DNA from: Candidatus Nomurabacteria bacterium
GTDB lineage: Bacteria; Patescibacteriota; Minisyncoccia; Phycocordibacterales; UBA9973
Assembly: GCA_029288805.1 (NCBI GenBank)
Contig: JARIGO010000008.1
Coordinates: 3,894-67,893, forward strand
DNA length: 64,000 nucleotides
Direction: 5' to 3'
Shown here: piece after piece, positions 1-64,000 of the stretch
How positions within the stretch are numbered: the stretch's first letter is position 1
Layout: the number at the start of each line of letters is the position of its first letter
Translations under genes and position numbers: made by a program
The notes under the pieces: model-generated
Databases searched by the model: none
The model's input: the letters and a program-made list of their open reading frames with translations, nothing else
What the model was told of the DNA's origin: nothing

Positions 1-253
1 AAGCACCATCTGTTTTCTTGAACTGATGCACGTGCGCAATTTCTGAAGTATATGCTTCCACGCGCCCCAGCAAACACAGCTCGTCGTTCATGACAAACGG
101 ACAGGGGTTATATACGGTCTCATCTTCACTAATGCCTTCAAAGTTCAAAATACAAGAACGTGGAGCAATACCCTGCGGCGCCTTTCCTTCAAGCAATTCA
201 TAACTCCATGCTTCTGGGTACGATTCTTCTTTAAATAATGGAAATGTCTTCAT
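1..253 (-). CDS. hypothetical protein, 5' part only (continues beyond window start)
   Basis: Minus-strand ATG at 251-253, reads MKTFPLFKEESYPEAWSYELLEGKAPQGIAPRS... with no stop to position 1. Not in the supplied ORF track because it is partial. Confidence 0.3.
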   Translation of the reverse strand, partial: MKTFPLFKEESYPEAWSYELLEGKAPQGIAPRSCILNFEGISEDETVYNPCPFVMNDELCLLGRVEAYTSEIAHVHQFKKTDGA

Positions 254-300
254 ATGTTTATAATATAAAAGTACGTACAGCGTGTCTATTTAATTTCTCT

Positions 301-352
301 CACGCACAAAGCAAAAATGCCTAGAATTCTAGGCATTTTTGCTTTGTGCGTG
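301..352. terminator. perfect 24-bp palindromic hairpin just 3' of tRNA-Leu (likely terminator)
   Basis: cacgcacaaagcaaaaatgcctag-aa-ttctaggcatttttgctttgtgcgtg is a perfect inverted repeat. It lies immediately downstream of the minus-strand tRNA-Leu/rplS unit. Confidence 0.5.
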
Positions 353-430
353 AGAGAGGACTTGAACCTCCAAGGGATTGCTCCCGCTACCACCTCAAGG
401 TAGTGCGTCTACCAGTTTCGCCACCCACGC
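347..430 (-). tRNA. tRNA-Leu (anticodon GAG)
   Basis: Reverse complement folds as a cloverleaf: acceptor GCGTGGG/CTCACGC with one G-U, D-arm GCG-AAACTGGTAGA-CGC, anticodon stem CTACC/GGTAG with loop TTGAGGT, long variable arm, T-arm GGAGG-TTCAAGT-CCTCT. No encoded CCA. Confidence 0.85.
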
Positions 431-503
431 AGGTGTAAGGACAACTATAACAAATATTCTCTATGAAGCAACAAGCCGTTCCCTTTCGGGAACGGCTTGG
501 ATC

Positions 504-917
504 TTATTCTTCTGAAGATGTAGCTTCTGGTGCCTCTTCTGTGATCTTTTCGCCAGTAGCGGCAACTCCGAGAGGAATGCGCTTCATCTTGCGGCGAACT
601 TCCTTAGCAGCCTTATCGCGGATGTAGTACAACTTTGAGCGACGAGTCTTAGCGCGCTTTGTCACTTCGATTTTGTCGATCAATGGTGAGTACAAAGGAA
701 AGATACGTTCTACACCGACACTGTTTGAAACCTTACGAACAGTGAATGTAGCAGATGGAGATGTACCGTGCTTGCGAGCGAGTACCAAACCTTCAAATGC
801 CTGAAGACGGTATTTTCCTTTATCTTCAATTTTTGACCACACGCGAACTGTGTCACCAGAGGTGAATTCAATTGCCTTGCGGGCTTCAATATCTATTGGA
901 GTAAATGCGATTGCCAT
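504..917 (-). CDS. rplS: 50S ribosomal protein L19
   Basis: [27 protein letters not shown]...[18 protein letters not shown] is the typical L19 core. Start trimmed to Met26 of the listed ORF (ATG at 915-917). Has an acidic C-terminal tail. Confidence 0.85.
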
Positions 918-933
918 ACAGGACAGAACTTTA

Positions 934-1653
934 TCACGCATTCCCGTATTTTGCAAGAGCCTTCTGGAAGTCCTCCGGATACGGTGCCTCAACGGTTATT
1001 TCCTGGTCTGTACGGTCAAAAAAGCTGATTTTTCGGGCATGGAGCGCCAGTCTTTGGAAACCGAGTGCCAAAGGCTTGCTTGGGCCATAGAGACTGTCTG
1101 CCACGATTGGACGCTGCAGGTACTTCATGTGGACACGGAGCTGGTGGGTGCGTCCGGTCTTTGGGAAAAGGTGCATAAATGAAAACTTCTCACTCTGCTC
1201 ATCCTCGAACTGCTGCACTGCCTGCCATCGCGTTACGGCCTCGCGCATTTCTCCTCGCGCTCCCCGTCCTGCATGCCACCGTCTGAAGTCATTGGCATTG
1301 CGACCAATCGGCTCATCGACAATTCCTACGGACTCTTTGAAATGCCCCCACACAAATGCGTGGTACTCCTTTTGTGTATCACGATCCTGAAACTGCTTTT
1401 TCAAATGCTCAAACATTTCCTGAGTCTTGGCTATGACCAATGCGCCTGATGTATCTTCATCCAAACGATGCACGATTCCTGGTCGTTCTACACCGTTTTG
1501 CGCCTCTCCTACTCCGGCAATCCCCGGTCGCTCTTTCAAAATCCAGTCCACCAGAGTTGGCTTCGTAGTCTTGCCGTCAGAGTGAACCATTAGCCCAGCT
1601 GGCTTATTGATAACCATACAATCATCATTTTCGAATAAAATAGGGATTTCCAT
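934..1653 (-). CDS. RluA-family pseudouridine synthase
   Basis: [16 protein letters not shown] catalytic-Asp motif and the overall RluA/RluD-like layout. Confidence 0.8.
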
Positions 1654-1725
1654 GGCTGTAGACTACACCAAAATAGTGAAATTTGACAGTATTGTGATGA
1701 GACGGTAAGGTAAGGAAAAAATTAT

Positions 1726-1974
1726 TTGTTCATGACTACAATTACAGACGAGAAACCAACCGCGAGATTAGTTCTCACGGGAAAACGCCCCCACGTTACC
1801 CATTACAGCCCCAGCCAACAATTTATCCGGGAAAGAGCTGATGCAAAAAAGAGGAAGGAGCGTATACGCCAAGTACGCATCGCCAAAATCTTTGGCTCGG
1901 TCAAAAAGCTCAAACTCAAAAGGCCCACATGGTTCAATATCTCAAAATTCTACTCCCATGCGCATCATCGTTGA
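1726..1974 (+). CDS. small basic hypothetical protein (82 aa)
   Basis: Intergenic ORF between two minus-strand genes with no recognisable motif. May be spurious. Confidence 0.2.
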   Translation: MFMTTITDEKPTARLVLTGKRPHVTHYSPSQQFIRERADAKKRKERIRQVRIAKIFGSVKKLKLKRPTWFNISKFYSHAHHR

Positions 1975-1990
1975 TGCCTATGGGATTTTT

Positions 1991-2620
1991 TTATATAAGG
2001 TCTTTTAGCTGATCAAGGCTATCGATCTGTTTCCAAGCTAGTGGTTCCAATTCTTTATTGGCACCAAGCAGCACGCCTTTTGTTATCTTGAACAATTCCG
2101 TGTCATTTCCCCCATCTGCTACTTCGATCACTTCGGAAATTTCGTAATCATTTTTCAAGCAGAACTCCTTTAGCAGCAAAAGCTTTGCTTCGCGCTCATC
2201 GCCACTTGTTTCAATATCGACAAGCTCATCCTCGTCATTAAATACGGCCTTGTTTGTTGAGAACCATTCACCAATACCGAGACGCGCTGCAAATGATTTT
2301 GCCATGGCATCGATACCACCTGAGATCATGATAACGTGATAGTCTTTTTCTTTTGCATCCTTGATGGCAGCCTCAGCCTCTGGACGAAACTCCATATCCT
2401 CAGCAGTCTGAGCGATATCTTTTTTGGTAACAACACCATTCTTCTTATAGAGACGGACTAGCTCCATGATCCAATCCTTGTATGGCAAATTCCCTTCCTT
2501 ATATAAATTGAACAACCGAAAGTCATCTTCTGGACTAATACCAAGCCGCGTATTAAAAGCTTCCCATGTAGAAAATGGTGTCAGTGTGCCGTCGAGATCA
2601 AAGCAAATAAGTTTTTTCAT
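1991..2620 (-). CDS. HAD-superfamily hydrolase (HAD-IB / phosphoserine phosphatase-like)
   Basis: N-terminal FDLDGTLT motif (DxDGT), MISGG, and ADGGND near the C-terminus. Confidence 0.75.
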   Translation of the reverse strand: MKKLICFDLDGTLTPFSTWEAFNTRLGISPEDDFRLFNLYKEGNLPYKDWIMELVRLYKKNGVVTKKDIAQTAEDMEFRPEAEAAIKDAKEKDYHVIMISGGIDAMAKSFAARLGIGEWFSTNKAVFNDEDELVDIETSGDEREAKLLLLKEFCLKNDYEISEVIEVADGGNDTELFKITKGVLLGANKELEPLAWKQIDSLDQLKDLI

Positions 2621-2756
2621 ATAGATAAATATAGCATAAAAACTATCTCTAAAAGTGAAATATTTTTAAACGCGCTTCGTATAATTGATCAAACCAAACC
2701 CTTTCCCTATGTTAATATCGCTGATTGTGATGTACGTAGTACGTCGACTTAGAACA

Positions 2757-2795
2757 AAAAAAGCATGGATATTTTAAATCCATGCTTTTTTCTTT
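2757..2795. terminator. rho-independent terminator hairpin
   Basis: aaaaaaagcatggat-attttaa-atccatgcttttttc, an AT-flanked GC stem downstream of the minus-strand tRNA pair. Confidence 0.5.
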
Positions 2796-2897
2796 TTGTG
2801 CACTTAAGGGGCGGTACTAAAAACACCCAGAAAGCCCACGCTTTACTTGACGTCAAACTGAGAGATAAGGAAAAGATAAAATCTTTGTCCCCTAGAG

Positions 2898-2970
2898 TGC
2901 GCCCTGAGGGATTCGAACCCCCGACCTTCGCTGTGTAAAAGCGCTGCTCTACCAACTGAGCTAAGAGCGC
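2898..2970 (-). tRNA. tRNA-Val (anticodon TAC)
   Basis: Reverse complement GCGCTCTTAGCTCAGTTGGTAGAGCAGCGCTTTTACACAGCGAAGGTCGGGGGTTCGAATCCCTCAGGGCGCA. Anticodon loop TTTACAC. No CCA. Confidence 0.85.
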
Positions 2971-3055
2971 ATATCTTCGTGTGTCCCCTTGTAAGCAGAG
3001 CTTTCCGGGGACCCTGCGTTCGGAAATTCGAAAATAAACTTTCGATTTCTCTCAC

Positions 3056-3130
3056 TGGTGTCCCCGGTAGGAATCGAACCTACATCAAGAGCTTAGAAGT
3101 CTCCTGTTCTATCCATTGAACTACAAGGAC
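3056..3130 (-). tRNA. tRNA-Arg (anticodon TCT), CCA encoded
   Basis: Reverse complement GTCCTTGTAGTTCAATGGATAGAACAGGAGACTTCTAAGCTCTTGATGTAGGTTCGATTCCTACCGGGGACACCA. Anticodon loop CTTCTAA. 3' CCA is in the genome. Confidence 0.8.
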
Positions 3131-3147
3131 AAAGGAGCCCTGGTACT

Positions 3148-4368
3148 TTACCATCGAGCTTGTATTTTGTGAAGTACGTCCACAATTTTAGTATGGACTG
3201 TCGGAATTGCAATAGCACGAGCTACTCCAAAGCCTACTGCTACTCCGAAGACAAAACTAAAGAATATCTTGCCGGATACCTTCATGGCATGGCGGCGGCG
3301 AAGTGACTGCTGATGACCAAACGGCAACAGGTTTACCGTATGAGGACTAACAAGTGACACGCCAATAGCGGGGCCGTACTTCACTGCTTCCTGCTGCGGA
3401 ATAGCCGGAATGTGTTCATCAAATGAAAAACAGTTCGTCCATACATTTCCCTGCTGCACCGGCACACGAAGACCAACACCGATATAGTCATCAAGCCCTC
3501 GCAATGTACTTCCGATACCAGTAAGGTATACAGTCTCAAGCGCTGGCACGGCAGGATGCGCTGTGCGCCATGCAATATACGTTTCATTAATATGTCGCAC
3601 CACTGATACACAATCATTTACCACAGTATCGAATACTGTGCGAGATGCACCGATAGTCAGACCCTGGTCTTGCTTCAAACGCTGCGCCTCATCAAAGCTA
3701 ACTGATAGTTTGTCAGTAATAGCCTTTGTAATAATGTCGTCCCCAAATGCAAAGTGCATGGTTTGCGCCACTCTGCCATTTACAATAAATGTCATCGAGG
3801 TTACCGCAGTATCGATATTAATAATCAATGCATTCTGCTGCGGCTGTTCCACTGAAAGCAAATCACGACTCAATGCACTGCCTACTGATTCAATTTTTAC
3901 AATCGTAAATCCTGCGCTCTTGAATGCTGAAATAAAATCCTGAGCGATAATTTTTGATATAGCAGTAACCTGAACAACCGTTACGCTGTCATTACCGGCA
4001 ACAGCCTTATATTCATAGATAATATCCTTGGCCTGAAGGCCGAATTCTTTTTCAACCGCCTCCTTAATATACAGTGGTGCAGCGCCTTTCACGGACAAAC
4101 TCAAAGTCTGAATCTGAGGAGAATCCAATACCAGTCTAATAGTATCGAGCTTATGCAGTTTGCGTGTGCTTTTTAAGAAAGTAACGAAGCGAGTCTTGTC
4201 GATAATCTTGCCATTATCAAGACAGCCTTCCGGTACCGCTACCTCAGCAAAACGTTCAGGCAGGACACCGGAACTATGCTGAGTGAGAGAAACAAAACGC
4301 AATGCAGTATCAGTGAGTGTTACTCCTGTCGTATGGTGATGCGGTAGTTGCAAATAGCGTGTGGTCAC
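3148..4368 (-). CDS. PilM/FtsA-like actin-fold protein with C-terminal transmembrane (PilN-like) segment; putative type IV pilus assembly protein
   Basis: Actin-like ATPase layout (INIDTAVTSMTFIVNGR...FAFGDDIITKAI) plus a C-terminal hydrophobic helix IFFSFVFGVAVGFGVARAIAI. Assignment by resemblance only. Confidence 0.5.
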   Translation of the reverse strand: MTTRYLQLPHHHTTGVTLTDTALRFVSLTQHSSGVLPERFAEVAVPEGCLDNGKIIDKTRFVTFLKSTRKLHKLDTIRLVLDSPQIQTLSLSVKGAAPLYIKEAVEKEFGLQAKDIIYEYKAVAGNDSVTVVQVTAISKIIAQDFISAFKSAGFTIVKIESVGSALSRDLLSVEQPQQNALIINIDTAVTSMTFIVNGRVAQTMHFAFGDDIITKAITDKLSVSFDEAQRLKQDQGLTIGASRTVFDTVVNDCVSVVRHINETYIAWRTAHPAVPALETVYLTGIGSTLRGLDDYIGVGLRVPVQQGNVWTNCFSFDEHIPAIPQQEAVKYGPAIGVSLVSPHTVNLLPFGHQQSLRRRHAMKVSGKIFFSFVFGVAVGFGVARAIAIPTVHTKIVDVLHKIQARW

Positions 4369-4385
4369 GCAACAAGTATAACGTA

Positions 4386-4742
4386 CTATCGTACCGTTGT
4401 ACCAGGGCTAACTGGTGATTCAGCAACAAGAAAGACCGGTGCGCCATCAATACCGTCCACTGCCATGAGCATGCCGTTTGATTCTAGTCCTCTGATTTTT
4501 CGTGGAGCAAGATTAACAACGAATAGCATTTGTTTGCCGATAAGTTTTTCTGGTTCTGGATACCATTCACGAATAGCTGACAAAATCTGTCGTGGCTGCG
4601 CTTCTCCAAAGTCCAATTCGAAACGAATAAGCTTGTCACTGTCTGGTACAGCTTCTGCTACGAGCACCTTCCCTATCTGCGCTTTGATCTTCTTGAAGTC
4701 TTCTATTGAAATATATTCTTCTGTGTTAGTTTGTTCTTCCAT
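4386..4742 (-). CDS. tRNA-binding protein (CsaA/EMAP/Myf domain)
   Basis: IGKVLVAEAVPDSDKLIRFELDFGE...MLMAVDG matches the MetRS C-terminal-like tRNA-binding domain. Start trimmed to MEEQTN (ATG 4740-4742). Confidence 0.7.
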   Translation of the reverse strand: MEEQTNTEEYISIEDFKKIKAQIGKVLVAEAVPDSDKLIRFELDFGEAQPRQILSAIREWYPEPEKLIGKQMLFVVNLAPRKIRGLESNGMLMAVDGIDGAPVFLVAESPVSPGTTVR

Positions 4743-4749
4743 ACTTTTA

Positions 4750-5133
4750 TTATTGCACTCTTTTTGTATCCAGGAAACGTTGCAGGATAATTGCAGCGGC
4801 GGAATCATCCCGACTGCCTGCGGCGGTTTGATAGCGATGCGCCTCTACCGTTGAAAAGCTTTCCTGTTGGAAAAAAATTGGCAGCTGTATTGCTAAGGCC
4901 AATTTTTCCTTAAACCGCTCCGTCATTGGCACGATTTCATTATCTTCCCCATTGGATGCTACTGACTTGCCAATCACGATTGCCTCAATACGCTCCTTCT
5001 GACACAGGTCAGCGATTTCCGTTACGGCATTCTGCGGAGCAATAATAGCCTTTGGGAATGCAAATTCTCCATTGTCATCAGAAATAGCGATTCCTATTCT
5101 TTTCGTACCATAGTCTATGCCAAGGTATTTCAT
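4750..5133 (-). CDS. ruvX: Holliday-junction resolvase-like protein RuvX/YqgF
   Basis: MKYLGIDYGTKRIGIAISD N-terminus and RNase H-like YqgF family length. Confidence 0.85.
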   Translation of the reverse strand: MKYLGIDYGTKRIGIAISDDNGEFAFPKAIIAPQNAVTEIADLCQKERIEAIVIGKSVASNGEDNEIVPMTERFKEKLALAIQLPIFFQQESFSTVEAHRYQTAAGSRDDSAAAIILQRFLDTKRVQ

Positions 5134-5136
5134 CTG

Positions 5137-5223
5137 CGGAAGTGGTGAGATTCGAACTCACGGTGCAGTTTCCCACACGACTGTTTTCAAGACAGTTGCC
5201 TTCAACCACTCAGCCACACTTCC
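5137..5223 (-). tRNA. tRNA-Ser (anticodon TGA)
   Basis: Reverse complement GGAAGTGTGGCTGAGTGGTTGAAGGCAACTGTCTTGAAAACAGTCGTGTGGGAAACTGCACCGTGAGTTCGAATCTCACCACTTCCG. Long variable arm, anticodon loop CTTGAAA. Confidence 0.85.
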
Positions 5224-5338
5224 ATTATTGGACTTCGTTTACTGGTGAAGTTTTTGTACTCTACCATACAAAAAACAGATTTTCAATAACAATTTCCGGC
5301 AGAGATTTTCTTGATACCCTATTTGCCATACTGGCACC

Positions 5339-6448
5339 ATGCACACAATAAAACATGATTACATACGATTTTTATTAGCCGTACTGTTATTTGTTCCGTT
5401 CGCTGTACCCGCTATAGGTTTTGCAGACTATCGATTTAGTGATTTCCAAGGACGACCACCAATTCATACTAACGGCCAGACCACTGCTACCCCACAAGGA
5501 CTCACACCCGCTCAGATCAAGACCGCATACAACCTGCCAACGTCCGGTGGTCATGGCACCATAGCCATTATTGATGTTGGCGCTGACACTACCATCGAAA
5601 ACGACCTAGCAACATTTGATAAGCAATTTGGCCTGGCTCCGTGTACCACTGCCAACAAGTGTTTTGAAAAGCACATGATGGATAGCAGTGCCAAAGACCA
5701 GGGGTGGGGTCTGGAAACAGCATTGGACGTTGAATGGGCACATGCCATTGCACCGGACGCAAAGATATTGCTGGTACAGGCAAAGACTGCCAGCGGAACG
5801 AACCTTATGAATGCTGTGGATTACGCCCGCAACAGAAGTGATGTTACTGCCATATCAATGAGCTGGGGTGGTGATGAATTTTCCGATGAAGCCAATCTTG
5901 ATAGTCATTTCACTAGTCCGTATGGAGCCACATTCTTTGCTTCGTCAGGAGATGAGGGCGCTGGTGCAGAATGGCCTGCAGCATCACCAAATGTCGTAGC
6001 GGTTGGAGGCACCCACCTGACATTTGCAAAAAATGGCACTGTTCTGTACGAGACAGCATGGAGTGGTTCTGGTGGAGGTGTTTCAAAATATGAAAAGGCT
6101 CCATCATACCAAATCGGATACAACATTCCAAAAGCCAAAGGCATGCGTTCTATCCCAGACGTATCGTTGAATGCGGATCCGGACTCAGGATATTCGGTCT
6201 TTAAGGGCACACGATGGTCAACGGTCGGCGGCACTTCAGGCAGTGCGCCAGTATGGGCAGCCATTCAATCACTCGGACTAAGTGTCACTGACAAAAAGTT
6301 ATATGCGGACAAATTCTCGAACAACGACAAGTCGTATTTCCGAGACATCAAAAGCGGTAGCAACGGCAACTGCTCATACTACTGTGTCACTCGAGCAAAC
6401 TATGACTATGTCACTGGACTAGGAAGTCCATTGACGATTCATTTCTAG
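5339..6448 (+). CDS. secreted S53 (sedolisin/kumamolisin-like) serine peptidase
   Basis: Signal peptide, IAIIDVGAD, and catalytic-Ser region GGTSGSAPVWAAI typical of S8/S53 peptidases. Confidence 0.75.
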   Translation: MHTIKHDYIRFLLAVLLFVPFAVPAIGFADYRFSDFQGRPPIHTNGQTTATPQGLTPAQIKTAYNLPTSGGHGTIAIIDVGADTTIENDLATFDKQFGLAPCTTANKCFEKHMMDSSAKDQGWGLETALDVEWAHAIAPDAKILLVQAKTASGTNLMNAVDYARNRSDVTAISMSWGGDEFSDEANLDSHFTSPYGATFFASSGDEGAGAEWPAASPNVVAVGGTHLTFAKNGTVLYETAWSGSGGGVSKYEKAPSYQIGYNIPKAKGMRSIPDVSLNADPDSGYSVFKGTRWSTVGGTSGSAPVWAAIQSLGLSVTDKKLYADKFSNNDKSYFRDIKSGSNGNCSYYCVTRANYDYVTGLGSPLTIHF

Positions 6449-6466
6449 AGATGCTATACAGGAGAA

Positions 6467-6847
6467 ATGGCAGATGAAACACAGCAAACAAAAGAAACTT
6501 CAGTTGCAGCAAAGACAGCGACAAAACCCGACCATTTCTCCTTTATTACCAAATTCATTTTATTCGTTCGACAGCAAGGCGTTATCGGTTTGGCCGTAGC
6601 GGTGGTGCTCGGTGGAGCAGTGCAAAAAGTTGTCACTGCATTGGTAACAGATGTTCTTACTCCATTAATCGGCATGATTGTTGGAAATAGCACAAACCTT
6701 GCTACCGCAAGCTTCACTATCGGAAGTTCTAAGTTTTTGTATGGAGACTTCATCAGCAATGTTATGGATTTCTTCATCATTGCATTTGCAGTCTACCTGC
6801 TCGTCAAAGTTATCCATGCAGACATGTTGGATAAGCCGAAAGAATAA
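6467..6847 (+). CDS. mscL: large-conductance mechanosensitive channel
   Basis: FILFVRQQGVIGLAVAVVLGGAVQKVVTALVTDVLTPLIG is the conserved MscL TM1/TM2 core. Confidence 0.85.
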   Translation: MADETQQTKETSVAAKTATKPDHFSFITKFILFVRQQGVIGLAVAVVLGGAVQKVVTALVTDVLTPLIGMIVGNSTNLATASFTIGSSKFLYGDFISNVMDFFIIAFAVYLLVKVIHADMLDKPKE

Positions 6848-6861
6848 ACTACAATACTGTC

Positions 6862-7317
6862 ATGAGTACAGTAAGTTGGACAACATTAGAATTTGAACCA
6901 AAAGAAAGACATCAAGACTGGAATTGGTATGCAGGATTGATAGCCGCTATTGTGGCTACCATCGCATTCTTTTACGGTGATGTCTTTTTTGGTATTTTTG
7001 CCGTTATAGCCGGCATCGTTGTCATTATTTACGCTATTCGCCCACCCAAGCACCTTGCCATCGTTATTAATGACAGCGGTGTTTCGGTTAACGAGGAGGT
7101 AATCCCGTACCCTGCCATCCAACAGTTCTGGCTTGACGAAACTGATAAAAACGATAAGCTGTTACTGCTTGTCAAAGGATCATTTGTTCCCATGATAAGC
7201 TTGCCGCTGGAAGGCATATCGGCAGAAACTGTCCGAGCAGCCATGAAGGACCATGCTCCAGAGGTAGAGATGCACGAGTCTCGAAGCCTCAAAATCTTCG
7301 AGCATCTCGGATTTTAA
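6862..7317 (+). CDS. hypothetical membrane protein (two predicted TM helices)
   Basis: Hydrophobic segments LIAAIVATIAFFYGDVFFGIFAVIAGIVVIIYAI. No recognised domain. Confidence 0.5.
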   Translation: MSTVSWTTLEFEPKERHQDWNWYAGLIAAIVATIAFFYGDVFFGIFAVIAGIVVIIYAIRPPKHLAIVINDSGVSVNEEVIPYPAIQQFWLDETDKNDKLLLLVKGSFVPMISLPLEGISAETVRAAMKDHAPEVEMHESRSLKIFEHLGF

Positions 7318-7328
7318 AACAATGTATT

Positions 7329-7400
7329 GCTCCCGTCGTTCAATGGATAGGACGTAACTTTGCGGAAGTTATGATGTAGGTTCGATTCCTACCGGGAGCA
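7329..7400 (+). tRNA. tRNA-Arg (anticodon GCG)
   Basis: GCTCCCGTCGTTCAATGGATAGGACGTAACTTTGCGGAAGTTATGATGTAGGTTCGATTCCTACCGGGAGCA. Anticodon stem TAACT/AGTTA, loop TTGCGGA. Confidence 0.8.
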
Positions 7401-7406
7401 CAGAAG

Positions 7407-7441
7407 AAAAAGCCTGATGAAAACAACAATCAGGCTTTTTC
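7407..7441. terminator. rho-independent terminator after tRNA-Arg
   Basis: aaaaagcctgat-gaaaacaacaa-tcaggcttttt hairpin followed by a T-run. Confidence 0.6.
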
Positions 7442-7447
7442 ATATCT

Positions 7448-7475
7448 GTGTGCTCCCGGTAGGAATCGAACCGGC
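7448..7475 (-). repeat. inverted partial copy of tRNA-Arg 3' half (T-arm + acceptor); tRNA fragment or pseudo-tRNA
   Basis: tgctcccggtaggaatcgaacc at 7451-7472 is the exact reverse complement of GGTTCGATTCCTACCGGGAGCA at 7379-7400. Upstream there is no recognisable D-arm or anticodon arm. Confidence 0.5.
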
Positions 7476-7554
7476 GGTGCCTATTTTTAAGAAGTGAAAC
7501 GACTATAAAAATAGCGCATCTCGACCAACGGGAGAGGCGATGGCTACCGTTTGT

Positions 7555-7818
7555 CTATGCTACCCCCGCCCACTCCTTCAACTCCTCCATAGTCACCTCT
7601 CCGCACAACCATTTCTTAGTCGTACCATTGAAATAAAACGGCACGCCACCGCAGGCATCGCCCTTATCGAGTTCTTCCACGAATTTCATATTGGATTCAT
7701 TGTGCCAGACTTCCTTACGATTGATCTTCACTTCCGGATAGTCAGCCATAAGCTGGTCGGTAAGCTTTCGCATTCTGTCGCAGTGGGGGCATTCAAGTCC
7801 GTAGAATTCATATAACAT
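7555..7818 (-). CDS. glutaredoxin/thioredoxin-like small redox protein (CPHC motif)
   Basis: MLYEFYGLECPHCDRM...GGVPFYFNG. Start trimmed to ATG at 7816-7818. Confidence 0.65.
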   Translation of the reverse strand: MLYEFYGLECPHCDRMRKLTDQLMADYPEVKINRKEVWHNESNMKFVEELDKGDACGGVPFYFNGTTKKWLCGEVTMEELKEWAGVA

Positions 7819-7860
7819 GAGCGTAGTATAACAAAAAATCCCCATCCGGGGATTTTTTGA

Positions 7861-8121
7861 CTATTTTTCCTTCGCTACGCGAGAGAGACGAGCCTTTTTG
7901 CGGGCAGCAGTGTTCTTTTTGATCACTCCTTTTTTCGCCGCCTTGTCGATGGCACTGTAGGCCTTTGCGAGTGAAGCCTTGGCATCTGACCATTGCTTTG
8001 CGTGGGCAAGCTTTTCAATAGCTTTTACCCCCTCTTTAAGACCCTTTTTGGTGCGGTCATTCATCGCCTTTTTAGTAAGCGATACGCGATGTGCTTTTTT
8101 TGCGTTTCTGGTGATTGGCAT
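7861..8121 (-). CDS. rpsT: 30S ribosomal protein S20
   Basis: MPITRNAKKAHRVSLTKKA...KKNTAARKKARLSR is the S20 signature. Start trimmed to Met14 of the listed ORF. Confidence 0.85.
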   Translation of the reverse strand: MPITRNAKKAHRVSLTKKAMNDRTKKGLKEGVKAIEKLAHAKQWSDAKASLAKAYSAIDKAAKKGVIKKNTAARKKARLSRVAKEK

Positions 8122-8179
8122 AACAGGCAAAACTATAGCAGATGTACTCCGAAATGACAATACCTGCTATGATACAGGT

Positions 8180-8731
8180 ATGATTGCTCGAATTACCGGC
8201 ACCATAGTGGATATAGTGGAAAAAGGAGTCGTGATCGAAACCAATAATATTGGTTATTTGGTATTTACCCCCTTCCCGCCTGCCCAGCTTGGAGACACTG
8301 TGACATTGCACGCCCATATGGTCATTCGCGACGATGCTCATGAGCTCTACGGCTTTGTTTCTGTCATGGAAAAGGCACTATTTTCTATACTGATCGGCGT
8401 AAGCGGTGTTGGGCCAAAGACTGCCTTACAAATGCTGGCGCTCTATGCCCTTCCAGAACTGGTGCGCTCTATTAAGGATGGCGATGCGAAGGCTATTAGT
8501 ATGGTTCCCGGTATTGGCAAAAAGACTGCCGAAAAAGTTGTCATTGACTTGAAGGACAAGCTTGATGGATTTACCGCTGCAGACAACGGTGTGTCAGGTG
8601 ACCTGCTTGAGGCGTTGCTTTCTCTTGGATATAAGGAACAGGCTATTCGAGTAGCTGTTTCAAATGTAGACGCCACCCTGCCGCTTACAAAGCAAATCAC
8701 CGTCGCTCTACAACTATTAGGAAAACAGTAA
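8180..8731 (+). CDS. ruvA: Holliday junction DNA helicase RuvA
   Basis: MIARITGTIVD...HH-motif region LIGVSGVGPKTALQMLA...VPGIGKKTAEKVVIDLKDK. The upstream in-frame extension overlaps rpsT and was removed. Confidence 0.85.
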   Translation: MIARITGTIVDIVEKGVVIETNNIGYLVFTPFPPAQLGDTVTLHAHMVIRDDAHELYGFVSVMEKALFSILIGVSGVGPKTALQMLALYALPELVRSIKDGDAKAISMVPGIGKKTAEKVVIDLKDKLDGFTAADNGVSGDLLEALLSLGYKEQAIRVAVSNVDATLPLTKQITVALQLLGKQ

Positions 8732-8732
8732 T

Positions 8733-9656
8733 ATGCCTGAACTACCGGAAGTACAAACTACCGTTGATGGTCTTAATAAGACCGTTAAGGGAAAAGTTAT
8801 CGTTGATGTCTGGACTGACTTGGCAGTAAAGGCTCCGTCACTACCCCATCATAAAACCAGCACAAAAAGCCAAGCGTTTTTTGCGAAATTTAAAAAGACC
8901 GTTGTTGGTGCAAAAATTCTCAAGGCAGAACGTCGTGCCAAGAATATTTTCATTCACCTGGATAATAAGCAGAGCATTTGGATTCATATGAAGATGACCG
9001 GACATATGATGTATGGCCGATACGCATTTGATGTCAAGACAAAACAATGGATTCCTGATAAAAATGAAAAGAATGATGCCTTGCGTGACCCTTTCAATAA
9101 ATTTCTTCACACGGTCTTTACTATCCAAGATGGAAAGAATAAAAAACAACTGGTACTTTCTGACATGCGAAAGTTTGCCAAGGTAACTATGCTCCCTACT
9201 GACAGTATTGATGAAACATTAAAGGTGGGGCCAGAGCCGTTAACAAAAGAGTTCACATTGGAACTGTGTACGAGCCAGCTCATGAAGCGACCGATGCGAG
9301 CTATCAAAGAAGTACTGCTCGATCAAAAAATTATTTCCGGTGTCGGTAACATTTATTCCGATGAAGCATTATGGCTGGCTGGCATTCATCCATTGCGATT
9401 AGTGCAGACTATTACCAAGCCAGAAATGAAAAAGCTGTACCAATCTATTATTACGGTATTGGAAAAAGGCATAGACTTTGGCGGTGACTCAACGTCTGAC
9501 TACAGAGACATCAATGGCGAGCGTGGAAAATTCCAAGCCCAGCACAATGCGTACCGCATGACGGGTAAACCGTGCAAGAAGAAGGACGGCGGCATCATTG
9601 AACGCATTCCATTTCATGGAAGAGGTGCGCATTTTTGTGGAGTGCATCAGAAGTAG
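8733..9656 (+). CDS. mutM: formamidopyrimidine-DNA glycosylase (Fpg/Nei family)
   Basis: N-terminal MPELPEV catalytic Pro and a C-terminal zinc-finger-like region. Confidence 0.85.
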   Translation: MPELPEVQTTVDGLNKTVKGKVIVDVWTDLAVKAPSLPHHKTSTKSQAFFAKFKKTVVGAKILKAERRAKNIFIHLDNKQSIWIHMKMTGHMMYGRYAFDVKTKQWIPDKNEKNDALRDPFNKFLHTVFTIQDGKNKKQLVLSDMRKFAKVTMLPTDSIDETLKVGPEPLTKEFTLELCTSQLMKRPMRAIKEVLLDQKIISGVGNIYSDEALWLAGIHPLRLVQTITKPEMKKLYQSIITVLEKGIDFGGDSTSDYRDINGERGKFQAQHNAYRMTGKPCKKKDGGIIERIPFHGRGAHFCGVHQK

Positions 9657-9729
9657 TGCCCCAAGCAGGATTCGAACCTGCGACCGTCTCCTTAAAAGGG
9701 AGCTGCTCTACCGACTGAGCTATTAGGGC
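9657..9729 (-). tRNA. tRNA-Lys (anticodon TTT)
   Basis: Reverse complement GCCCTAATAGCTCAGTCGGTAGAGCAGCTCCCTTTTAAGGAGACGGTCGCAGGTTCGAATCCTGCTTGGGGCA. Anticodon loop CTTTTAA. Confidence 0.85.
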
Positions 9730-9778
9730 ATATAGGTATTCTTGCAAATTGCGTCAAAAACTATACCATGCAGCATAC

Positions 9779-10264
9779 ATGAAATCAATCCAGATTCCAA
9801 ACACTATTCTTATTTTGCCCGACATCAGAAGCGCCCAAAACGTCGGTTCCCTTTTTCGTACAGGAGACGCCTGCGGAGTGGAAATGATTTACATTGTCGG
9901 CATTACTCCTGCACCACTCGATCAATTTGGTCGCGCCAATAAAGATATCGCCAAGACCGCGCTTGGTGCAGAACAATCTATCCCCTGGAAAAAAGTTGCC
10001 TCCCTTTCTGTTCTTATTGCTACACTAAAGAAGAACGGCATTCAGATCATTGCCATTGAACAGTCTGAACATTCTATTGATTACAAAAAAGTAAAGGTGC
10101 AAAAACCTGTAGCATTCATTCTTGGTAACGAAGTTGAAGGTCTGCCGAAAACCATATTACAAAAAGTAGATATCGTAGCTGAAATTCCCATGAATGGTAT
10201 GAAGGAGTCACTGAATGTTTCAGTTGCTGGTGGCATTGCACTCTTTCGAATGCTGGCAATATAA
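9779..10264 (+). CDS. SpoU/TrmH-family RNA 2'-O-methyltransferase
   Basis: ILILPDIRSAQNVGSLFRTGDACGV...FILGNEVEGLP...IPMNGMKESLNVSVAGGIAL is the SPOUT-fold motif set. Start set at MKSIQ (9779) to clear the tRNA-Lys. Confidence 0.8.
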   Translation: MKSIQIPNTILILPDIRSAQNVGSLFRTGDACGVEMIYIVGITPAPLDQFGRANKDIAKTALGAEQSIPWKKVASLSVLIATLKKNGIQIIAIEQSEHSIDYKKVKVQKPVAFILGNEVEGLPKTILQKVDIVAEIPMNGMKESLNVSVAGGIALFRMLAI

Positions 10265-10296
10265 AAACCCTCATATGAGGGTTTGTTGTAGTGATT

Positions 10297-10851
10297 TTAT
10301 GGACAATCACAAACCGGGGTTTCGCAACAGTCTTCCTGTTTTGGGCGATTATACCGTGGATGAGTATCATACCCGACATACGTTACATTTTTATCATACG
10401 AGTAATACTTACTGGTATGCCTGATGCGCCGATGGTGCACAACCAGGTGTTTACGTTTTTCGTTAACCGTATCCTTTTTACCGCTCCCGGCATTGCATCT
10501 TTGCAAACTATCAGTCAACCTCGAAATGGTTTCGAGATAAGCGGCCGTGTCTCTGATAAGAGAATTGATTACAGCCTCCTGCTTAGATGGATCTGCTACA
10601 GGGTTTGAAACATGATTAACAGTAGGGTGGTAGTGTTTGTCGCGGGAAACCACATGCGTTTGAAGTGGAATCGGCTTTAAAGCAGAATTCTTATTTTTGG
10701 TAGTATCTTTTTCTTGAAGATACCAACTGGGAGGAATGTGATTATAGGCAATAATCATGAGTACGATGACTGCTGCCGGTATTACAGTGCGCGCTACCCA
10801 CCAAAGGAATGAGCGGTCTGAATAAAAATCCTTTTTGAATACCTTTGTCAT
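10297..10851 (-). CDS. hypothetical membrane-anchored His/Cys-rich protein, probably co-transcribed with zupT
   Basis: One N-terminal TM helix, then His-rich stretches (KHYHPTVNH, HLVVHHRRIRH) and a C-terminal CCETPVCDCP. Sits immediately downstream of zupT. Confidence 0.5.
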   Translation of the reverse strand: MTKVFKKDFYSDRSFLWWVARTVIPAAVIVLMIIAYNHIPPSWYLQEKDTTKNKNSALKPIPLQTHVVSRDKHYHPTVNHVSNPVADPSKQEAVINSLIRDTAAYLETISRLTDSLQRCNAGSGKKDTVNEKRKHLVVHHRRIRHTSKYYSYDKNVTYVGYDTHPRYNRPKQEDCCETPVCDCP

Positions 10852-10937
10852 TTATTCTATTTTTAAAAAGTAAAACAATTTTGTTATCTATACACAAATT
10901 ATCATAAAAATTAAAAAAGTCAATAGTTTCCTCCTGA

Positions 10938-11636
10938 CTAGATTCCTGCCAATTTTACAGCTACAAATATCACCCCGGCACCGATAACGGTAGCGACGGT
11001 AGTCCACCACGTTGGATGCCCATGGTAACTTTCAGGCAATAAGTCACTAAGTCCAATGTATACAAAGAACCCTGCCAAGATGGCGAGAATAATGGCAATG
11101 ATAGATTCCGGAATAATGAATAGACGAGTTGTCAGTGCCCCTACAACTGGAGCGAGTGCGTCTGCTACAAGCCACCACCACGCGCTCCTTGTTCTACCCT
11201 CATTTCTAAAGACTAGATTTACGGTATTAATACCGTCAGAAAAGTCATGAGCAATAACTGCCGCTGCAACGATTGGTAGTACCATTGGGATTAGTGATGC
11301 CAAGCCAATGGCTATGCCGTCAAACAAACTGTGTATGACCAAACTTACCGCCCCAAGACTACCTTGATCCTGATGGGAATGAGTATGAAGAATACGATCA
11401 ATGATCAGGTAAGCAAAAATGCCTACTGCCACCCACGCGAACATGGTACTGATGGAATATAGCTTTGAGCCTACACCGATGCTTTCCGGCAGAAGATCAA
11501 AAAAGGCCGCACCGATCAAAGCTCCCGCACTGAAGCCGAGAATGAGATGAAGCTTGTCCTTAAAACGAATGGCAAAAAGCCCTCCCAAGAAGGTCGCTAT
11601 GCATGCACCGAAACTAATGAGTATTACTGTAATCAT
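10938..11636 (-). CDS. zupT: ZIP-family metal (zinc) transporter
   Basis: Polytopic membrane protein with HTHSHQDQG and HDFSDG motifs typical of ZupT. Start trimmed to MITVIL (ATG 11634-11636). Confidence 0.8.
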   Translation of the reverse strand: MITVILISFGACIATFLGGLFAIRFKDKLHLILGFSAGALIGAAFFDLLPESIGVGSKLYSISTMFAWVAVGIFAYLIIDRILHTHSHQDQGSLGAVSLVIHSLFDGIAIGLASLIPMVLPIVAAAVIAHDFSDGINTVNLVFRNEGRTRSAWWWLVADALAPVVGALTTRLFIIPESIIAIILAILAGFFVYIGLSDLLPESYHGHPTWWTTVATVIGAGVIFVAVKLAGI

Positions 11637-11639
11637 AAT

Positions 11640-11654
11640 TGCAAATGATTTGCA
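11640..11654. promoter_or_regulatory. Fur/Zur-box-like palindromic operator between divergent zupT and fur-family genes
   Basis: TGCAAAT-G-ATTTGCA is a perfect 7-1-7 inverted repeat with an AATGAT..ATCATT-like core, in the 36-bp divergent intergenic region. Confidence 0.6.
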
Positions 11655-11672
11655 TTTGTATATACTACAGTT

Positions 11673-12113
11673 ATGAAGAAACAATTGCAACCTATAGACG
11701 CAGAAGCAGTGCTTCAGGAATACGGATTCAAGAAAACCCCATTGAGAATACTGCTCTTGGAAGTGCTTTCACTTTCCCCTACTCCTCTGCCGGTAGCCAA
11801 GCTGGCGCGTAAGACAAAAAAGGTTGGCGCGGACACAGCAACGCTATACCGAGCCCTTCATGCATTTGTTGAAGCGGGGTTGGTTATAGAACTGATGGTA
11901 GACAAAACGAAGAGCTTGTACGAGCTTAGCCAGTCAAAGGGCCACATGCATCACATTGTCTGCGACACCTGCAGTACTGTTGAGTCCATTCCATTTTGCA
12001 TTAAAAGCATTGATAAGCAGGTTGTAGAATATTCGAAACAGTTCAAGAAGATTCACAGCCATCAGCTGGCATTTGTTGGGACTTGCAGAAAATGCCTTCG
12101 CGCGGTACGGTAA
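11673..12113 (+). CDS. Fur-family transcriptional regulator (probably Zur)
   Basis: N-terminal winged-helix region LRILLLEVL...ATLYRALHAFVEAG, metal-site residues HMHHIVCDTC...C..C. Divergent from zupT. Confidence 0.75.
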   Translation: MKKQLQPIDAEAVLQEYGFKKTPLRILLLEVLSLSPTPLPVAKLARKTKKVGADTATLYRALHAFVEAGLVIELMVDKTKSLYELSQSKGHMHHIVCDTCSTVESIPFCIKSIDKQVVEYSKQFKKIHSHQLAFVGTCRKCLRAVR

Positions 12114-12120
12114 TATACAT

Positions 12121-12504
12121 ATGAAGAAAAAAAATACATGGATTTGGATTATTGTTACGATTGTCATTATCGGAGGGCTGGTTGGATTTTTAGTACTGGA
12201 AGCAAAGAAACCTGGTAAGTACGATTCATTCGCAGAATGTATTACCAACAGCGGTGCTAAGTTTTATGGTGCATGGTGGTGTCCTCACTGCGCTGCCCAG
12301 AAGGCACTCTTTGGTAAGTCTGTAGAAAAGCTTCCATATGTGGAATGTCAGACTCCTGACCAAAAGCAAAATGCAACATGTGACGCCATCGGCATTACCG
12401 GATATCCAACATGGATTTTCAAAGACGGCTCACGCCTCACCGGAGAACAAACCTTTGCCACTCTCGGAGCAAAGACCAATTGTCCAGTTCCTGCTAACAG
12501 CTAA
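12121..12504 (+). CDS. membrane-anchored thioredoxin-fold thiol:disulfide oxidoreductase (DsbA/BdbD-like)
   Basis: N-terminal TM helix then the WCPHC active site. Start set at MKKKNTWIW (12121). Confidence 0.7.
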   Translation: MKKKNTWIWIIVTIVIIGGLVGFLVLEAKKPGKYDSFAECITNSGAKFYGAWWCPHCAAQKALFGKSVEKLPYVECQTPDQKQNATCDAIGITGYPTWIFKDGSRLTGEQTFATLGAKTNCPVPANS

Positions 12505-12516
12505 TTACCTAACCAT

Positions 12517-13050
12517 ATGTTTGTTACCGTATTTAATACTCTTCTTGCCATCGGCAGTCTCGCTCTCTTATTCGGATTGATCCTCATGATTGTGTCATGG
12601 ATCACTGGTAATCCTATTGCGGCGTGGGTTGCTCGCAACAGCCACATCATCCTTCGCATTATTTTTGGCGGCGCAGTTATTGGTAGCCTGATCTATTCAA
12701 ACTACCTCGGATATGAGCCGTGTTTGCTTTGCTGGTACCAGCGTCTCGCTATCTTCCCAATCGCCATCTTGTTATTTACTGACGATATCCGCAAAAGCTC
12801 ATTGCTGCAGCTGCAAATCCTTATCCTGAGCGCAGGAGGCTTCATTGTTTCTCTTATTCACAACGTTGAGACCATCTTTCCAAATAGCGGTATCAATGTT
12901 TGCGGTACAAGCGGCGTAAGCTGCCTGAACCTCTATGTGAACCAGTTTGGCTTCGTCACTATCCCCCTCATGTCAGGTATTATCCTGCTTTCAGGCATCT
13001 TAATCTCAGTGCTCGCAATGCGTTATCCACAAGGCTCAATTGCGAAATAG
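12517..13050 (+). CDS. disulfide bond formation protein B (DsbB/BdbC family)
   Basis: YEPCLLCWYQRLAIFPIAI closely resembles the Gram-positive BdbC CxxC loop. Four TM segments. Adjacent to the thioredoxin partner. Confidence 0.7.
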   Translation: MFVTVFNTLLAIGSLALLFGLILMIVSWITGNPIAAWVARNSHIILRIIFGGAVIGSLIYSNYLGYEPCLLCWYQRLAIFPIAILLFTDDIRKSSLLQLQILILSAGGFIVSLIHNVETIFPNSGINVCGTSGVSCLNLYVNQFGFVTIPLMSGIILLSGILISVLAMRYPQGSIAK

Positions 13051-13255
13051 GTTGTTTGTTACTACACTGTATAGTAATTGTACCTTCTGATAAGCTAACT
13101 TTTTTCATCAGGGAGTTACGCAGCTCAACACTACTTAAAGGCAAGACCTTTAATGCACATTAATGAATGCTCATTACACAAACAAAACCCAACAATCTCA
13201 TAAAAAATAAATCTATATAAAAAGGCCCGACTCTCCAAGTCAGGGTCTTATTTTT

Positions 13256-13885
13256 TTAATATAACAACAATACTTTTTCTATAGCCAAAGCCAATGGTGT
13301 TCCCTCCCTCCAAGCAGAAGCATGCGCCTCAAGCATTTTTGTATACAACGTATGATACTGCCCATTAATATCTTTTTCTTTTAATGCCATATCGCGCACC
13401 TTCCAATAGAACATGCCGAGAATAGCTTCGATAGGATATTGTTCGATAGCTTTGTTGTATGCCAGCCAACGATCTTTTTTATTTTGTACTGTAATGAGTG
13501 AGGTTACGCCAAATAGATTTCCCTTATCTGCCGCCGGCTTCTTTTGAACATCATCAAGATGAACTTCTACCCCCTGTTTTTTTAATGACGTAATAAAAGG
13601 TTTGGAAAGTGACAGTTCTTCGAAAATAAATATAGTCGGACTAGCCATTAGCTTTCTCATCAGCACAGGCGAAAGATCTTTTTCCTTGTTATCAAGTATG
13701 AAGCGAGTGTGCACAATCGGAGCGTTCAATGTGAACAGAGATGGATAGAGATACTGCTCAAGATCAGCCACAGTACTCAATGTGTCATCAAGCATGATGA
13801 CTTCACTGTCTCCATATGTTCGAATCATTTCGGCAATGCGAGCAGCGCGAAACGGTTTGGTGTCAGCAACAACAATAGTAAGCAT
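13256..13885 (-). CDS. hypothetical protein (possibly DNA polymerase III delta subunit-like)
   Basis: No firm motif. Clamp-loader context (next to polA, coupled to the upstream gene) and size suggest a HolA-like role. Weak. Confidence 0.3.
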   Translation of the reverse strand: MLTIVVADTKPFRAARIAEMIRTYGDSEVIMLDDTLSTVADLEQYLYPSLFTLNAPIVHTRFILDNKEKDLSPVLMRKLMASPTIFIFEELSLSKPFITSLKKQGVEVHLDDVQKKPAADKGNLFGVTSLITVQNKKDRWLAYNKAIEQYPIEAILGMFYWKVRDMALKEKDINGQYHTLYTKMLEAHASAWREGTPLALAIEKVLLLY

Positions 13886-14337
13886 TATAAAATCTTCGGT
13901 ACTTCTTCCTTATAATCCGTGTACTCAACTCCGTATTCGCGGTGAAGTAATGACTCGTATATTTTGAAAAATGAATTTGAGACAATGTATCCTATCAAGG
14001 TCACTGCAAGAAATACGATGGAGCCACTGACAGCCGTATAACCAGCAACAAGCAGCATGATACCGATGTGTGTTGGGTTACGCATGTATCTGTATGGGCC
14101 TCGCTCAAAATACGGCTTTTCATTTTTCTTGGCAGAAGTACCCTGTGCCCACCAAATAAGCAGTGAACCGAGAATGAAACAGACGATAGCAATAGTGTCG
14201 CCGTAGCGCAAAGGAACATTAAATCCAAAAAATGTGTCAGCAAAAAGTCCAAGCAGGCTAAAGACAAAATATGCCAAATATGAATGCGCCAACACCATAT
14301 GAATGGTAGGTCGCTGTTTCTTTGCTGTTGGTTCCAT
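13885..14337 (-). CDS. isoprenylcysteine carboxyl methyltransferase (ICMT/PEMT) family membrane methyltransferase
   Basis: YRYMRNPTHIG is the RNPxYxG motif. Multi-TM protein. Confidence 0.65.
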   Translation of the reverse strand: MEPTAKKQRPTIHMVLAHSYLAYFVFSLLGLFADTFFGFNVPLRYGDTIAIVCFILGSLLIWWAQGTSAKKNEKPYFERGPYRYMRNPTHIGIMLLVAGYTAVSGSIVFLAVTLIGYIVSNSFFKIYESLLHREYGVEYTDYKEEVPKIL

Positions 14338-14354
14338 AGTCTTATTATAGGGTC

Positions 14355-16709
14355 TTACTTCAGATCATCAAGTCGCTTCCCTGTTCCAACGGAAACAGCA
14401 AGTGGTACAAGGGTTTCAGTGGTTTTTATCGGTGAGCGTTCAAAGACACTATTCATGGCTTCAACGATAATTTTCTCAGCTTCAGCTTTCACTGTCTCAT
14501 CAACTTCATACACCAGTTCGTCATGGATCTGAAGCACTAAGTGAACTTTTTCAATAAGACCTGCAGTCTTTAGGTCTTCATCAATAAGCTTAATGGCAAT
14601 CTTTACGATATCGGCATTAGTGCCCTGAATCGGCGCATTGGTTGCCATGCGTTCAGCAATGGCACGTAGAAATGGCGCACTAGCATTAATACCTGGGAAG
14701 TATCGTCGTCGACCGAACATGGTTTCTGTATAGCCGTTTTTCTTGGCATACTCCTTTGTTGATTCAAGGTATTCACGAATTTTTGGAAAGGCATCGAAGT
14801 ACGCATTATAAAATGACTGTGCTTCGGCGCGGGTAGTATTAAGATTTTTTTGCAACGCCGTAATGCCCATGCCGTACAAAATACCAAAGTTAATAACCTT
14901 TGCCTTGCGGCGCATGTCATTGGTCACCTCTTCAAACGGTACGTTGAACATGTTTGCGGCAACGGACATGTGAATGTCTTGTCCGGTACGAAACGTTTCA
15001 ATGAGCTGCTCATCGCCTGAGAGCATTGCCAAGACTCGAAGCTCGATCTGTGAGTAGTCACTACCGATATAAATATTTCCTGGACCGGCAACAAAGCCGT
15101 GGCGAATTTCTTTTCCAGAGTTTCCTTTGATAGGAATGTTTTGCAGGTTTGGGTTAGCTGAAGAAAATCGTCCGGTAGTAGTGCCATGCTGTAGGAATGT
15201 AGCGTGGACACGACCATCCTCCTTCACGTGCCCGAGCAATGCTTCAACGTACGTTGTAAGAAGTTTTTGTATTTCTCGATATTCCAAAATAAGTGGAATG
15301 ATAGGATGCGCATCGCGAAGCTCTTCAAGCTGTTCAGCATTTGTAGTGTACGCGCCACTGGCCTTCTGCTTCCCTTTTGGAGACAGTCCAAGGGTCGTAA
15401 ACAACAGTTCTGAAAGCTGCTTTGGTGAATTCAAATTGATAGTGATGCCAGTACTTTTTGCAATTTCTTTTTCTATAGTTTCAAGCTGCTCTTTCATGCG
15501 AACCTGCAGACTTCTGAAATAGTCCTGGTCGATCATAATACCGTAGCGTTCCATTTCTTCTACAATAGGAATAAGTGGCTCCTCTATTTCATCAAAAATA
15601 TGACTGAGTGAGCGTCGCTTCAATTCTTCCGTAATGGTTTCAAATGCTTCTGCCAGCGTTTTCTTGTGCGTACGCTCTAGGATATGCTCATACGTTGGAT
15701 TGGTTTGTTCAGAAGACAACACCCATAGGCCAATAGAAGCCTTGCGTAATAGCTCTGGATCAACATCTTCTTGTGGCGCACTGGTTTCAAAATGAAATAC
15801 TCGCTTGGCTCTAGCTTTCAAACTTGAGAATTCATACTTGGCAATAAGGTCAAGTATGGCTTGCTCATCAATGCTTTCGGCAAATGTTTTTTCTGGCAAT
15901 TCGTATTCAATAGGCGCATCAAGACGAATGGTTGCCAACGTCTTTGAAAAGAAAGCATCGTCTTTGTGTTCTGTGAGGATACTTACAATGCGATCAGTCA
16001 GGCCAGCCTTCTTTCCTTCTGCAGGATTCTTTTCCAATGCCTTGTAGAGTTTTTCGATTGAACCAAATGTCTGAATGATTGTTGTTGCAGTTTTTTCACC
16101 GATCCCTGGAACACCGATAATATTGTCCGACGGATCGCCCCGCAAACCCTTGTAGTCGATAAGCTGAAGCGGCTCAAAGCCATAGCGCTCCTTCACCGCT
16201 GCTTCATCGTACAGAACTGTATCCGTAATACCTTTTTTAAGAGTGAAGACTTGCACCTTCTTGCCATCAACAAGCTGCAGCGTATCCATATCGCCTGAGG
16301 CAATAATAATAGAAAGGTCCTTGTGAACCTTAAGCTTTGCCACCAATGTTCCCAAGACATCATCAGCCTCAAATCCTTCCGCATCCAAGACAGGGATGCC
16401 CAGCGCCTGAAATACTTCTCGTGAACTCTTGAGCTGTGTCACCAGATCATCTTCAGCCTTCACTCTTCCCGCCTTGTAGTTCTCATATGCATGATGGCGG
16501 AATGTTGGCTTTGGCAAGTCATACGCCGCAACGATGTAGTCCGGTTTCAATTCTTCAATAATGCGAATGATCATTGAAAGCAGTCCGTACAGCGCGCCCG
16601 TCGGAACACCTTCGCTGTTCGCAAAGCTTGGCAACGCATGATACGCGCGATGAATGATAGCGTGCGAGTCCAAGAGTACTATTGTTTTTTGGTCTGATTT
16701 TTTAGCCAT
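14355..16709 (-). CDS. polA: DNA polymerase I
   Basis: 5'-3' exonuclease N-terminus (LLDSHAIIHRAYHAL), polymerase motifs DYSQIELRVLA and QIHDELVYEV. Start set at MAKKSDQ to avoid overlap with tsaE. Confidence 0.85.
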   Translation of the reverse strand: MAKKSDQKTIVLLDSHAIIHRAYHALPSFANSEGVPTGALYGLLSMIIRIIEELKPDYIVAAYDLPKPTFRHHAYENYKAGRVKAEDDLVTQLKSSREVFQALGIPVLDAEGFEADDVLGTLVAKLKVHKDLSIIIASGDMDTLQLVDGKKVQVFTLKKGITDTVLYDEAAVKERYGFEPLQLIDYKGLRGDPSDNIIGVPGIGEKTATTIIQTFGSIEKLYKALEKNPAEGKKAGLTDRIVSILTEHKDDAFFSKTLATIRLDAPIEYELPEKTFAESIDEQAILDLIAKYEFSSLKARAKRVFHFETSAPQEDVDPELLRKASIGLWVLSSEQTNPTYEHILERTHKKTLAEAFETITEELKRRSLSHIFDEIEEPLIPIVEEMERYGIMIDQDYFRSLQVRMKEQLETIEKEIAKSTGITINLNSPKQLSELLFTTLGLSPKGKQKASGAYTTNAEQLEELRDAHPIIPLILEYREIQKLLTTYVEALLGHVKEDGRVHATFLQHGTTTGRFSSANPNLQNIPIKGNSGKEIRHGFVAGPGNIYIGSDYSQIELRVLAMLSGDEQLIETFRTGQDIHMSVAANMFNVPFEEVTNDMRRKAKVINFGILYGMGITALQKNLNTTRAEAQSFYNAYFDAFPKIREYLESTKEYAKKNGYTETMFGRRRYFPGINASAPFLRAIAERMATNAPIQGTNADIVKIAIKLIDEDLKTAGLIEKVHLVLQIHDELVYEVDETVKAEAEKIIVEAMNSVFERSPIKTTETLVPLAVSVGTGKRLDDLK

Positions 16710-17136
16710 GATTTTTCTTAATAGTTCTTCTATCCCCTTCATGAGTGATGACAAACTCCTTCGTATCATGAGGCAAGGCCTCGCGAATGCGTTCTGGCCA
16801 TTCCACTATGACTAGTGTATTAGACTGCTGCAGTATGTCATTCCATCCCAACGGACCAAGCTCGTCGATTGATTCAATACGGTATGCATCAATATGAACA
16901 ACATTTTTAAAAATCTGGTGCGTTGTTTCGTAGAATTTTGCGATGACAAATGTCGGACTGACAATGGTCTCTGTGATACCGAGCTCTTGGGCGAGGGATT
17001 TGGTGAGGGTTGTCTTGCCGGCGCCCAAATCGCCCTGCAGGGCCAATACAGTGGCCCCTGTTGGTGAAAGACCGAGAATTGATAGGATTTCCTTGGCAAC
17101 CTGGTCTGTTTCGCTTTCGGCATAGGTTCGTTCCAT
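16702..17136 (-). CDS. tsaE: tRNA threonylcarbamoyladenosine biosynthesis ATPase TsaE
   Basis: LQGDLGAGKTTLTKSLAQELG P-loop and YjeE-family size. Confidence 0.8.
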   Translation of the reverse strand: MERTYAESETDQVAKEILSILGLSPTGATVLALQGDLGAGKTTLTKSLAQELGITETIVSPTFVIAKFYETTHQIFKNVVHIDAYRIESIDELGPLGWNDILQQSNTLVIVEWPERIREALPHDTKEFVITHEGDRRTIKKNHG

Positions 17137-17152
17137 ATAGGGATTCTAACAT

Positions 17153-17185
17153 AAAAGCCGGGACGTCAGACGTCCCGGCTTTTAT
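17153..17185. terminator. rho-independent terminator
   Basis: aaaagccgggacgtc-aga-cgtcccggctttt, a perfect GC-rich hairpin downstream of the minus-strand surface-protein gene. Confidence 0.6.
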
Positions 17186-17203
17186 TTCGTTATTTTATCC
17201 TAA

Positions 17204-19237
17204 TTATGCAGGATGTTCATTCTTACGATACAAAGATCGAGCGAGAACGACAAGGGCAAGGATGATCAAGATAAGGAGCAACCAGCCAAGCAATGTTGTT
17301 GGGAGGAAGCCTCCGAATCCGAACACACTAGCGCCGAGTACACTTGGACAATCATTTGAGATTGTGATCAAAGAGTACGCTACTGCCTGTTCCTGAGCAT
17401 GAGTTACAGGATTAGTGTAGTTGATAGTCGCTGTCATAACAGTGAGCTTTCCTACTGCACCAGAGTTGTTAACCTGACCAGTAACAGTAGCCTGACCCTG
17501 CTGACCTGGCTGAACATCTCCGAGAGAGATAGTTACAACACGGCCAACTGCGTCATAGTCACCACCTGAACTTGATACGTAGTCAATTTCTCCAGGGAAT
17601 GTGATACGAAGTACGACATTCTGAAGGTCTTGAGCACTAACGTTCTGATAGTTCACTGTGTATGTGATAGTTCCGCCAACACACATGTGATCAGCATTAC
17701 TGTTAACCTGAAGACTGAAAAGTGAAGGCTGACTGTTTGCTACTGCACCAACGTTTGTAGTGGTGCGAGTAGTGCGGCCTGAACTTACGTATACAACCTT
17801 TGTAGGAGGTACGTATGTTGAGGCAGCCGCTGGAGCACTGAATGGTACAACGCTACCGTATGCGATACCTGCCTGAGTCTGCACTACTGCACGATAGTAG
17901 TATGTGCCACCTGGAGCAAGACCGCTGATGTTTGCATTGTATGGGTATGTGCCATATCCGTTCACGTTCTGAGTGTCAGAACGGTTACCGAGTGAAGTAG
18001 TTACACCGTATTCGAACCATGCACTTGCTGAACCGTAACTAGTGTTAGGAACTGCAATACCGTTAAGCTGTGCTGAGTATGAACCCAATACACTGGCAAC
18101 GGTAGTGATAGCCTGTGGCTGCTGATAATTGATGGTTGTGCCACCGCCACCGTAATACGGCTGGTTAACACTTACATATACTGACTGTGAGCCATTGCCG
18201 TTACAGTTAGATCCGTTCAGTGTCAGCGTGTATGAGGTTGAAGTGTAAGGGCTGATTGAAACACTGCCACTTGAAGGTTCGTTACCGAATCCTGAGATGT
18301 ATACATAGTTTGCACCAGATGTATTCCAGTGAAGCGTAGTGGTCTGTCCCTGAACAATGCTGTTACTGTCTACGTAGAATGAGTTGATAGTACAGTAGTT
18401 ATTTGTACCACCTCCACCGTTATTATTATTTGTAACAGTTACTGTAGCTTTTGCTGTCGCACCGCCTGGGTACGCAGTCAAAGTATATGTTGTGGTGTTA
18501 GTCGGACTAACAGTGTAGCCAGAGTTGTCAGTAGCAAGGTTTGTTCCAACCTGTGTAATGTTTACATACTGACAGTTAGAAGTGGTCCATGAAAGAGCAC
18601 TGGTACTTCCGAGATTGATTGAAGTAGGGTTTGCAGAGAAATTATTGATCGCACAAGCATTAGTGTTGCCACCGCCGCCGCCATTATTAGGTGTGCCGTT
18701 CACTTGGAAGCGAACTGTTAATACACCTTCTTCTCCTGCAGCAAGGTCTCCGATAGTGAATCCCCCTCCGAGCGCATAGTCGATATTAACAGGCTTTGGT
18801 GATGTATCTGTATTAGTACGCCAGTCTGCCTGATAAGGACCATTTTGAGGCATAGTTGAAATAGTTTCTTCCTGTGAAAGAGTCACAGTCGCTGTGCCTG
18901 ATACACGAGGAGCGTTACTAGAAACAACAACACCGTTGAATGTCACGTGTGTTCCACTGCGTGACGGCTGAATAGCAACCTTCACATCGTGTGCAGTTTC
19001 ATTACTGGTATTTTTAAAATAAATCTGAGCAGCAATAATGTCACCAGGACTTGCTGTTGTAGATGGCTGCCAACAACCATTAATCTGCCCAAAACTACAT
19101 GGGTGCGTTGTGTTATTTGCCACGGTCATAGTTGGCATTGACCCTGGACTGTTTAGACTTGCATCAGCAAATGTTGTAGTTGATACCATCAACACACCAA
19201 GAGCCACTGCCATCATTGATATAATAATTTTTTTCAT
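17204..19237 (-). CDS. large cell-surface repeat protein (DUF11-like domains, Gly-rich linkers, C-terminal LPxT-like motif + TM + basic tail)
   Basis: Signal peptide. Repeated Ig-like modules separated by NNGGGGGN linkers. C-terminus FGFGGFLPTTLLGWLLLILIILALVVLARSLYRKNEHPA resembles a sortase-type sorting signal. Confidence 0.6.
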   Translation of the reverse strand: MKKIIISMMAVALGVLMVSTTTFADASLNSPGSMPTMTVANNTTHPCSFGQINGCWQPSTTASPGDIIAAQIYFKNTSNETAHDVKVAIQPSRSGTHVTFNGVVVSSNAPRVSGTATVTLSQEETISTMPQNGPYQADWRTNTDTSPKPVNIDYALGGGFTIGDLAAGEEGVLTVRFQVNGTPNNGGGGGNTNACAINNFSANPTSINLGSTSALSWTTSNCQYVNITQVGTNLATDNSGYTVSPTNTTTYTLTAYPGGATAKATVTVTNNNNGGGGTNNYCTINSFYVDSNSIVQGQTTTLHWNTSGANYVYISGFGNEPSSGSVSISPYTSTSYTLTLNGSNCNGNGSQSVYVSVNQPYYGGGGTTINYQQPQAITTVASVLGSYSAQLNGIAVPNTSYGSASAWFEYGVTTSLGNRSDTQNVNGYGTYPYNANISGLAPGGTYYYRAVVQTQAGIAYGSVVPFSAPAAASTYVPPTKVVYVSSGRTTRTTTNVGAVANSQPSLFSLQVNSNADHMCVGGTITYTVNYQNVSAQDLQNVVLRITFPGEIDYVSSSGGDYDAVGRVVTISLGDVQPGQQGQATVTGQVNNSGAVGKLTVMTATINYTNPVTHAQEQAVAYSLITISNDCPSVLGASVFGFGGFLPTTLLGWLLLILIILALVVLARSLYRKNEHPA

Positions 19238-19369
19238 ACGTTTTCTCTCTTTTTTCTCACTTAATAATTTCTTTCGTGACTATCGAACCATACCATAGTA
19301 TGTCAAATAAGTCAATCAATTGTATTTACTCTTCGGCACCCTACTTCTTGAGTACGGTGCTAAAGAATA

Positions 19370-19400
19370 AAGGGAATGATGAGTGTTTCATCATTCCCTT
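19370..19400. terminator. rho-independent terminator
   Basis: aagggaatgatga-gtgtt-tcatcattccctt, a perfect 13-bp stem. Confidence 0.55.
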
Positions 19401-19408
19401 GATAGTTT

Positions 19409-20620
19409 TTACCTCAATGCAAAAGCAAAGTGAACGCCTAAGACAGGCTTGATCTTACCAGCTTGATTCGGTGTAAACGAAACAAATCCAGCATTTGCGG
19501 TCCAATGAGTAGTGAGGCCGAAACCTTTTGATATTTGCGCAGCATACGTATGGGTTGATCCGCCACCGTCGCCACCTAAGCCTGGCTGACCAGAAGTATC
19601 CTGGATCTCAGTACTATAAACGTGATCACGGGGAGCCGGATGGTGACATGCAACATACACAACACCCGCGATAACCACGATGCCGACAGGGACTACCCAG
19701 CCTGCATTTCTGCAAAACCAACCCTTTGTACTTACCTGCAGGTCTTTTTGTTTTACATAAACAATGACATTTGCAGGGCAGTTACCAGGATAAGCTCTTA
19801 AAAAATACGTGGTTGTCCGGTCCGGCGAAACCATGAAGTTTCCGCTTGGATCCAAGTGGTCACCAATACCTGAAATGTCGACACGGCTATAACCACTAGC
19901 GTCCCAATGCAAAGTTACAGAATCACCAGCCATAATGTTATTTGGACTGGCGGTAAAGTAGATCTTGTGAGACGTAGGAGCCGGGTTCGATGGTGCCGGG
20001 TTAGGCGCTGGCATAGAAGCAGTGTGCGGAGGAAAATGTTCATCCTCGTACACTTTGTCAACCAAGTTTCCACAATCAGCTTTTATATAGATAGTGGAAC
20101 CGCCGGGCAGCTTAAGGCGTGCAATGACATATCCGTCCTTTTCACCAAAAACTGATGAAGTGGTTGGATCCCACAACTGCAACTGACCATTTTCATCGAA
20201 GTAATAACTTCTGTACCCGTTTTCTTTAAACATTTTTGGTGACCAGATTTGAAAGGTCAGTGCTGATGATTTAAACAACGCAGCGATTTGAAGGTACGTT
20301 AATTTTTTTGACGAGTGCTCATTTATGTAATGCCCCACTCTATCAATAACATCCTTCTGAGAAGCGCGGCCTTGATCATCACCAGGTATATCAGGCCGCA
20401 TGTACTTATAGTCACCGGAAAAACCGGCAACATAATTACGAATGAAGTTGCGTTCAATATTTTGAATGCCCTTCACATACTGAAAGCCAGGTTGAAAAAA
20501 ACCTTTTCCAGTTGGACCTGCATCAACATCCGTTGAGTCAGCCTGTGCTGCAAACGCATTTACTACACCGAACATACTTACTATAAGCACGATAACGGTT
20601 CTTACTACTATGTTTTTCAT
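19409..20620 (-). CDS. secreted/membrane-anchored hypothetical protein with an Ig-like module related to the neighbouring surface protein
   Basis: Signal peptide MKNIVVRTVIVLIVSMFGVVNAFA. Module VTLHWDASGYSRVDISGIG...TTTYFLRAYPG parallels the repeats in 17204..19237. Has a C-proximal TM helix. Confidence 0.55.
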   Translation of the reverse strand: MKNIVVRTVIVLIVSMFGVVNAFAAQADSTDVDAGPTGKGFFQPGFQYVKGIQNIERNFIRNYVAGFSGDYKYMRPDIPGDDQGRASQKDVIDRVGHYINEHSSKKLTYLQIAALFKSSALTFQIWSPKMFKENGYRSYYFDENGQLQLWDPTTSSVFGEKDGYVIARLKLPGGSTIYIKADCGNLVDKVYEDEHFPPHTASMPAPNPAPSNPAPTSHKIYFTASPNNIMAGDSVTLHWDASGYSRVDISGIGDHLDPSGNFMVSPDRTTTYFLRAYPGNCPANVIVYVKQKDLQVSTKGWFCRNAGWVVPVGIVVIAGVVYVACHHPAPRDHVYSTEIQDTSGQPGLGGDGGGSTHTYAAQISKGFGLTTHWTANAGFVSFTPNQAGKIKPVLGVHFAFALR

Positions 20621-20767
20621 AATTCACAAAGATCTTTGAGTTTTTGTTTAATTTCTCTTTTTCTTTACATTAGCACAAAATGTATTTTTTGTCAATCATA
20701 CCACCTTGAGGTATTTGACATAAAGAAAATAGAATGTATAGTACAAAAAAGACAAAATTATTAAAAA

Positions 20768-21868
20768 ATGAATAAAAAGAACTTACTACTCCTTACAGCA
20801 ATAGGATTGTTGTTGGGAGCATGCGGTACGCAGAAGCAAACCATTACGGATAATACCCCTCCCCCTCCTGACAATTCCAGGAAACCTGTCCCCGGACTGA
20901 GCAGCATATTGTCCCTACATCCGGTAGACAATGCTGCAAATGGAGAAAATGGCAAAAAATACGACTTCATGTATGACTATGCAAAAAAATATCTCTATTT
21001 CACTGACGTGGACAGTACGTATGCTCAGGTTAGAAATTTCCTACCCGAATACATTACGAAGGATTCAATCGGCCACGGAGTAACCCTAGAAACTGTATCA
21101 GCCCATCCGTTTTCAAATTTCACTGATGAGACAAAAAAGCGGATTGCGCAGTCTGAGGGTTTGAAGTTCGATGCTATCAATGATTATCGTATTGCGAAGG
21201 CTTTTAACGTCAAGTATGAAACATCCTCGGTTCCGGCAATGCAGGCACTCCTGAAAATGTTGCAAAACGATACCACTGCCAATAACGGTGATTCAGGAGC
21301 ACGACTTTCTGTTAACGGCGCCCAGGGCATGTTACTGCTCCACCCTATCAGAAATGCAATCAAGGACGTTCACGGGGCTGAATGGTACTTCTTTTATGAC
21401 CTGACCAACCACTACATATTCATTACCGATAGTGTGTCAGTATATGAGAAGTTTCAAAAAGGCTTGCCTGCGAAGGACAACATAAATGCGGTTCTTGTAC
21501 AAGGCATATCTATTGACCCATTCGTATATTTTGATCAGCAGGCTATTGATGCCATGACCAAAGATGAGGGGCTTGAGATAAACGGCGGCGACCAAAAACA
21601 TGACATCAACAAGTTCGATGTCGCCACCATAGCAAGCTACGGCATAGTCTTTGACTACAAGACTGTCATAAAGGCACTGCAGGAAAAGCTTGGCACACGC
21701 CAAAGCTCTACAGCATCGTCATTCGAACCAAAAACGGTAAACCATCCTTCCGGCGACCAGAACATCAAGCCGTTCCCTAAGGTGACAGCTCCAACGGTGA
21801 CCCCGCCTGTTCAAAAAAAATCTACAAAGAAACAAAATGATTCGTATGACCCAAATGCCATACCGTAA
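20768..21868 (+). CDS. hypothetical lipoprotein
   Basis: Lipobox LLLGAC after a signal peptide. Two internally similar halves (YFTDVDSTYAQVRNF / IFITDSVSVYEKFQK). Confidence 0.55.
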   Translation: MNKKNLLLLTAIGLLLGACGTQKQTITDNTPPPPDNSRKPVPGLSSILSLHPVDNAANGENGKKYDFMYDYAKKYLYFTDVDSTYAQVRNFLPEYITKDSIGHGVTLETVSAHPFSNFTDETKKRIAQSEGLKFDAINDYRIAKAFNVKYETSSVPAMQALLKMLQNDTTANNGDSGARLSVNGAQGMLLLHPIRNAIKDVHGAEWYFFYDLTNHYIFITDSVSVYEKFQKGLPAKDNINAVLVQGISIDPFVYFDQQAIDAMTKDEGLEINGGDQKHDINKFDVATIASYGIVFDYKTVIKALQEKLGTRQSSTASSFEPKTVNHPSGDQNIKPFPKVTAPTVTPPVQKKSTKKQNDSYDPNAIP

Positions 21869-21932
21869 TCAGTCCAATGTCCTCTCAATCGAGAGGACAT
21901 TTTATTTTTATACCCCAAAATACGCTATACTT

Positions 21933-23642
21933 ATGATCATGGTGCAATTTGATGAAAGCGATCAAATCAAACGAATCAATAATCTCCGAGAATCTGAAGA
22001 GGAAGACGTTGTTGCAATGCTCGCACAACAGCAATATGGCATTCCTTCTGTTAACCTCCTTTCTCAATCCATCGATAACGATGCTATTCGCTTGTTAACC
22101 GAAGAGCAGGCTCGCAGTTTTGACGTTGGTCCGTACAAGCTGATCGATAAGAAATTATTTTTGGCGGTACGTTCCCCGCTTGCCACTGGCGCGCTTGCCG
22201 CAAAGGAACTTATTGAAAAAAATGGCTACGACGTTGAAATGGTCATGGCCAGTGAAAAAAGCATTGAGAAAGTGTGGACTCACTACAAGGATCTTTCCTA
22301 CGCTACCCGTTCACGTGCTGGTGGTTTGGATATTTCCCCAGATGTTTTGGCAAATCTCAGTAAGACTGTGAAGACCATGGAGGACGCCAAGGCGGTGATC
22401 AATCAAGCCATTACCGAAAACGACAGCAGTCACCACCTTTCTCGCATTTTGGAAGTTATCATCGGTGCAGGCATTGGTATCGGCGCTTCTGACATACACG
22501 TTGAACCGATGGAAAATGAAGTTGAGTTACGCTTCCGTCTCGATGGTGTGCTGCATGTCATTACGACATTTGGTTTTGATACCTATAAGCAGATCAATAC
22601 TCGTATCAAATTGCTGTCAGGATTGAAACTCACGATCAACTCCAACCCTCAAGACGGACGCTTCAGTGCCTTTCTTGGTACAGATGAAATCAGTTTTCGT
22701 ACTTCTATGATTCCGGGAGCATATGGTGAGTCCATCGTGCTTCGTATTTTGAATCCGAAGTCCATCAGAGTGCAGCTTAATGAACTTGGTATCTCCGCTC
22801 CGCTTTTTGAAATTTTTATGAAGGGCATCAAAAAGCCAAACGGTATGGTGCTACTAACTGGTCCAACAGGATCTGGTAAGACCACTACCTTGTATGCCTT
22901 TTTGCAGCAAATCTTTAGTCCGGAACTAAAGATCATTACTATTGAAGACCCGATCGAGTATCACCTTGATGGCATTACGCAAACACAAGTTGACCACATA
23001 AAGGGCTACACATTCTTGGAAGGACTTCGTTCAGCATTGCGTCAGGACCCTGACGTTATCATGGTGGGTGAAATTCGCGACAGTGAAACTGCCAAGATTG
23101 CCGTGGAATCCGCACTTACCGGCCACATAGTCTTCTCTACCCTGCACACCAACAGTGCCAGTGGCGTTATTCCTCGCCTTATAGACTTGGATGTGAATCC
23201 AAAGTTGATGGTGTCTGCATTGTCACTTGCCATCGCCCAACGTTTGGTGCGAGTACTTTGTAAAAACTGCAAGCACGAACGACTGATGACTGAGGATGAA
23301 AAAGGCACTGTGCATCGCATTTGGGATACTGCCGTAGCAAATGGCAAAAACATGGAACAGTTTGGCGTGAAGCCTGATGTAACTACTACGTGGACTGCCC
23401 AGGGTTGTGACCAGTGTGGCAATACCGGCTACAAAGGACGTCTTGGTATCTTTGAAGTAGTGCAAATGGATGCAAATATTGAACACATCATTTTGGAAAA
23501 TCCTACAGAACGAGACATTAAGAAAATTGCGGACAAGCAAGGCACCCTCGACATGCGCGAAGACGGTATCGTAAAAATCCTACAAGGTCTTACCGACTTT
23601 GAGGAAGTACAGTCTGTCGTAGACCTCAGTGAAATAAAATAA
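21933..23642 (+). CDS. pilB: type IV pilus assembly / type II secretion ATPase PilB/GspE family
   Basis: GspE N-terminal domain, Walker A LLTGPTGSGKTTT, GEIRD, and a tetracysteine CKNC...CDQCGNTGYKGR. Start set after the upstream terminator (ATG 21933). Confidence 0.85.
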   Translation: MIMVQFDESDQIKRINNLRESEEEDVVAMLAQQQYGIPSVNLLSQSIDNDAIRLLTEEQARSFDVGPYKLIDKKLFLAVRSPLATGALAAKELIEKNGYDVEMVMASEKSIEKVWTHYKDLSYATRSRAGGLDISPDVLANLSKTVKTMEDAKAVINQAITENDSSHHLSRILEVIIGAGIGIGASDIHVEPMENEVELRFRLDGVLHVITTFGFDTYKQINTRIKLLSGLKLTINSNPQDGRFSAFLGTDEISFRTSMIPGAYGESIVLRILNPKSIRVQLNELGISAPLFEIFMKGIKKPNGMVLLTGPTGSGKTTTLYAFLQQIFSPELKIITIEDPIEYHLDGITQTQVDHIKGYTFLEGLRSALRQDPDVIMVGEIRDSETAKIAVESALTGHIVFSTLHTNSASGVIPRLIDLDVNPKLMVSALSLAIAQRLVRVLCKNCKHERLMTEDEKGTVHRIWDTAVANGKNMEQFGVKPDVTTTWTAQGCDQCGNTGYKGRLGIFEVVQMDANIEHIILENPTERDIKKIADKQGTLDMREDGIVKILQGLTDFEEVQSVVDLSEIK

Positions 23643-23668
23643 CCCCGCAATTACGCGGGGTTTGTTTT

Positions 23669-23872
23669 TTAGTCAGCCATACCAAGGTCTTTTTTGTCAC
23701 CGAACGGTCGCCAGCTTTGTTTCGCTTGCTGCAGAGAATCCTGGTGATACTTTGCGCTAAAAATGCTGTCATTCCTATCTCGCTCCCTCTCTTGCTTTGG
23801 ATTATAAGAAAGTGAATTGCACGAAGTTATTCCTGCAGATATTAGGCTGCACAAAATCAAAATTGTTTTCAT
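23669..23872 (-). CDS. small hypothetical lipoprotein (67 aa)
   Basis: Signal peptide with lipobox-like ITSC. Otherwise unrecognised. Confidence 0.3.
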   Translation of the reverse strand: MKTILILCSLISAGITSCNSLSYNPKQERERDRNDSIFSAKYHQDSLQQAKQSWRPFGDKKDLGMAD

Positions 23873-24117
23873 TATTATTTTTTAAAAGATCATAAACAAA
23901 AAAAGCACTAATCTCCAAACAGTCCTTATATGTACGTGGACATATAAGTAAAGCATGATTATAGGATAGCCCCAGTCGAAACCAAAACGTCCCACGCCTA
24001 CACTTAGAACCTGAGGCTGACTGCTTAGAGATTAGTACCTTCTTTCCGCTCTTACTACGATCTGTAGTAGAATGTATCTGTTATTGAACTAGTAATAGGA
24101 TAGCATACTATAAAAAA

Positions 24118-25089
24118 ATGTCAAGCCCCCTTCCAGAAGAACAATTTAGCGACTCAGTTCTCCGCCCTACTTCATTCGATGAGTACGTTGGGCAGGAACA
24201 GATCAAAAAGTCTCTCTCCATACTCATTGGAGCTGCTAAAACACGCGGACAGGCACCTGAACATGTGCTTTTTTACGGACCACCAGGTCTTGGTAAGACA
24301 ACATTGGCCCATGTCATCGCGAAGGAAATGGGAGCACAAGTAAAACTGACGTCAGGTCCCGCTATTGAACGCGTTGGAGACCTCGCCGCTATCCTCACAA
24401 ACCTACAACCGGGTGACATGCTATTCATCGATGAGATTCACCGGCTGAACAAAGCTATCGAGGAAGTGCTCTACCCTGTCATGGAAACAGGCAAAATGGA
24501 TATCATGATTGGTAAGGGTCCTTCTGCTCGTACCGTACAGCTCGACCTTCCTCCATTCACACTCGTTGGTGCTACTACGCGATTTGGCATGCTTTCCGCA
24601 CCGCTTCGTTCTCGTTTTTCTGGAGGAACGTATCGTTTGGAATTTTATACTGATGAAGAAATTGCTCGGATCTTGGGACGATCTGCACAGCTACTTGATA
24701 TCAACCTGCCAACTATCGCCCATCACGCCATCGCTGCTCGTAGTCGTAAGACTCCTCGTATTGCCAACTACCTCCTTCGCCGCGTGCGTGACTATGCGCA
24801 AATGCATGACCAGGAAATTGGTGAGCATAATATTAATGAGGCCTTCGCACTGCTTGGGCTTGATGAAAACGGATTGAGCTCACATGACATTACATTGTTA
24901 AAAACCATTCGCGATAAGTTTAGTGGCGGACCAGTCGGTGTTAAGAATCTTGCAGCAGCTACAGGAGAAGACGAAGGAACCATCGAAGACGTCACTGAGC
25001 CATACCTTATTCAGCTGGGATTTTTGGAACGCACCCCCCGCGGTCGACAACTGACAGAAAAAGGCAAGGAATATATTCGTGAAAAATAA
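24118..25089 (+). CDS. ruvB: Holliday junction DNA helicase RuvB
   Basis: LFYGPPGLGKTTLAHVIA Walker A and AAA+ RuvB layout. Confidence 0.9.
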   Translation: MSSPLPEEQFSDSVLRPTSFDEYVGQEQIKKSLSILIGAAKTRGQAPEHVLFYGPPGLGKTTLAHVIAKEMGAQVKLTSGPAIERVGDLAAILTNLQPGDMLFIDEIHRLNKAIEEVLYPVMETGKMDIMIGKGPSARTVQLDLPPFTLVGATTRFGMLSAPLRSRFSGGTYRLEFYTDEEIARILGRSAQLLDINLPTIAHHAIAARSRKTPRIANYLLRRVRDYAQMHDQEIGEHNINEAFALLGLDENGLSSHDITLLKTIRDKFSGGPVGVKNLAAATGEDEGTIEDVTEPYLIQLGFLERTPRGRQLTEKGKEYIREK

Positions 25090-25579
25090 TACCGAACAAA
25101 CCATTCTGGCTGTCGATCCTGGATATGATCGTTGCGGGGTAGCCATTATAAAAACTGGCCCACATCCAATCATTGAAAAGTCCTGGTGCATTACGACGAA
25201 CAAAAAGGACGTGCAGCCTCATCGCCTGGCAGCCATCTTCAAGAATATTGATGAAGCTATTACCGAATACAAACCTGATGCCATTGCACTCGAAACACTG
25301 TTTTTTTCAGTTAACAAAAAGACTGTCATCGGCGTAGCGGAAGCTCGCGGTATCATTGTGACGCTTGCAGGGCTGCACGACATTGAACTCATAGAACTTT
25401 CTCCGCAAGAAGTGAAGATTGCCGTTACTGGGGTTGGCAACGCAGACAAAACTGCAGTACAGAAAATGGTAGCCCTGACGCTGAAAATTGATATTGCGAA
25501 AAAATTGGACGATGAAATCGACGCTATTGCACTGGGAGTAGCAGCAGCCGGTACTTTGCGATTAAACTCTTATAAATAA
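25079..25579 (+). CDS. ruvC: crossover junction endodeoxyribonuclease RuvC
   Basis: ILAVDPGYDRCGVAII N-terminus and RuvC-family size. Confidence 0.85.
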   Translation: MKNNTEQTILAVDPGYDRCGVAIIKTGPHPIIEKSWCITTNKKDVQPHRLAAIFKNIDEAITEYKPDAIALETLFFSVNKKTVIGVAEARGIIVTLAGLHDIELIELSPQEVKIAVTGVGNADKTAVQKMVALTLKIDIAKKLDDEIDAIALGVAAAGTLRLNSYK

Positions 25580-25660
25580 AGGCAAAAAATCGCTTGCCAA
25601 CTTTAGTAGTATTTGATACAACTTAAGGCATAAAAATTAATTTTATTTTTGCACCATAGT

Positions 25661-25882
25661 ATGGATGAAAACGAAAAAGAAGTATTGGACGAATCTGAAC
25701 TTGCTGAAGGATTCAGTGAGGTAGGTGATGATGGAGACATCATTGCTGATGACGAAGTGTTAGTTGAAGATGAGCCGCTTCTTGATGAAGAAGATAAGAG
25801 CGAAGATGACGCAGAGGAAGAAGACGACATGAAGGCATACTTGGAAGAAAGCCTTTATGAAGCAGAAGATCTGAGATACTAA
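25661..25882 (+). CDS. small highly acidic hypothetical protein
   Basis: About 45% Asp/Glu (DDGDIIADDEVLVEDEPLLDEEDKSEDDAEEEDD). Followed by a strong terminator. Confidence 0.45.
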   Translation: MDENEKEVLDESELAEGFSEVGDDGDIIADDEVLVEDEPLLDEEDKSEDDAEEEDDMKAYLEESLYEAEDLRY

Positions 25883-25885
25883 TAA

Positions 25886-25915
25886 AAAATGCCCACCGAC
25901 GGTGGGCATTTTTAT
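25886..25915. terminator. bidirectional rho-independent terminator
   Basis: aaaaaatgcccaccg-acg-gtgggcattttta between convergent genes. Confidence 0.6.
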
Positions 25916-26022
25916 ATATGTATATAGTGTAGTACGAGTGATCGAGCGGAGGAGTGTTACTGCGGAAGGATTGGGCAGGGTACCCGTCCGGAGCAGTAAT
26001 ACGCCTACGCGAGGAACGAGTG

Positions 26023-26463
26023 CTACACCGCTTGCGTTTCCCTCTTCAGCGTACACTTCTCACATCTGCAGCCTTTTGGCTTGATGTATTCGTTGAAGAA
26101 ATCTTTTCCATAGTCATAGAAAAGTTCTTCTCCGGGCTTGATATTTCGCTTTGCATAAATAAAGACTCGCCCCTTGATGATGTCCACCTCACAGTTTTGC
26201 TTGCTGCACACATGGTTGATATATCGCGCAGTGTTCCACCGTACTGATCCATCAATAGTTTTTTTCTTAGAAACCTCGAAGAGGTATTGCCCCCCGCGGG
26301 CATTTACTTCATCATCCGTAGTGAGAATGTCTCCAACGTATTCGATGATACAGTCGCCTTTTTTTATTGGCACCGTAGTGAACAATCCGAGACCATTAAT
26401 TCCTTTCTTAACTTTCAAATCTGTTCCAACTGCGTAGAGTGGAGTGGTTTTTGTTGCTGACAT
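26023..26463 (-). CDS. SET-domain protein (putative protein lysine methyltransferase)
   Basis: GLGLFTTVPIKKGDCIIEYVGDIL, NHVCSKQNCEV (NHSC-like), GEELFYDYG, and a Cys-rich post-SET CRCEKC. Confidence 0.75.
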   Translation of the reverse strand: MSATKTTPLYAVGTDLKVKKGINGLGLFTTVPIKKGDCIIEYVGDILTTDDEVNARGGQYLFEVSKKKTIDGSVRWNTARYINHVCSKQNCEVDIIKGRVFIYAKRNIKPGEELFYDYGKDFFNEYIKPKGCRCEKCTLKRETQAV

Positions 26464-26487
26464 GAGCAAGAGTATACCACGAAGAAC

Positions 26488-27348
26488 TTACTGATTTTGC
26501 CATTTGCTATAAATGCTGGTGGTGAGCAATCGCTCAGAATCCTTTTGCTGAATAGCGATCTCACCATAGGTAATGAAACCTTCAGGCAAGACATCATGAA
26601 GCAGTTCTGCAAAGGTACGGGCACTGAAGCCAGCTGCGTAGCCATTGAGAATGACGAGTTTTGCTTCTGCTGAAAGCAATTGTGGCAAAACCGCAACCAG
26701 TTCCAAAAGCTTTTCTTCAATCTTCCACACTTCCCCCTTTGGTCCGCGACCAAAGGCCGGTGGGTCCATGACAATGATTTCAAATTTCTCTTCTCGTTGC
26801 GCCAGACGCTTTGCATATTTCAACGCATCTTCTACCACTGTTCGCACTGCATCTCCAGCAAGTCCTGAAGCCTGTGCATTTTCCTTCACTGTTTCAATAG
26901 TCTGCTTTGAGGCATCAACATGCGTAACATGTATACCAGACTGAGCGGCGGCAATACTGGCAGCACCGGTGTACCCAAATAAATTCAGCATCTTCAATCC
27001 TGCATGCTTCTTGCCCACCTCCTGCAATTCTTCCCATTGACCAGCATGTTCAGGAAAGACGCCGACATGTTTAAAACCTTTAAAAGAAAGGTTTAATTTC
27101 ATATCACGCCATCGTATAACCCATTCTTCGGGCGTACCTTCTGCCAAACTCCATCGATCACCCTTATCAGCCCACAAAAACTGAGCATCGGTATTGATCC
27201 ACAGGTCAGGATTATTTTTCTTCCACAATGCCTGCGGGTCAGGCCGATCCAACAACAAGGATCCGAATTGCTCTAACTTTCTTCCATCACCAGAATCGAT
27301 GAGCCTGTACTCATCCCATCCTTGAGTTAGGAAATCATTTTTTTTCAT
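26488..27348 (-). CDS. class I SAM-dependent (rRNA) methyltransferase, RlmI/YccW-like
   Basis: LNLFGYTGAASIAAA SAM-binding glycine-rich motif and IVMDPPAF (DPPxF catalytic motif). Confidence 0.7.
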   Translation of the reverse strand: MKKNDFLTQGWDEYRLIDSGDGRKLEQFGSLLLDRPDPQALWKKNNPDLWINTDAQFLWADKGDRWSLAEGTPEEWVIRWRDMKLNLSFKGFKHVGVFPEHAGQWEELQEVGKKHAGLKMLNLFGYTGAASIAAAQSGIHVTHVDASKQTIETVKENAQASGLAGDAVRTVVEDALKYAKRLAQREEKFEIIVMDPPAFGRGPKGEVWKIEEKLLELVAVLPQLLSAEAKLVILNGYAAGFSARTFAELLHDVLPEGFITYGEIAIQQKDSERLLTTSIYSKWQNQ

Positions 27349-28234
27349 ACGCTTGTACTGCAGTGTCTATAGTTGGATAAATAAATTCAAACCCCTTATC
27401 AAGCAATCGCTTTGGTATCACACGACTGTTTTGAACAATTTCAGTATACCCTTCTCCAAGCTTTTTCTTAGCAATCCACGTAGGAATAGTTACGATCACA
27501 CGATGTTTCCAAATTGATTTCAACGTATGCAAAAAAGTACTGTTCAGCACTGGTTCAGGCGCTACAGCATTCACTATGCCCTGCAGCGTGCTTGTTTCTA
27601 ACGCAAAAATATAGACATTCACAATATCCATTTCTGAAATCCATGAGAACCAATAGTCCTTCTTACTAAGGCTTGGAATAATGCCCCAATTCGCAGACTT
27701 CTTTAATTCTGCCATTAGTCCTCCATGACCAATAACCGGTGCCGTGCGAACGCATACTACTCGCACTCCATATTCTGTAGCTTTGCGAGCGGCTGCTTCC
27801 CACTCTCCGACTACCTCAGACAAAAATCCAGAGCCATTCGCTGTTTGTTCATCTGATATTTCAGAACCCGTGTCTCCGTAAAATCCTGTAGCCGATGCGC
27901 AGATAAATACCTGTGGTCGACTCTTTGATGCAGCAATGGCAGCAACAATGGAGTCGGTGCTCTTAACGCGACTATCCATGATGCGTTTCTTATTTTCCGG
28001 TGTCCATTTTTTGCTGATAGGAAAACCGGCAAGGTTTATGATGGCGTCAGTATGTTCGAGTACGTTATACGGCAATGCCTGCTGAGTAACATCGCACTGT
28101 ATAAAAAAGAGATTTTGATGAGTAAACTGAGGCGGGTGCGTTGCAACAACAACGACAGTATGGCCTTGTCCAAGCAATCGCTTTGACAAGGCTGTGCCAA
28201 TAAAGCCACTTCCACCAACTAATACTATATTCAT
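27335..28234 (-). CDS. NAD-dependent epimerase/dehydratase, TIGR01777 (YfcH/DUF1731) family
   Basis: MNIVLVGGSGFIGTAL Rossmann motif and a C-terminal DUF1731-like region. Confidence 0.7.
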   Translation of the reverse strand: MNIVLVGGSGFIGTALSKRLLGQGHTVVVVATHPPQFTHQNLFFIQCDVTQQALPYNVLEHTDAIINLAGFPISKKWTPENKKRIMDSRVKSTDSIVAAIAASKSRPQVFICASATGFYGDTGSEISDEQTANGSGFLSEVVGEWEAAARKATEYGVRVVCVRTAPVIGHGGLMAELKKSANWGIIPSLSKKDYWFSWISEMDIVNVYIFALETSTLQGIVNAVAPEPVLNSTFLHTLKSIWKHRVIVTIPTWIAKKKLGEGYTEIVQNSRVIPKRLLDKGFEFIYPTIDTAVQAYEKK

Positions 28235-28472
28235 ATAAAGACTATAGTACCACGAGTTTTTTCCTGGTCTGCGACAGACAACACAATTGCAAACTTTACA
28301 ATATCCAGACTTACGGCTAGGATAGCGCTATGGACGTCGTAGAAAAAACCCTTTCATTTGCAGGAAAATTACTGCTTTTTATAGCGTTAAGCATTATTTT
28401 TATACCCTCATACCTTGTAGTGAACTATCTCCAGAAACCGTGGGCAGACATGCTCGCTGAATTGTTTAAGCT

Positions 28473-29666
28473 TTAAACGATTCGTACGATACGACTCTTA
28501 CCTATTTTGTAGACATCACCGGTTGGGTGTTTTTTTGTTTCCTCAACAGAAATGACTGCCTTTGTTTCAAAGTTGGTAACGGCACGCGCTTCAACAAGAC
28601 GACGCAATTCTGTTTTTGATGCCACGATGTTTTCTTCCAAAAGAATTGTTTCCAATGTTCGTCCGTTGGCTTTGATTTCCGGAATGTGTTCATGTGATTC
28701 TTTTTTCTGAAATGTTTTCACAAAGGCCTGTTCTGCAAGCTGTGCACTTTTTTCATCAATACACGTTTTTACAATTTCATATGCCAATCGCATTTTGATA
28801 TCACGAGGATTAATACCATTGTTCAATTCGTCTTTTACAAATGCGATCTGATCAGGAGTGTAGTCAGTACAAAGCTCAAAGCCAGGAACGATCAATCCAT
28901 CTGTCCAACTCATAATCTTGCCATACATCTGTTCAGGACTATCAATAAGACTGATCATATTACCTTCACTCTTACCCATTTTCTTACCGTTGTTGTCTTC
29001 GAGCAATTTGGTGGTAATGACAAATTTCTCTTTATTTTTAAGCTGTTTTAGCAATGTTCGTCCTGCAAGCATGTTAAAGAGCTGATCGTTTCCTCCGACT
29101 TCACCGTCCACGTTCATAGCCACACTGTCATATCCTTGCATCAATGGGTACATGAATTCGTGAATATAGATTGGCTTCTCTTCTTCAATACGACGAGCAA
29201 ACATGTCGCGCTTAAGCATCTGGTCAACAGTCATCTGGGAAGCAAGATGCAAAACATCTGCAAACTTCATTTTGCCCAACCAGTCATTGTTGAATTTCAC
29301 CACGGCTGCGTTCTTACCGGTAAAGCGAATGAACTTACCTGCCTGTTTTTTATACAGTTTCAAGTTTGTCTTAATTTCCTTTTCAGTCAGCTGTTTTCGA
29401 GCAGAGGTCTTGTCTGTTGGGTCGCCAATGCGAGCGGTGAAGTCACCGATAAGAAAGATAACTTTGTGACCGAGGTCTTGAAAGTGTCGAAGCTTACGGA
29501 TCTGGATAGTGTGCCCAATGTGAAGCGTTGGAGCAGTAGGATCAAAGCCGGCATAAATCGTCAGTTTCCTTCCTGAAGCCAATTCTTTTTCCAAGAACCC
29601 TCTGCTTGGCAAAATGTCTGCCACACCCTTATTTAATAAGACATCAATCAGTTCAGTTTTTTCCAT
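28473..29666 (-). CDS. tyrS: tyrosine--tRNA ligase
   Basis: GFDPTAPTLHIGH (HIGH), KKMGKS (KMSKS-like), C-terminal S4-like domain. Confidence 0.85.
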   Translation of the reverse strand: MEKTELIDVLLNKGVADILPSRGFLEKELASGRKLTIYAGFDPTAPTLHIGHTIQIRKLRHFQDLGHKVIFLIGDFTARIGDPTDKTSARKQLTEKEIKTNLKLYKKQAGKFIRFTGKNAAVVKFNNDWLGKMKFADVLHLASQMTVDQMLKRDMFARRIEEEKPIYIHEFMYPLMQGYDSVAMNVDGEVGGNDQLFNMLAGRTLLKQLKNKEKFVITTKLLEDNNGKKMGKSEGNMISLIDSPEQMYGKIMSWTDGLIVPGFELCTDYTPDQIAFVKDELNNGINPRDIKMRLAYEIVKTCIDEKSAQLAEQAFVKTFQKKESHEHIPEIKANGRTLETILLEENIVASKTELRRLVEARAVTNFETKAVISVEETKKHPTGDVYKIGKSRIVRIV

Positions 29667-29685
29667 AGAAGCAGTGTACCATGCT

Positions 29686-32199
29686 ATGATAATGAGTATG
29701 CAAGATCACAAAAAACGTTCATTTCCTTGGAAAAAAGTCCTTTTAGGCCTCCTCGCACTGTTCTTCTTATTTGTAGGCGCAGTTCTAGTGTGGGCTAGCT
29801 TTATCAAGCTTCCTGACATCTCAACATTTGAGGCTCGCCAGATATCAAACTCTTCAAAAATTACCGACCGTACGGGCCAAATAGTGCTTTATGACGCCCA
29901 TCAGTCTGTAAAACGAACACAGATTCCTTTGGATCAAATGGGATACCCTGTGCAAAAGGCAGTCATTTCTATTGAAGATCAGGACTTCTACAACAATGAC
30001 GGTATCAGACCGACCTCAATCATCCGTGCCATGCTCATCAACCTGACACATGCCAGCTATGTTCAGGGTGGCTCAACCATTACTCAACAAATCATCAAGA
30101 ATACTTTGCTGAATGGTGACAAATCAATCACTCGAAAGTTAAAAGAATGGGTTCTTGCTATTCGCCTTACCCGTCAGTTTAGTAAAAACCAAATCCTGGA
30201 AATCTATCTTAACGATGCTCCGCTTGGAGGAACGGTCTATGGTGTGGAAGCAGCATCAGAGGCATATTTCAATATTCCTGCCAGCCAAATGGACTATGCT
30301 CAAGCAGCATATCTTGCAGCCATGCTCCCTGCCCCAACATATTATTCACCATTTGGTCTGAACAAGGCCGCTTTGGACACTCGAAAAAATCTCGTGCTTT
30401 CAAAAATGAAGCAGTATGGATATATCACTGAAGCAGAATACACGGCAGCAAAAAATGAAACCGTGACGTTCAACAGTGCGGCCAACACCGGTATCAAGGC
30501 TCCTCACTTTGTCTTTTATATCCTGCAGCAGCTTGAACAAAAATACGGAAAGGATGCTATTGATAATGGAGGCTATACCATCAAAACAACATTGGACTAT
30601 GATTTGCAGCAAAAAGCAGAACAGATTGTTGCTCAGCAAACTGTTCTTAATGAAAAGGCATACAACGATTCAAACCAAGGGTTAGTGGCCATTGACCCTA
30701 CTACAGGACAAATCCTTGCCATGGTTGGTTCAAAAAACTATTTTGCTACTGATATAGATGGCGCATATAACGTTGCTACAGCACAAAGACAACCGGGTTC
30801 ATCATTTAAGCCATTCGTATACGCTACTGCATTTGCTGACGGGTATACTCCAGACACTGTACTATTCGACGTACCAACAGAATTCTCTACGAATTGTAGT
30901 GCGGATGAACAACCACTTCCAGGCTTTACACAAAAAGACTGTTACCACCCTTCAAACTTCGATAATAAATTTGAAGGTCCACTTAGCCTACGATCCTCTC
31001 TTGCTGAGTCACGTGACGTAACGGCTGTGAAACTTTTATATCTCGTTGGCATTCCAAACACTATTGCTACTGCTCACGCTATGGGAATTACCACCCTTAA
31101 TGATCCAAATGCATATGGTTTGTCATTGGTGCTCGGTGGAGGCGAAGTAACATTACTTGATATCACTAGTGCGTACGGAGTCTTTGCAAACAGCGGCATC
31201 CGCAATCCAGCAACCGGTATCTTGGAAGTTGATGACCATGACGGAAACGTCCTTGAACAATACCAACCTAATCCTATGCAGGTATTAGATAAGAATGTTG
31301 CCCTGACTATGAACAATGTTCTAAGTGATGCACAGGCTCGTATTCCAACCTTTGGTACGACACTTATCACTATTCCTGGTGTTGCGGTTAAGACCGGTAC
31401 TACAAACAATGACCGTGACGCCTGGACTGTTGGATACACTCCTGAAATATCTGTAGGTGTTTGGTCTGGAAACAATGACAATACTCCGATGAAGAACGGT
31501 GGGTCTGCCATCTCAGGTCCGACATGGAAAATGTTCATGCAATATGCCATTACAAAATATCCTCAGACACAGTTCGAAGATCCAACTCCAGACCCCGATG
31601 CTGCAACATTGAAACCAATTCTTCGCGGTGTATGGCAAGGCAATGAAACAGTAAATGTGGATAAGGTAACAGGTCTTCGAGCAACCGACAGTACTCCCGC
31701 TGATGCCATTGTTCAAAAAGTCATTACTGACGTTCACGACATCTTGTATTGGGTTGATAAGAGCGACCCACGAGGGCCAGTACCTACCAATCCAGGCAAG
31801 GATCCTGAATACAAACTATGGGAACCTCCTGTAGAGTCATGGTGGGCAGCAAATGCAAGCAAATACGGCATTACCACTGCCGCTGATATACCAGCAGGAA
31901 CAGACAGCAGTACTAGCAGTACAGTTGTCGGCTCCCCATTGTCACTCAGTGGTATATCAGACACTATGAATCTTACTGACAATGCAGATATAGCGGTGAC
32001 CACAACAGGGCAATACCCTCTTAGCAGCGTTGATGTGTTAATTGATAACAACTATATCGCTACGCTTCCTGATCCATTTCATTTTGTATTCACCCCTGCT
32101 GACTATGGTCTTACTGCTGGTACTCACACTATTACCTTCAACGCCACAAATAGCGTGTACGCAAAAAGTACTATTCAAAAAACCATTACCTTTCAGTAA
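29686..32199 (+). CDS. class A penicillin-binding protein (glycosyltransferase + transpeptidase) with C-terminal extra domain
   Basis: GT51 motifs (EDQDFYNNDGI, GGSTITQQ). Transpeptidase SSFKP (SxxK) and KTGTT motifs. Start set to MIMSM (29686) to clear the convergent tyrS start. Confidence 0.85.
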   Translation: MIMSMQDHKKRSFPWKKVLLGLLALFFLFVGAVLVWASFIKLPDISTFEARQISNSSKITDRTGQIVLYDAHQSVKRTQIPLDQMGYPVQKAVISIEDQDFYNNDGIRPTSIIRAMLINLTHASYVQGGSTITQQIIKNTLLNGDKSITRKLKEWVLAIRLTRQFSKNQILEIYLNDAPLGGTVYGVEAASEAYFNIPASQMDYAQAAYLAAMLPAPTYYSPFGLNKAALDTRKNLVLSKMKQYGYITEAEYTAAKNETVTFNSAANTGIKAPHFVFYILQQLEQKYGKDAIDNGGYTIKTTLDYDLQQKAEQIVAQQTVLNEKAYNDSNQGLVAIDPTTGQILAMVGSKNYFATDIDGAYNVATAQRQPGSSFKPFVYATAFADGYTPDTVLFDVPTEFSTNCSADEQPLPGFTQKDCYHPSNFDNKFEGPLSLRSSLAESRDVTAVKLLYLVGIPNTIATAHAMGITTLNDPNAYGLSLVLGGGEVTLLDITSAYGVFANSGIRNPATGILEVDDHDGNVLEQYQPNPMQVLDKNVALTMNNVLSDAQARIPTFGTTLITIPGVAVKTGTTNNDRDAWTVGYTPEISVGVWSGNNDNTPMKNGGSAISGPTWKMFMQYAITKYPQTQFEDPTPDPDAATLKPILRGVWQGNETVNVDKVTGLRATDSTPADAIVQKVITDVHDILYWVDKSDPRGPVPTNPGKDPEYKLWEPPVESWWAANASKYGITTAADIPAGTDSSTSSTVVGSPLSLSGISDTMNLTDNADIAVTTTGQYPLSSVDVLIDNNYIATLPDPFHFVFTPADYGLTAGTHTITFNATNSVYAKSTIQKTITFQ

Positions 32200-32202
32200 T
32201 GA

Positions 32203-32454
32203 TCATTGAATAGTCTGTATATTAAATCCTTCAGCTTGTAACTGCTGGAGGATTTTTTGTTTCTGCAGTGTAATAGCCATTTTAAGCGTAGGAGCAGCTT
32301 TAATGCGCAGTACTGTATCTTTCACGGTAAGCTGATCAGGATTGATCGTAGTGCGCACTACATCGCTTATAATGCGTGCCATAGTTTCATTACTTGTACT
32401 TTCTTTGGCAATCTTATCCTGTAACTGCGAAAGAATAGTATGAAACAGTGACAT
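32203..32454 (-). CDS. small hypothetical protein downstream of dnaN
   Basis: 83 aa, co-oriented and abutting dnaN. No motif recognised. Confidence 0.4.
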   Translation of the reverse strand: MSLFHTILSQLQDKIAKESTSNETMARIISDVVRTTINPDQLTVKDTVLRIKAAPTLKMAITLQKQKILQQLQAEGFNIQTIQ

Positions 32455-32455
32455 A

Positions 32456-33553
32456 TTAGCGGTTGGTTGGCATTAGGAGATAGAGGAAGGAAGTATCACT
32501 GACGCTCTTAACCACGATTGGCTTATTGGGCTGTGTAAATGAGATTACGACACTATCGCCTGACAAAGCCTGAAAGACATCAAGAAAATACTTAAGGTTA
32601 AAATCAACTTCAATAGGACTGCCTTCAATTGCGGCAGAAACTTCTGAAATAGATGAACCGACATCACTGTTTTTTGAACTCAATGTAATGTGTTTTTTGT
32701 CTTCAGGAATTGCAAATGATACTTGGAAAAATTTGTCTGCAAAAATGGTAGAGAGTCGAAGCGTATTGAGGAGTTCCTGTTTCAAAAGCACAACCTTTGT
32801 CAGTGTTTCCTTGGGAATAATAAGCTGATATGGCGGAAATCCACCGTCAATCAATCGGGATGTGAGATACAAACCATTTGCAATAAATGCAATCTGATTA
32901 CGGCTATAGATAATACGAATAGTTTCAGGAGCAGTGTCGAGTACTCGCAAGATATCGGCAATATTCTTAAAAGGAATCAATATCTTTGAAATTTCCGGAA
33001 TGCCCTTAACACTGATTTTCTTTTCCGCTAGACGAAATGAGTCTGTAGCGACAAATACCAAGGTGTTTTCTTCTGTGTACATAAAGATACTAGCAATTTC
33101 AGGCTTAATATCAGTGACAGCAGCACAGAAATAAACGGAACGAATGCCTTCTTGTAAAACACTGGTCTTTATTTCGATCTGTTCCCCATCGACTACTGGT
33201 AACGTAGGGAATTCATCCGGCGGCAAGCATTTGATAACTGTAGTGTTGTGAGCACTTTCAATAGTGAGGTTGTCGTGACTAAGTGAAAGTCGCACCTCAC
33301 TTGCATCACTAAGATGGTTACAAACATTCGCTAGTATTTCCCCCTTCACCAAAACCAATCCTTCAGCTTCAATCTTTGCTGGAATTTCTATTTCTATTCC
33401 TAGAGTAAGATTGGTAGCGCGAATCTTAAGACTATTTCCTGTAGCAGTTAACAGCAATGCGTGCAGTGTCGGAAGTGTAAGAGCTTTCCCTGTCATTCTC
33501 TCGGCTAGTCCGACTGCGTTTTTCAACTTTTCTGTTGTACATACTATATTCAT
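32456..33553 (-). CDS. dnaN: DNA polymerase III beta sliding clamp
   Basis: Three-domain clamp layout, N-terminus MNIVCTTEKLKNAVG. Position directly downstream of dnaA. Confidence 0.85.
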   Translation of the reverse strand: MNIVCTTEKLKNAVGLAERMTGKALTLPTLHALLLTATGNSLKIRATNLTLGIEIEIPAKIEAEGLVLVKGEILANVCNHLSDASEVRLSLSHDNLTIESAHNTTVIKCLPPDEFPTLPVVDGEQIEIKTSVLQEGIRSVYFCAAVTDIKPEIASIFMYTEENTLVFVATDSFRLAEKKISVKGIPEISKILIPFKNIADILRVLDTAPETIRIIYSRNQIAFIANGLYLTSRLIDGGFPPYQLIIPKETLTKVVLLKQELLNTLRLSTIFADKFFQVSFAIPEDKKHITLSSKNSDVGSSISEVSAAIEGSPIEVDFNLKYFLDVFQALSGDSVVISFTQPNKPIVVKSVSDTSFLYLLMPTNR

Positions 33554-33740
33554 AATTTTTTATTCTTTAATTAGTAATCCTATATATAGGCTGTGGATTG
33601 TGGATAAGTTGGTAGTTTCCTTTATTTGTAATTTATTTTTAGTATCTCCACTGTGGATTGCCTGTACCGTTTGTGCAAGATTTTTATTGAAAGAATTTTT
33701 AGTAAAAGTTTTCATATACTTATCCTTGGTTTTTCCACAA
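33554..33740. other. putative replication origin (oriC): DnaA-box cluster + AT-rich stretch between dnaA and dnaN
   Basis: tgtggataa at 33599-33607 (perfect TTATCCACA on the other strand). tgtggatt at 33592 and 33652. ttttccaca at 33731. ttatccttg at 33720. AT-rich tract 33670-33715. Confidence 0.7.
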
Positions 33741-35105
33741 TTATTTAAACATAATGCGGATATCCTCCAGTTCTTTCATGAGGTGAGGGTCGGTTCCTAG
33801 TTCCCCTTTTATTTTTTCATAGGAGTGAATAACTGTCGTATGGTCCTTTCCTCCTAACTTTGCACCAATAGACGGGTATGACTCGTTAAAGTCTTCACGA
33901 AGAACGAACATAATGATCTGGCGAGCTCGAACAATTTCCTTTCGTCGAGTTTTTTCGTAAATCACCTCTTCGTTAAGGTTGTAGTATTCAGAAACAATCT
34001 TTACTACAGAATCAATAGAGATAACCTTCTTCGGCTTAACGTTGTTTTTGATAAGCACCTTTATGTCAGCAAGGCTGATGGACTTCTGACGCATGCCTGA
34101 ATGCATGTTTATAAGGTTTAGAATGCCTTCTAGTTCTCGAATACTACCTGTAACAGATGATGCAATATAAAAAAGTACGTCTGGTTCTATTGGAAACGCC
34201 AACTGACCACTCTTTTCCTTGATAATAGCCATGCGTGATTCCATGTCAGGCTCTTGAACATCAATAGTCATACCGGCATTGAAGCGAGTCTTTAGGCGGT
34301 CTTCTAGACCAACGATGTGATTAGGGTGTTTATCTGATGAAAATACAATGTTTTTTCCTTGGTCGTACAGGTTGTTGAAGGTATGGAACAATGCATCCTG
34401 CGTACCCTGCTTTCCTGATATGAATTGAATATCATCCATAATAAGAACATCAAACTTGCGATACTTATCCTGGAACAATTGTTGTCTATTGTTTTGAACG
34501 GAAGACACATATTCGTTCATAAATTTCTCAAGACTGGTGTATAGCACTCGTTTTTCTGGATACATGCGCTTTATTTCATTACCAATAGCTTGTATAAGGT
34601 GTGTCTTACCAAGGCCACTTGCACCATAAATAAATAGAGGGTTATATGCGTTCTGAGGACGCTTTACCACTGATTGTGCAGCAGCATATGCAAGCTCGTT
34701 AAAGGGACCAACTACGAAACGATCAAAGGTGTATCGCGGATTGAGGTTGTCGTCTCTATTTATATAAACGTCTTGCAATGGAAGACCTGATGATTGGTCT
34801 GAAGTAGTGCTAAATAGAGTATCAACAGTAGTAGGTGCTGCTGCAGGGGTAGGAAGGCTGGTGATGACGTACTCGACGGCACGGATATGGTTGGCATTAT
34901 CAACAATGCTCTTAAGAATTATTTTATTGAACTTTGTCATCAACCATTCACGAACGAATTCATTCGGTACGCCGATGTAAATAACCCCCTCTTCTTCCTT
35001 GATGATGCCTGTGTTTCTAAACCACGTAGTAAAAGTAGCCTTTGTGAGCTGTGATTCAATCACGCCCAGACAAGTATTCCAAAGTTGAGTGAGGTTGCTT
35101 TCCAT
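33741..35105 (-). CDS. dnaA: chromosomal replication initiator protein DnaA
   Basis: AAA+ Walker A GASGLGKTHLIQAIGNE and a C-terminal DNA-binding domain. Confidence 0.9.
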   Translation of the reverse strand: MESNLTQLWNTCLGVIESQLTKATFTTWFRNTGIIKEEEGVIYIGVPNEFVREWLMTKFNKIILKSIVDNANHIRAVEYVITSLPTPAAAPTTVDTLFSTTSDQSSGLPLQDVYINRDDNLNPRYTFDRFVVGPFNELAYAAAQSVVKRPQNAYNPLFIYGASGLGKTHLIQAIGNEIKRMYPEKRVLYTSLEKFMNEYVSSVQNNRQQLFQDKYRKFDVLIMDDIQFISGKQGTQDALFHTFNNLYDQGKNIVFSSDKHPNHIVGLEDRLKTRFNAGMTIDVQEPDMESRMAIIKEKSGQLAFPIEPDVLFYIASSVTGSIRELEGILNLINMHSGMRQKSISLADIKVLIKNNVKPKKVISIDSVVKIVSEYYNLNEEVIYEKTRRKEIVRARQIIMFVLREDFNESYPSIGAKLGGKDHTTVIHSYEKIKGELGTDPHLMKELEDIRIMFK

Positions 35106-35239
35106 TAGTTACATCATACAGACTTTTTCCACTCTAGTGAAAATGTGGAAAAGGTGTGAATTGAGTGGATTATACCAGATCCTGGGATAAAAAAAGATAC
35201 TTGATTAATTCGGTTTCATTGTGTATAGTACCTCCTACT
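35106..35239. promoter_or_regulatory. dnaA/rpmH divergent promoter region with DnaA-box-like sites
   Basis: tgtggaaaa at 35144-35152 (TTTTCCACA). Also tttttccac and gagtggatta variants. Confidence 0.5.
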
Positions 35240-35377
35240 ATGTCACAGACCTATCAGCCAAAGAAGAAGAAACGAGCAACAACACACGGATTTCTAGTTC
35301 GCAGTGCTAGTGCTACAGGCCGAAAAGTATTGCTCGCTCGCCGCCGTAAAGGTCGCGCAAAGCTTACTACTGTATAG
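35240..35377 (+). CDS. rpmH: 50S ribosomal protein L34
   Basis: [45 protein letters not shown]. Start trimmed from the longer listed ORF. Confidence 0.9.
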
Positions 35378-35380
35378 CCT

Positions 35381-35704
35381 ATGTTGCCGTCAAAACAACG
35401 GCTCTCCCGTCAACAAGTTACCGATCTTCTTAAAAACCCTGAAATAAAGGTTGTTTTTAATCGTATCGGTACCTTAAAGTATGTAAAAAACCTTGAAAAT
35501 AAAAGGTTTACTGTCGTAACCTCCTCAAAAAATCAAAAAAAGGCTGTTTTGCGCAATAAAGTCCGTCGCCAGCTCTACTCCTTGGTACCTCAAGGTGAAA
35601 ATCCTTCATTTATAGGCATATTTTACGTATCAAAAGGTATATATAATATGTCATTTATTGATATAAAGCGTTATTTTCATGAGCTTTTACAAAAAATCGC
35701 TTAA
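35381..35704 (+). CDS. rnpA: ribonuclease P protein component
   Basis: Basic approx. 107-aa protein directly after rpmH. RNR-like motif KVRRQLYSL. Confidence 0.8.
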   Translation: MLPSKQRLSRQQVTDLLKNPEIKVVFNRIGTLKYVKNLENKRFTVVTSSKNQKKAVLRNKVRRQLYSLVPQGENPSFIGIFYVSKGIYNMSFIDIKRYFHELLQKIA

Positions 35705-35930
35705 ATATATACAAAAAATCCCCGCATATATAGCGTTAGGGATTATTTGGCTCTATAAAACCTTTATTTCCCCATTTTATACACGTCATCACTGTATTTT
35801 TTATCCTACCTGTTCTCAATATGCCCGAGAATGCTTTGAGAAATACTCATTTTTTACAGCATTTCGTAAATCCATCAATAGAATTAGCCGTTGCCATCCC
35901 GGAAATGATCCTCAAGTCGACTTACCGTAG
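35679..35930 (+). CDS. yidD: membrane protein insertion efficiency factor YidD
   Basis: Conserved YidD core YQ..IS...G..CRFxPTCSxY (here PFYTRHHCIFYPTCSQYA). Overlaps the rnpA end. Confidence 0.8.
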   Translation: MSFYKKSLKYIQKIPAYIALGIIWLYKTFISPFYTRHHCIFYPTCSQYARECFEKYSFFTAFRKSINRISRCHPGNDPQVDLP

Positions 35931-35959
35931 CCCTGCTTATTCGTGTTACAATACCATCC

Positions 35960-36673
35960 ATGATTACCCTTTGGAATATAATTATTTACCAGCCTATCTA
36001 CAACGCACTTATCTTTATTGCTCAGCATGTTACTGGTAAAGATGTCGGCTTGGCCGTTATAGTCCTTACTATCGTTATTCGTCTCATTCTCTTCCCTCTC
36101 AGTAAGAAAAGTATTGTTGGCCAGTACAAAATGAAGGCATTGGAACCAAAACTCCAAGCGCTCAAAAACAAAGGACTTTCCAAAGAAGAAGAGGCTCAGG
36201 CCACCTTTGCGTTGTATAAGGAATATAAAATAAACCCTTTTTCAGGTTGCTTGTATATCATTATCCAACTCCCTATTCTTCTTGCCCTCTCTCTCTGTTT
36301 TACTCACGGCGTCAGCCAGCCAACTCATCTCTATCATTTCTTGAGCACAGACGGTCTTAAGAGTACTTTCCTTGGCGTTGTTAACATTACCAAACCATTC
36401 TTCTGGTTTGCATTGCTTGCTGGTATTACACAGGCTATTCAGGCCTTTCTTGCCCCACAGCCTATTCCTGCCGGAAGTTCAAATGACACAAACATGCAGA
36501 CACAATTGGCGAAAAGTCTTTCTGTTCAGACCAAGTACATCCTCCCTGTCATTATCGTTATTATCGCCTCTCGCTTGGCTTCAGCGGTTTCTATCTATTG
36601 GGCAATGGCAAACATCTTCTCTATTCTCCAGGAATTATATTTGCGCAAAACAGTACGAAGCAAATTGGCTTAG
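35960..36673 (+). CDS. yidC: YidC/Oxa1-family membrane protein insertase (short form)
   Basis: IIYQPIYNALIFIA...LAVIVLTIVIRLILFPL is the conserved YidC TM core. Sits in the rpmH-rnpA-yidD-yidC cluster. Confidence 0.85.
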   Translation: MITLWNIIIYQPIYNALIFIAQHVTGKDVGLAVIVLTIVIRLILFPLSKKSIVGQYKMKALEPKLQALKNKGLSKEEEAQATFALYKEYKINPFSGCLYIIIQLPILLALSLCFTHGVSQPTHLYHFLSTDGLKSTFLGVVNITKPFFWFALLAGITQAIQAFLAPQPIPAGSSNDTNMQTQLAKSLSVQTKYILPVIIVIIASRLASAVSIYWAMANIFSILQELYLRKTVRSKLA

Positions 36674-37908
36674 TACGCGTAGCTCCACAAGAATCCTGTA
36701 TTCTTATCAATGAAATACACAATGCGCTGACCTTCGTCGACTTGGATGTTCGTCATATCAAATGATGCGTCACTGCCATCATAGACTGTGGTGTAGGTAT
36801 TGTTTGAAGGGTCTATTTCATACAGCTGGTCAGAAAAATGCATAGTTCCCTGATACCAATCGTCAGGATATGTCCCGCTAGGCACGCTAGTGTTTCCTGC
36901 ACACATAAGGTCTTCATTTTGAAGCCAAGTGCATTTTTCAGGGAGAATATTTAAATTGATAGAGCTTGTAACATTGGTCTTTGTATTAAAAAGTTCCGTA
37001 TTAAAACCTGTTGCAGTACTTTGTGAATATAGTACGTAGGTGCCGCTTGGACTGACTGATGTAGTCATACCTGCTATGTCTCCCAAAACACGCTGCAGTC
37101 TCGCTGCTGACGTAATAGTGTATAAGAAGCCGTTTGCCACTGAAGCGGCTTTTGTTTGTAGGTATACGGCATTAGTAGTCCATTGTGGAAGCCATTCCAG
37201 GAATGGTGAATGAGTTAATGTTTTTACACTACCTCCTATACTGCTAGACGTACTAACAGAAGCGCCGGTCTTGTCATTTATAATGCGAACTATATGGCTT
37301 TGGTCAGGAGAAACAGCGAGAGCGGTTATATTGTCAGGAAGATATATGCCTGGTATCTGCGTACGAGTGCCGTCTGGGTTTAATGCAGGAACTGGAATGC
37401 TGTATGTAGCAATGGTCTTTTGATCATCACGCAAAAAACGCAAAATGGCAGTGCTATTGGCGTCTGCAAACATGGCTTCATAGACGTTTGGAATGAAGAC
37501 GTTGGTGATCTGTGTGGCAGAAGAGCCGTTTTTGATTTCATACACGTATCCATTGGTTCGAGAAACGTAGCGAATATAATGGTCAGTCGTGGTCTTCACA
37601 TCTACAGTCGGCTTCCCGGACACTGTGGACGGAACAGAAACTTGGTTAACGAGCGAAAAGAGCGTATAGCCCGCTATAGGATGGGCGGTGATTTCCCTTA
37701 ATGCAGAAGTCGTTGAATTGTTTGTTACCGTACCAGTAGAATTATCGATGTTCAGTATGTTTGAACTGCTTGTCGTAGCCTTGGGAAAGAAAGAGGTCAC
37801 TACCTTTGGAATAGGCGCATTGGTCTGCTCTCGTGGACGAACATAGAAATACCATACTCCTGCCCACACAAGAACGATGACGAGTAAGATAATGAAGATG
37901 CGACGCAT
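36670..37908 (-). CDS. hypothetical N-terminally membrane-anchored protein, possibly beta-propeller-like ectodomain
   Basis: N-terminal TM helix IFIILLVIVLVWAGVWYFYV. Ser/Thr-rich. No catalytic motif recognised. Confidence 0.45.
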   Translation of the reverse strand: MRRIFIILLVIVLVWAGVWYFYVRPREQTNAPIPKVVTSFFPKATTSSSNILNIDNSTGTVTNNSTTSALREITAHPIAGYTLFSLVNQVSVPSTVSGKPTVDVKTTTDHYIRYVSRTNGYVYEIKNGSSATQITNVFIPNVYEAMFADANSTAILRFLRDDQKTIATYSIPVPALNPDGTRTQIPGIYLPDNITALAVSPDQSHIVRIINDKTGASVSTSSSIGGSVKTLTHSPFLEWLPQWTTNAVYLQTKAASVANGFLYTITSAARLQRVLGDIAGMTTSVSPSGTYVLYSQSTATGFNTELFNTKTNVTSSINLNILPEKCTWLQNEDLMCAGNTSVPSGTYPDDWYQGTMHFSDQLYEIDPSNNTYTTVYDGSDASFDMTNIQVDEGQRIVYFIDKNTGFLWSYAY

Positions 37909-37933
37909 AAGGTTATTGTACTATGTATAGTTT

Positions 37934-39631
37934 TTATCTACCATCAATTGACCAGTGCCACGCTTCCTTTGCAAAGTTTTTAAAACCATATGTTGCCGCA
38001 TTATTTTGTAACCATATAAAACAGGGACTACTGTGTGAGCTGATAGCATCCTTGTCTTCATTGCAAACAAAATCAAACGCCAATCCACTTTCGTGATTTG
38101 AATGACCAACCGGTGCTGTTGGAGGGTTACAACTTGCATTTGGGGTATATAAATCACCATTACAATGTTTCTTTCTAAGAGCTGTTTGTTCAGCTGCCGT
38201 TCTGAATCCTCCACCGGTTAATTTTATACCAGCTCCATACGCTGCTTTCAGCATATTTTGTAAATTGGTAGCGACCGGTATTCCTTTATAGTTTGAACAT
38301 GCTACAAAACTTGATTTTTGTACCGTTACTCTGGTTATTCCTGCTGTACAAGCACCTGCCGCACCACTTGTCGGAGCGCCTGTGTTTTGTATTAAAGGTG
38401 TGGTATCAGTATCAGGTGCTGTTACCCCAATCGCCAGCTGTTGCACATTCACGGTTTCATTTACGAGCTTTGGATTTATAGTATTTAAAATAATGTAAGA
38501 AGTCAGGACTAACAATAAGCCCATCAATGAAGTAAAAAATTGACCCTTTGCGTTCGCCTTCTTGAATGGAAGGTCTGTGGTCATGTACTCGAAGCCTACA
38601 TACATTAGTCGAAGCACTAGAATTACACCGGTTATACCTATAAGAATTTGAATAGCTAAGTTTAGATAGTCATTAAAGCTACATTTTGGAGGTGTTTTTC
38701 CAGCTGCCTGCGCCTGTTGTTGCTCTTGAGCACAGACGTCAGGGTCTGGGAAGATAGTGCTTTTGCTTGGATCTGAAAGGAATGTATATACGTTTGGGTT
38801 TAAATTTTGCCCCGCACCAGAGCCGGAATTAGCAGAAGATGGGACAAAAGCTGTTGCTCCTGTTGAACCGTCAAAGCTTTGAATTTTTCCTTTAATGGAA
38901 TTATTAGCATTCAGCACCAATGTCTGTTGCATGTAATATGTCGTATTTGGCTGTATACCTGGTAAAACCCACCAATAAGTACCAGCAGGATCATCTTGAG
39001 AAACGTCTTCACCATTTGGGCCTTTTCCGTCACTAATACCGTTAGGGCTTCCAACAGTGGCGTATGCAAGGCTTGGTATACCCGACTGTATAGGATTTGA
39101 AAGGTCAGGAGACTTAGAATATGTTAAATATGCATGATAATCTTGATAGTTCTTCTGCTTAATCGGGTCTATAAAACCTTTAATATTTGCGTACGAGTCT
39201 TCTATGTCTACGCTGAGGTCATTGTAATAAACAGTAAAAGGAGTAGTTTTTACTGTTTGCGAAGGAGTTACGTATGAAGCAGATGATATTAGGTTCTGAG
39301 GAATTTCCGCGACTCGAATATAATAAGTCGTATTAGGGTTATATCCGCTCAACGACCAATGCAACGTGGCTGGCTTTCCAGAACTTGCGGCACTTGATTG
39401 TTGAATGGTAGGGTCTGTCGTTCCAGGGATTGATGTTGTTGACCCTGTATACGTACCACTAGTGAACTGAGTAGGTTGTACCACCAATTGGTATTTGTCA
39501 GCGTTAGTAACTCCACTCAAGGAAGCCGTAATAGTGGTTATTCCTGTTGAGGCGGTAAGTGTTAGGGCGGCAAATGTACGACTTACAAGCAGCAAGCTAA
39601 ATAGGATACTGAAAAACAGTATTTTTTTCAT
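37934..39631 (-). CDS. secreted multidomain protein: FN3-like N-terminal modules, two central hydrophobic helices, C-terminal M15 (VanY/D-Ala-D-Ala carboxypeptidase-like) zinc peptidase domain
   Basis: Signal peptide. C-terminal HSNHESGLAFDF (SxHxxGxAxD) and EAWHW motifs. Hydrophobic LAIQILIGITGVILVLRLMYVGF and LMGLLLVLTSYIIL. Confidence 0.6.
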   Translation of the reverse strand: MKKILFFSILFSLLLVSRTFAALTLTASTGITTITASLSGVTNADKYQLVVQPTQFTSGTYTGSTTSIPGTTDPTIQQSSAASSGKPATLHWSLSGYNPNTTYYIRVAEIPQNLISSASYVTPSQTVKTTPFTVYYNDLSVDIEDSYANIKGFIDPIKQKNYQDYHAYLTYSKSPDLSNPIQSGIPSLAYATVGSPNGISDGKGPNGEDVSQDDPAGTYWWVLPGIQPNTTYYMQQTLVLNANNSIKGKIQSFDGSTGATAFVPSSANSGSGAGQNLNPNVYTFLSDPSKSTIFPDPDVCAQEQQQAQAAGKTPPKCSFNDYLNLAIQILIGITGVILVLRLMYVGFEYMTTDLPFKKANAKGQFFTSLMGLLLVLTSYIILNTINPKLVNETVNVQQLAIGVTAPDTDTTPLIQNTGAPTSGAAGACTAGITRVTVQKSSFVACSNYKGIPVATNLQNMLKAAYGAGIKLTGGGFRTAAEQTALRKKHCNGDLYTPNASCNPPTAPVGHSNHESGLAFDFVCNEDKDAISSHSSPCFIWLQNNAATYGFKNFAKEAWHWSIDGR

Positions 39632-39650
39632 GAATATAGTTTATCACGAA

Positions 39651-40610
39651 TTAGTTAAAGTTCACTGAGAATTTGCGGGAAAGATTTTGCAAGCTATACA
39701 CAAGAGTGTTTATGGCCACGGTAAATTGTGACTGGCCTCCCCCATCGGGGCGTGACAAAAGTAATTCATTAATTATGTTTCCTGAAGGTATGTTGTTTCC
39801 GTCGTTATCGGTATATGAAAATCCTAAGTCATGCGCTGCACTAATAGGCGTTGAAAAGAAATACGGCTCAAAATGAATGATTGCCCCGGTGTCTGTAGTT
39901 GAAAGTGTATCTGCGGATCCGTTGGCATAATCTATATAGCCATTATGGTTAAAATATCCAATAACAGTAGGGTTTCCCGTGTTTATGTTAATGTCGTTTG
40001 TTCCTGAAAAAGCGCCGTTTTGTTCCGTAACCTCAATGTCATTAGTAGGATTGAGGTCGTCATCTTGAAATAGGAGGCTTGATTTGTCGTATCCGGACTG
40101 TGACTGCACTACGCTGCCATTTTGTGACCATGTATAGCTAAGGTGTGTCGGAGCGCTAATAGTAGGAACAGCGGTAACACGAATCATGCTGCCTGAAGAA
40201 GGCAATGCTCTGCCTTTATAAAATGGAGGTGTATAGCTTTTCACCCCTTCCCACAACAGGTCCACGCTTGCAGGGCGCAATACCAGCGTTGCGCTGGTGG
40301 CGTCAAAGTCTCCGCCTGAAGCTCTTAGTACGATAGTGCCCGTTACTCCGCTAGCAGGTGCTGTAACAGTAATCTGCGTCACGCCTGTTCCCGATTGAAC
40401 AGTTTTGCCGTTATATGTCCAGGTTAGGTTCGCCTGATTGATATCAGTAGCGAAACTTTGAGCGCTGATAGTGACTTGTTGCAACGGTAAAGGATTAGAT
40501 GGTGATGCAGTAAGCGAAAGATCGATGGTGGCTGATTGTGCATGAACGACAAAAAACACTCCGAGTAGTGCGAGAAGTATTGCGCTGGTTATAAAAGCTA
40601 ATCGTTTCAT
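39651..40610 (-). CDS. secreted hypothetical protein (T4SS-locus associated)
   Basis: Signal peptide MKRLAFITSAILLALLGVFFVVHAQSA. No motif. Abuts the virB4-like gene. Confidence 0.5.
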   Translation of the reverse strand: MKRLAFITSAILLALLGVFFVVHAQSATIDLSLTASPSNPLPLQQVTISAQSFATDINQANLTWTYNGKTVQSGTGVTQITVTAPASGVTGTIVLRASGGDFDATSATLVLRPASVDLLWEGVKSYTPPFYKGRALPSSGSMIRVTAVPTISAPTHLSYTWSQNGSVVQSQSGYDKSSLLFQDDDLNPTNDIEVTEQNGAFSGTNDININTGNPTVIGYFNHNGYIDYANGSADTLSTTDTGAIIHFEPYFFSTPISAAHDLGFSYTDNDGNNIPSGNIINELLLSRPDGGGQSQFTVAINTLVYSLQNLSRKFSVNFN

Positions 40611-40611
40611 A

Positions 40612-42417
40612 TTATGCGCGTTGTTGTTGACTAAATTCCTGCTTCGCCTTTTGAATAGAGATAACCTGAGATGGGTCGGAGGTAATAATCTGGTCTTCAG
40701 TATATGAAGCGATAATTTTGATGGCCACGTGTTTCAAGCCAGCAAAGAAGATGCCTTCCCCTACTCCGGATTCAAGCAAAAGATATTTTTCCTCATCAGT
40801 GAGGTTGAATGTTTTTTGCAATACGTCCATTGTTGATGGAGACTGCTTCAACAGCAACTGAATGGAAGAGTTTGTAATAATAGGCACTCCGTATGGGCTC
40901 TTCATGAAGTCACCAACGTCTTGAGTGATGGTACAGAGACCGAGGTAATACTTACGTCCTCGCTTGGCAATGGAATACAGGAACGACGCCGTATCTTCTG
41001 ACTTCATCATCCACCATGCCTCGTCCACTACCAAAAGACGTTTTTTAAGCTCTTTACGCACAGCATTCCAAATAAAGTGTGTAACGATATACATCGCTGC
41101 CGGTTTCAAGTCGTCTTCCATGTCTCGTACAGAGAACACCACGAATTTCTTATTAATATCAACGTTGGTTGGCTGGTTGATGAAGCTTGCCCATGATCCA
41201 TGCGTGTATTTCGTAAGACGTTGCAAGATAGAATCAGTTCCCTCCATACCGGAAAGTACCATTTCAAAGTCTGAAAGCAATGGTGGTTCAATGGTGCTGA
41301 AATCAGAGTCGGCCGTAATGTCTTTCAATGAATATGTTTCTGTAATAGCGCGGTCAATCAGTGAGTCTTCTTCTGGCGACAAACCTCCAAGCATGATGCG
41401 AAACAGTCCCACCAAGTTGATGATGTTACTTCGAAGCACGTCTGCAGATGACTCGTCTTCTCGTGGAATAGGAAGATCAAATGGGTTGATGTGGTGGTCT
41501 GAAGAAAGTGAAATATTAAAATATCGTCCCCCTACCGCTTCGGCCAGGTATTCGTATTCTCGCTCTGGGTCAATAACCAATACGTCGGTATCAAACATCA
41601 GTGTACGAATGATTTCCAGTTTCGTAGCATAACTTTTTCCGGCACCAGACTTTGCGAAGATAATAGAGTTGTAGTTTTCAAGACTGAAGCGATCAAAGAT
41701 AACTAAACTTGAGTTGTGGCGATTAACGCCGTATAGGATGCCCGTTTCACTAGTAAGATCAAATGACACGAATGGAAACATGCTAGAAATTGGCTCAGAG
41801 TTTAACTTCTGGGTGACTTGTAGTTTGTCTGTACCAAGCGGAGCAACTGTCTTAAATCCATCCTCTTCCTGGAAAAGACTTGGCTTGATATAGATCAGTT
41901 TTGACTCAAGCATGGACTTGATCTCACTTTCCGCGCGAAAGAGGTCGGTATCGTTGTCGGCGTAGATAGTGATATACATGCCCACATCAAACATTTTTTC
42001 CTGAGCCTGGGTAAGGTTGTCTCGAAGTTCCTCTAGGTCTTCACGAGCAGTATCAAGCATCGGGTCACGTACCAAACCTTTTTGTTGGCGCACAATGATC
42101 TGGCTTTCCACTTCGGCAATTTTCTTTTGGAAATGTTTCAGCAGTTCCGCTGTTTCAATCGGGTTGATGTAAATGGCAATGTCAAAAATCTTATCAAGAT
42201 TGATGATTGGAGTGAGCCAGTTGTCGGTAAGGTAGCGAGGATATGAAATGACAAAAAACGTTCGGACTATTTTGTCGCCGATACGCATTGATTTTGGGGT
42301 GATCTCGATGGCGGAAGGGGCAATCTTGTCTGAGAGATCCATGCTCTCCCATTCTTCTACTTGTGAAGATGAAATCGGTAAGAGACTTTCTTTGTCTGCC
42401 ATGCCTATAGTATACAC
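40612..42417 (-). CDS. VirB4/TrbE/CagE-family type IV secretion ATPase, C-terminal ~600-aa portion (domain CagE_TrbE_VirB + ATPase)
   Basis: IVRTFFVISYPRYLTDNWLTPIIN, Walker A FAKSGAGKSYATK, Walker B LLVVDEAWWMM. The first in-frame start after the TAA is GTG at 42415-42417, and the first in-frame ATG is at 42400-42402. Confidence 0.75.
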   Translation of the reverse strand: MYTIGMADKESLLPISSSQVEEWESMDLSDKIAPSAIEITPKSMRIGDKIVRTFFVISYPRYLTDNWLTPIINLDKIFDIAIYINPIETAELLKHFQKKIAEVESQIIVRQQKGLVRDPMLDTAREDLEELRDNLTQAQEKMFDVGMYITIYADNDTDLFRAESEIKSMLESKLIYIKPSLFQEEDGFKTVAPLGTDKLQVTQKLNSEPISSMFPFVSFDLTSETGILYGVNRHNSSLVIFDRFSLENYNSIIFAKSGAGKSYATKLEIIRTLMFDTDVLVIDPEREYEYLAEAVGGRYFNISLSSDHHINPFDLPIPREDESSADVLRSNIINLVGLFRIMLGGLSPEEDSLIDRAITETYSLKDITADSDFSTIEPPLLSDFEMVLSGMEGTDSILQRLTKYTHGSWASFINQPTNVDINKKFVVFSVRDMEDDLKPAAMYIVTHFIWNAVRKELKKRLLVVDEAWWMMKSEDTASFLYSIAKRGRKYYLGLCTITQDVGDFMKSPYGVPIITNSSIQLLLKQSPSTMDVLQKTFNLTDEEKYLLLESGVGEGIFFAGLKHVAIKIIASYTEDQIITSDPSQVISIQKAKQEFSQQQRA

Positions 42418-42429
42418 TAGTGTTGCTAT

Positions 42430-43062
42430 TTATTGACTTGATTGCGTACTTGTTTCTCCCGGGTTGAACGTTTTATACAACACCTCGATGACTTCTTGCG
42501 TGCCAAGTTGTACCAATCGCAAGCCTACGCCTGACAGGCCCTGCTCTACCACACTGACGCGCTGCTCAAGCTGCGTGCGCTCCTCTTCGAAGTTGCTAAC
42601 TGTTTCGTTTCCTACCGGAGTCTTTTTAAGGAATGAGAAAAATTTCCCAACGCCGCTGTTTTGGGCAAGTACTGGCGGAATGTATGGGATAACTACAAAG
42701 AATGACTTGCGCATAATGTTCACCTGTTCGGTAAATGTCTGAATAAACTGGATGTATTCACGGGTCTGTACCTGCAATAGCTGCTCGGTTTGTTCCTTGA
42801 GACGGTTTTCTAGCGTTAAAATATAAGGGCGAATGTCGTATCGACGAGATTGAATAACGATTTCAATGGGAAAATCAATGGTATTAAGAAAGTTTTGAAA
42901 TTGAGCCAGGGTTGCACGCTGCTCATCATATGACTTCAAGCTGAGGTTGATGGAAGACACCAATACAACGGTACACAAAGTGCCGTCTTTTAGTACAACG
43001 ATGCCATCGCGCACTTCTTGTACTGGAACGAATTGTTGGGCTGGGGTGCCAATTGTAGCCAT
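42430..43062 (-). CDS. VirB4-like N-terminal ~210-aa fragment (same frame as downstream ATPase, separated by one TAA)
   Basis: VQEVRDGIVVLKDGTLCTVVLVSSINLSLKSYDEQRATLAQFQNFLNTIDFPIEIV parallels the VirB4/TrbE N-terminus (compare the Agrobacterium VirB4 HIVLLEDGS...AFELEE...FN.LL region). Both ORFs' lower coordinates are congruent mod 3. Confidence 0.6.
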   Translation of the reverse strand: MATIGTPAQQFVPVQEVRDGIVVLKDGTLCTVVLVSSINLSLKSYDEQRATLAQFQNFLNTIDFPIEIVIQSRRYDIRPYILTLENRLKEQTEQLLQVQTREYIQFIQTFTEQVNIMRKSFFVVIPYIPPVLAQNSGVGKFFSFLKKTPVGNETVSNFEEERTQLEQRVSVVEQGLSGVGLRLVQLGTQEVIEVLYKTFNPGETSTQSSQ

Positions 43063-43063
43063 G

Positions 43064-43507
43064 TTATTTTTTGGAGCCGATGACGTCCAAACTCCACGAA
43101 AGAGTGTTAAGATTGCTTCCGTTCATTGTAGCACGGTTATTTGTTGCAGCGGGTGATGTCTTTGTGTCGCTGGTAAGAATAGGACTGACAATTCTTTTTT
43201 CAACAGGCTGTTTTTTTGAAACGACAGGTGCCTGCTTGTGCCACAGATACAGTCGAGAGCGAGAGTAGTATCGAATGAATGATTCAACGACGTTAACAAA
43301 CGGCTTGTCATTGTACTTCATGAATGCCAATGCCAATGCGAAACCAACGATTGCTGGTCCTACAAATATGGAGATATACACAGGGAGCATTTTGAATGCC
43401 AAATATCCAAAGCCCGCTCCCCCAGCCAAGTATGCAAACTGCTTAAAAGTAAGCGGTCCAAATACCTTGTCTTCAATATCGATAAATTGTGGCACTTTGA
43501 ATTGCAT
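43064..43507 (-). CDS. VirB3/PrgI-like small membrane protein
   Basis: Two TM helices (FAYLAGGAGFGYLAFKMLPVYISIFVGPAIVGFALALAF) immediately upstream of the VirB4 gene, the canonical VirB3 position. Confidence 0.55.
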   Translation of the reverse strand: MQFKVPQFIDIEDKVFGPLTFKQFAYLAGGAGFGYLAFKMLPVYISIFVGPAIVGFALALAFMKYNDKPFVNVVESFIRYYSRSRLYLWHKQAPVVSKKQPVEKRIVSPILTSDTKTSPAATNNRATMNGSNLNTLSWSLDVIGSKK

Positions 43508-43512
43508 AACTA

Positions 43513-44013
43513 CTACACATTGTCTATCTGTTCGTGATATGGGTCAATAGCAGGCTTACTCACCGGAGCTTCATTTGCAGAAGGAAGACTATAGTCTCGT
43601 TTCACAGGAGCTGCTATGGATGCCTGCTTGAGGCGGTCGGCAAGAGAGCTTAGTGGCGTTGGTGTAGTCGCAACAGGGTTTTCTGTAGACTCCTTGTCAA
43701 TTTCCTCACTTGCTTCAATAATAGCTAGGATTTCATCGATAACCTTTTCCTTTATTAGCTTGCGAATAATCTCTTTTTTTGAATCCTCAATCGTTAATCC
43801 TCGAATAGTATAGTCTAGCTGCTGTTCTAAGATGCCTCCAAACAAGAAGAATAATATGGCATTTGAAAACTGTAGTCTTTCGTCTTCTTTATCAATAATT
43901 TTCAGTATCTCATTTTTTATACCATCGAATGTGTCGCTAAAAATAAAATCCTTAACTTCTTGAGGAACATCAGCAGCATCTTCTTCTATTGTGTTGAGTA
44001 TTTCTTCATTCAT
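43513..44013 (-). CDS. acidic hypothetical protein in T4SS-like cluster
   Basis: No TM and no recognised motif. Coupled to the neighbouring genes. Confidence 0.45.
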   Translation of the reverse strand: MNEEILNTIEEDAADVPQEVKDFIFSDTFDGIKNEILKIIDKEDERLQFSNAILFFLFGGILEQQLDYTIRGLTIEDSKKEIIRKLIKEKVIDEILAIIEASEEIDKESTENPVATTPTPLSSLADRLKQASIAAPVKRDYSLPSANEAPVSKPAIDPYHEQIDNV

Positions 44014-44018
44014 AATAC

Positions 44019-47000
44019 TTATTTTGATTCTTCGCCCTTAGCTTTTTTCTTTTGATCTTCTCTATACTTTGAAATATCCCCCCAGATTTTTTGATGCTTT
44101 TCAGCCTCTTCAATTTCTCGGAATGTAGCCCAATATTTTTTGGTGGCGACAAGGTCGCCTGATGCCATACCTGTTCTTTGACGTTTTAGTTCTTTTTTGA
44201 GTTCACCCATATTATAACGGCTTTGCTCAACCACTTGTACTTGATGTTCTATTTTCTCTCGGCTTGCCTTATCTGCCTGCAATGCTATTCGTTCTGCATC
44301 TACAGCTGCTTGCTCATCCGGCTCCAATAGGTCATAAAGTTTCTTGCCTTTGTATGCACCTGTTTGGACTTTACCTGTATTAAAGAGCTCCTCCCTTTCT
44401 AGAGGGGTGAGGACGTTAAGCCCGTTACTATTAGCAAATTTCTGCGTAGCAATAAGGTTGGTAAAACCATTTTTGAGAGTTTCTTCTATCTTCTCAAGTT
44501 CTTTTTGTGCCTTGCTTCGCTCTTCTATTTTTTTAGATGCTCTTTTACTTCCTTCTGCTCTGACTTCGCTACCAATTGCAGCACCCACCGTAGCTCTCAA
44601 TAGGCCCGCTACTGCGGCACCTTCTTGCCCTTGCTGACCAAGCCAGTTTAATCCTTGTGTGATAGGGCCGCCGGTCTTAAGGTTGTCGGCATATTTCTTT
44701 CTGCGGCTACTCGTTAACTCTTCTGCTGTAGCAACGGTCTTAGGAGCCTCAATATTATTGATGGTAGTTTGGGTGTTGGTATTTGTTAATGCTTGGGTTC
44801 TGTACTCATTATAAATTGTAGGATCAGGGTTTTCCTTGTTGTCTCGCGCAGTCTTTGCCGCATCAATTTGTGCCTGAGTGCGGCCATCTGCAAGCATTTG
44901 AGCTTCAAGTACCTTCTCAATTTTCTTATCGTACTTTTTCTTAACTTTTTCATTGTATGCCTTAATGTTTTCTCCATTTTTCTCTTCAAGAAGTTTTTCG
45001 TCTGCTACCTGGCGCTCTTCTCGGCGTTTTATATCTGCCTCTCTTCCCCCCTTACGCTGATCTACTCCGAGTCCCAACCCAATCCCCGCAAGAGCATTAA
45101 GAGACTTTTGATTAGTGTTTATTCCCAACTGTTTAAATAGGGCACTTCCTGCTGTTGTCTGCCTAACATCGAATGATCCTGATCGAGTAGCGTTTATCCC
45201 CTTTTGTAATGTTCTGCCGATACCACCAAAATATTTATTTGCTGCTAAGTTTCTTATACCTACGCCAACATTAGACTCATCGACTCGTTTTGCCAAGCCC
45301 CCGACCACTCGACCCCCGACCAATGCTGCACCGCCAGTTGCTGCCCCAACGGCAAAACCGGTTATAGTATTTCCAAACGATTGAATGGATTTTCCAATAT
45401 CACCCGAAAGTCTTTCAGCGGTTTTTCTTGCTGCGTCAATGAGGAAATAAATGATAGCCATAGGAATAGCTATAGCCATAATTGTTCCAAAGATACTTCC
45501 GTTTGAAGTATTTGCTACACCAATGTCTTGAACAAAACTACTCGTAAGAACTACGTAGATTATATAAAGGAAAAATATAAAAACCGGAGCGAGCATGGCA
45601 TAGTTGGCAAGTTCGCTTGACCAGTCTGTCCATCGCAATCGCTCAACCTTGCTAAGCATTGGTATGTTTTGACTAAGGAAGGCAAATGGGGAAAATATCA
45701 TACATATGTAAAGACCGACTACTCTTCCCACAAAGAGAAATGCAACCTTAAAGAACATTATAGCTATTGCTAGCATGATAAAGGTGGCAACTATGCATAT
45801 GATTCCAAAATAAATAGCTTCGTCATTTGCGGAAAGAGGTTTCTGTGTAGGGGCTGATGTTGGGGAGCTGGTGAGAGCGCCTGTTAGGGTGCCATAGTTC
45901 GGTGTTTGAAGAACGTTGGTGGTAAATATTTTTTGCGGATTAAAGGATGAAATTATCTTTTCTGAAAGAGGCCAGTATCCTCCAAGACTCCGCTTAACTT
46001 GAGCAGGAGGGCAAGTATTCGTTGTGGGGTCGATACTTGCCTGATCGCAGACAACCATCTGGCTATAGAACACTCGGGCTGTAACATTCGAGATATCAAT
46101 GACAATGCGTGTTGCGAAGAGACTAAAATTGATAAGTAATGCGTTAATAATAATATTCGGCACCACCTGCTTCATTGAGGATTTGCTGGTGTTGAATACA
46201 GCTGAAAATCCGGTATATACCAAAATAATAATGAAGAATATATTTGAAATATCTCGAACCAGCTTCCATCCTGTTACTGCGAATGCGTAACGATATGAAG
46301 CATCACTCACCGAGTATCCGATAAAAAAGTCAAAAAGCTGCCCAAGCAATCCTGCTATCCACGCAGCAAGGTTGTAAATACCATATGCTGCTTGTGCTAA
46401 GCAACCGTTAAAAGTCCCACTAATAGGATGGCTTATAGCACACTCCGGTAACCCGTCGTCATCCGTAGACGAAGAGGTTTGAGTTTGGGCAAGTGTCTGC
46501 TGGGATGTTGCGGCTTGCTGTTGGAGTGTAGTAGCATCAGTCGGTATAGTAATGGGAAGAGGTGATCCAATTTGGAAAAAACTCGCTCCCCCGCATACGC
46601 TGCCAAAGGTTGCTGGATTTGTCGTTGCAATCTTATTGCTTTGGTACGTAGATACAGCATCTGAACCGTCACCTGTAGCGCAATACCACAAACTGGCGGT
46701 TAAAGAGTCTCCTTGTTTAAAAGAGATGTTACTAACACTGCTGGCTGTATTCGCGCTAGGATTATATGTATATACATTTGAACCATCTGCCGCAAAGGCG
46801 CTAACAGGAACTGTTAGGTTGTCGACATAGTTACCCTCAGTACTTTTGGCGTAGATAAAAAGTTTATCATTTCCTGGATTTGGATCTTTAAGGTCAAAAA
46901 GAACAGTGTTAAGCCAGCAGTTATTTGTATTACTATTTTCACATACCTGAATAACAAAATTTTGAGTGCTATTCTTCTCTACCTTGTCCCAGTGCGCCTC

Positions 47001-47303
47001 ATCAGTATCACCATTTCCTGATAAGGCAATTTTTAAGTTAATGGTAAAAGCAAGTCCTTGGACGGTATTTGTGGCTGTTGATTTTTGAATGGTCCCGCCT
47101 GAAATACCACTGCCTGAGGAAAAGTTATTTATATAAGTAGCATACTGAGCATCGAGATTTGCTTTTGTGAGAGGGTTTGCCGCAAAAATCCTTATTGGGC
47201 TGAGTAAGAAAGCAGTACCAATCAATGCAAGCGCTGTTAAAGCTATCGTTTTATTCAAACGAGAAAAAATAGTTTTTATGCGACGAAAGAGACGTGCGGA
47301 CAC
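44019..47303 (-). CDS. very large polytopic membrane protein, VirB6/TrbL-like, with N-terminal ectodomain and long charged C-terminal tail
   Basis: Signal peptide plus about 300-aa ectodomain. At least 6 TM helices (e.g. YFGIICIVATFIMLAIAIMFFKVAFLFVG). Gly-rich GFAVGAATGGAALVGG. C-terminal Lys/Glu-rich coiled-coil-like tail. Confidence 0.55.
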   Translation of the reverse strand: MSARLFRRIKTIFSRLNKTIALTALALIGTAFLLSPIRIFAANPLTKANLDAQYATYINNFSSGSGISGGTIQKSTATNTVQGLAFTINLKIALSGNGDTDEAHWDKVEKNSTQNFVIQVCENSNTNNCWLNTVLFDLKDPNPGNDKLFIYAKSTEGNYVDNLTVPVSAFAADGSNVYTYNPSANTASSVSNISFKQGDSLTASLWYCATGDGSDAVSTYQSNKIATTNPATFGSVCGGASFFQIGSPLPITIPTDATTLQQQAATSQQTLAQTQTSSSTDDDGLPECAISHPISGTFNGCLAQAAYGIYNLAAWIAGLLGQLFDFFIGYSVSDASYRYAFAVTGWKLVRDISNIFFIIILVYTGFSAVFNTSKSSMKQVVPNIIINALLINFSLFATRIVIDISNVTARVFYSQMVVCDQASIDPTTNTCPPAQVKRSLGGYWPLSEKIISSFNPQKIFTTNVLQTPNYGTLTGALTSSPTSAPTQKPLSANDEAIYFGIICIVATFIMLAIAIMFFKVAFLFVGRVVGLYICMIFSPFAFLSQNIPMLSKVERLRWTDWSSELANYAMLAPVFIFFLYIIYVVLTSSFVQDIGVANTSNGSIFGTIMAIAIPMAIIYFLIDAARKTAERLSGDIGKSIQSFGNTITGFAVGAATGGAALVGGRVVGGLAKRVDESNVGVGIRNLAANKYFGGIGRTLQKGINATRSGSFDVRQTTAGSALFKQLGINTNQKSLNALAGIGLGLGVDQRKGGREADIKRREERQVADEKLLEEKNGENIKAYNEKVKKKYDKKIEKVLEAQMLADGRTQAQIDAAKTARDNKENPDPTIYNEYRTQALTNTNTQTTINNIEAPKTVATAEELTSSRRKKYADNLKTGGPITQGLNWLGQQGQEGAAVAGLLRATVGAAIGSEVRAEGSKRASKKIEERSKAQKELEKIEETLKNGFTNLIATQKFANSNGLNVLTPLEREELFNTGKVQTGAYKGKKLYDLLEPDEQAAVDAERIALQADKASREKIEHQVQVVEQSRYNMGELKKELKRQRTGMASGDLVATKKYWATFREIEEAEKHQKIWGDISKYREDQKKKAKGEESK

Positions 47304-47333
47304 CAGTACAGTGTATCATGCTACGCTTGTTTT

Positions 47334-48431
47334 TTACCACAAATTAATGCGCAAAATCTTTTCAACAACAGGGATAAGAAGACCGTAATCAGACGTGCCA
47401 CCCGTAATAGTATGCGTTGGGTCAAAAGGGTTTCCTACAGTAGCCTTTGCTTTCACAATTGAACCATCAATCATTACGCCTTGAGGAGCACTCCAGTTCA
47501 AAACGCCGTATGGACCTGACGGTATAGCAGAGTCGCGTTCAGAGTCGTCGCCAGGAGTCTTTAGTCCTGTGTCGTGAATGCTTGTAAGATGGTTTTCCAT
47601 AGATGGTGAATCACCGAAATAGAGGAATGTCAGGCTGTCTTGTGCAGGGTCAACGGTGCTACTTGTACCCCATAATGTGGCAATGCTGCTTGGCACACTT
47701 GTTCCCCATGACATCCAAAACGGCGTACTAAGATGTTCATTAAGCTGCGGGATGCCCGTGGCTGCAACCATTGGAAGCTTTACTTCACAATAGTTATAGA
47801 GTTCGGTTGCCTGATCTGCCTTTACAGCAAAAGCGTCATGGTTTGCTATTTCAGTCTGTACGTCAGCGTCCGTATGAAGTGTCTGGGCTATAGTATAAAA
47901 GCGATTTTGCAATTCATTGAGTTCAGCAATTTCATCAGGAGTGAATTGAATCGTAGTGTCTTCGTCGCTGCATACTGGAGTAGGTGACCCTGATGATACA
48001 CTCGGATTGCCTCCTGTGTCGGAAGATGAAGGGTTTCCGCTTGATCCGATGTCTGATCCTGGATTCCCTCCTACTATAGACCCTCCTAAGCCATTACCAA
48101 GGCTGATGCCGCCCGGAGTAATGCTGCCGTTAGTGAAATTACTTACTTGAATATTGTTGTCGAGTGCGGCATTAGGATTACCCCCTATTCCACCTACTCC
48201 GGCATTTCCGTTGTTGTTCGTACCAGTACCCGTCCCTGTAAATGCTGACGTGTTTTCTCCAGGAACTGTCTGTGCGGGGTTGGCCTTGGTCCCAAGACCA
48301 AGAAATTGTTTGAACGAAAGCGGCGTCTGTCCAGATTTCTGAGCCTTGCTGCGTCCAATAAACCAAATAATCAAGAGGGTTAGTGCGAATGCCGCGAGCA
48401 GTATAAGGATGATTTTAAATACTTTCTTCAT
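47334..48431 (-). CDS. membrane-anchored hypothetical protein with Gly/Ser/Asn-rich linker and C-terminal globular domain
   Basis: N-terminal TM helix IILILLAAFALTLLIIWFI, then a low-complexity GTGTGTNNNGNAGVGGIGGN linker, then a domain with no recognisable match. Confidence 0.5.
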   Translation of the reverse strand: MKKVFKIILILLAAFALTLLIIWFIGRSKAQKSGQTPLSFKQFLGLGTKANPAQTVPGENTSAFTGTGTGTNNNGNAGVGGIGGNPNAALDNNIQVSNFTNGSITPGGISLGNGLGGSIVGGNPGSDIGSSGNPSSSDTGGNPSVSSGSPTPVCSDEDTTIQFTPDEIAELNELQNRFYTIAQTLHTDADVQTEIANHDAFAVKADQATELYNYCEVKLPMVAATGIPQLNEHLSTPFWMSWGTSVPSSIATLWGTSSTVDPAQDSLTFLYFGDSPSMENHLTSIHDTGLKTPGDDSERDSAIPSGPYGVLNWSAPQGVMIDGSIVKAKATVGNPFDPTHTITGGTSDYGLLIPVVEKILRINLW

Positions 48432-48432
48432 A

Positions 48433-50793
48433 TTACTGTATGTCGTTATTATAGAAGTTCTGAGCCGCGTCTGCTGAATGCTGCACCATCAAGTCTTCCT
48501 CGTTGTGCAATGCGTTGCTATCGTCAGGCTCCTGTTGGGCCTGACCAACGATTTTGCCGGCATTAATTTGATATGCCTGGTTGATGCAAGCCATATTTAC
48601 AGGATCTCCCGCTGCAGCGCGCTGCTTAATGTATCGGGCCTTGGCATTGGCAACAATTGAGTCAACTTGCTCACGAATATTCTCAAGCTGCTCAACGTCA
48701 TTTTGAGTATCAGAAATATTCTGGTCATATGTTTGGTCAATGCTCGCTACGGCCTGGTTGTATCCTGTCAAACTGTCAGTATTTACGTAGGCATCTTGTA
48801 AGAACCCATCCACATACGAAGTGTCTGCGTCCCCTGCTGCGGCCTGCTGAAAACCACTACCAATAAGGCTTCCTTGATAAGTAGTACCGCTAATGCCGGC
48901 AAAGAAAGCGCTGTATTGTCCTACTACAGCCTGATATGCAAGACCGAGCGCACCTTGAATATCTGGTACTGCCACGCCGTCGTCATGGCTTTTTGGGGTA
49001 TAAAATGTTCTCTGTAGTTGTATGCTTTGGCCAGTGATTTTGTCTGAAAAGACTCCTGTGGCCCCCCATAATGATGGTGCTTTTCCGCTATCCGTGAAAA
49101 TTCCCACAATACCACTAAGGAGTGATCCTACAAATGGAATGTCGCCAAGCAATTTTTCAGCCGTTGAAACATCCTTTGGGGGTGCCTGTTGTATTGATCC
49201 GACAAAAGTTTGCCAGTTGCTATCTAGGTTAGTTTGCCAATCAGGATTTGGTCCAGGAATACAATAGTCCAATGCTCCAATGGCTGGAATAATACGTTGC
49301 TCCGCAATCTGTGCATCCTTGGATGCATTAAGGAAGTTGTATTGGGTTTGAATAATGGCATACAGCTGTTGTGGTCTTGATATGTCAAAGTCTCCAGTAT
49401 TGATTCCGCCTGTTGAATCAGATGCGTATCCTAATGCTGAGGCATCACTAGAGCTAAGGTTACCAGAAACAGAGTTATCGCCACTACTGCCAAGACCAGC
49501 AATAGGGGTACTTCCGCTGCTACTGCCTCGCAAGCCTTTTGAAAGAAGGTTGTTTACAAGACTGTCAAAAAAACTACCGAGCACCTCGTTTATTTGATTT
49601 GCTTGTTCAAGCTGTCGGTTAGGAGAAGTAGTAATAGTGTTAACTTGGCTTGCGATGACTGATCCTGGTGTAACAGTCGAGCAGTTTTGAAGACCGTTGA
49701 TGGTATTGTTGTTATTTAGTCCTGCAGAAATTGCGGTCGTGGTGTTTGACGTAGCTGCAGGGGTTGTCGTTTGGGTGCATTTCTTTAGATCAAGAAATCC
49801 GCTGTTTCGCTGAATTTCATTAGATGCGTTTTGCTGAGACTGTGTAATATTGTTACCAAGCTTGTCGCTTGCGTTAAAGAAAGCACCCACAGGGTTATAT
49901 GCGGGATTGAGCAACGCATCCCAACCGCCGTTCGTAAAATCACTTATAAATGAATTGTATGCTTGTGATTGAGGGGTATTGAGTGGAGTATTGAGCAGTC
50001 CGTCTGACCGTCCGGTAATTTGGTATGTCATTGCAGAACGTAATGCGTTACCAAAAATAGGATCAGTCCCCTGCACAGTATTAAGATAACTAGCGATCTG
50101 CTGATTCTTGATACTGTTAAGGTAGCTTCCCACATTTTGAACATAGAGCGGGTTACCGTTAAATCCCGTATTAACCCAGTTCAGTGTTTTGTTGGTAATT
50201 TGAGCCAAGGTGTTTTTTGCCACAGCGTACGCAATACCGTTGAGACACTGAGAGGTCTTATTCATGGCCGTTAACTGAGCCGTTGCCTTTGAATCAGAGG
50301 TCTGTACTGCCCCGCCGCCTAAGCCTAAATAGCTAGAGAGTGATTTACCGACAATCTTAACACTAGTCTTTGCCAAAAGATTTGATGCAGTATTCGCTAA
50401 AAAGCTACCAATGTTTGTACAGCTGGCAATAGCACCCCCGATACCACTAATTGAAATACCTCCATACGTATTTCCGGAGCTAAGATTGACGCTCGGGTTG
50501 AATGTCTGCAGGGTGCTTTTTGCAGCCTGAGCATCTTCGCATTGATTTAGGTTGTTACCAGTAAGTCCTTTGCAAGGACCAGAGTTTGGAGAACCGATAG
50601 TTTGAGAAGGAATGGTTACCGCTACGCAGTTGCCAGCACTATTCATTGTTTGGCCTACCCCGCAGATTTTAGGAAGTGTGTACGTAGGAGTCGGTGTAGT
50701 AATTGTTTGCTGCGCCCAAATAGTAACCGGTAGTGAAAAAAACACTATGTTAAAAATCAAGACGATAGAAATAGCTTTTTTCCAGTAGGACAT
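48433..50793 (-). CDS. large secreted Gln/Asn/Thr/Gly-rich hypothetical protein (786 aa); candidate surface/adhesin or pilus-associated component
   Basis: Signal peptide MSYWKKAISIVLIFNIVFFSLPVTIWAQQ. No catalytic motif. Compositionally biased. Confidence 0.5.
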   Translation of the reverse strand: MSYWKKAISIVLIFNIVFFSLPVTIWAQQTITTPTPTYTLPKICGVGQTMNSAGNCVAVTIPSQTIGSPNSGPCKGLTGNNLNQCEDAQAAKSTLQTFNPSVNLSSGNTYGGISISGIGGAIASCTNIGSFLANTASNLLAKTSVKIVGKSLSSYLGLGGGAVQTSDSKATAQLTAMNKTSQCLNGIAYAVAKNTLAQITNKTLNWVNTGFNGNPLYVQNVGSYLNSIKNQQIASYLNTVQGTDPIFGNALRSAMTYQITGRSDGLLNTPLNTPQSQAYNSFISDFTNGGWDALLNPAYNPVGAFFNASDKLGNNITQSQQNASNEIQRNSGFLDLKKCTQTTTPAATSNTTTAISAGLNNNNTINGLQNCSTVTPGSVIASQVNTITTSPNRQLEQANQINEVLGSFFDSLVNNLLSKGLRGSSSGSTPIAGLGSSGDNSVSGNLSSSDASALGYASDSTGGINTGDFDISRPQQLYAIIQTQYNFLNASKDAQIAEQRIIPAIGALDYCIPGPNPDWQTNLDSNWQTFVGSIQQAPPKDVSTAEKLLGDIPFVGSLLSGIVGIFTDSGKAPSLWGATGVFSDKITGQSIQLQRTFYTPKSHDDGVAVPDIQGALGLAYQAVVGQYSAFFAGISGTTYQGSLIGSGFQQAAAGDADTSYVDGFLQDAYVNTDSLTGYNQAVASIDQTYDQNISDTQNDVEQLENIREQVDSIVANAKARYIKQRAAAGDPVNMACINQAYQINAGKIVGQAQQEPDDSNALHNEEDLMVQHSADAAQNFYNNDIQ

Positions 50794-50794
50794 G

Positions 50795-51688
50795 TTATGA
50801 CGATAGTATACCGTATTTTACAAGATAATCATGTAGATTATAAAAAGCCTGGCTACCTCTTGAGTTGTATGTCTTGTAGAGTGCCACACCAACAAGCGCC
50901 TCTGTTCCATTGTCGGACATTTGCTGAAGGTATGGGAAGGATGCCGCCATGCCAGCAAAGCCATTGATAATGTCCAAGTCATACTGTGCTACCCCTATCG
51001 GAACATTGATTTTACTGATTTGCTGGGCCATAGCAGTATAGTCAGCGCCCGTTTGGGTAAGTTCCGGAAGTTGGCTGTAGTCTCCTGTTTCCGCAGCATT
51101 AATAATGACGGTAATATCCGCATCGTCTTGATTGTACTTGCCAATAATATCACTAAGATTGTTGTAGTATTTTGTCAGTGAGGTCGAACTGGTTGTAACA
51201 GTGTGAATATCCTTGAGTGAATAAGTATTACTTACTGAGGATACGTTTATAGATGAACCAAGCTGGTTGGCCACGTTTTGCAGTGTTGTGTCGTCGACGT
51301 TGCCATTTTGACTTAGTGCGCTAGTGATGCTGAAAAGTTGTTGGGCCAATGCATCGGTTTCATTGGTCGGCGTCCCGGTTGTGTCATCCGTTACCCCAAG
51401 AGCCAATTTCTTTTCTTTGATAATCTCAGCGTTTGATTTTCCGTTTGTGTAAAGAACTGTTGGATCAAGTCCCCACAGTGTTTCTTCCCAGTCAGGAATA
51501 CCGTTGCCGTTTGAGTCTTTTGAAGTGATATCCCCCACTGTAAGGCTTTTTTGAGTAGTAGCTGTTTTTTTCTTATGAAAAAGATTGCCAAACCATTTAG
51601 TCTGTACTCCTAAGATGATAAGGATAAGTAGTACCACTAACCCTCCGCGAATGAGAAATTGTTTACTAGGACGAAATGATTCAGCCAT
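50795..51688 (-). CDS. membrane-anchored hypothetical protein (VirB8-position candidate) with a Ca-binding-like DxNxNG motif
   Basis: N-terminal TM helix LVVLLILIILGV. DSNGNGIPDWEE motif. Role is inference only. Confidence 0.45.
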   Translation of the reverse strand: MAESFRPSKQFLIRGGLVVLLILIILGVQTKWFGNLFHKKKTATTQKSLTVGDITSKDSNGNGIPDWEETLWGLDPTVLYTNGKSNAEIIKEKKLALGVTDDTTGTPTNETDALAQQLFSITSALSQNGNVDDTTLQNVANQLGSSINVSSVSNTYSLKDIHTVTTSSTSLTKYYNNLSDIIGKYNQDDADITVIINAAETGDYSQLPELTQTGADYTAMAQQISKINVPIGVAQYDLDIINGFAGMAASFPYLQQMSDNGTEALVGVALYKTYNSRGSQAFYNLHDYLVKYGILSS

Positions 51689-51696
51689 AGATGTTT

Positions 51697-52086
51697 TTAT
51701 GACGTACCGTACTTATATGTATCTGTTACAGGGAACGGAGACTCATAGAGATAGCAGGTATAGCTGTCTACCACAGGAGATCCTACGCCCAATATCCAGC
51801 TACCCATTTTGGGAACAGTAACAAAATTTGCCAGTGAGCCATATTTCGGCATCGCATAATATGGAAATGGCGTTTGCACGCTGCCGGGAGCAGTCAGCAT
51901 TGTTAACGGTCCTGTACCAAGGCCGGCACAAGTTACAAGCGGATAAAAGTTGCTTGGGTAAGCTGTTTGAAGCACTTTTCCTCCAAAGCTCCGGTCTGTT
52001 CTTAGGAAAGTCGCTGCATGAGCAGCAAGCGGTATGATCACCAATACAAAGATAATAGCGATACTAATAATAGCGTGTTTCTTCAT
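51697..52086 (-). CDS. small secreted hypothetical protein (first gene of the T4SS-like cluster)
   Basis: Start set at MKKHAIISIAIIFVLVIIPLAAHAA (signal peptide). Two Cys. Stop abuts ksgA. Confidence 0.45.
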   Translation of the reverse strand: MKKHAIISIAIIFVLVIIPLAAHAATFLRTDRSFGGKVLQTAYPSNFYPLVTCAGLGTGPLTMLTAPGSVQTPFPYYAMPKYGSLANFVTVPKMGSWILGVGSPVVDSYTCYLYESPFPVTDTYKYGTS

Positions 52087-52877
52087 TGTTGGTATTGTAG
52101 CACCTGTACCAACTTTTTCCATGTCAAAAGAGTCATGTCTTCTGGCCGGGTTTTTGGATCAATGTCCGATTTTGTTAATGCATCAACAGCTTTTTCTTTG
52201 TCGTTCAGAAATTCTGTAAGACTTCCTCCTATTTGCTTACGTTTTTTACCAAAGACTGATTTCATAACGGCGAAAAAGAGTGCTTCGTTGCAGTCAGCAA
52301 AAAAATCTCGAGAAATTCCTTCAATAGAAAGAATGGCTGAGTCTACTTTTGGAGGCGGATTGAATGCTCCTGCCGGAACTTTGGCAACGATCCTTGGTTT
52401 TCCATATGCTTTTACGGCAATAGAGAGAATACTTTCCTTGTTGTCTCGAGCTACGATACGTTCCGCCACTTCTTTTTGAATCAGCAAAACCATTTGTTCA
52501 GGCTGGCATGAAGTGCTCAGGAACTTTTCTATGATAGCGCCAGTTATATAGTATGGAATATTGGCGATTAGTTTATAGGTTTTATGTTGTAGAAAATTAC
52601 TAGGGTTAAATTCCAGTACGTCTTCTTCCGTCAATGTTAGCTTCCCTGAAGCAATCTCATCTGCAAATTTCTCCTGGAGTACGGGAATAAGTTCGCGATC
52701 TTTTTCTACGGCTATTACTTTTCCTGCACATGTCAAAAGCTCTTCCGTAAGGATGCCTGTCCCGGGTCCGATTTCCAAGACAAGGTCATTGCTCCCCACA
52801 TTTCCCGCTTCGCGAATTTTTACCAAAGCACTTTTTGACGTGAGGAAATGCTGTCCGAGGTGTTTCTTTGCTTTCAT
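52083..52877 (-). CDS. rsmA: 16S rRNA (adenine1518/1519-N6)-dimethyltransferase
   Basis: KKHLGQHFL N-terminus, SAM-binding LEIGPGTGILT, NIPYYITG. Ends in a TGA stop. Confidence 0.85.
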   Translation of the reverse strand: MKAKKHLGQHFLTSKSALVKIREAGNVGSNDLVLEIGPGTGILTEELLTCAGKVIAVEKDRELIPVLQEKFADEIASGKLTLTEEDVLEFNPSNFLQHKTYKLIANIPYYITGAIIEKFLSTSCQPEQMVLLIQKEVAERIVARDNKESILSIAVKAYGKPRIVAKVPAGAFNPPPKVDSAILSIEGISRDFFADCNEALFFAVMKSVFGKKRKQIGGSLTEFLNDKEKAVDALTKSDIDPKTRPEDMTLLTWKKLVQVLQYQQ

Positions 52878-52894
52878 ATATATAGTGTACCCTA

Positions 52895-54841
52895 TTATAG
52901 GTAGAAGGTTGTGAACCCTGATTCTCCGCTGCGACTCTCCCGTTCTATATATTCATCAGGCACGTCCATCAAAAATTCTGATGGTAGTCTGACATCCCGC
53001 ATACCAAAAATAGTTCGCATGCTTGCATAAGTGAGATAGAGTTTTCTTCGAGCCCGAGTTACTGCCACGTACATGAGACGACGTTCTTCTTCGGCGTCAG
53101 CACCGGTCAGCTTGCTGTCACGTTCATGAGGAAAGAGTCCGTGCTCTAGTCCTGTTACAAAAACAGTTCCAAACTCCAATCCTTTTGATGCATGAATAGT
53201 CATGAGCTTCACGCCAGCATTATTATTTTTTGTGCTACCTAAATCATTTGCCAAGTTGTCTTGGTCGCTCATCAACGTTGCGTCTTCCAATAATTTTTCT
53301 AAGCCTTCACCCCCGTCAAAGTGATCGTATCGCAATGCCAGTGTCACTAGTTCTTCCAAGTTTTCCAATCGCTCCTCTCCGTCAACTTTGTCTTCTTTGT
53401 ATGCGTGCTGCATACCGCTCTCGATAATAATGTATTTGATAGTTTCTGAAACAGAATGAAGCTCTGAATACTCGCGAATGTTTTCTAGCAACTCATAAAA
53501 TTTTGTTACTGATATAAGCGCCTTGCCGCTGAGTGATTCTTTTCCTTCCGCGAAGAGTTTTACAATAGTCACTTTTCCAATACCACGAACAGGCGTGTTG
53601 ATGATGCGTTTTATGTCTACCAGACTGTCAGGATTTTGGGCGGCACGAATATATGAAAGCACGTCCTTCACTTCTTTGCGTTCGAAGAATTTCACACCCA
53701 ATACCTGGTATGGAATGTTGTACGAGAGAAATGCTTCTTCAATGGCGCGCGATTGGAAGTTGGTACGAAACAAAATGGCAATGTCATCCGGAGCTACGCC
53801 GTTATCAAGTTGCTCGACGCAACGCTCCACGATAAATTTCGCTTCATCGTTTTCATCGTATGCGGCGTACACGGAAATCAATTCCCCGTCGGCGTTGTTG
53901 GTGAACAGTTGCTTCGGAGTACGGTAGGTGTTTTTGTTCACGATTTCATTTGCGGCCGCGATGACAGTTTTTGTCGAACGATAATTTTCCTCGAGCAGCA
54001 CAACTGTTGCTTCAGGATAGTCATGTTCGAACTCCAAAATATTTTTGATGTTCGCTCCGCGCCAAGAGTAAATACTTTGGTCCGAGTCACCGACAACGCA
54101 CAAATTTTTTCGATCACCCGCCAATGCTCGAGCGATACGATACTGCACTTCGTTCGTGTCTTGGTACTCATCGATGTGAACATAGTGCCATGTATCGTGA
54201 CACCATGCGCGAGCTGTTTCATTCTCTTCAAGTAGTTTCACAGTTTCCAATAGCAAATCATCAAAGTCCAAACTTTTTTGCTCATGCTTCAAGGCAACAT
54301 ACCGTTTCCAAATTTGTCCGGACATGCGATTGCGAGGATTGCTGTCATTTAACAGCTGATCAGGTGTTAGTAAGTCATTCGCTGAACGACTAATAATACT
54401 GCGGATAGATCGAGGTTCATTCTGTTTTGGATCAAGTCCAAAGTACTGCAGGGACTCCTTGATCAGTGACATGGTGTCTCCGTCATCCAATATGGTGAAA
54501 CGTTTCACACTGCCGTTATACGCTCCGAATTTTCTCAGTAAAAAAACTCCAAGACTATGAAACGTGCTGACAAACGGAATGCTGTCCTCGCGGAGCACAG
54601 CAGGAATGGCTTGAATTTGTGAAATAACACGCTCGCGCATTTCCTTTGCTGCCTTGTTCGTAAACGTTACCGCCAAAATTTCTGAAGGCTTTGTTCCGAT
54701 CTCAATAAGATGGCAGATACGATGAACAATAGTTTTTGTTTTTCCTGCACCTGCGCCGGCCACGATCAATAGCGGTCCTTGTGTTGCTAGTACGGCCTTT
54801 TTTTGCGCGTCATTTAATCCTTCAAGAAATTGCATGCACAT
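52895..54841 (-). CDS. pcrA: ATP-dependent DNA helicase PcrA/UvrD family
   Basis: LLIVAGAGAGKTKTIVHRI (Walker A), DEYQDTN, and the characteristic UvrD C-terminal motifs. Confidence 0.85.
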   Translation of the reverse strand: MCMQFLEGLNDAQKKAVLATQGPLLIVAGAGAGKTKTIVHRICHLIEIGTKPSEILAVTFTNKAAKEMRERVISQIQAIPAVLREDSIPFVSTFHSLGVFLLRKFGAYNGSVKRFTILDDGDTMSLIKESLQYFGLDPKQNEPRSIRSIISRSANDLLTPDQLLNDSNPRNRMSGQIWKRYVALKHEQKSLDFDDLLLETVKLLEENETARAWCHDTWHYVHIDEYQDTNEVQYRIARALAGDRKNLCVVGDSDQSIYSWRGANIKNILEFEHDYPEATVVLLEENYRSTKTVIAAANEIVNKNTYRTPKQLFTNNADGELISVYAAYDENDEAKFIVERCVEQLDNGVAPDDIAILFRTNFQSRAIEEAFLSYNIPYQVLGVKFFERKEVKDVLSYIRAAQNPDSLVDIKRIINTPVRGIGKVTIVKLFAEGKESLSGKALISVTKFYELLENIREYSELHSVSETIKYIIIESGMQHAYKEDKVDGEERLENLEELVTLALRYDHFDGGEGLEKLLEDATLMSDQDNLANDLGSTKNNNAGVKLMTIHASKGLEFGTVFVTGLEHGLFPHERDSKLTGADAEEERRLMYVAVTRARRKLYLTYASMRTIFGMRDVRLPSEFLMDVPDEYIERESRSGESGFTTFYL

Positions 54842-55101
54842 AGTGTAACAGATGTGGATAATAAAAAATGAAATAAAGAAAAACTCAAGAAATAATTAAG
54901 AGCTAGTAAAGAAAATCAGAATGTGAAACAGCCCTTATACTATAAATACGGTTTTGAATTTTTGATTTCACTTCAAAATATACAAAATGTCAAAACATTG
55001 CAACGTATGGTTCTTTTAACAAGAAACTATTGACGAATAATGTGAAACAGTGCAAAAAACAAAAGCCGCTGTATTTCTTGATATCATTACTATCTGTAAC
55101 T

Positions 55102-56283
55102 ATGACAACATTAGATTTACCGAGAAAACGCATTGCGTTTCTCATGATAACAATCGCACTGCTCAGTCTCTCCGCACCTTCTGCACATGCAGCAACCAAG
55201 GCAGCCTCCGCTAAAGCTACGGCGCCCCACAAGAAAACCACCACGACAAAAAAGTCCGCTGCTACCGTCTCAAAGAAAACTACGAAAACGAAAAAAACAA
55301 CCATTACCAATAAGACGCAAGTCAAAGGTGAGGTAATTACTGCTAATAGCATTAAGGTTGTTGGCAATAACACTATTACTACCTACACCGTGAAAAACGG
55401 CGATACTATTTCTGGTATCGCAGCCAAGTTCGATATTTCTACCAACACCATTCGTTGGTCAAACAACCTTACGAGTAAGTCAGCGATTAAACCCGGCCAG
55501 AAGCTCGTCATTCTTCCTACTACTGGCGTAATTTATACCGTGAAAAGTGGCGACACGCTTAGCGGCATTGCGACAAAGTTTGATGCAGATCAAAATGACA
55601 TTTTGAACGCCAACGACCTTGATAGTGCAGACAAAATTAAAAATGGAATGACATTGGAAATTCCAAACGTGGAACCACTTTCAGGTTCAGCGGATGCGGA
55701 TTCAGAACACGACACTACTACTCTTCCAGAAAACGTTTCTCCTATCGCTGTTCCTGCAACACCTGTTACAACGACGCAGACTCCTGCGGTAAGTGCAGTG
55801 GGTACGACAATGGTTGTGACTAATCCTGTTACTACCACCAGTTATGCAATCACTGTAACCCAGCCTTCAGCAAATACTGCATACGCTATTCCTGCCGACG
55901 ACATTCGTGGCTACTATGCGCAGCCTATTTCCGGAAGACTTTCTCAGGGTATACACGATGTGAATGCAGTTGATATCGCAGCGCCAGTTGGTACTACTAT
56001 TCATGCTGCTGCAGATGGAACAGTGATCGTTGCCATGGACAATGATAGTTACAACGGTGGGTACGGTAACTATATGGTGATTTCTCATCCTAACGGAACA
56101 CAAACATTGTATGCGCACCTTTCAAAGGTAACAGTTGCTCTCGGTGAGATGGTGAAACAAGGTGAGCCAGTTGCCCTCTCAGGCGCTACCGGAAAAGTTA
56201 CCGGTGCACACTTGCACTTCGAGGTTCGTGGTGCAACCAATCCATGGGGTTCAGACAAAATCGGAACAACATACTCAATCTAG
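55102..56283 (+). CDS. secreted peptidoglycan hydrolase: two LysM domains + M23 metallopeptidase
   Basis: YTVKNGDTISGIAAKF and YTVKSGDTLSGIATKF (LysM). M23 motifs HAAADGTV...YGNYMVISHPNGTQTLYAHL...GAHLHFEV. Start set at MTTLDLP (signal peptide). Confidence 0.8.
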   Translation: MTTLDLPRKRIAFLMITIALLSLSAPSAHAATKAASAKATAPHKKTTTTKKSAATVSKKTTKTKKTTITNKTQVKGEVITANSIKVVGNNTITTYTVKNGDTISGIAAKFDISTNTIRWSNNLTSKSAIKPGQKLVILPTTGVIYTVKSGDTLSGIATKFDADQNDILNANDLDSADKIKNGMTLEIPNVEPLSGSADADSEHDTTTLPENVSPIAVPATPVTTTQTPAVSAVGTTMVVTNPVTTTSYAITVTQPSANTAYAIPADDIRGYYAQPISGRLSQGIHDVNAVDIAAPVGTTIHAAADGTVIVAMDNDSYNGGYGNYMVISHPNGTQTLYAHLSKVTVALGEMVKQGEPVALSGATGKVTGAHLHFEVRGATNPWGSDKIGTTYSI

Positions 56284-57780
56284 CTTAGGGCGATACTGTA
56301 GTGCTTCTAGCACATGACGTTCTTCAATCGTTTCTGAGCCATCAAGATCTGCGATGGTTCGAGAGACTTTGATGGTACGCAGATATGAACGAGGAGATAG
56401 TTTTAATCTCTCAGCGAATTGCTGCAATTGCTTTTTAGCAGAGTCAGTCAGTTTTGTTTTATTGTGAACTTCCTGTGAAGACAGTCTGCTGTTTAATTTC
56501 CTAGCGCGAGCGTACTGAACAGTACGGAGCGCTTTTACTTTTTCCTGAATGGAAGCGCTCTCCTTATATATTCCCGTTTCGTGTAAGGACTCATATTCAA
56601 TATGTTGTACTGGCACCCACAGATCAATGCGATCCATAATTGGACCAGAAAGTTTTTTGTTGTAGCGAGCCAGCTCCATACCTGAACAACTGCATGCCTT
56701 GATAGTACTGCCGCGATATCCGCACGGACAAGGATTCATGGCTGCAAGCAGGATGAACTGCGCGGGGAAGCGTACGCTTCCCCGCGCCCTTGCTACCGTA
56801 ATGCTCCCTTCCTCCAATGGTTCGCGCAAGCTCTCAATAACCCGTCGATCAAATTCAGGAAATTCATCCAGATACAATATTCCTCTATGTGCCAGAGTAA
56901 TGTCACCGGGGCGAATAGTTGAACCTCCTCCTACAACTGCCACATATGATGCGCTGTGATGCGGCGCTCGCAGCGGAGCATTCCCATCAAGCACATCATT
57001 GATCAAGCCGATGCTGGAATAAATAGTAGCTACTTCCAAAAAATGCTCATTGGAAAGTGCTGGCAAGATTCCGTGAAAGGCTTTTGCCAGCATGGTCTTG
57101 CCCGTACCTGGAGGCCCGTACAAAACAATATTATGTCCCCCGCTCGCTGCGATAGTGAGCGCTCGTTTTGCAACAAGCTGGCCTTTCACATCACCAAAAT
57201 CAACTGGTATGTTTTCATGACTGCTAATGCGGAGTGTTGGTGAGACTGTTTCCAGTTGTTTAGATCCAGTGAGATGGTCTACCAAATCTTTCAGTGTTGG
57301 TACGAGAAAAAATGTAATGCCTTCAACTAGCCCCGCCTCTTGTCCATTATCTTTTGGAATATACAGCTCCTCTATTCCCTTCCGTTTTGCCCATTGCGCA
57401 ATAGAAAGTAATCCTCGTATCGGCCGCACGTCGCCATTGAGACCAAGCTCCCCAATAAAAATTTTATTCGTCGTATCAATCGTTAGTGATTCTGTAGCGG
57501 TGAGATATCCTAATGCAATGGCTACGTCAAAATACGAACCCTCTTTTTTAATTTCCGCGGGAGACAGGCTTACTATCACTTTGTGGTTTTCAGCCTTAGG
57601 ATTTTTCTCCAAACTATTTCGCAGCGCACTGATAACTCGTTCTCGAGATTCCTCTACCGCTTTGTCAGCCATGCCTACAATTTGAAACATGTATAGCCCT
57701 CGGCTGATGTCTGTCTCTACTGCCACCCCTACTGCCCCGAGGCCTGTTAGCTGTGCGCTCTGAATAATTGAAAATGCCAT
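56275..57780 (-). CDS. Mg-chelatase-like AAA+ ATPase YifB/ComM family
   Basis: Lon-like N-domain, YGPPGTGKTMLAKAF Walker A, ChlI-type C-terminus. Confidence 0.8.
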   Translation of the reverse strand: MAFSIIQSAQLTGLGAVGVAVETDISRGLYMFQIVGMADKAVEESRERVISALRNSLEKNPKAENHKVIVSLSPAEIKKEGSYFDVAIALGYLTATESLTIDTTNKIFIGELGLNGDVRPIRGLLSIAQWAKRKGIEELYIPKDNGQEAGLVEGITFFLVPTLKDLVDHLTGSKQLETVSPTLRISSHENIPVDFGDVKGQLVAKRALTIAASGGHNIVLYGPPGTGKTMLAKAFHGILPALSNEHFLEVATIYSSIGLINDVLDGNAPLRAPHHSASYVAVVGGGSTIRPGDITLAHRGILYLDEFPEFDRRVIESLREPLEEGSITVARARGSVRFPAQFILLAAMNPCPCGYRGSTIKACSCSGMELARYNKKLSGPIMDRIDLWVPVQHIEYESLHETGIYKESASIQEKVKALRTVQYARARKLNSRLSSQEVHNKTKLTDSAKKQLQQFAERLKLSPRSYLRTIKVSRTIADLDGSETIEERHVLEALQYRPKLD

Positions 57781-57828
57781 GCATGTATTATGCACGGCAC
57801 TCTTCAAGAAAATAGTAAGAAATAATAA

Positions 57829-58185
57829 TTAATTATTCATGTGCGCTTTGTTTGTGCGCGCAGCAGGATTTGCCTCAAGACGATCTTCTTCGATCGGCTC
57901 ACCTGACACTTCACAAAGCCCATATGTACCAGCTTCGATCTTATCAAGCGCACGCTTTACGTCACTAAGACGAGTCTGAAGTGTTGTTGTCATAGCAGTG
58001 CGTTCTTCAAAGTCTTCGAAACGATCTGCCGCATCATTGTCATCGATTTCCCCCATCATATCTTGATCAGGAGTAGCTTCCCATATGTTCGTTTCTGTAT
58101 TGAAAATAGCAATCTGTCCGAGCTCCTCTTCCAGGCTCTTCTTTTCAGTTTCTAGCTTTTCTTTGAAATGATTTGTATTTATCAT
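57829..58185 (-). CDS. DksA/TraR-family protein with degenerate zinc finger (single Cys)
   Basis: Coiled-coil N-terminus. C-terminal GTYGLCEVSGEPIEEDRLEANPAART resembles the DksA C4 region but keeps only one Cys. Confidence 0.6.
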   Translation of the reverse strand: MINTNHFKEKLETEKKSLEEELGQIAIFNTETNIWEATPDQDMMGEIDDNDAADRFEDFEERTAMTTTLQTRLSDVKRALDKIEAGTYGLCEVSGEPIEEDRLEANPAARTNKAHMNN

Positions 58186-58225
58186 ACCCCGTATACTAAC
58201 ATGGTAGCCCAAAAGCACAAGTTAA

Positions 58226-59104
58226 TTACTGTTGATTAATAATGCTGTCGTACACGGCCTTTACCACCTCTGGCTGGCTGGTAATAACGATAATGTTGCT
58301 ACTGACATATCCATACATAAGCACTATGTGCGGCTGCTTGGTAGCCGGATCGATAGTCTCCAAAACTCGCATCGGAAGGTTATAAAAATACTGGCTCTGG
58401 AATGGCTGGTTAGCGGCAGCTTTCGCGGCCGTACTACTTATGGCCAGGGCTGGAGAAAAAAGCGGAAGCAGTGTGGGTTCAGCAATGCCAAACTCTTTTG
58501 ATGCTTTTTCCGAATCGGCAACAGAAGCCACTACAAACGGATATGTGCCACTTCCGATATTTACCACTCCCAACCGAGCCGAAGTAATAACTGACTGCAG
58601 TGGCTCAGAGATAGTGGGTGCTCCTATAAATGAAAAGAGCTGGCTGTCCGAAATTAGAGCATTACTTGTAGAATCCGTAACCAGGTTGATCAATGTAGGC
58701 TTGTTAACAGGCAGTGTGGTCGAGGGGGTGTAAGCAGCAAGTACTTGTTGCAGATTGGTAGAGCTTGCGACTACGCTGTCACTGTTTTGAAACACTCCCA
58801 CAGAACTCGGTGGTTGTACTTTGACCGTAAGGTGCGTGTAGTAATATGCCCCTCCTATCAATACCGCCAAAGTTAGAAAAATTAAAATAGTACTGCTAAC
58901 GCTATACCATTTTTGCTCTTTTTTTTCTTCTGCCTCAACAACCTCCAACTGTTCCCTTTCTCGGGCATCTGCCAAGAGCTCCTGTACTACTGACGCGTCC
59001 GTAGCATTCATTGCATGAGACAAGTCTTCTTGATAACTCTGACTTAGGGGGCGCGGCTGCTCCTCTTGGGCTGGTTGTTGTTGCGCTTGTTGTTCCGGTT
59101 CCAT
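58226..59104 (-). CDS. hypothetical membrane-anchored protein with Gln/Glu-rich N-terminus
   Basis: One TM helix ILIFLTLAVLIGGAYYY. No motif. Confidence 0.45.
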   Translation of the reverse strand: MEPEQQAQQQPAQEEQPRPLSQSYQEDLSHAMNATDASVVQELLADAREREQLEVVEAEEKKEQKWYSVSSTILIFLTLAVLIGGAYYYTHLTVKVQPPSSVGVFQNSDSVVASSTNLQQVLAAYTPSTTLPVNKPTLINLVTDSTSNALISDSQLFSFIGAPTISEPLQSVITSARLGVVNIGSGTYPFVVASVADSEKASKEFGIAEPTLLPLFSPALAISSTAAKAAANQPFQSQYFYNLPMRVLETIDPATKQPHIVLMYGYVSSNIIVITSQPEVVKAVYDSIINQQ

Positions 59105-59109
59105 GAATA

Positions 59110-59619
59110 TTAATATCCAATTAAGTACTTCTTTGGATTGGTTGAAAGGTCTACGAAGTCATCAACAACTTCCTTTAATGAAGCTGAGGCTGACTGTCCA
59201 AATGTTGCAGCTTCTACTTGCACGCCATGGTGGTATCGCAAATACTCACACAATGGTACGAAGTCTCCATCACCTGAAACTATGATAATAGCGTCGAGCT
59301 TAGGAGCCATTGATACTGCGTCGATGGCAAGTCCAATATCCCAGTCTGCCTTTTTGCTTCCGTCATAAAAAATCTGCAAGTCTTTTGATCGTGTCTCAAT
59401 CCCCGCCTTTGTTAGTGCGCTCAAAAATGCTTTTTCATCGCCGTTTTCCGTAGTGATAACATATGCGATGGAGCGGATTAATGTTCGTCCACACAAAAGA
59501 TCCTTCACTACGTTTCCGAAGTTCACCTTTCTTTTATAAATATTTTTTGCAGTGTGGTAGAGGTTTTGCGCATCTATGAAAATTCCCACACGCTGATCCT
59601 TTTGTTTAATTACTGCCAT
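59110..59619 (-). CDS. NYN-domain (LabA/DUF88-like) protein
   Basis: VGIFIDAQNLYH...DAIIIVSGDGDFVPL are the PIN-like acidic motifs of NYN domains. Confidence 0.7.
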   Translation of the reverse strand: MAVIKQKDQRVGIFIDAQNLYHTAKNIYKRKVNFGNVVKDLLCGRTLIRSIAYVITTENGDEKAFLSALTKAGIETRSKDLQIFYDGSKKADWDIGLAIDAVSMAPKLDAIIIVSGDGDFVPLCEYLRYHHGVQVEAATFGQSASASLKEVVDDFVDLSTNPKKYLIGY

Positions 59620-59671
59620 ATATAGAGTATACACCTAAAATGAAATCACCCTTACGGGTGATTTCATTTTG

Positions 59672-59932
59672 TTATGCCTTGATTATTTTTAATGCTGACT
59701 TGTGTTTTTCAGGATTAGTCTTCTCAAGTGTCTTAAGGTGTCCACGGCGATCCGCAACCATCTTGATAAGTCCACGTCGAGAGTGATTGTCTTTCTTGTG
59801 CTTCTTCAAGTGATCAGCAAGAACTTCAATTCGTTCTGTAAGCATCGCGATTTGCACCTTTTCAGAACCGGTATCTGTGCCGTGTTCCTGGTGTTTCTTG
59901 ATTACTGCCTGTTTTTTTTTGGTAGTTAACAT
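59672..59932 (-). CDS. rpsO: 30S ribosomal protein S15
   Basis: [34 protein letters not shown] is the S15 signature. Start trimmed to MLTTKKK. Confidence 0.85.
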
Positions 59933-59988
59933 GCGTCTATCATAACACATGCTGCTAAAAAAAGCAAGCCCTGCTATACTATCTACAT

Positions 59989-60915
59989 ATGACTATTTCG
60001 GACGCCAAAATCCAGTTTCTTGAGTATGTTGAAATTGAAAAAGGCCGCAGTCCCCTCACCAGCAGAAATTACGACCATTACCTCACCACATTTTTTGAAC
60101 AAATGAATATCAAGAACCCTTCAGATATTACCGAGTCTGTTATTCGTCAGTTTCGTATTCAGCTCAATCGCGCTCCAGGGGCTAAAACAAAGGGGCAAGG
60201 TGGCAATACTATGAAGAAAACCACTCAGAACTACTATATGATAGCGCTGCGTTCTTTTCTGAAGTATATGAAAAAGATCAATGTTCAGACTGTCAGTCCT
60301 GATGTTATTGAGCTGGCAAAAGTTGGTGCTCGTGACTTGGATCTTATTTCTAAAGACGAGCTCGATAGATTGCTAAAAGCCCCTGACATATCCAAGGCTA
60401 AGTCAGATGAAGCCATTATTAAGGTGTTACGCGATAAGGCGTTGTTAGAATTATTTTTCTCAACAGGGCTTCGTTTGGCAGAACTTTGTTCTCTCAATCG
60501 AGACCTTGATCTTTCTCGTGATGAATTTTCCATTCGTGGTAAGGGAGATAAGGTTCGTGTAGTTTTCCTATCTCCGGAAGCCAAAGAAAACCTCCGTGCA
60601 TATTTGAAAGCACGTAAAGATATGGAAGAAGCCATGTTTGTAAATATTGCCCGTAACAAAATTGCTGCGCGCCTTACTCCCCGTTCCATTGAACGTATAG
60701 TTAAAGAATATGCTATCAAAGCTGGTATTTCTAAGAAGGTAACGCCGCACGTCTTGCGCCACTCATTTGCTACAGATCTTCTTTCAAATGGTGCCGATAT
60801 CCGCAGTGTGCAAATGATGCTTGGGCATGCCAATATCGCTACAACACAGGTCTATACGCATGTTACCGACGCCCAGCTTCGCGAAGTCCACAAGAAATTC
60901 CACAGCAAGAGATAG
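59989..60915 (+). CDS. tyrosine site-specific recombinase, XerC/XerD-like
   Basis: C-terminal catalytic [39 protein letters not shown] (R..H..R..Y) and an N-terminal SAM-like core-binding domain. Confidence 0.8.
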
Positions 60916-61193
60916 TTATCCACTTGTGTAAGTTTTTGAGAGTACTATACTTAATACATACGAACCTTAACAATTGAATATGGGCATCGGCCCTACCAAA
61001 TGTCCGCTGAAATAAGCGCTCGTAATATAGGAACCTATACAGTTCCATCCAAGCACCACTTTTATCTGTGCTTAATAAACGATAAATAATCTCCTTAATA
61101 TATAGTCCCTCAATTAAATACCCCTCGAAGATTATTCTTCAAAAATACAAACCATCGCCATCATTGTCGATGGTTTTTTGTTATACTATATAT

Positions 61194-61964
61194 ATGCGAA
61201 TAATCTCCTGGAATACCAACGGTCTACGCGCCACATACAAGCAAGGCAATTTTGATCCCCTTTTTACACAGTATGACCCCGACCTTCTTTTTTTGCAGGA
61301 AACCAAAGCTACTTCCGAACAACTTCCTGAAGGCGCTCGCGATGTCTTCGGGTACGATAGTTACTTTTCATGGCCAGAGGTCAAAAAGGGCTATAGCGGC
61401 GTAGCGTTGTATACGAAAGAAAAGCCTTTAAACGTAACACTGGGTATCGGTTTGGCAGGATTAGATGATGAAGGCCGTACTATCACTGCTGAATATAAGG
61501 ATTTTTATGCAATTACCTGTTATTTTCCTAATGGTGGCGGTGGCCCAGAGCGTTTGGATTATAAGCTTCGGTTCTATGATCGGTTTTTGATATATATAGA
61601 GGAACTAAAGAAAAAGAAACCAGTTATTTTTTGCGGAGACGTTAATACTGCTCATAATGAAATAGATCTCGCTCGGCCAAAGGAAAACGTTATGAATACA
61701 GGATTTCTTCCTATTGAGCGAGCATGGATTGACAAGTTGGTAGAACATGGCTGGATAGATGTCTTCCGAAGCTTATATCCCGATGAAACAGGAATATATA
61801 CATACTGGGATCAAAAAACTGCTTCCAGGGAACGCAATGTTGGTTGGCGCATCGATTACTTCTTTGTTTCTGCGGATATAAAAGATAAAATTACTGGTTT
61901 TCAAACACTCAAGGATTATTACGGTAGCGACCACTGTCCTATTGTTTTGGATATAAATATATAA
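61194..61964 (+). CDS. xth: exodeoxyribonuclease III (AP endonuclease)
   Basis: MRIISWNTNGLRA and C-terminal SDHCPIVLDI are ExoIII signatures. Confidence 0.85.
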   Translation: MRIISWNTNGLRATYKQGNFDPLFTQYDPDLLFLQETKATSEQLPEGARDVFGYDSYFSWPEVKKGYSGVALYTKEKPLNVTLGIGLAGLDDEGRTITAEYKDFYAITCYFPNGGGGPERLDYKLRFYDRFLIYIEELKKKKPVIFCGDVNTAHNEIDLARPKENVMNTGFLPIERAWIDKLVEHGWIDVFRSLYPDETGIYTYWDQKTASRERNVGWRIDYFFVSADIKDKITGFQTLKDYYGSDHCPIVLDINI

Positions 61965-61997
61965 AAGTAAAAAGCCTCACGAGTGAGGCTTTTTAGA
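61963..61997. terminator. bidirectional rho-independent terminator
   Basis: aaaaagcctcac-gagt-gaggcttttt, shared by convergent transcription units. Confidence 0.6.
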
Positions 61998-62225
61998 TAA
62001 TTTTAGGATTATTATCTGAATCTCATACCTTGTCGTCGGTATTTGGGTTGGTTGTAATACTTTTGACGCGGCCCTTTTTCTTTTGCAATGGCCACTGGAA
62101 GAAATGCATTTTCTTCCAAATTGCCACCCTGAGAGTTCGTTGAGTTTTTACACATAAAATATGGTTTTTAGTTTCCTTTAGATTACAAGAACTTTAGCAA
62201 AAAGGCAACGTTGTTACATGTGAAA

Positions 62226-63731
62226 CTACTTTACTCGGTGTTTTTTGCGCAATTCCCCTACCTCAGCTTCATTTGCTGATTCTTTTTGCTCTTTCCCCTT
62301 CTCTCCAAGAGTTTTAAGGTCTTTATCTTCCAACTCGTCTAGGTCTAATACCCGTTCATGAAGCTGTTCCACAGTGTTTAAGGCAGGGTTTTCCAATACT
62401 TCCTCTAGTAATGCATGCAAAATCCATCCCATGCGTGGTCCTGGTTTCATGTGTAACGTTTCCATAAGGTACTTTCCGTCTATAGCAAGCTGAGAAACAC
62501 TGATGGGGTCACGAAGCGCTTCCTCAATCATGGCATGATATTTTCTCAATCTATATGGGGCTTCAGCCTTTTTCATGCCTACGCGGTCACACTCTCGAAC
62601 TTCCATAAGCTCCCAAATATGCTCAGGGCTAACTTTTTGAATAATACGACGAACGGCAGAAAGGGTTATTTGCTCGGTATCTGAGAAAAACATGTGGTTT
62701 CTAATCAGTGAAACCACCAAATCAATAGTTTCACGTGAAAACTTCATGCGTTCTAGGATTTTTTTCGCCATACGAGCTCCCACCACTTCATGACCAAAGA
62801 AGGTATATTTATCCTTATTCCTGTCGTATTGACGAGTCGCAGGCTTTCCAATGTCATGGAAAAGAGCCGTAAGGCGGATTTCCAGAGAATCTCCTTTGTC
62901 TGCTGCATGCTGAAGGGCGTGTAATAAGTGGTTATATACATCATATATATGAGCACCTTTCTGCTCACAACCAATACCCTCTTCTAGTTCTGGGATAATA
63001 AACTCTAGTAATCCAGCCTTTTGAAGCATATCCACCCCAGAGGCAGAATGTTTAGAAAGAATAATTTTGACGAATTCATCTCGAATACGTTCTTGGGAGA
63101 TATTCTTAAGTAATGAAGCTTTATTTCCTATTGCCGTCAGTGTTTCACCTGAAACAGCAAAATCTAGGGTTGTGGAAAACCTAATAGCTCGCATCATACG
63201 CAACGCGTCTTCTTCAAAGCGAATTTCTGGATTAAGGACACATTTAATTATTTTGTCCTTTATATCACACTGTCCTTTAAAAATATCTATAATTTGTCCA
63301 TTAGAAGGGTCAAAAGCTAGAGCATTTATCGTAAAGTCCCGCCTTTCCAAATCTTTTTCTAGTTTTGTTTCATATGTAACACTATCTGGACGCCGATTAT
63401 CGCTATAATTTCCTTCTGAACGATATGTGGTAATCTGAACCTGGTCATTTTGTGTTACATGTGTAACGTCTCGCTGTGTTTCATCTGCAGGAATGTTGAT
63501 AACTGTTACAGTGCCAAAATTATTCTCATATACTGTTTTAAGTACAGGAAAACAAGCCTGGATCTGATCCGGATGAGCATTTGTTGTTATATCCCAGTCT
63601 TTTGGTTTCTTGTGTAACAGTAAGTCACGTACGCACCCACCTACTAAATAGGCTTCAAAACCATTATCTTGAAGTGTTTTGGTTACATGTGAAACAAAAT
63701 CTGGGATTTTTGTGTTGTCTATAGTGTTCAT
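62226..63731 (-). CDS. cca: CCA tRNA nucleotidyltransferase with C-terminal HD domain
   Basis: AYLVGGCVRDLLL...DWDI (pol-beta NT motif) and HD-domain LTALFHDIGK. Start set at MNTIDN (63729-63731) because the longer ORF overlaps tRNA-Arg. Confidence 0.8.
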   Translation of the reverse strand: MNTIDNTKIPDFVSHVTKTLQDNGFEAYLVGGCVRDLLLHKKPKDWDITTNAHPDQIQACFPVLKTVYENNFGTVTVINIPADETQRDVTHVTQNDQVQITTYRSEGNYSDNRRPDSVTYETKLEKDLERRDFTINALAFDPSNGQIIDIFKGQCDIKDKIIKCVLNPEIRFEEDALRMMRAIRFSTTLDFAVSGETLTAIGNKASLLKNISQERIRDEFVKIILSKHSASGVDMLQKAGLLEFIIPELEEGIGCEQKGAHIYDVYNHLLHALQHAADKGDSLEIRLTALFHDIGKPATRQYDRNKDKYTFFGHEVVGARMAKKILERMKFSRETIDLVVSLIRNHMFFSDTEQITLSAVRRIIQKVSPEHIWELMEVRECDRVGMKKAEAPYRLRKYHAMIEEALRDPISVSQLAIDGKYLMETLHMKPGPRMGWILHALLEEVLENPALNTVEQLHERVLDLDELEDKDLKTLGEKGKEQKESANEAEVGELRKKHRVK

Positions 63732-63746
63732 TAGAACTAAATATTG

Positions 63747-63818
63747 TGCACCTACCAGGATTCGAACCCAGAATAACGGTTCCGAAGACCGCTGTGATAT
63801 CCATTTCACCATAGGTGC
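63747..63818 (-). tRNA. tRNA-Arg (anticodon TCG)
   Basis: Reverse complement GCACCTATGGTGAAATGGATATCACAGCGGTCTTCGGAACCGTTATTCTGGGTTCGAATCCTGGTAGGTGCA. Anticodon stem GCGGT/ACCGT, loop CTTCGGA. Confidence 0.75.
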
Positions 63819-63910
63819 TTACTAATAACGTTTAAACTATAACACTTATGCTTAAATAAGCAAAAATACTTATTGCAAATAGATTAAAAGAAGGTATACT
63901 GTTTCTACTT

Positions 63911-63981
63911 GCGGTTATGGTTTAGTGGTAGAATGCGTCCTTGCCAAGGACGAGACCAGGGTTCGATTCCCTGTAGCCGCA
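63911..63981 (+). tRNA. tRNA-Gly (anticodon GCC)
   Basis: GCGGTTATGGTTTAGTGGTAGAATGCGTCCTTGCCAAGGACGAGACCAGGGTTCGATTCCCTGTAGCCGCA. Anticodon loop TTGCCAA. Confidence 0.85.
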
Positions 63982-64000
63982 CAAAACAAAAGACCCGTTA

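Follow-up and report, generated by a model that had tools for sequence, protein, structure and literature searches.

A Patescibacteria-type type IV secretion system beside dnaA in a Candidatus Nomurabacteria/Paceibacteria relative, probably non-conjugative and host-directed

The 64,000-nucleotide stretch of DNA analysed here (the window), from a Candidatus Nomurabacteria/Paceibacteria relative, carries on its minus strand a cluster of 12 co-oriented, tightly packed genes (36670-52086) flanked by ksgA and by yidC/rnpA/dnaA. We consider it highly probable that this cluster encodes a Patescibacteria-type type IV secretion system (T4SS) at the replication origin, MPF-FATA-derived and non-conjugative, which most likely serves contact-dependent exchange with a host cell. 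The system type was already described in 2023-2025, and the copy in the window is one more member that adds little to it; the new details are a VirB2-like pilin hairpin that bears interchangeable cell-wall hydrolase domains across relatives, the very large family to which the 786-aa secreted protein belongs, and the four-helix bundle of the 297-aa protein.

Results

A preliminary description of this DNA had proposed a T4SS-like cluster of co-oriented, closely spaced minus-strand genes, and every ORF that it named was found again at the same position and strand, with intergenic gaps of -4 to 30 nt. Its extent needed correction: a syntenic 412-aa gene (36670-37908) had been left out, giving 12 genes in total, all of which are intact. 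An ATGA overlap joins the stop codon of ksgA to the ATG of the first cluster gene, which encodes a 129-aa protein and is translationally coupled to ksgA in this way, and ksgA and the cluster appear to be co-transcribed. The cluster adjoins the replication origin, beside dnaA. Its composition is native, as had been suggested, with a GC content of 0.433 against 0.435 in housekeeping genes and an RSCU correlation with those genes of r=0.88 against a half-versus-half baseline of 0.93. The only tRNA genes in the window lie at 346-9729 and 63746-63982. The reported lack of an integrase or tRNA flank stands for the cluster itself, but not for the window, which holds an XerC/XerD-like tyrosine recombinase (59989-60915) 8 kb from the cluster, with housekeeping genes between. 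Type IV pilus genes are encoded separately within the same window.

The VirB4 ATPase (595 aa; 40612-42399, start ATG at 42399, alternative GTG at 42417) has intact Walker A (GAGKS) and Walker B (VVDEAW) motifs. It matches the NCBIfam family conju_CD1110 over profile positions 176-733 of 752 (1.1e-113; 381 bits, cutoff 325) and Pfam P-loop_TraG (1e-25). Upstream of it lies a 210-aa TrsD-like protein (42430-43062), a stand-alone VirB4 N-terminal domain by its NCBIfam matches to VirB4_plasma (profile positions 106-282, 2.9e-12), CD1110 VirB4 (positions 2-116, 1.7e-5) and, below the cutoff, TrsD/TraD NF041427 (5.9e-7; 29.5 against 200 bits); TrsD has been described as remotely homologous to the N-terminal part of VirB4 (PMC12102498). 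An in-frame TAA divides the two ORFs, and the preliminary description had accordingly spoken of VirB4 in two pieces. The stop codon is real, but 79/79 relatives likewise encode two distinct ORFs, with differing frames in 56 of them, and a separate TrsD-like gene likewise stands upstream of VirB4 in Firmicutes/Actinobacteria plasmids; this is therefore a conserved gene pair and not a broken gene.

Directly upstream of the TrsD-like gene, in 76 loci, is the gene for a PrgI family protein, the VirB3 equivalent (147 aa; 43064-43507), a two-TM hairpin that matches PF12666 (1.7e-10; 41.7 bits, cutoff 27). The next gene encodes an acidic, TM-less (cytoplasmic) protein of 166 aa (43513-44013; 35 D+E against 18 K+R), whose sequence similarity is gone beyond eight loci; the slot between PrgI and the VirB6-like gene is occupied by a TM-less ORF that is acidic in 7/8 inspected loci.

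The 1094-aa polytopic protein (44019-47303) was provisionally classed as extended VirB6-like. By its hydropathy and invariant residues it comprises a signal/TM segment, an exodomain of ~300 aa that holds two invariant Cys, at least five TM helices (~348-625) and a ~470-aa charged C-terminal domain. Relative to PrgI, its gene sits where the clostridial plasmid pCDC3875 has VirB6. Neither this protein nor 24 orthologues gave a direct Pfam match, an hhalign comparison with a CD1112 VirB6 yielded nothing significant, and the match of its profile to R388 TrwI/VirB6 was not significant either (E 0.52). A homologue, P0045 (E 7e-12 to the VirB6-like core), scores 26.5 bits with Pfam TrbL/VirB6 (cutoff 25.9), a transitive and borderline link that tentatively suggests a VirB6-like identity.

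The 565-aa envelope protein (37934-39631) consists of a signal peptide, a ~300-aa FN3-like exodomain, a two-TM hairpin (~303-385) and a VanY/M15 domain (453-559), and matches Pfam VanY (9e-12), T4SS_pilin PF18895 (5.6e-5) and TrbC (5e-3). T4SS_pilin was also matched by 21/24 positional orthologues (best 2e-9). Across 71 loci the hairpin is the only conserved part of the protein, and the C-terminal domain that follows it varies between relatives (NlpC/P60, VanY, YkuD, SLT, Amidase_5 or CHAP). It is the one pilin-hairpin gene in the window. The view that only VirB3, VirB4 and VirB6 equivalents are recognisable falls, as the TrsD-like protein and this VirB2-like hairpin can be recognised too.

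The HMM searches that matched VirB4, the TrsD-like protein, PrgI, the pilin hairpin and VanY left the 129- and 412-aa proteins unmatched in Pfam/NCBIfam, and for seven of the 12 cluster proteins no fold or function could be assigned. The first gene encodes the small secreted 129-aa protein (51697-52086), with a Sec-type signal (..AHA/A) and two Cys; sequence-level homologues occur in two close relatives only, and its slot holds a small N-terminally hydrophobic ORF in two other inspected loci (L006, L033). The 297-aa protein (50795-51688) is anchored by an N-terminal TM helix and has a conserved acidic loop (DxNxNGxxDWEE) and a C-terminal four-helix bundle. It was one of four proteins proposed for testing for VirB8, VirB5 or pilin-like folds; the bundle is not VirB8-like, and no VirB8-like subunit was found. 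The secreted, largely helical 786-aa protein (48433-50793), with a signal peptide and Cys residues, has a conserved core at ~residues 110-540 and belongs to a very large family without a Pfam or PDB match. The Gly/Ser-rich 365-aa protein (47334-48431; 11.8% Gly), anchored by one N-terminal TM helix, is conserved in sequence in nine loci only and its slot is variable; in 5/8 inspected loci, the VirB6-like gene is separated from the 786-aa homologue (or its slot) by an anchored ORF. The secreted, beta-rich 319-aa protein (39651-40610), with a signal peptide, shows a weak Ig-like signal (weak Pfam matches to Ig_3/MBG; no match in a PDB profile search), and its gene is syntenic in 77 loci directly downstream of VirB4. 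The last gene, included on synteny, encodes the membrane-anchored 412-aa protein and lies between the pilin/hydrolase gene and yidC in 69 loci; weak profile similarity to TolB (E 0.04-0.3) suggests that the protein is possibly a TolB-like beta-propeller.

The synteny comparison that had been proposed shows one order kept in ~70 species-level Paceibacteria genomes: uvrD, ksgA, 297-aa, 786-aa, a variable slot, VirB6-like, a second variable slot, PrgI, TrsD, VirB4, 319-aa, pilin/hydrolase, 412-aa, yidC, rnpA, dnaA and dnaN. The cluster is vertically conserved, and its place beside dnaA is fixed. Across the 80 Patescibacteria species genomes that match best, VirB4 identity ranges from 74 to 96%, and the protein is more conserved than DnaA, DnaN and KsgA of the same loci (median identity 78% against 56% for DnaA), a comparison biased by the choice of loci as best VirB4 matches; VirB4 is probably under strong constraint. 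These data bear on the idea that an integrated conjugative element of ancient date is decaying here, its VirB4 disrupted by a stop codon. The in-frame TAA and the many unannotated neighbours would suit such a history, but the intact Walker motifs and 12/12 intact ORFs, the two-ORF state shared by all relatives and by Firmicutes plasmids, and a VirB4 more conserved than DnaA (in those VirB4-chosen loci) make it extremely improbable.

The absence of VirD4, VirB11 and relaxase from the window, already remarked upon, was borne out by Pfam/NCBIfam scans of ~58 window ORFs, which found no T4CP, VirB11 or relaxase, and tblastn with clostridial VirD4 found nothing in the window nor within +-10 kb in 80 relatives. 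The cluster is most probably not a conjugation machine. It might still serve as a chromosomal, ICE/Hfr-like conjugative T4SS if coupling protein and relaxase were encoded elsewhere in the genome: the CD1110 family is named for conjugative elements, the gene order is colinear with pCDC3875, which has VirD4, and most Patescibacteria genomes have VirD4 homologues, usually far from virB4 (PMC12102498). We regard this as unlikely, however, given the lack of relaxase, T4CP and oriT-associated genes in the window, the lack of an integrase or att/tRNA boundary (the sole recombinase being the distant XerC/D-like one), the native composition and the dnaA-adjacent position fixed in ~70 species. Moreover, relaxases occur in just 103/3035 Patescibacteria genomes (PMC12102498), and in Southlakia epibionticum the distant T4CP is not essential whereas the T4SS genes are.

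Discussion

Synteny and component set support the earlier proposal of a native, non-conjugative apparatus like the T4SS proposed for episymbiotic CPR bacteria, and a host-directed role and direction of transport are suggested by analogy with a different class, the Saccharimonadia. It is plausible that the TrsD-like protein supplies the VirB4 N-terminal domain in trans, and that PrgI/VirB3 and the extended VirB6-like protein provide the membrane docking site for VirB4, all of them together forming a cytoplasmic-membrane translocon. In this model, the pilin-like hairpin protein would expose a domain that acts on peptidoglycan (VanY/M15 in the window) on the outer side of the membrane, so that this domain could open or remodel the cell wall at the machine in the role of VirB1, and the lineage-specific secreted and anchored proteins (129, 297, 786, 365, 319 and 412 aa) would form a wall-spanning or surface part. 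The assembled machine would then mediate contact-dependent exchange between episymbiont and host cell. Uptake of host macromolecules (nucleic acids) is the role we favour, short of an even chance; protein export is a serious but somewhat less probable candidate, and a role in pilus formation or adhesion only seems rather unlikely.

H. pylori ComB and archaeal Ced, which import DNA, and Bordetella Ptl, which exports toxin, operate with a VirB4-type ATPase but lack a coupling protein, ComB and Ptl being diderm MPF-T systems with VirB7/9/10. For the window they are functional analogies for import or two-step export, with no specific sequence relationship. They do raise the alternative of a host-independent envelope machine, for environmental DNA uptake (ComB/Ced-like) or for building a surface fibre or a wall structure, with no direct part at the host interface. 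VirB4 as sole ATPase without a T4CP, as in ComB and Ced (partly PMC12102498), weak NCBIfam matches to CedB (5e-9) and CedD (4e-4), and a block rich in Sec-dependent surface proteins with a wall hydrolase would all agree with it. The CedB match, however, scores 35 bits, far under the family cutoff of 700, and CD1110 scores best; comEC-dependent competence in S. epibionticum is separable from T4SS essentiality (PMC12857230, PMC12102498); and the type IV pilus, the usual competence pilus, has its own genes in the window. We therefore hold a host-independent machine to be improbable and retain contact-dependent exchange with a host cell.

The cluster is probably a derivative of monoderm MPF-FATA conjugation machinery. 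Outside the CPR, it is most closely related to CD1110-type systems of Firmicutes/Actinobacteria, which show 32-35% identity and are colinear in VirB6-PrgI-VirB4-hydrolase. Clostridium botulinum pCDC3875, of the MPF-FATA CTn2/CD1110 subclass, shares the CD1110 VirB4 (381 bits; ~32% identity) and the order VirB6, PrgI, VirB4, cell-wall hydrolase. It differs in having VirD4 (CD1115), MOBP type, a single 797-aa VirB4 and an SLT transglycosylase as hydrolase, whereas the window has no T4CP/relaxase, a split VirB4 and a pilin-like anchor that bears an M15 peptidase, and its cluster does not lie on a mobile element. In the TrsC-TrsD-TrsE (TraC-TraD-TraE) module of pGO1/pIP501, too, a small VirB4-N-domain-like protein (TrsD/TraD) has its own gene, immediately upstream of the one for the VirB4 ATPase, although the window ATPase scores best with the CD1110 and not the pGO1 subclass. 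The closest individual non-CPR relative found is on the megaplasmid of Pontibacillus sp. ALD_SL1 (NZ_CP062975.1, 351-361 kb), where two pilin-like genes are followed by a 779-aa protein, PrgI-like, TrsD-like, VirB4 (33% identity) and a peptidoglycan endopeptidase, with no VirD4 or relaxase within +-12 kb. Paceibacteria profiles detect its TrsD-like (124 bits), pilin-like (48 and 38 bits) and PrgI-like (19 bits) proteins but none of the accessory proteins, and it differs from the window in its Firmicute host, its short, separate, unfused pilin-like genes upstream and its M23 hydrolase.

In component set and neighbourhood, the cluster agrees with the T4SS clade of Patescibacteria, which was described with TrsD, PrgI, VirB6, a VirB2-like pilin, no relaxase and a dnaA/dnaN/rnpA/ksgA neighbourhood (Quinonero-Coronel et al. 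2025, PMC12102498). In Saccharibacteria, the T4SS of S. epibionticum is essential for epibiotic growth (Wang et al. 2023, PMC10633639), and its genes include no recognisable coupling or relaxase proteins (PMC10633639; PMC12857230). Like these systems (PMC12102498; S. epibionticum SEML1_0006-0019, PMC10633639), the window has VirB4 with an adjacent TrsD, PrgI/VirB3 and a VirB6-like protein, a VirB2-like pilin domain near virB4, no relaxase/T4CP nearby, and a chromosomal place beside dnaA/dnaN/rnpA/ksgA, as reported for Paceibacteria. The text of PMC12102498 does not name the accessory genes specific to Paceibacteria (297, 786, 319 and 412 aa). Whereas Saccharimonadia have an array of short pilins, the window has a single gene in which the pilin hairpin is joined to a peptidoglycan peptidase.

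Organization and conservation of the T4SS-like block

The block lies on the minus strand at 36670-52086, where twelve ORFs share one orientation and are separated by gaps of -4 to 30 nt. All ten items listed in the preliminary description were found with the properties claimed for them (signal peptides or anchors, a Gly-rich, a polytopic and an acidic protein, PrgI, VirB4 and a VanY/M15 domain). The gene for a 412-aa protein (36670-37908) falls beyond the coordinates of that description and belongs to the block because it is syntenic in the conserved gene order. At the upstream end, the stop codon of ksgA (52083-52877) and the start codon of the first gene of the block share the sequence ATGA (52083-52086), an overlap which makes it probable that the block is translationally coupled to this housekeeping rRNA methyltransferase gene. 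At the other end, the last ORF faces yidC convergently, with yidC and rnpA (35381-35704) on the opposite strand and dnaA (33741-35105) and dnaN (32456-33553) beyond them. A scan for promoters and terminators was uninformative, with fewer sites returned than for shuffled controls, and counts of DnaA boxes near dnaA were too low for placing oriC. The native composition claimed earlier is borne out, both GC content (0.433 in the block, 0.435 in housekeeping genes) and codon usage (a correlation of 0.88, against a half-versus-half housekeeping baseline of 0.93) being close to those of the housekeeping genes.

Three further genes of the window are recorded here. One, just past uvrD on the opposite strand (55030-56283), encodes an envelope protein with LysM and M23 peptidase domains near the block, while a 677-aa DUF11-repeat surface protein (17204-19237) is a further, more distant envelope protein. 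The third encodes a 148-aa SET-domain protein (26023-26469; PF00856, 1.9e-23), from a family better known as eukaryotic lysine methyltransferases.

A scan of a genome collection with VirB4 gave 591 confirmed relatives, of which the best 80, with identities of 74-96%, were kept. These are species-level MAGs with Patescibacteria-type titles, a few being called just ‘bacterium’, and are labelled mostly as Candidatus Nomurabacteria, Paceibacterota, Minisyncoccia or (mislabelled) Saccharibacteria. Placing every protein of the window on these 80 loci answered the question of synteny in related genomes raised by the preliminary description: one fixed order is kept in about 70 genomes, each from a different species. 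Read from the ksgA side, it runs uvrD, ksgA, the 297-aa and 786-aa proteins, a variable anchored protein, the VirB6-like protein, a variable acidic soluble protein, PrgI, the TrsD-like protein, VirB4, the 319-aa protein, the pilin/hydrolase, the 412-aa protein, yidC/rnpA, dnaA and dnaN. Median identity at the same loci is 78% for VirB4 as against 56% for DnaA, 49% for DnaN and 53% for KsgA, a comparison that is biased, the loci having been picked as those matching VirB4 best. Divergence is far greater in the extracellular proteins, whose median identities are 28-36%.

The predicted translocon core

The best NCBIfam family for VirB4 is CD1110, an MPF-FATA family (381 bits, cutoff 325), with the match covering profile positions 176-733. 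For the 210-aa protein, the matches are to positions 2-116 of that profile, to the Mycoplasma ICE VirB4 profile over positions 106-282 (2.9e-12) and to TrsD/TraD (5.9e-7). The 210-aa ORF and the ATPase therefore map colinearly onto one full-length VirB4 in NCBIfam, and a full-length clostridial VirB4 aligns over both (29% identity across 803 residues). In the window, an in-frame TAA stands between the 210-aa ORF and the 595-aa ATPase, as it would in a broken VirB4 or a pseudogene. We rejected this reading because the split is kept as separate ORFs in all 79 of the 79 relatives' loci, with the two frames differing in 56 of these. The same small gene, again as a separate ORF just upstream of VirB4, is also found in Firmicutes, Actinobacteria and haloarchaeal plasmids. 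The earlier wording of a VirB4 gene in two pieces is thus correct in that two ORFs exist and misleading in implying damage, as they form a conserved, undisrupted TrsD and VirB4 gene pair. The family match gives VirB4 an MPF-FATA affinity, and in a ranking by sequence identity its nearest relatives, over the best 80 of the 591, are all Patescibacteria by title or called just ‘bacterium’.

PrgI/VirB3 adjoins virB4 and is recognized by Pfam (PrgI, 1.7e-10; 41.7 bits, cutoff 27). The topology of the 1094-aa protein and its position relative to its neighbors fit VirB6. A direct Pfam search gave no match in 25 orthologues, the family profile reached only a non-significant E of 0.52 against TrwI, the VirB6 of R388, in a PDB profile search, and hhalign returned a 1% probability against a CD1112 VirB6. 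Its core does match a homologue, P0045 (7e-12), which in turn matches Pfam TrbL at 26.5 bits (threshold 25.9), so that sequence support for a VirB6 identity is only transitive, by way of TrbL. No VirB8-like (NTF2-fold) bitopic subunit of the PrgL/TraM/TcpC type was found here.

A pilin hairpin with exchangeable wall-active domains

The 565-aa protein (37934-39631) carries a two-TM hairpin between an exodomain of about 300 aa and a VanY domain. With a signal peptide followed by a hairpin with a basic loop, its topology puts the exodomain and the VanY domain alike on the outer side of the membrane, where a wall-active enzyme in the VirB1 role would be expected. The hairpin matches T4SS_pilin (PF18895, 5.6e-5) and TrbC/VirB2 (5e-3), and 21 of 24 positional orthologues match PF18895, at best with 2e-9. 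It is the sole part of the protein kept throughout the 71 loci. At the C-terminus, relatives bear one or another of several interchangeable domains, namely NlpC/P60 (n=6), SLT types (n=4), VanY (n=3), YkuD (n=2), Amidase_5 and CHAP, and the N-terminal exodomains vary as well. The VirB2-like hairpin of Paceibacteria is a conserved membrane or pilus module, the extracellular C-terminal domain of which can be any of at least six kinds of peptidoglycan-active enzyme. In the window, the role of VirB1 would be filled by the VanY/M15 domain, as a functional analogy and with no VirB1 homology. In one relative (L006) the hairpin gene is tandemly duplicated (12750-14198 and 14221-15645; 483 and 475 aa, with identical TM patterns), an arrangement reminiscent of the VirB2 arrays reported in other Patescibacteria classes.

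A bolder proposal, which we regard as improbable, is that hairpin subunits form part of the T4SS conduit, or are displayed on it, and carry interchangeable wall-cutting heads that breach the wall of the host and not just that of the symbiont. If this were true, these heads and the very large, fold-unassigned 786-aa family would make up an extracellular part able to pierce the host, for which known T4SSs offer no counterpart.

The 786-aa secreted protein (48433-50793) contains Cys residues that are invariant, along with the motifs NWxNTGFxGNPxYV, TPGSxIA and LDYCIPGPNPxW, and belongs to a family of 2975 cluster representatives at E<=1e-3, or 1531 at E<=1e-10; no Pfam domain occurs among the homologues listed, and no structural match was found. 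A PDB profile search gave weak TolB-like matches and nothing stronger for the 412-aa protein, and no match for the 319-aa protein, which has weak Ig-like matches in Pfam.

Conjugation and mobility

Pfam and NCBIfam searches of the roughly 58 ORFs of the whole window gave no coupling protein, VirB11 or relaxase, which agrees with what the preliminary description had read from the sequence and proposed to check by profile search. A tblastn search with CD1115 VirD4 found no match in the window or the 80 related loci. A relaxase domain is absent from every scanned window ORF, and recognition of an oriT would need a relaxase family. Outside the block, the scans gave just housekeeping and type IV pilus genes. 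The latter, PilM and PilB (3148-4368 and 21837-23642), lie apart from the block. As a T2SSE-family ATPase, PilB could have been taken as a stand-in for VirB11; its MshEN domain and TIGR02538 match (1e-139) identify it as a type IV pilus PilB, and this candidate was rejected.

The statement that the window has no integrase or tRNA flank needs partial correction. No tRNA gene flanks the block, those present being confined to regions close to either end of the window; a tyrosine recombinase that had gone unreported does occur at 59989-60915. It is XerC/XerD-like (TIGR02225, 1.7e-68) and sits 8 kb past the block, off the cluster boundary. A recombinase beside a T4SS might indicate an ICE, a reading we rejected given the XerC/D-like character of the enzyme and the missing flanking tRNA. 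The setting is likewise not that of a mobile element, with no integrase or tRNA at the boundary, native GC and codons, and the fixed synteny. The window thus lacks what defines a conjugative element: T4CP, relaxase and boundary integrase are missing, composition is native and chromosomal position is fixed. A Ced or ComB relationship was not supported, CedB scoring 35 bits (cutoff 700) and CedD 19 bits (cutoff 600), with no CedA/ComB partners detected.

Proposed function and significance

In our model, the TrsD-like protein would supply the N-domain of VirB4, and PrgI and the VirB6-like protein would anchor VirB4, so forming the membrane translocon. The pilin-hairpin protein would bring a wall-active enzyme to the site, and the lineage-specific secreted and anchored proteins may make up the extracellular part, with transport plausibly consisting of either uptake of host macromolecules or protein export. 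The lack of DNA-processing genes, a VirB4 under strong constraint and the Saccharibacteria precedent together point to a non-conjugative, host-directed role. For that precedent, Wang et al. 2023 (PMC10633639) found the Saccharibacteria T4SS genes, which come without recognizable coupling or relaxase proteins, to be essential for epibiotic growth, a requirement shown in S. epibionticum only. The preliminary interpretation, of a non-conjugative T4SS like that of episymbiotic CPR bacteria, is therefore supported by the absence of T4CP and relaxase, the native composition and the clade match.

Patescibacteria T4SSs are among the few candidate machines by which ultra-small, auxotrophic episymbionts exploit host cells, and the system is essential in the sole genetically tractable member. 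The window provides a clean Paceibacteria example, no new system type. Its useful features are the probable ksgA coupling beside the origin, the conservation of VirB4 above DnaA (at loci biased toward VirB4), the TrsD/VirB4 split in common with Firmicutes relatives, and a predicted pilin-anchored cell-wall enzyme with swappable catalytic domains. The 297-, 786-, 319- and 412-aa families are conserved, unannotated extracellular partners, which recommends them for structural and genetic study.

Comparison with known systems

Outside the CPR, the best VirB4 matches are just 27-35% identical, and the closest relatives are CD1110-type systems of Firmicutes and Actinobacteria. The clostridial plasmid pCDC3875 has the order VirD4, VirB6, PrgI, VirB4, SLT hydrolase. 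Conjugative MPF-FATA T4SSs and ICEs have a dedicated hydrolase (SLT and/or CHAP/NlpC-P60), a role that in the window would fall to VanY/M15. Nearly the same gene order as in the block is seen in the Firmicute Pontibacillus sp. ALD_SL1, on a megaplasmid typed as non-mobilizable (NZ_CP062975.1; locus L082, 6778-17796): two pilin-like genes, a 779-aa protein, PrgI-like, TrsD-like, VirB4 and an M23 endopeptidase, with no VirD4 or relaxase within ±12 kb. This cluster suggests that pilin-like genes and a split VirB4 are older than, or present outside, Patescibacteria.

The closest correspondence is with the Patescibacteria group itself. The Patescibacteria VirB4 proteins studied by Quinonero-Coronel et al. 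2025 (PMC12102498) form a monophyletic clade within MPF-FATA. In this clade, genes for TrsD, PrgI/VirB3, VirB6 and VirB2-like pilins lie close to virB4, relaxases are almost absent, T4CP homologues are usually far from virB4, and the Paceibacteria and Microgenomatia systems are beside dnaA, dnaN, rnpA, ksgA and rpmH; the text of that paper makes no mention of a pilin hairpin-hydrolase fusion. In a 2025 review (PMC12857230), such systems are regarded as forming a new subgroup of T4SSs. In common with them, the window has TrsD and PrgI beside virB4, a PF18895/PF04956-type pilin near it, no relaxase or coupling protein with it, and the dnaA/dnaN/rnpA/ksgA neighborhood. The defining features of this group that sequence can test are thus all present in the window, VirB6 alone being no more than a candidate assignment, with fitting topology and position and a transitive link. 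The system is therefore one already described, and its modest residual novelty is in its accessory parts.

Follow-up and report, generated by a model that had tools for sequence, protein, structure and literature searches.

The canonical VirB4 ATPase (VirB4, TrwK or TraC) is a single chain of about 800 aa that carries Walker A and Walker B motifs. In plasmids of the pSK41/pGO1 type, a TrsD protein of ~200–230 aa is accompanied by a VirB4 ATPase of ~600–670 aa. The order in pSK41 is a 135-aa gene (25492..25899), trsD, trsE (the VirB4 gene), a membrane protein gene and a CHAP hydrolase gene. The TrsD/TraD and TrsE/TraE proteins of this kind come from Gram-positive conjugative plasmids of the pGO1/pSK41 subclass of MPF-FATA, beside which pIP501 may be named.

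The T4SS clade described from Patescibacteria (Quinonero-Coronel et al. 2025, PMC12102498) is chromosomal and lies near dnaA. It has adjacent genes for a PrgI/VirB3-like protein, a TrsD-like protein and VirB4, with pilin-like and peptidase genes downstream, in hosts of the Paceibacteria/Nomurabacteria type. TrsD, described there as a remote homologue of the VirB4 N-terminus, is the commonest T4SS component; 2,272 homologues were counted in Patescibacteria, 1,664 of which adjoin virB4, the Gracilibacteria homologues being the exception to this association. The opposite variation, a VirB3-VirB4 fusion, was not seen in Patescibacteria (PMC12102498). The T4SS cluster SEML1_0006-0019 of Candidatus Southlakia epibionticum is reported to be essential (Wang et al. 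2023, PMC10633639), and a passage of PMC12102498 that cites this work names the S. epibionticum TrsD homologue as essential.

The trsD-like/virB4 two-gene arrangement is thus already published and is found throughout Patescibacteria (PMC12102498). Here we describe one more instance, without substantive difference from the described clade, in a 64,000-nt stretch of a Candidatus Nomurabacteria contig (JARIGO010000008.1; hereafter the window). Our additions are small: the gene boundary is mapped to a variable linker, and a -10-like element specific to one sub-clade is found in the spacer.

Results

Gene layout and start of the ATPase gene

A first-pass annotation of the window had drawn attention to two same-strand, same-frame ORFs separated by a single TAA (42430–42432), and the sequence bears out this layout. 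The upstream gene, TrsD-like or 'TraC-like' (42430..43062, minus strand), encodes a 210-aa protein, a stand-alone VirB4 N-terminal domain by the comparisons given below. Its C-terminal end reads ...TSTQSSQ and is followed by TAA at 42432..42430. The same-frame codons after the TAA are ATA GCA ACA CTA GTG TAT ACT ATA GGC ATG (IATLVYTIGM), and a 601-aa ORF runs in this frame from GTG 42417 to a stop at 40612..40614.

The 601-aa ORF, which that annotation had taken as the downstream gene, does exist from GTG 42417, but the supported product is 596 aa long and begins at ATG 42402 (gene at 40612..42402, minus strand). The public gene call (NCBI) for the contig gives products of exactly 210 aa and 596 aa. 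Because this call and the alignment with orthologue starts agree, ATG 42402 is most likely the ATPase start, and GTG 42417 was rejected on the same two grounds. With the start at ATG 42402, the intergenic spacer is 27 nt (42403..42429, minus strand).

The downstream gene encodes the VirB4 motor

Walker A (GAGKS, 41632..41646) and Walker B (LLVVDEAW, 41014..41037) both lie in the downstream gene. Its 596-aa product matched the Pfam models P-loop_TraG (90.7 bits, cutoff 25.8), AAA_10 and DUF87. Among the NCBIfam models, it matched positions 174–733 of conju_CD1110 (381.3 bits, cutoff 325) and positions 286–893 of VirB4_plasma. With both Walker motifs and curated models above their cutoffs, the predicted product is a VirB4-family T4SS ATPase. 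Its identity to the complete ATPases of Patescibacteria relatives was 71–97%. The ATPase assignment made at first pass was thereby upheld; the CagE_TrbE_VirB region placed in the same piece was not, as the Pfam scan gave no match to PF03135. The ATPase is not an ~800-aa single chain with a complete N-terminal domain. Of the VirB4 N-terminal region it has the second half, joined to the P-loop domain; the ~200 residues at the start come from the separate gene upstream.

The 210-aa protein corresponds to the VirB4 N-terminus

The 210-aa protein matched VirB4_plasma at profile positions 106–282 (E = 2.9e-12) and positions 2–116 of the CD1110 VirB4 profile of NCBIfam. Together with its alignment to a fused VirB4 (below), these matches agree with the earlier view of the upstream piece as a VirB4 N-terminal region. 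The domain split could be placed on VirB4_plasma, between position 282 for the N-terminal product and position 286 for the C-terminal one, with AAA_10 matched as proposed, but not on PF03135.

The match of the 210-aa protein to the TrsD/TraD family model NF041427 (29.5 bits, E = 5.9e-7, residues 14–125 to profile positions 21–142) did not reach the family cutoff of 200 bits, and hhalign of its profile against pSK41 TrsD was insignificant (probability 3.9%). Its kinship with TrsD is therefore remote, and we regard it as a remote homologue because the NCBIfam HMM match is joined by synteny and by a common ATPase boundary. A local scan of Pfam-A gave no family at E ≤ 0.01; PF26593 was presumably missing from the scanned copy, and the precomputed match to PF26593.2 (TraC-like) is found on the identical database protein (P0001) and on all of its 120 best homologues. 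Homologues numbered 7342, and the best 120 of these were all 205–218 aa long. When representatives at 50% identity were searched, 2 of the 150 best matches had fused length and about 35 of the 150 carried C-terminal extensions (total 300–440 aa).

Phmmer with the 210-aa protein as query gave no match among PDB sequences even at E ≤ 10. An AF2 model was obtained at moderate confidence (pLDDT 62, pTM 0.50), and the top 14 Foldseek matches of this model in the PDB were all R388 TrwK/VirB4 chains, with no other consistent match. These matches were weak (E at least 5e-3, TM 0.33–0.42). Since the model is of moderate confidence, we take the fold matches as supportive, not decisive.

The gene boundary falls on a variable linker

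Fused relatives are rare (797 and 898 aa). In the 797-aa VirB4 P0259 (MBI3088895.1 cluster, Candidatus Colwellbacteria), residues 1–210 aligned with residues 1–202 of the 210-aa protein, and residues 230–796 aligned with ATPase residues 23–588 at 53% identity. The two window products, 806 aa in sum, were colinear with P0259 along the whole length. Their junction corresponds to a linker of ~20 aa in P0259, the counterpart of which in P0255 is about 110 aa long and of low complexity. On these alignments, the gene boundary is the variable inter-domain linker of the fused relatives. The window VirB4 thus has the Walker A and B motifs of the canonical single chain and differs from it in being encoded in two pieces that meet at the linker, some 200 residues from the N-terminus.

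The split of pSK41 lies at the same place. TrsE aligned with the window ATPase at 25% identity (E = 2e-37), TrsE residue 33 pairing with window residue 22. In the window as in pSK41, a ~200-aa gene stands between the VirB3-like and VirB4 genes, and the ATPase is without the matching N-terminal segment. The common split point is in line with the published view of a descent of the Patescibacteria T4SS from the monoderm MPF-FATA conjugation machinery.

Cluster context

Immediately upstream of the TrsD-like gene lies a gene for a small PrgI-family (VirB3-like) membrane protein (43064..43507, minus strand; PF12666, 41.7 bits, cutoff 27, E = 1.7e-10), and two relatives (L001 and L003) have a PrgI gene at the same position. 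The gene order agrees with that of pSK41 from the VirB3-like gene through TrsD and VirB4 to a membrane protein and a cell-wall hydrolase, in the window a candidate one (below). On the other side of the ATPase gene, a 565-aa product (37934..39631, minus strand) matched Pfam VanY in its C-terminal part with 45.3 bits (cutoff 25) and contains a pilin-like hydrophobic segment (T4SS_pilin, 23.6 bits, under the cutoff of 26.6). Its orthologue in L001 matched Peptidase_M15_4, and we consider this VanY/M15 protein a candidate for the cell-wall hydrolase of the cluster, analogous to VirB1. The large polytopic 1094-aa ORF at 44019..47303, a putative VirB6, had no Pfam match, and the Pfam scan showed no relaxase domain in the cluster ORFs that it covered. 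The cluster adjoins dnaA (33741..35105) and dnaN (32456..33553); a T4SS cluster near dnaA is also what PMC12102498 describes. The close relatives of the window genes all come from Nomurabacteria, Paceibacteria or other Patescibacteria MAGs.

By its trsD-virB4 adjacency, its chromosomal position near dnaA and its Patescibacteria host, we assign the window locus to the Patescibacteria-clade T4SS (PMC12102498); the adjacent PrgI/VirB3-like gene, the downstream pilin-like and peptidase functions and the Nomurabacteria-type host are likewise as described for that clade. Compared with pGO1/pSK41, the window system is chromosomal, without obvious signs of being conjugative, and it has a VanY/M15 peptidase instead of a CHAP hydrolase.

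A proposed bipartite VirB4

Homology, colinearity, conservation of the split, purifying selection (both below) and synteny together support a split-gene reading. We are confident that the locus consists of two real, separately translated genes of a chromosomal, MPF-FATA-related Patescibacteria T4SS, one TrsD-like and the other supplying the rest of VirB4. The 210-aa protein is the counterpart of residues 1 to ~200 in a VirB4 of full length, and the second gene provides what remains of the N-terminal region, its second half, together with the Walker A/B motor. We propose that the 210-aa protein binds the ATPase non-covalently and, with the PrgI/VirB3-like protein, rebuilds the membrane-proximal N-terminal module, which may anchor VirB4 hexamers at the base of the channel. 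The T4SS motor of this reduced genome would then be intact and bipartite, as it is across the phylum and in Gram-positive plasmids of the pGO1/pSK41 type.

The 210-aa protein might instead have descended from a VirB4 N-terminus to take up an accessory role of its own, such as that of a regulator or chaperone, outside the ATPase assembly. The Gracilibacteria homologues that break the association with virB4 (PMC12102498) and the C-terminally extended forms of 300–440 aa among the best representatives are in keeping with such a role. We nevertheless consider it improbable, as the VirB3-TrsD-VirB4 linkage is tight both across Patescibacteria and in pSK41, and the 210-aa protein is colinear with fused VirB4s in which this domain belongs to the motor chain. 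The passage of PMC12102498 mentioned above also reports the homologue as essential along with the rest of the T4SS.

Conservation of the split and selection

The window locus was compared with its orthologues from 80 GTDB species genomes and from metagenome contigs; in all, the set comprised 80 distinct loci, with N-piece identity of 51–92%. The two genes were separate, and the stop was present, in 80/80 loci. The N-piece gene ended with TAA in 53 loci, TAG in 24 and TGA in 3. Relative to it, the downstream frame was offset by 0, 1 or 2 nt in 22, 26 and 32 loci, respectively, so that the frame differed in 58 of the 80, and the 22 in-frame loci compare with 26.7 expected by chance. Judged by these counts, the common reading frame in the window is a coincidence, no more frequent than chance would give. 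Spacer lengths ranged from -4 to 637 nt; many in-frame loci had 2–9 stops inside the spacer, and some gene pairs overlapped (ATGA) or stood hundreds of nt apart. In the orthologue alignment, the spacer was without conservation as protein sequence.

The in-frame layout, single TAA and short spacer of the window would also allow programmed readthrough or recoding to add a fused VirB4 (junction SSQ-x-IATLVYTIGMADK) to the two separate products. This is very improbable in view of the 80-locus comparison, because orthologue frames are random, many of the in-frame spacers contain several stops, and in some loci the genes overlap or lie far apart. Moreover, no conserved recoding context was seen, the conserved feature of the spacer being a -10-like hexamer (below).

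Selection was estimated for each gene. For the 210-aa gene dN was 0.065–0.13 and for the ATPase gene 0.03–0.045, with synonymous sites saturated in both (proportion of synonymous differences 0.7–0.8); wherever it was computable, dN/dS was at most about 0.04 for either gene. These values are strong evidence that both genes are functional and under strong purifying selection.

The first-pass annotation had also raised the possibility of a pseudogene, in which a recent nonsense mutation to TAA killed a continuous ~806-aa virB4 and with it the T4SS motor. Two same-frame ORFs with a single stop between them, and the existence of the rare fused relatives, would suit this scenario. Both the 80-locus comparison and dN/dS argue against it so strongly that we reject it as hardly credible: the stop is retained in every locus down to 51% identity, the downstream frame usually differs, the spacer is unconserved as protein, both halves are under strong purifying selection, and a length of ~210 aa is kept in the 120 closest of the 7342 homologues. 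A sequencing or assembly error as the origin of the TAA, which the general fallibility of MAG-derived contigs would allow without anything specific pointing to one, is just as far-fetched, as the same boundary recurs in assemblies made independently in many studies and for 80 species, the public gene call gives 210-aa and 596-aa products, and the spacer contains a conserved non-coding motif.

The genuinely split VirB4, the remaining option of the three listed at first pass, is thus the one that the comparison supports. The weight given there to a single in-frame TAA, hinting at readthrough or recent inactivation, was misleading, since this stop marks an old gene boundary and the frame across it is random among the 80 loci. 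We suggest that trsD-like/virB4 pairs of Patescibacteria should not be flagged as broken virB4 genes.

A -10-like element in the spacer

The two genes almost abut in the more distant relatives, where the median spacer is 8 nt, a layout suggestive of translational coupling. The window spacer contains the -10-like hexamer TATACT (42409..42414), which ends 6 nt before ATG 42402, and has no Shine-Dalgarno motif. Among the 37 loci (the window's own included) whose N-piece identity was 65% or more, 36 had a TAYAHT hexamer 3–14 nt ahead of the ATPase ATG; among the 43 more distant loci, only 1 had it. A generic sigma-70 scan of the spacer found no -35/-10 pair and called no promoter, so that we infer a promoter function for TATACT from its position and conservation. 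These features suggest a separate leaderless ATPase transcript in the sub-clade of the window, where a leaderless-type promoter in the spacer would serve the ATPase gene.

Within the window, TAYAHT peaked at 6–7 nt before the ATG (11 of 57 genes), and at 5–11 nt it preceded 23% of gene starts compared to 1% of internal ATGs. A literature search on leaderless expression in Patescibacteria returned nothing relevant. It is conceivable, and we put this forward only tentatively from motif statistics, that the sub-clade spacer gained a -10-type element that uncoupled the ATPase from the TrsD-like subunit, as part of an undescribed genome-wide leaderless, Shine-Dalgarno-less mode of expression. If so, such uncoupling could let the anchoring N-domain and the motor be made in unequal quantities.

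Gene layout and start codon

The 210-aa trsD-like protein is encoded on the minus strand by an ORF at 43062..42430 that ends in TAA (42432..42430), and the same-frame codons beyond this stop (IATL-V-YTIG-M...) continue to the ATPase ORF, whose end lies at 40612. The coordinates and shared frame that the first-pass annotation had given for the two ORFs are therefore correct. The downstream piece carries both Walker motifs: A, GAGKS, at 41632..41646(-), and B, LLVVDEAW, at 41014..41037(-). GTG 42417, the ORF-finder start that had been adopted for the ATPase, is probably not the true start. Translation from ATG 42402 yields a 596-aa protein identical to the one recorded publicly for the contig, and its N-terminal residues, MADKESLLPISS, are in register with the orthologue starts in the alignment.

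Two genes correspond to consecutive parts of VirB4

An exhaustive search returned 2128 relatives of the 210-aa protein (50%-identity representatives). Among the best 150 of these, only two were of VirB4 length (797 and 898 aa) and nearly all others were short stand-alone proteins. The 797-aa fused protein, P0259, is found in three MAGs of Candidatus Colwellbacteria. Residues 1-202 of the small protein aligned with residues 1-210 of P0259 and ATPase residues 23-588 with residues 230-796, and the junction mapped to a variable linker of ~20 aa in P0259. Because both proteins align consecutively on either side of this linker, the two window genes are complementary, colinear parts of one VirB4, divided within the N-terminal region at a linker between domains. 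In the 898-aa fused protein (P0255) the linker is enlarged to ~110 residues of Pro/Ala-rich, low-complexity sequence, and it coincides with the gene boundary of other genomes. Full-length fused VirB4 proteins such as these two were rare within Patescibacteria. About 35 of the best 150 TrsD-like representatives were longer, at 300-440 aa, and carried a further 100-230 aa C-terminal to the conserved N-terminal domain (for example P0132, P0143, P0157, P0158, P0166, P0180 and P0239).

Profile searches divided VirB4 models between the two proteins. The ATPase matched Pfam P-loop_TraG, AAA_10 and DUF87, and scored 381 bits (cutoff 325) on the NCBIfam CD1110-type VirB4 equivalog, with the match confined to profile positions 174-733; positions 2-116 of the CD1110-type model were matched by the 210-aa protein. 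On the NCBIfam mycoplasma VirB4 model the small protein and the ATPase took consecutive stretches, 106-282 and 286-893 respectively. The small protein also matched the NCBIfam TrsD/TraD family of Gram-positive plasmids (E 5.9e-7). PF03135, the family to which the first-pass annotation had pointed, gave no match in the Pfam scan, and a local Pfam-A scan of the 42433..43062(-) product returned no family at E<=0.01. Precomputed annotations assign an identical database entry to PF26593 (TraC-like), a model probably missing from the Pfam-A copy that was scanned. The AlphaFold model of the 210-aa protein was of moderate confidence (pLDDT 62). Its top 14 Foldseek matches in the PDB were all R388 TrwK/VirB4 chains, weak ones (E at least 5e-3, TM 0.33-0.42) that are consistent with VirB4 kinship in a supportive role.

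The split is old and both genes are constrained

The closest 120 of 7342 database homologues (76-100% identity) were each 205-218 aa long. We compared the junction in 80 distinct loci, window included, taken from 80 GTDB species-representative genomes and metagenome contigs (N-piece identity 51-92%). The small gene was terminated by a stop in all 80: TAA (53 loci), TAG (24) or TGA (3). The frame offset of the downstream gene was 0 in 22 loci, 1 in 26 and 2 in 32, spacer lengths lay between -4 nt (an overlap) and 637 nt (median 31 nt), and many of the in-frame loci had several spacer stops. Given this variation, the shared frame in the window is due to chance, and readthrough is not conserved. 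The long spacers of three loci (L077, 637 nt; L082, 588 nt; L027, 159 nt) may hold an inserted small gene or element.

Against nine relatives, the small gene had a dN of 0.065-0.13 and the ATPase gene one of 0.03-0.045. Synonymous sites were saturated in both (pS 0.7-0.8), and dN/dS was at most ~0.04 for each wherever computable; strong purifying selection acts on both genes. A nonsense-inactivated pseudogene and a sequencing error, two of the three readings first proposed, are both excluded by the stop in every locus and by this constraint on both genes. The interpretation thus held in part, since its remaining option, a genuinely split VirB4, was right.

Relation to pSK41 and to published clusters

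Staphylococcus aureus plasmid pSK41 has the order 135-aa gene, trsD (227 aa), trsE (672-aa DUF87/VirB4), membrane protein and CHAP hydrolase. The series in the window runs from PrgI through the 210-aa gene and the ATPase to a 319-aa ORF and a VanY peptidase. Aligned against TrsE, the window ATPase matches from its residue 22 onward, opposite TrsE residue 33 (25% identity, E 2e-37), so the two ATPases share a starting boundary. Direct profile comparison of the 210-aa protein with pSK41 TrsD was insignificant, and the kinship of the small proteins is therefore remote.

Quinonero-Coronel et al. 2025 (PMC12102498) reported 2,272 TrsD homologues, with a virB4 association for 1,664, and found T4SS clusters with a TrsD homologue frequently near dnaA. 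The TrsD homologue of Ca. S. epibionticum is listed there as essential (PMC12102498, citing Wang et al. 2023), and Wang et al. 2023 (PMC10633639) themselves reported the T4SS cluster SEML1_0006-0019 to be essential. In the window, dnaN (32456..33553(-)) and dnaA (33741..35105(-)) lie just beyond the T4SS cluster (36670..~51688(-)) and directly adjoin it on the same strand, in agreement with the origin-proximal T4SS published for some Patescibacteria (PMC12102498). As both the trsD-virB4 pairing and the dnaA proximity are already in the literature, the window is one more instance of a known arrangement. Pfam returned no match for the cluster's large ORFs (1094, 786, 365, 297, 412 and 319 aa). 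A 565-aa protein (37934..39631(-)) combines a signal/TM N-terminus, a region whose T4SS_pilin/TrbC-like matches are weak and fall short of the cutoff, and a VanY/M15 peptidase domain at the C-terminus; it may be a pilin-like/hydrolase fusion serving as the cluster's VirB1 analogue.

The two conserved, selected genes encode complementary VirB4 parts and always lie beside a VirB3-like gene, here the PrgI gene recognized by Pfam immediately upstream (43507..43064(-)). In the R388 inner-membrane complex, VirB3 is contacted by the VirB4 N-terminal domain. By analogy, the small protein would bind the ATPase and the PrgI-like protein non-covalently, and, going by VirB4 architecture, this assembly would constitute the motor's membrane-proximal module.

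A -10-like hexamer precedes the ATPase gene

Two side observations, outside the original finding, concern a putative internal leaderless promoter and a genome-wide signal of SD-less, leaderless expression. The window spacer has no SD motif and contains TATACT (42409..42414(-)), ending 6 nt before ATG 42402. Of the 37 loci whose N-piece identity is 65% or more, 36 have a TAYAHT hexamer 3-14 nt ahead of the ATPase start, against only one of the 43 below this value, in which the genes nearly abut (median spacer 8 nt). Spacers in the closer group were ~20-60 nt long; in the more distant group the genes lay 1-12 nt apart or overlapped, with junctions like TAAnnATG or ATGA. This difference between clades suggests that a separate promoter has replaced translational coupling, and in the window's sub-clade it would give an independent ATPase transcript from a lineage-specific internal leaderless promoter. 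We infer this promoter from the hexamer; a generic sigma-70 scan gave no -35/-10 pair in the spacer.

A search of the paper library for widespread leaderless transcription with little SD use in Patescibacteria found no paper. Across the window, TAYAHT (often TATACT) peaked 6-7 nt before the ATG in 11 of 57 gene-like ORFs. At 5-11 nt it preceded 13 of the 57 starts (23%) versus 1% of internal ATGs, and SD-like tetramers were not enriched (3/57). These counts suggest leaderless-type promoters genome-wide, with little Shine-Dalgarno use. Besides the spacer, a -10-like site lies at 50803..50811(-), and such hexamers precede ORFs at 11673, 13885..14337(-), 26023..26463(-), 36670..37908(-), 59110..59619(-) and 59989.
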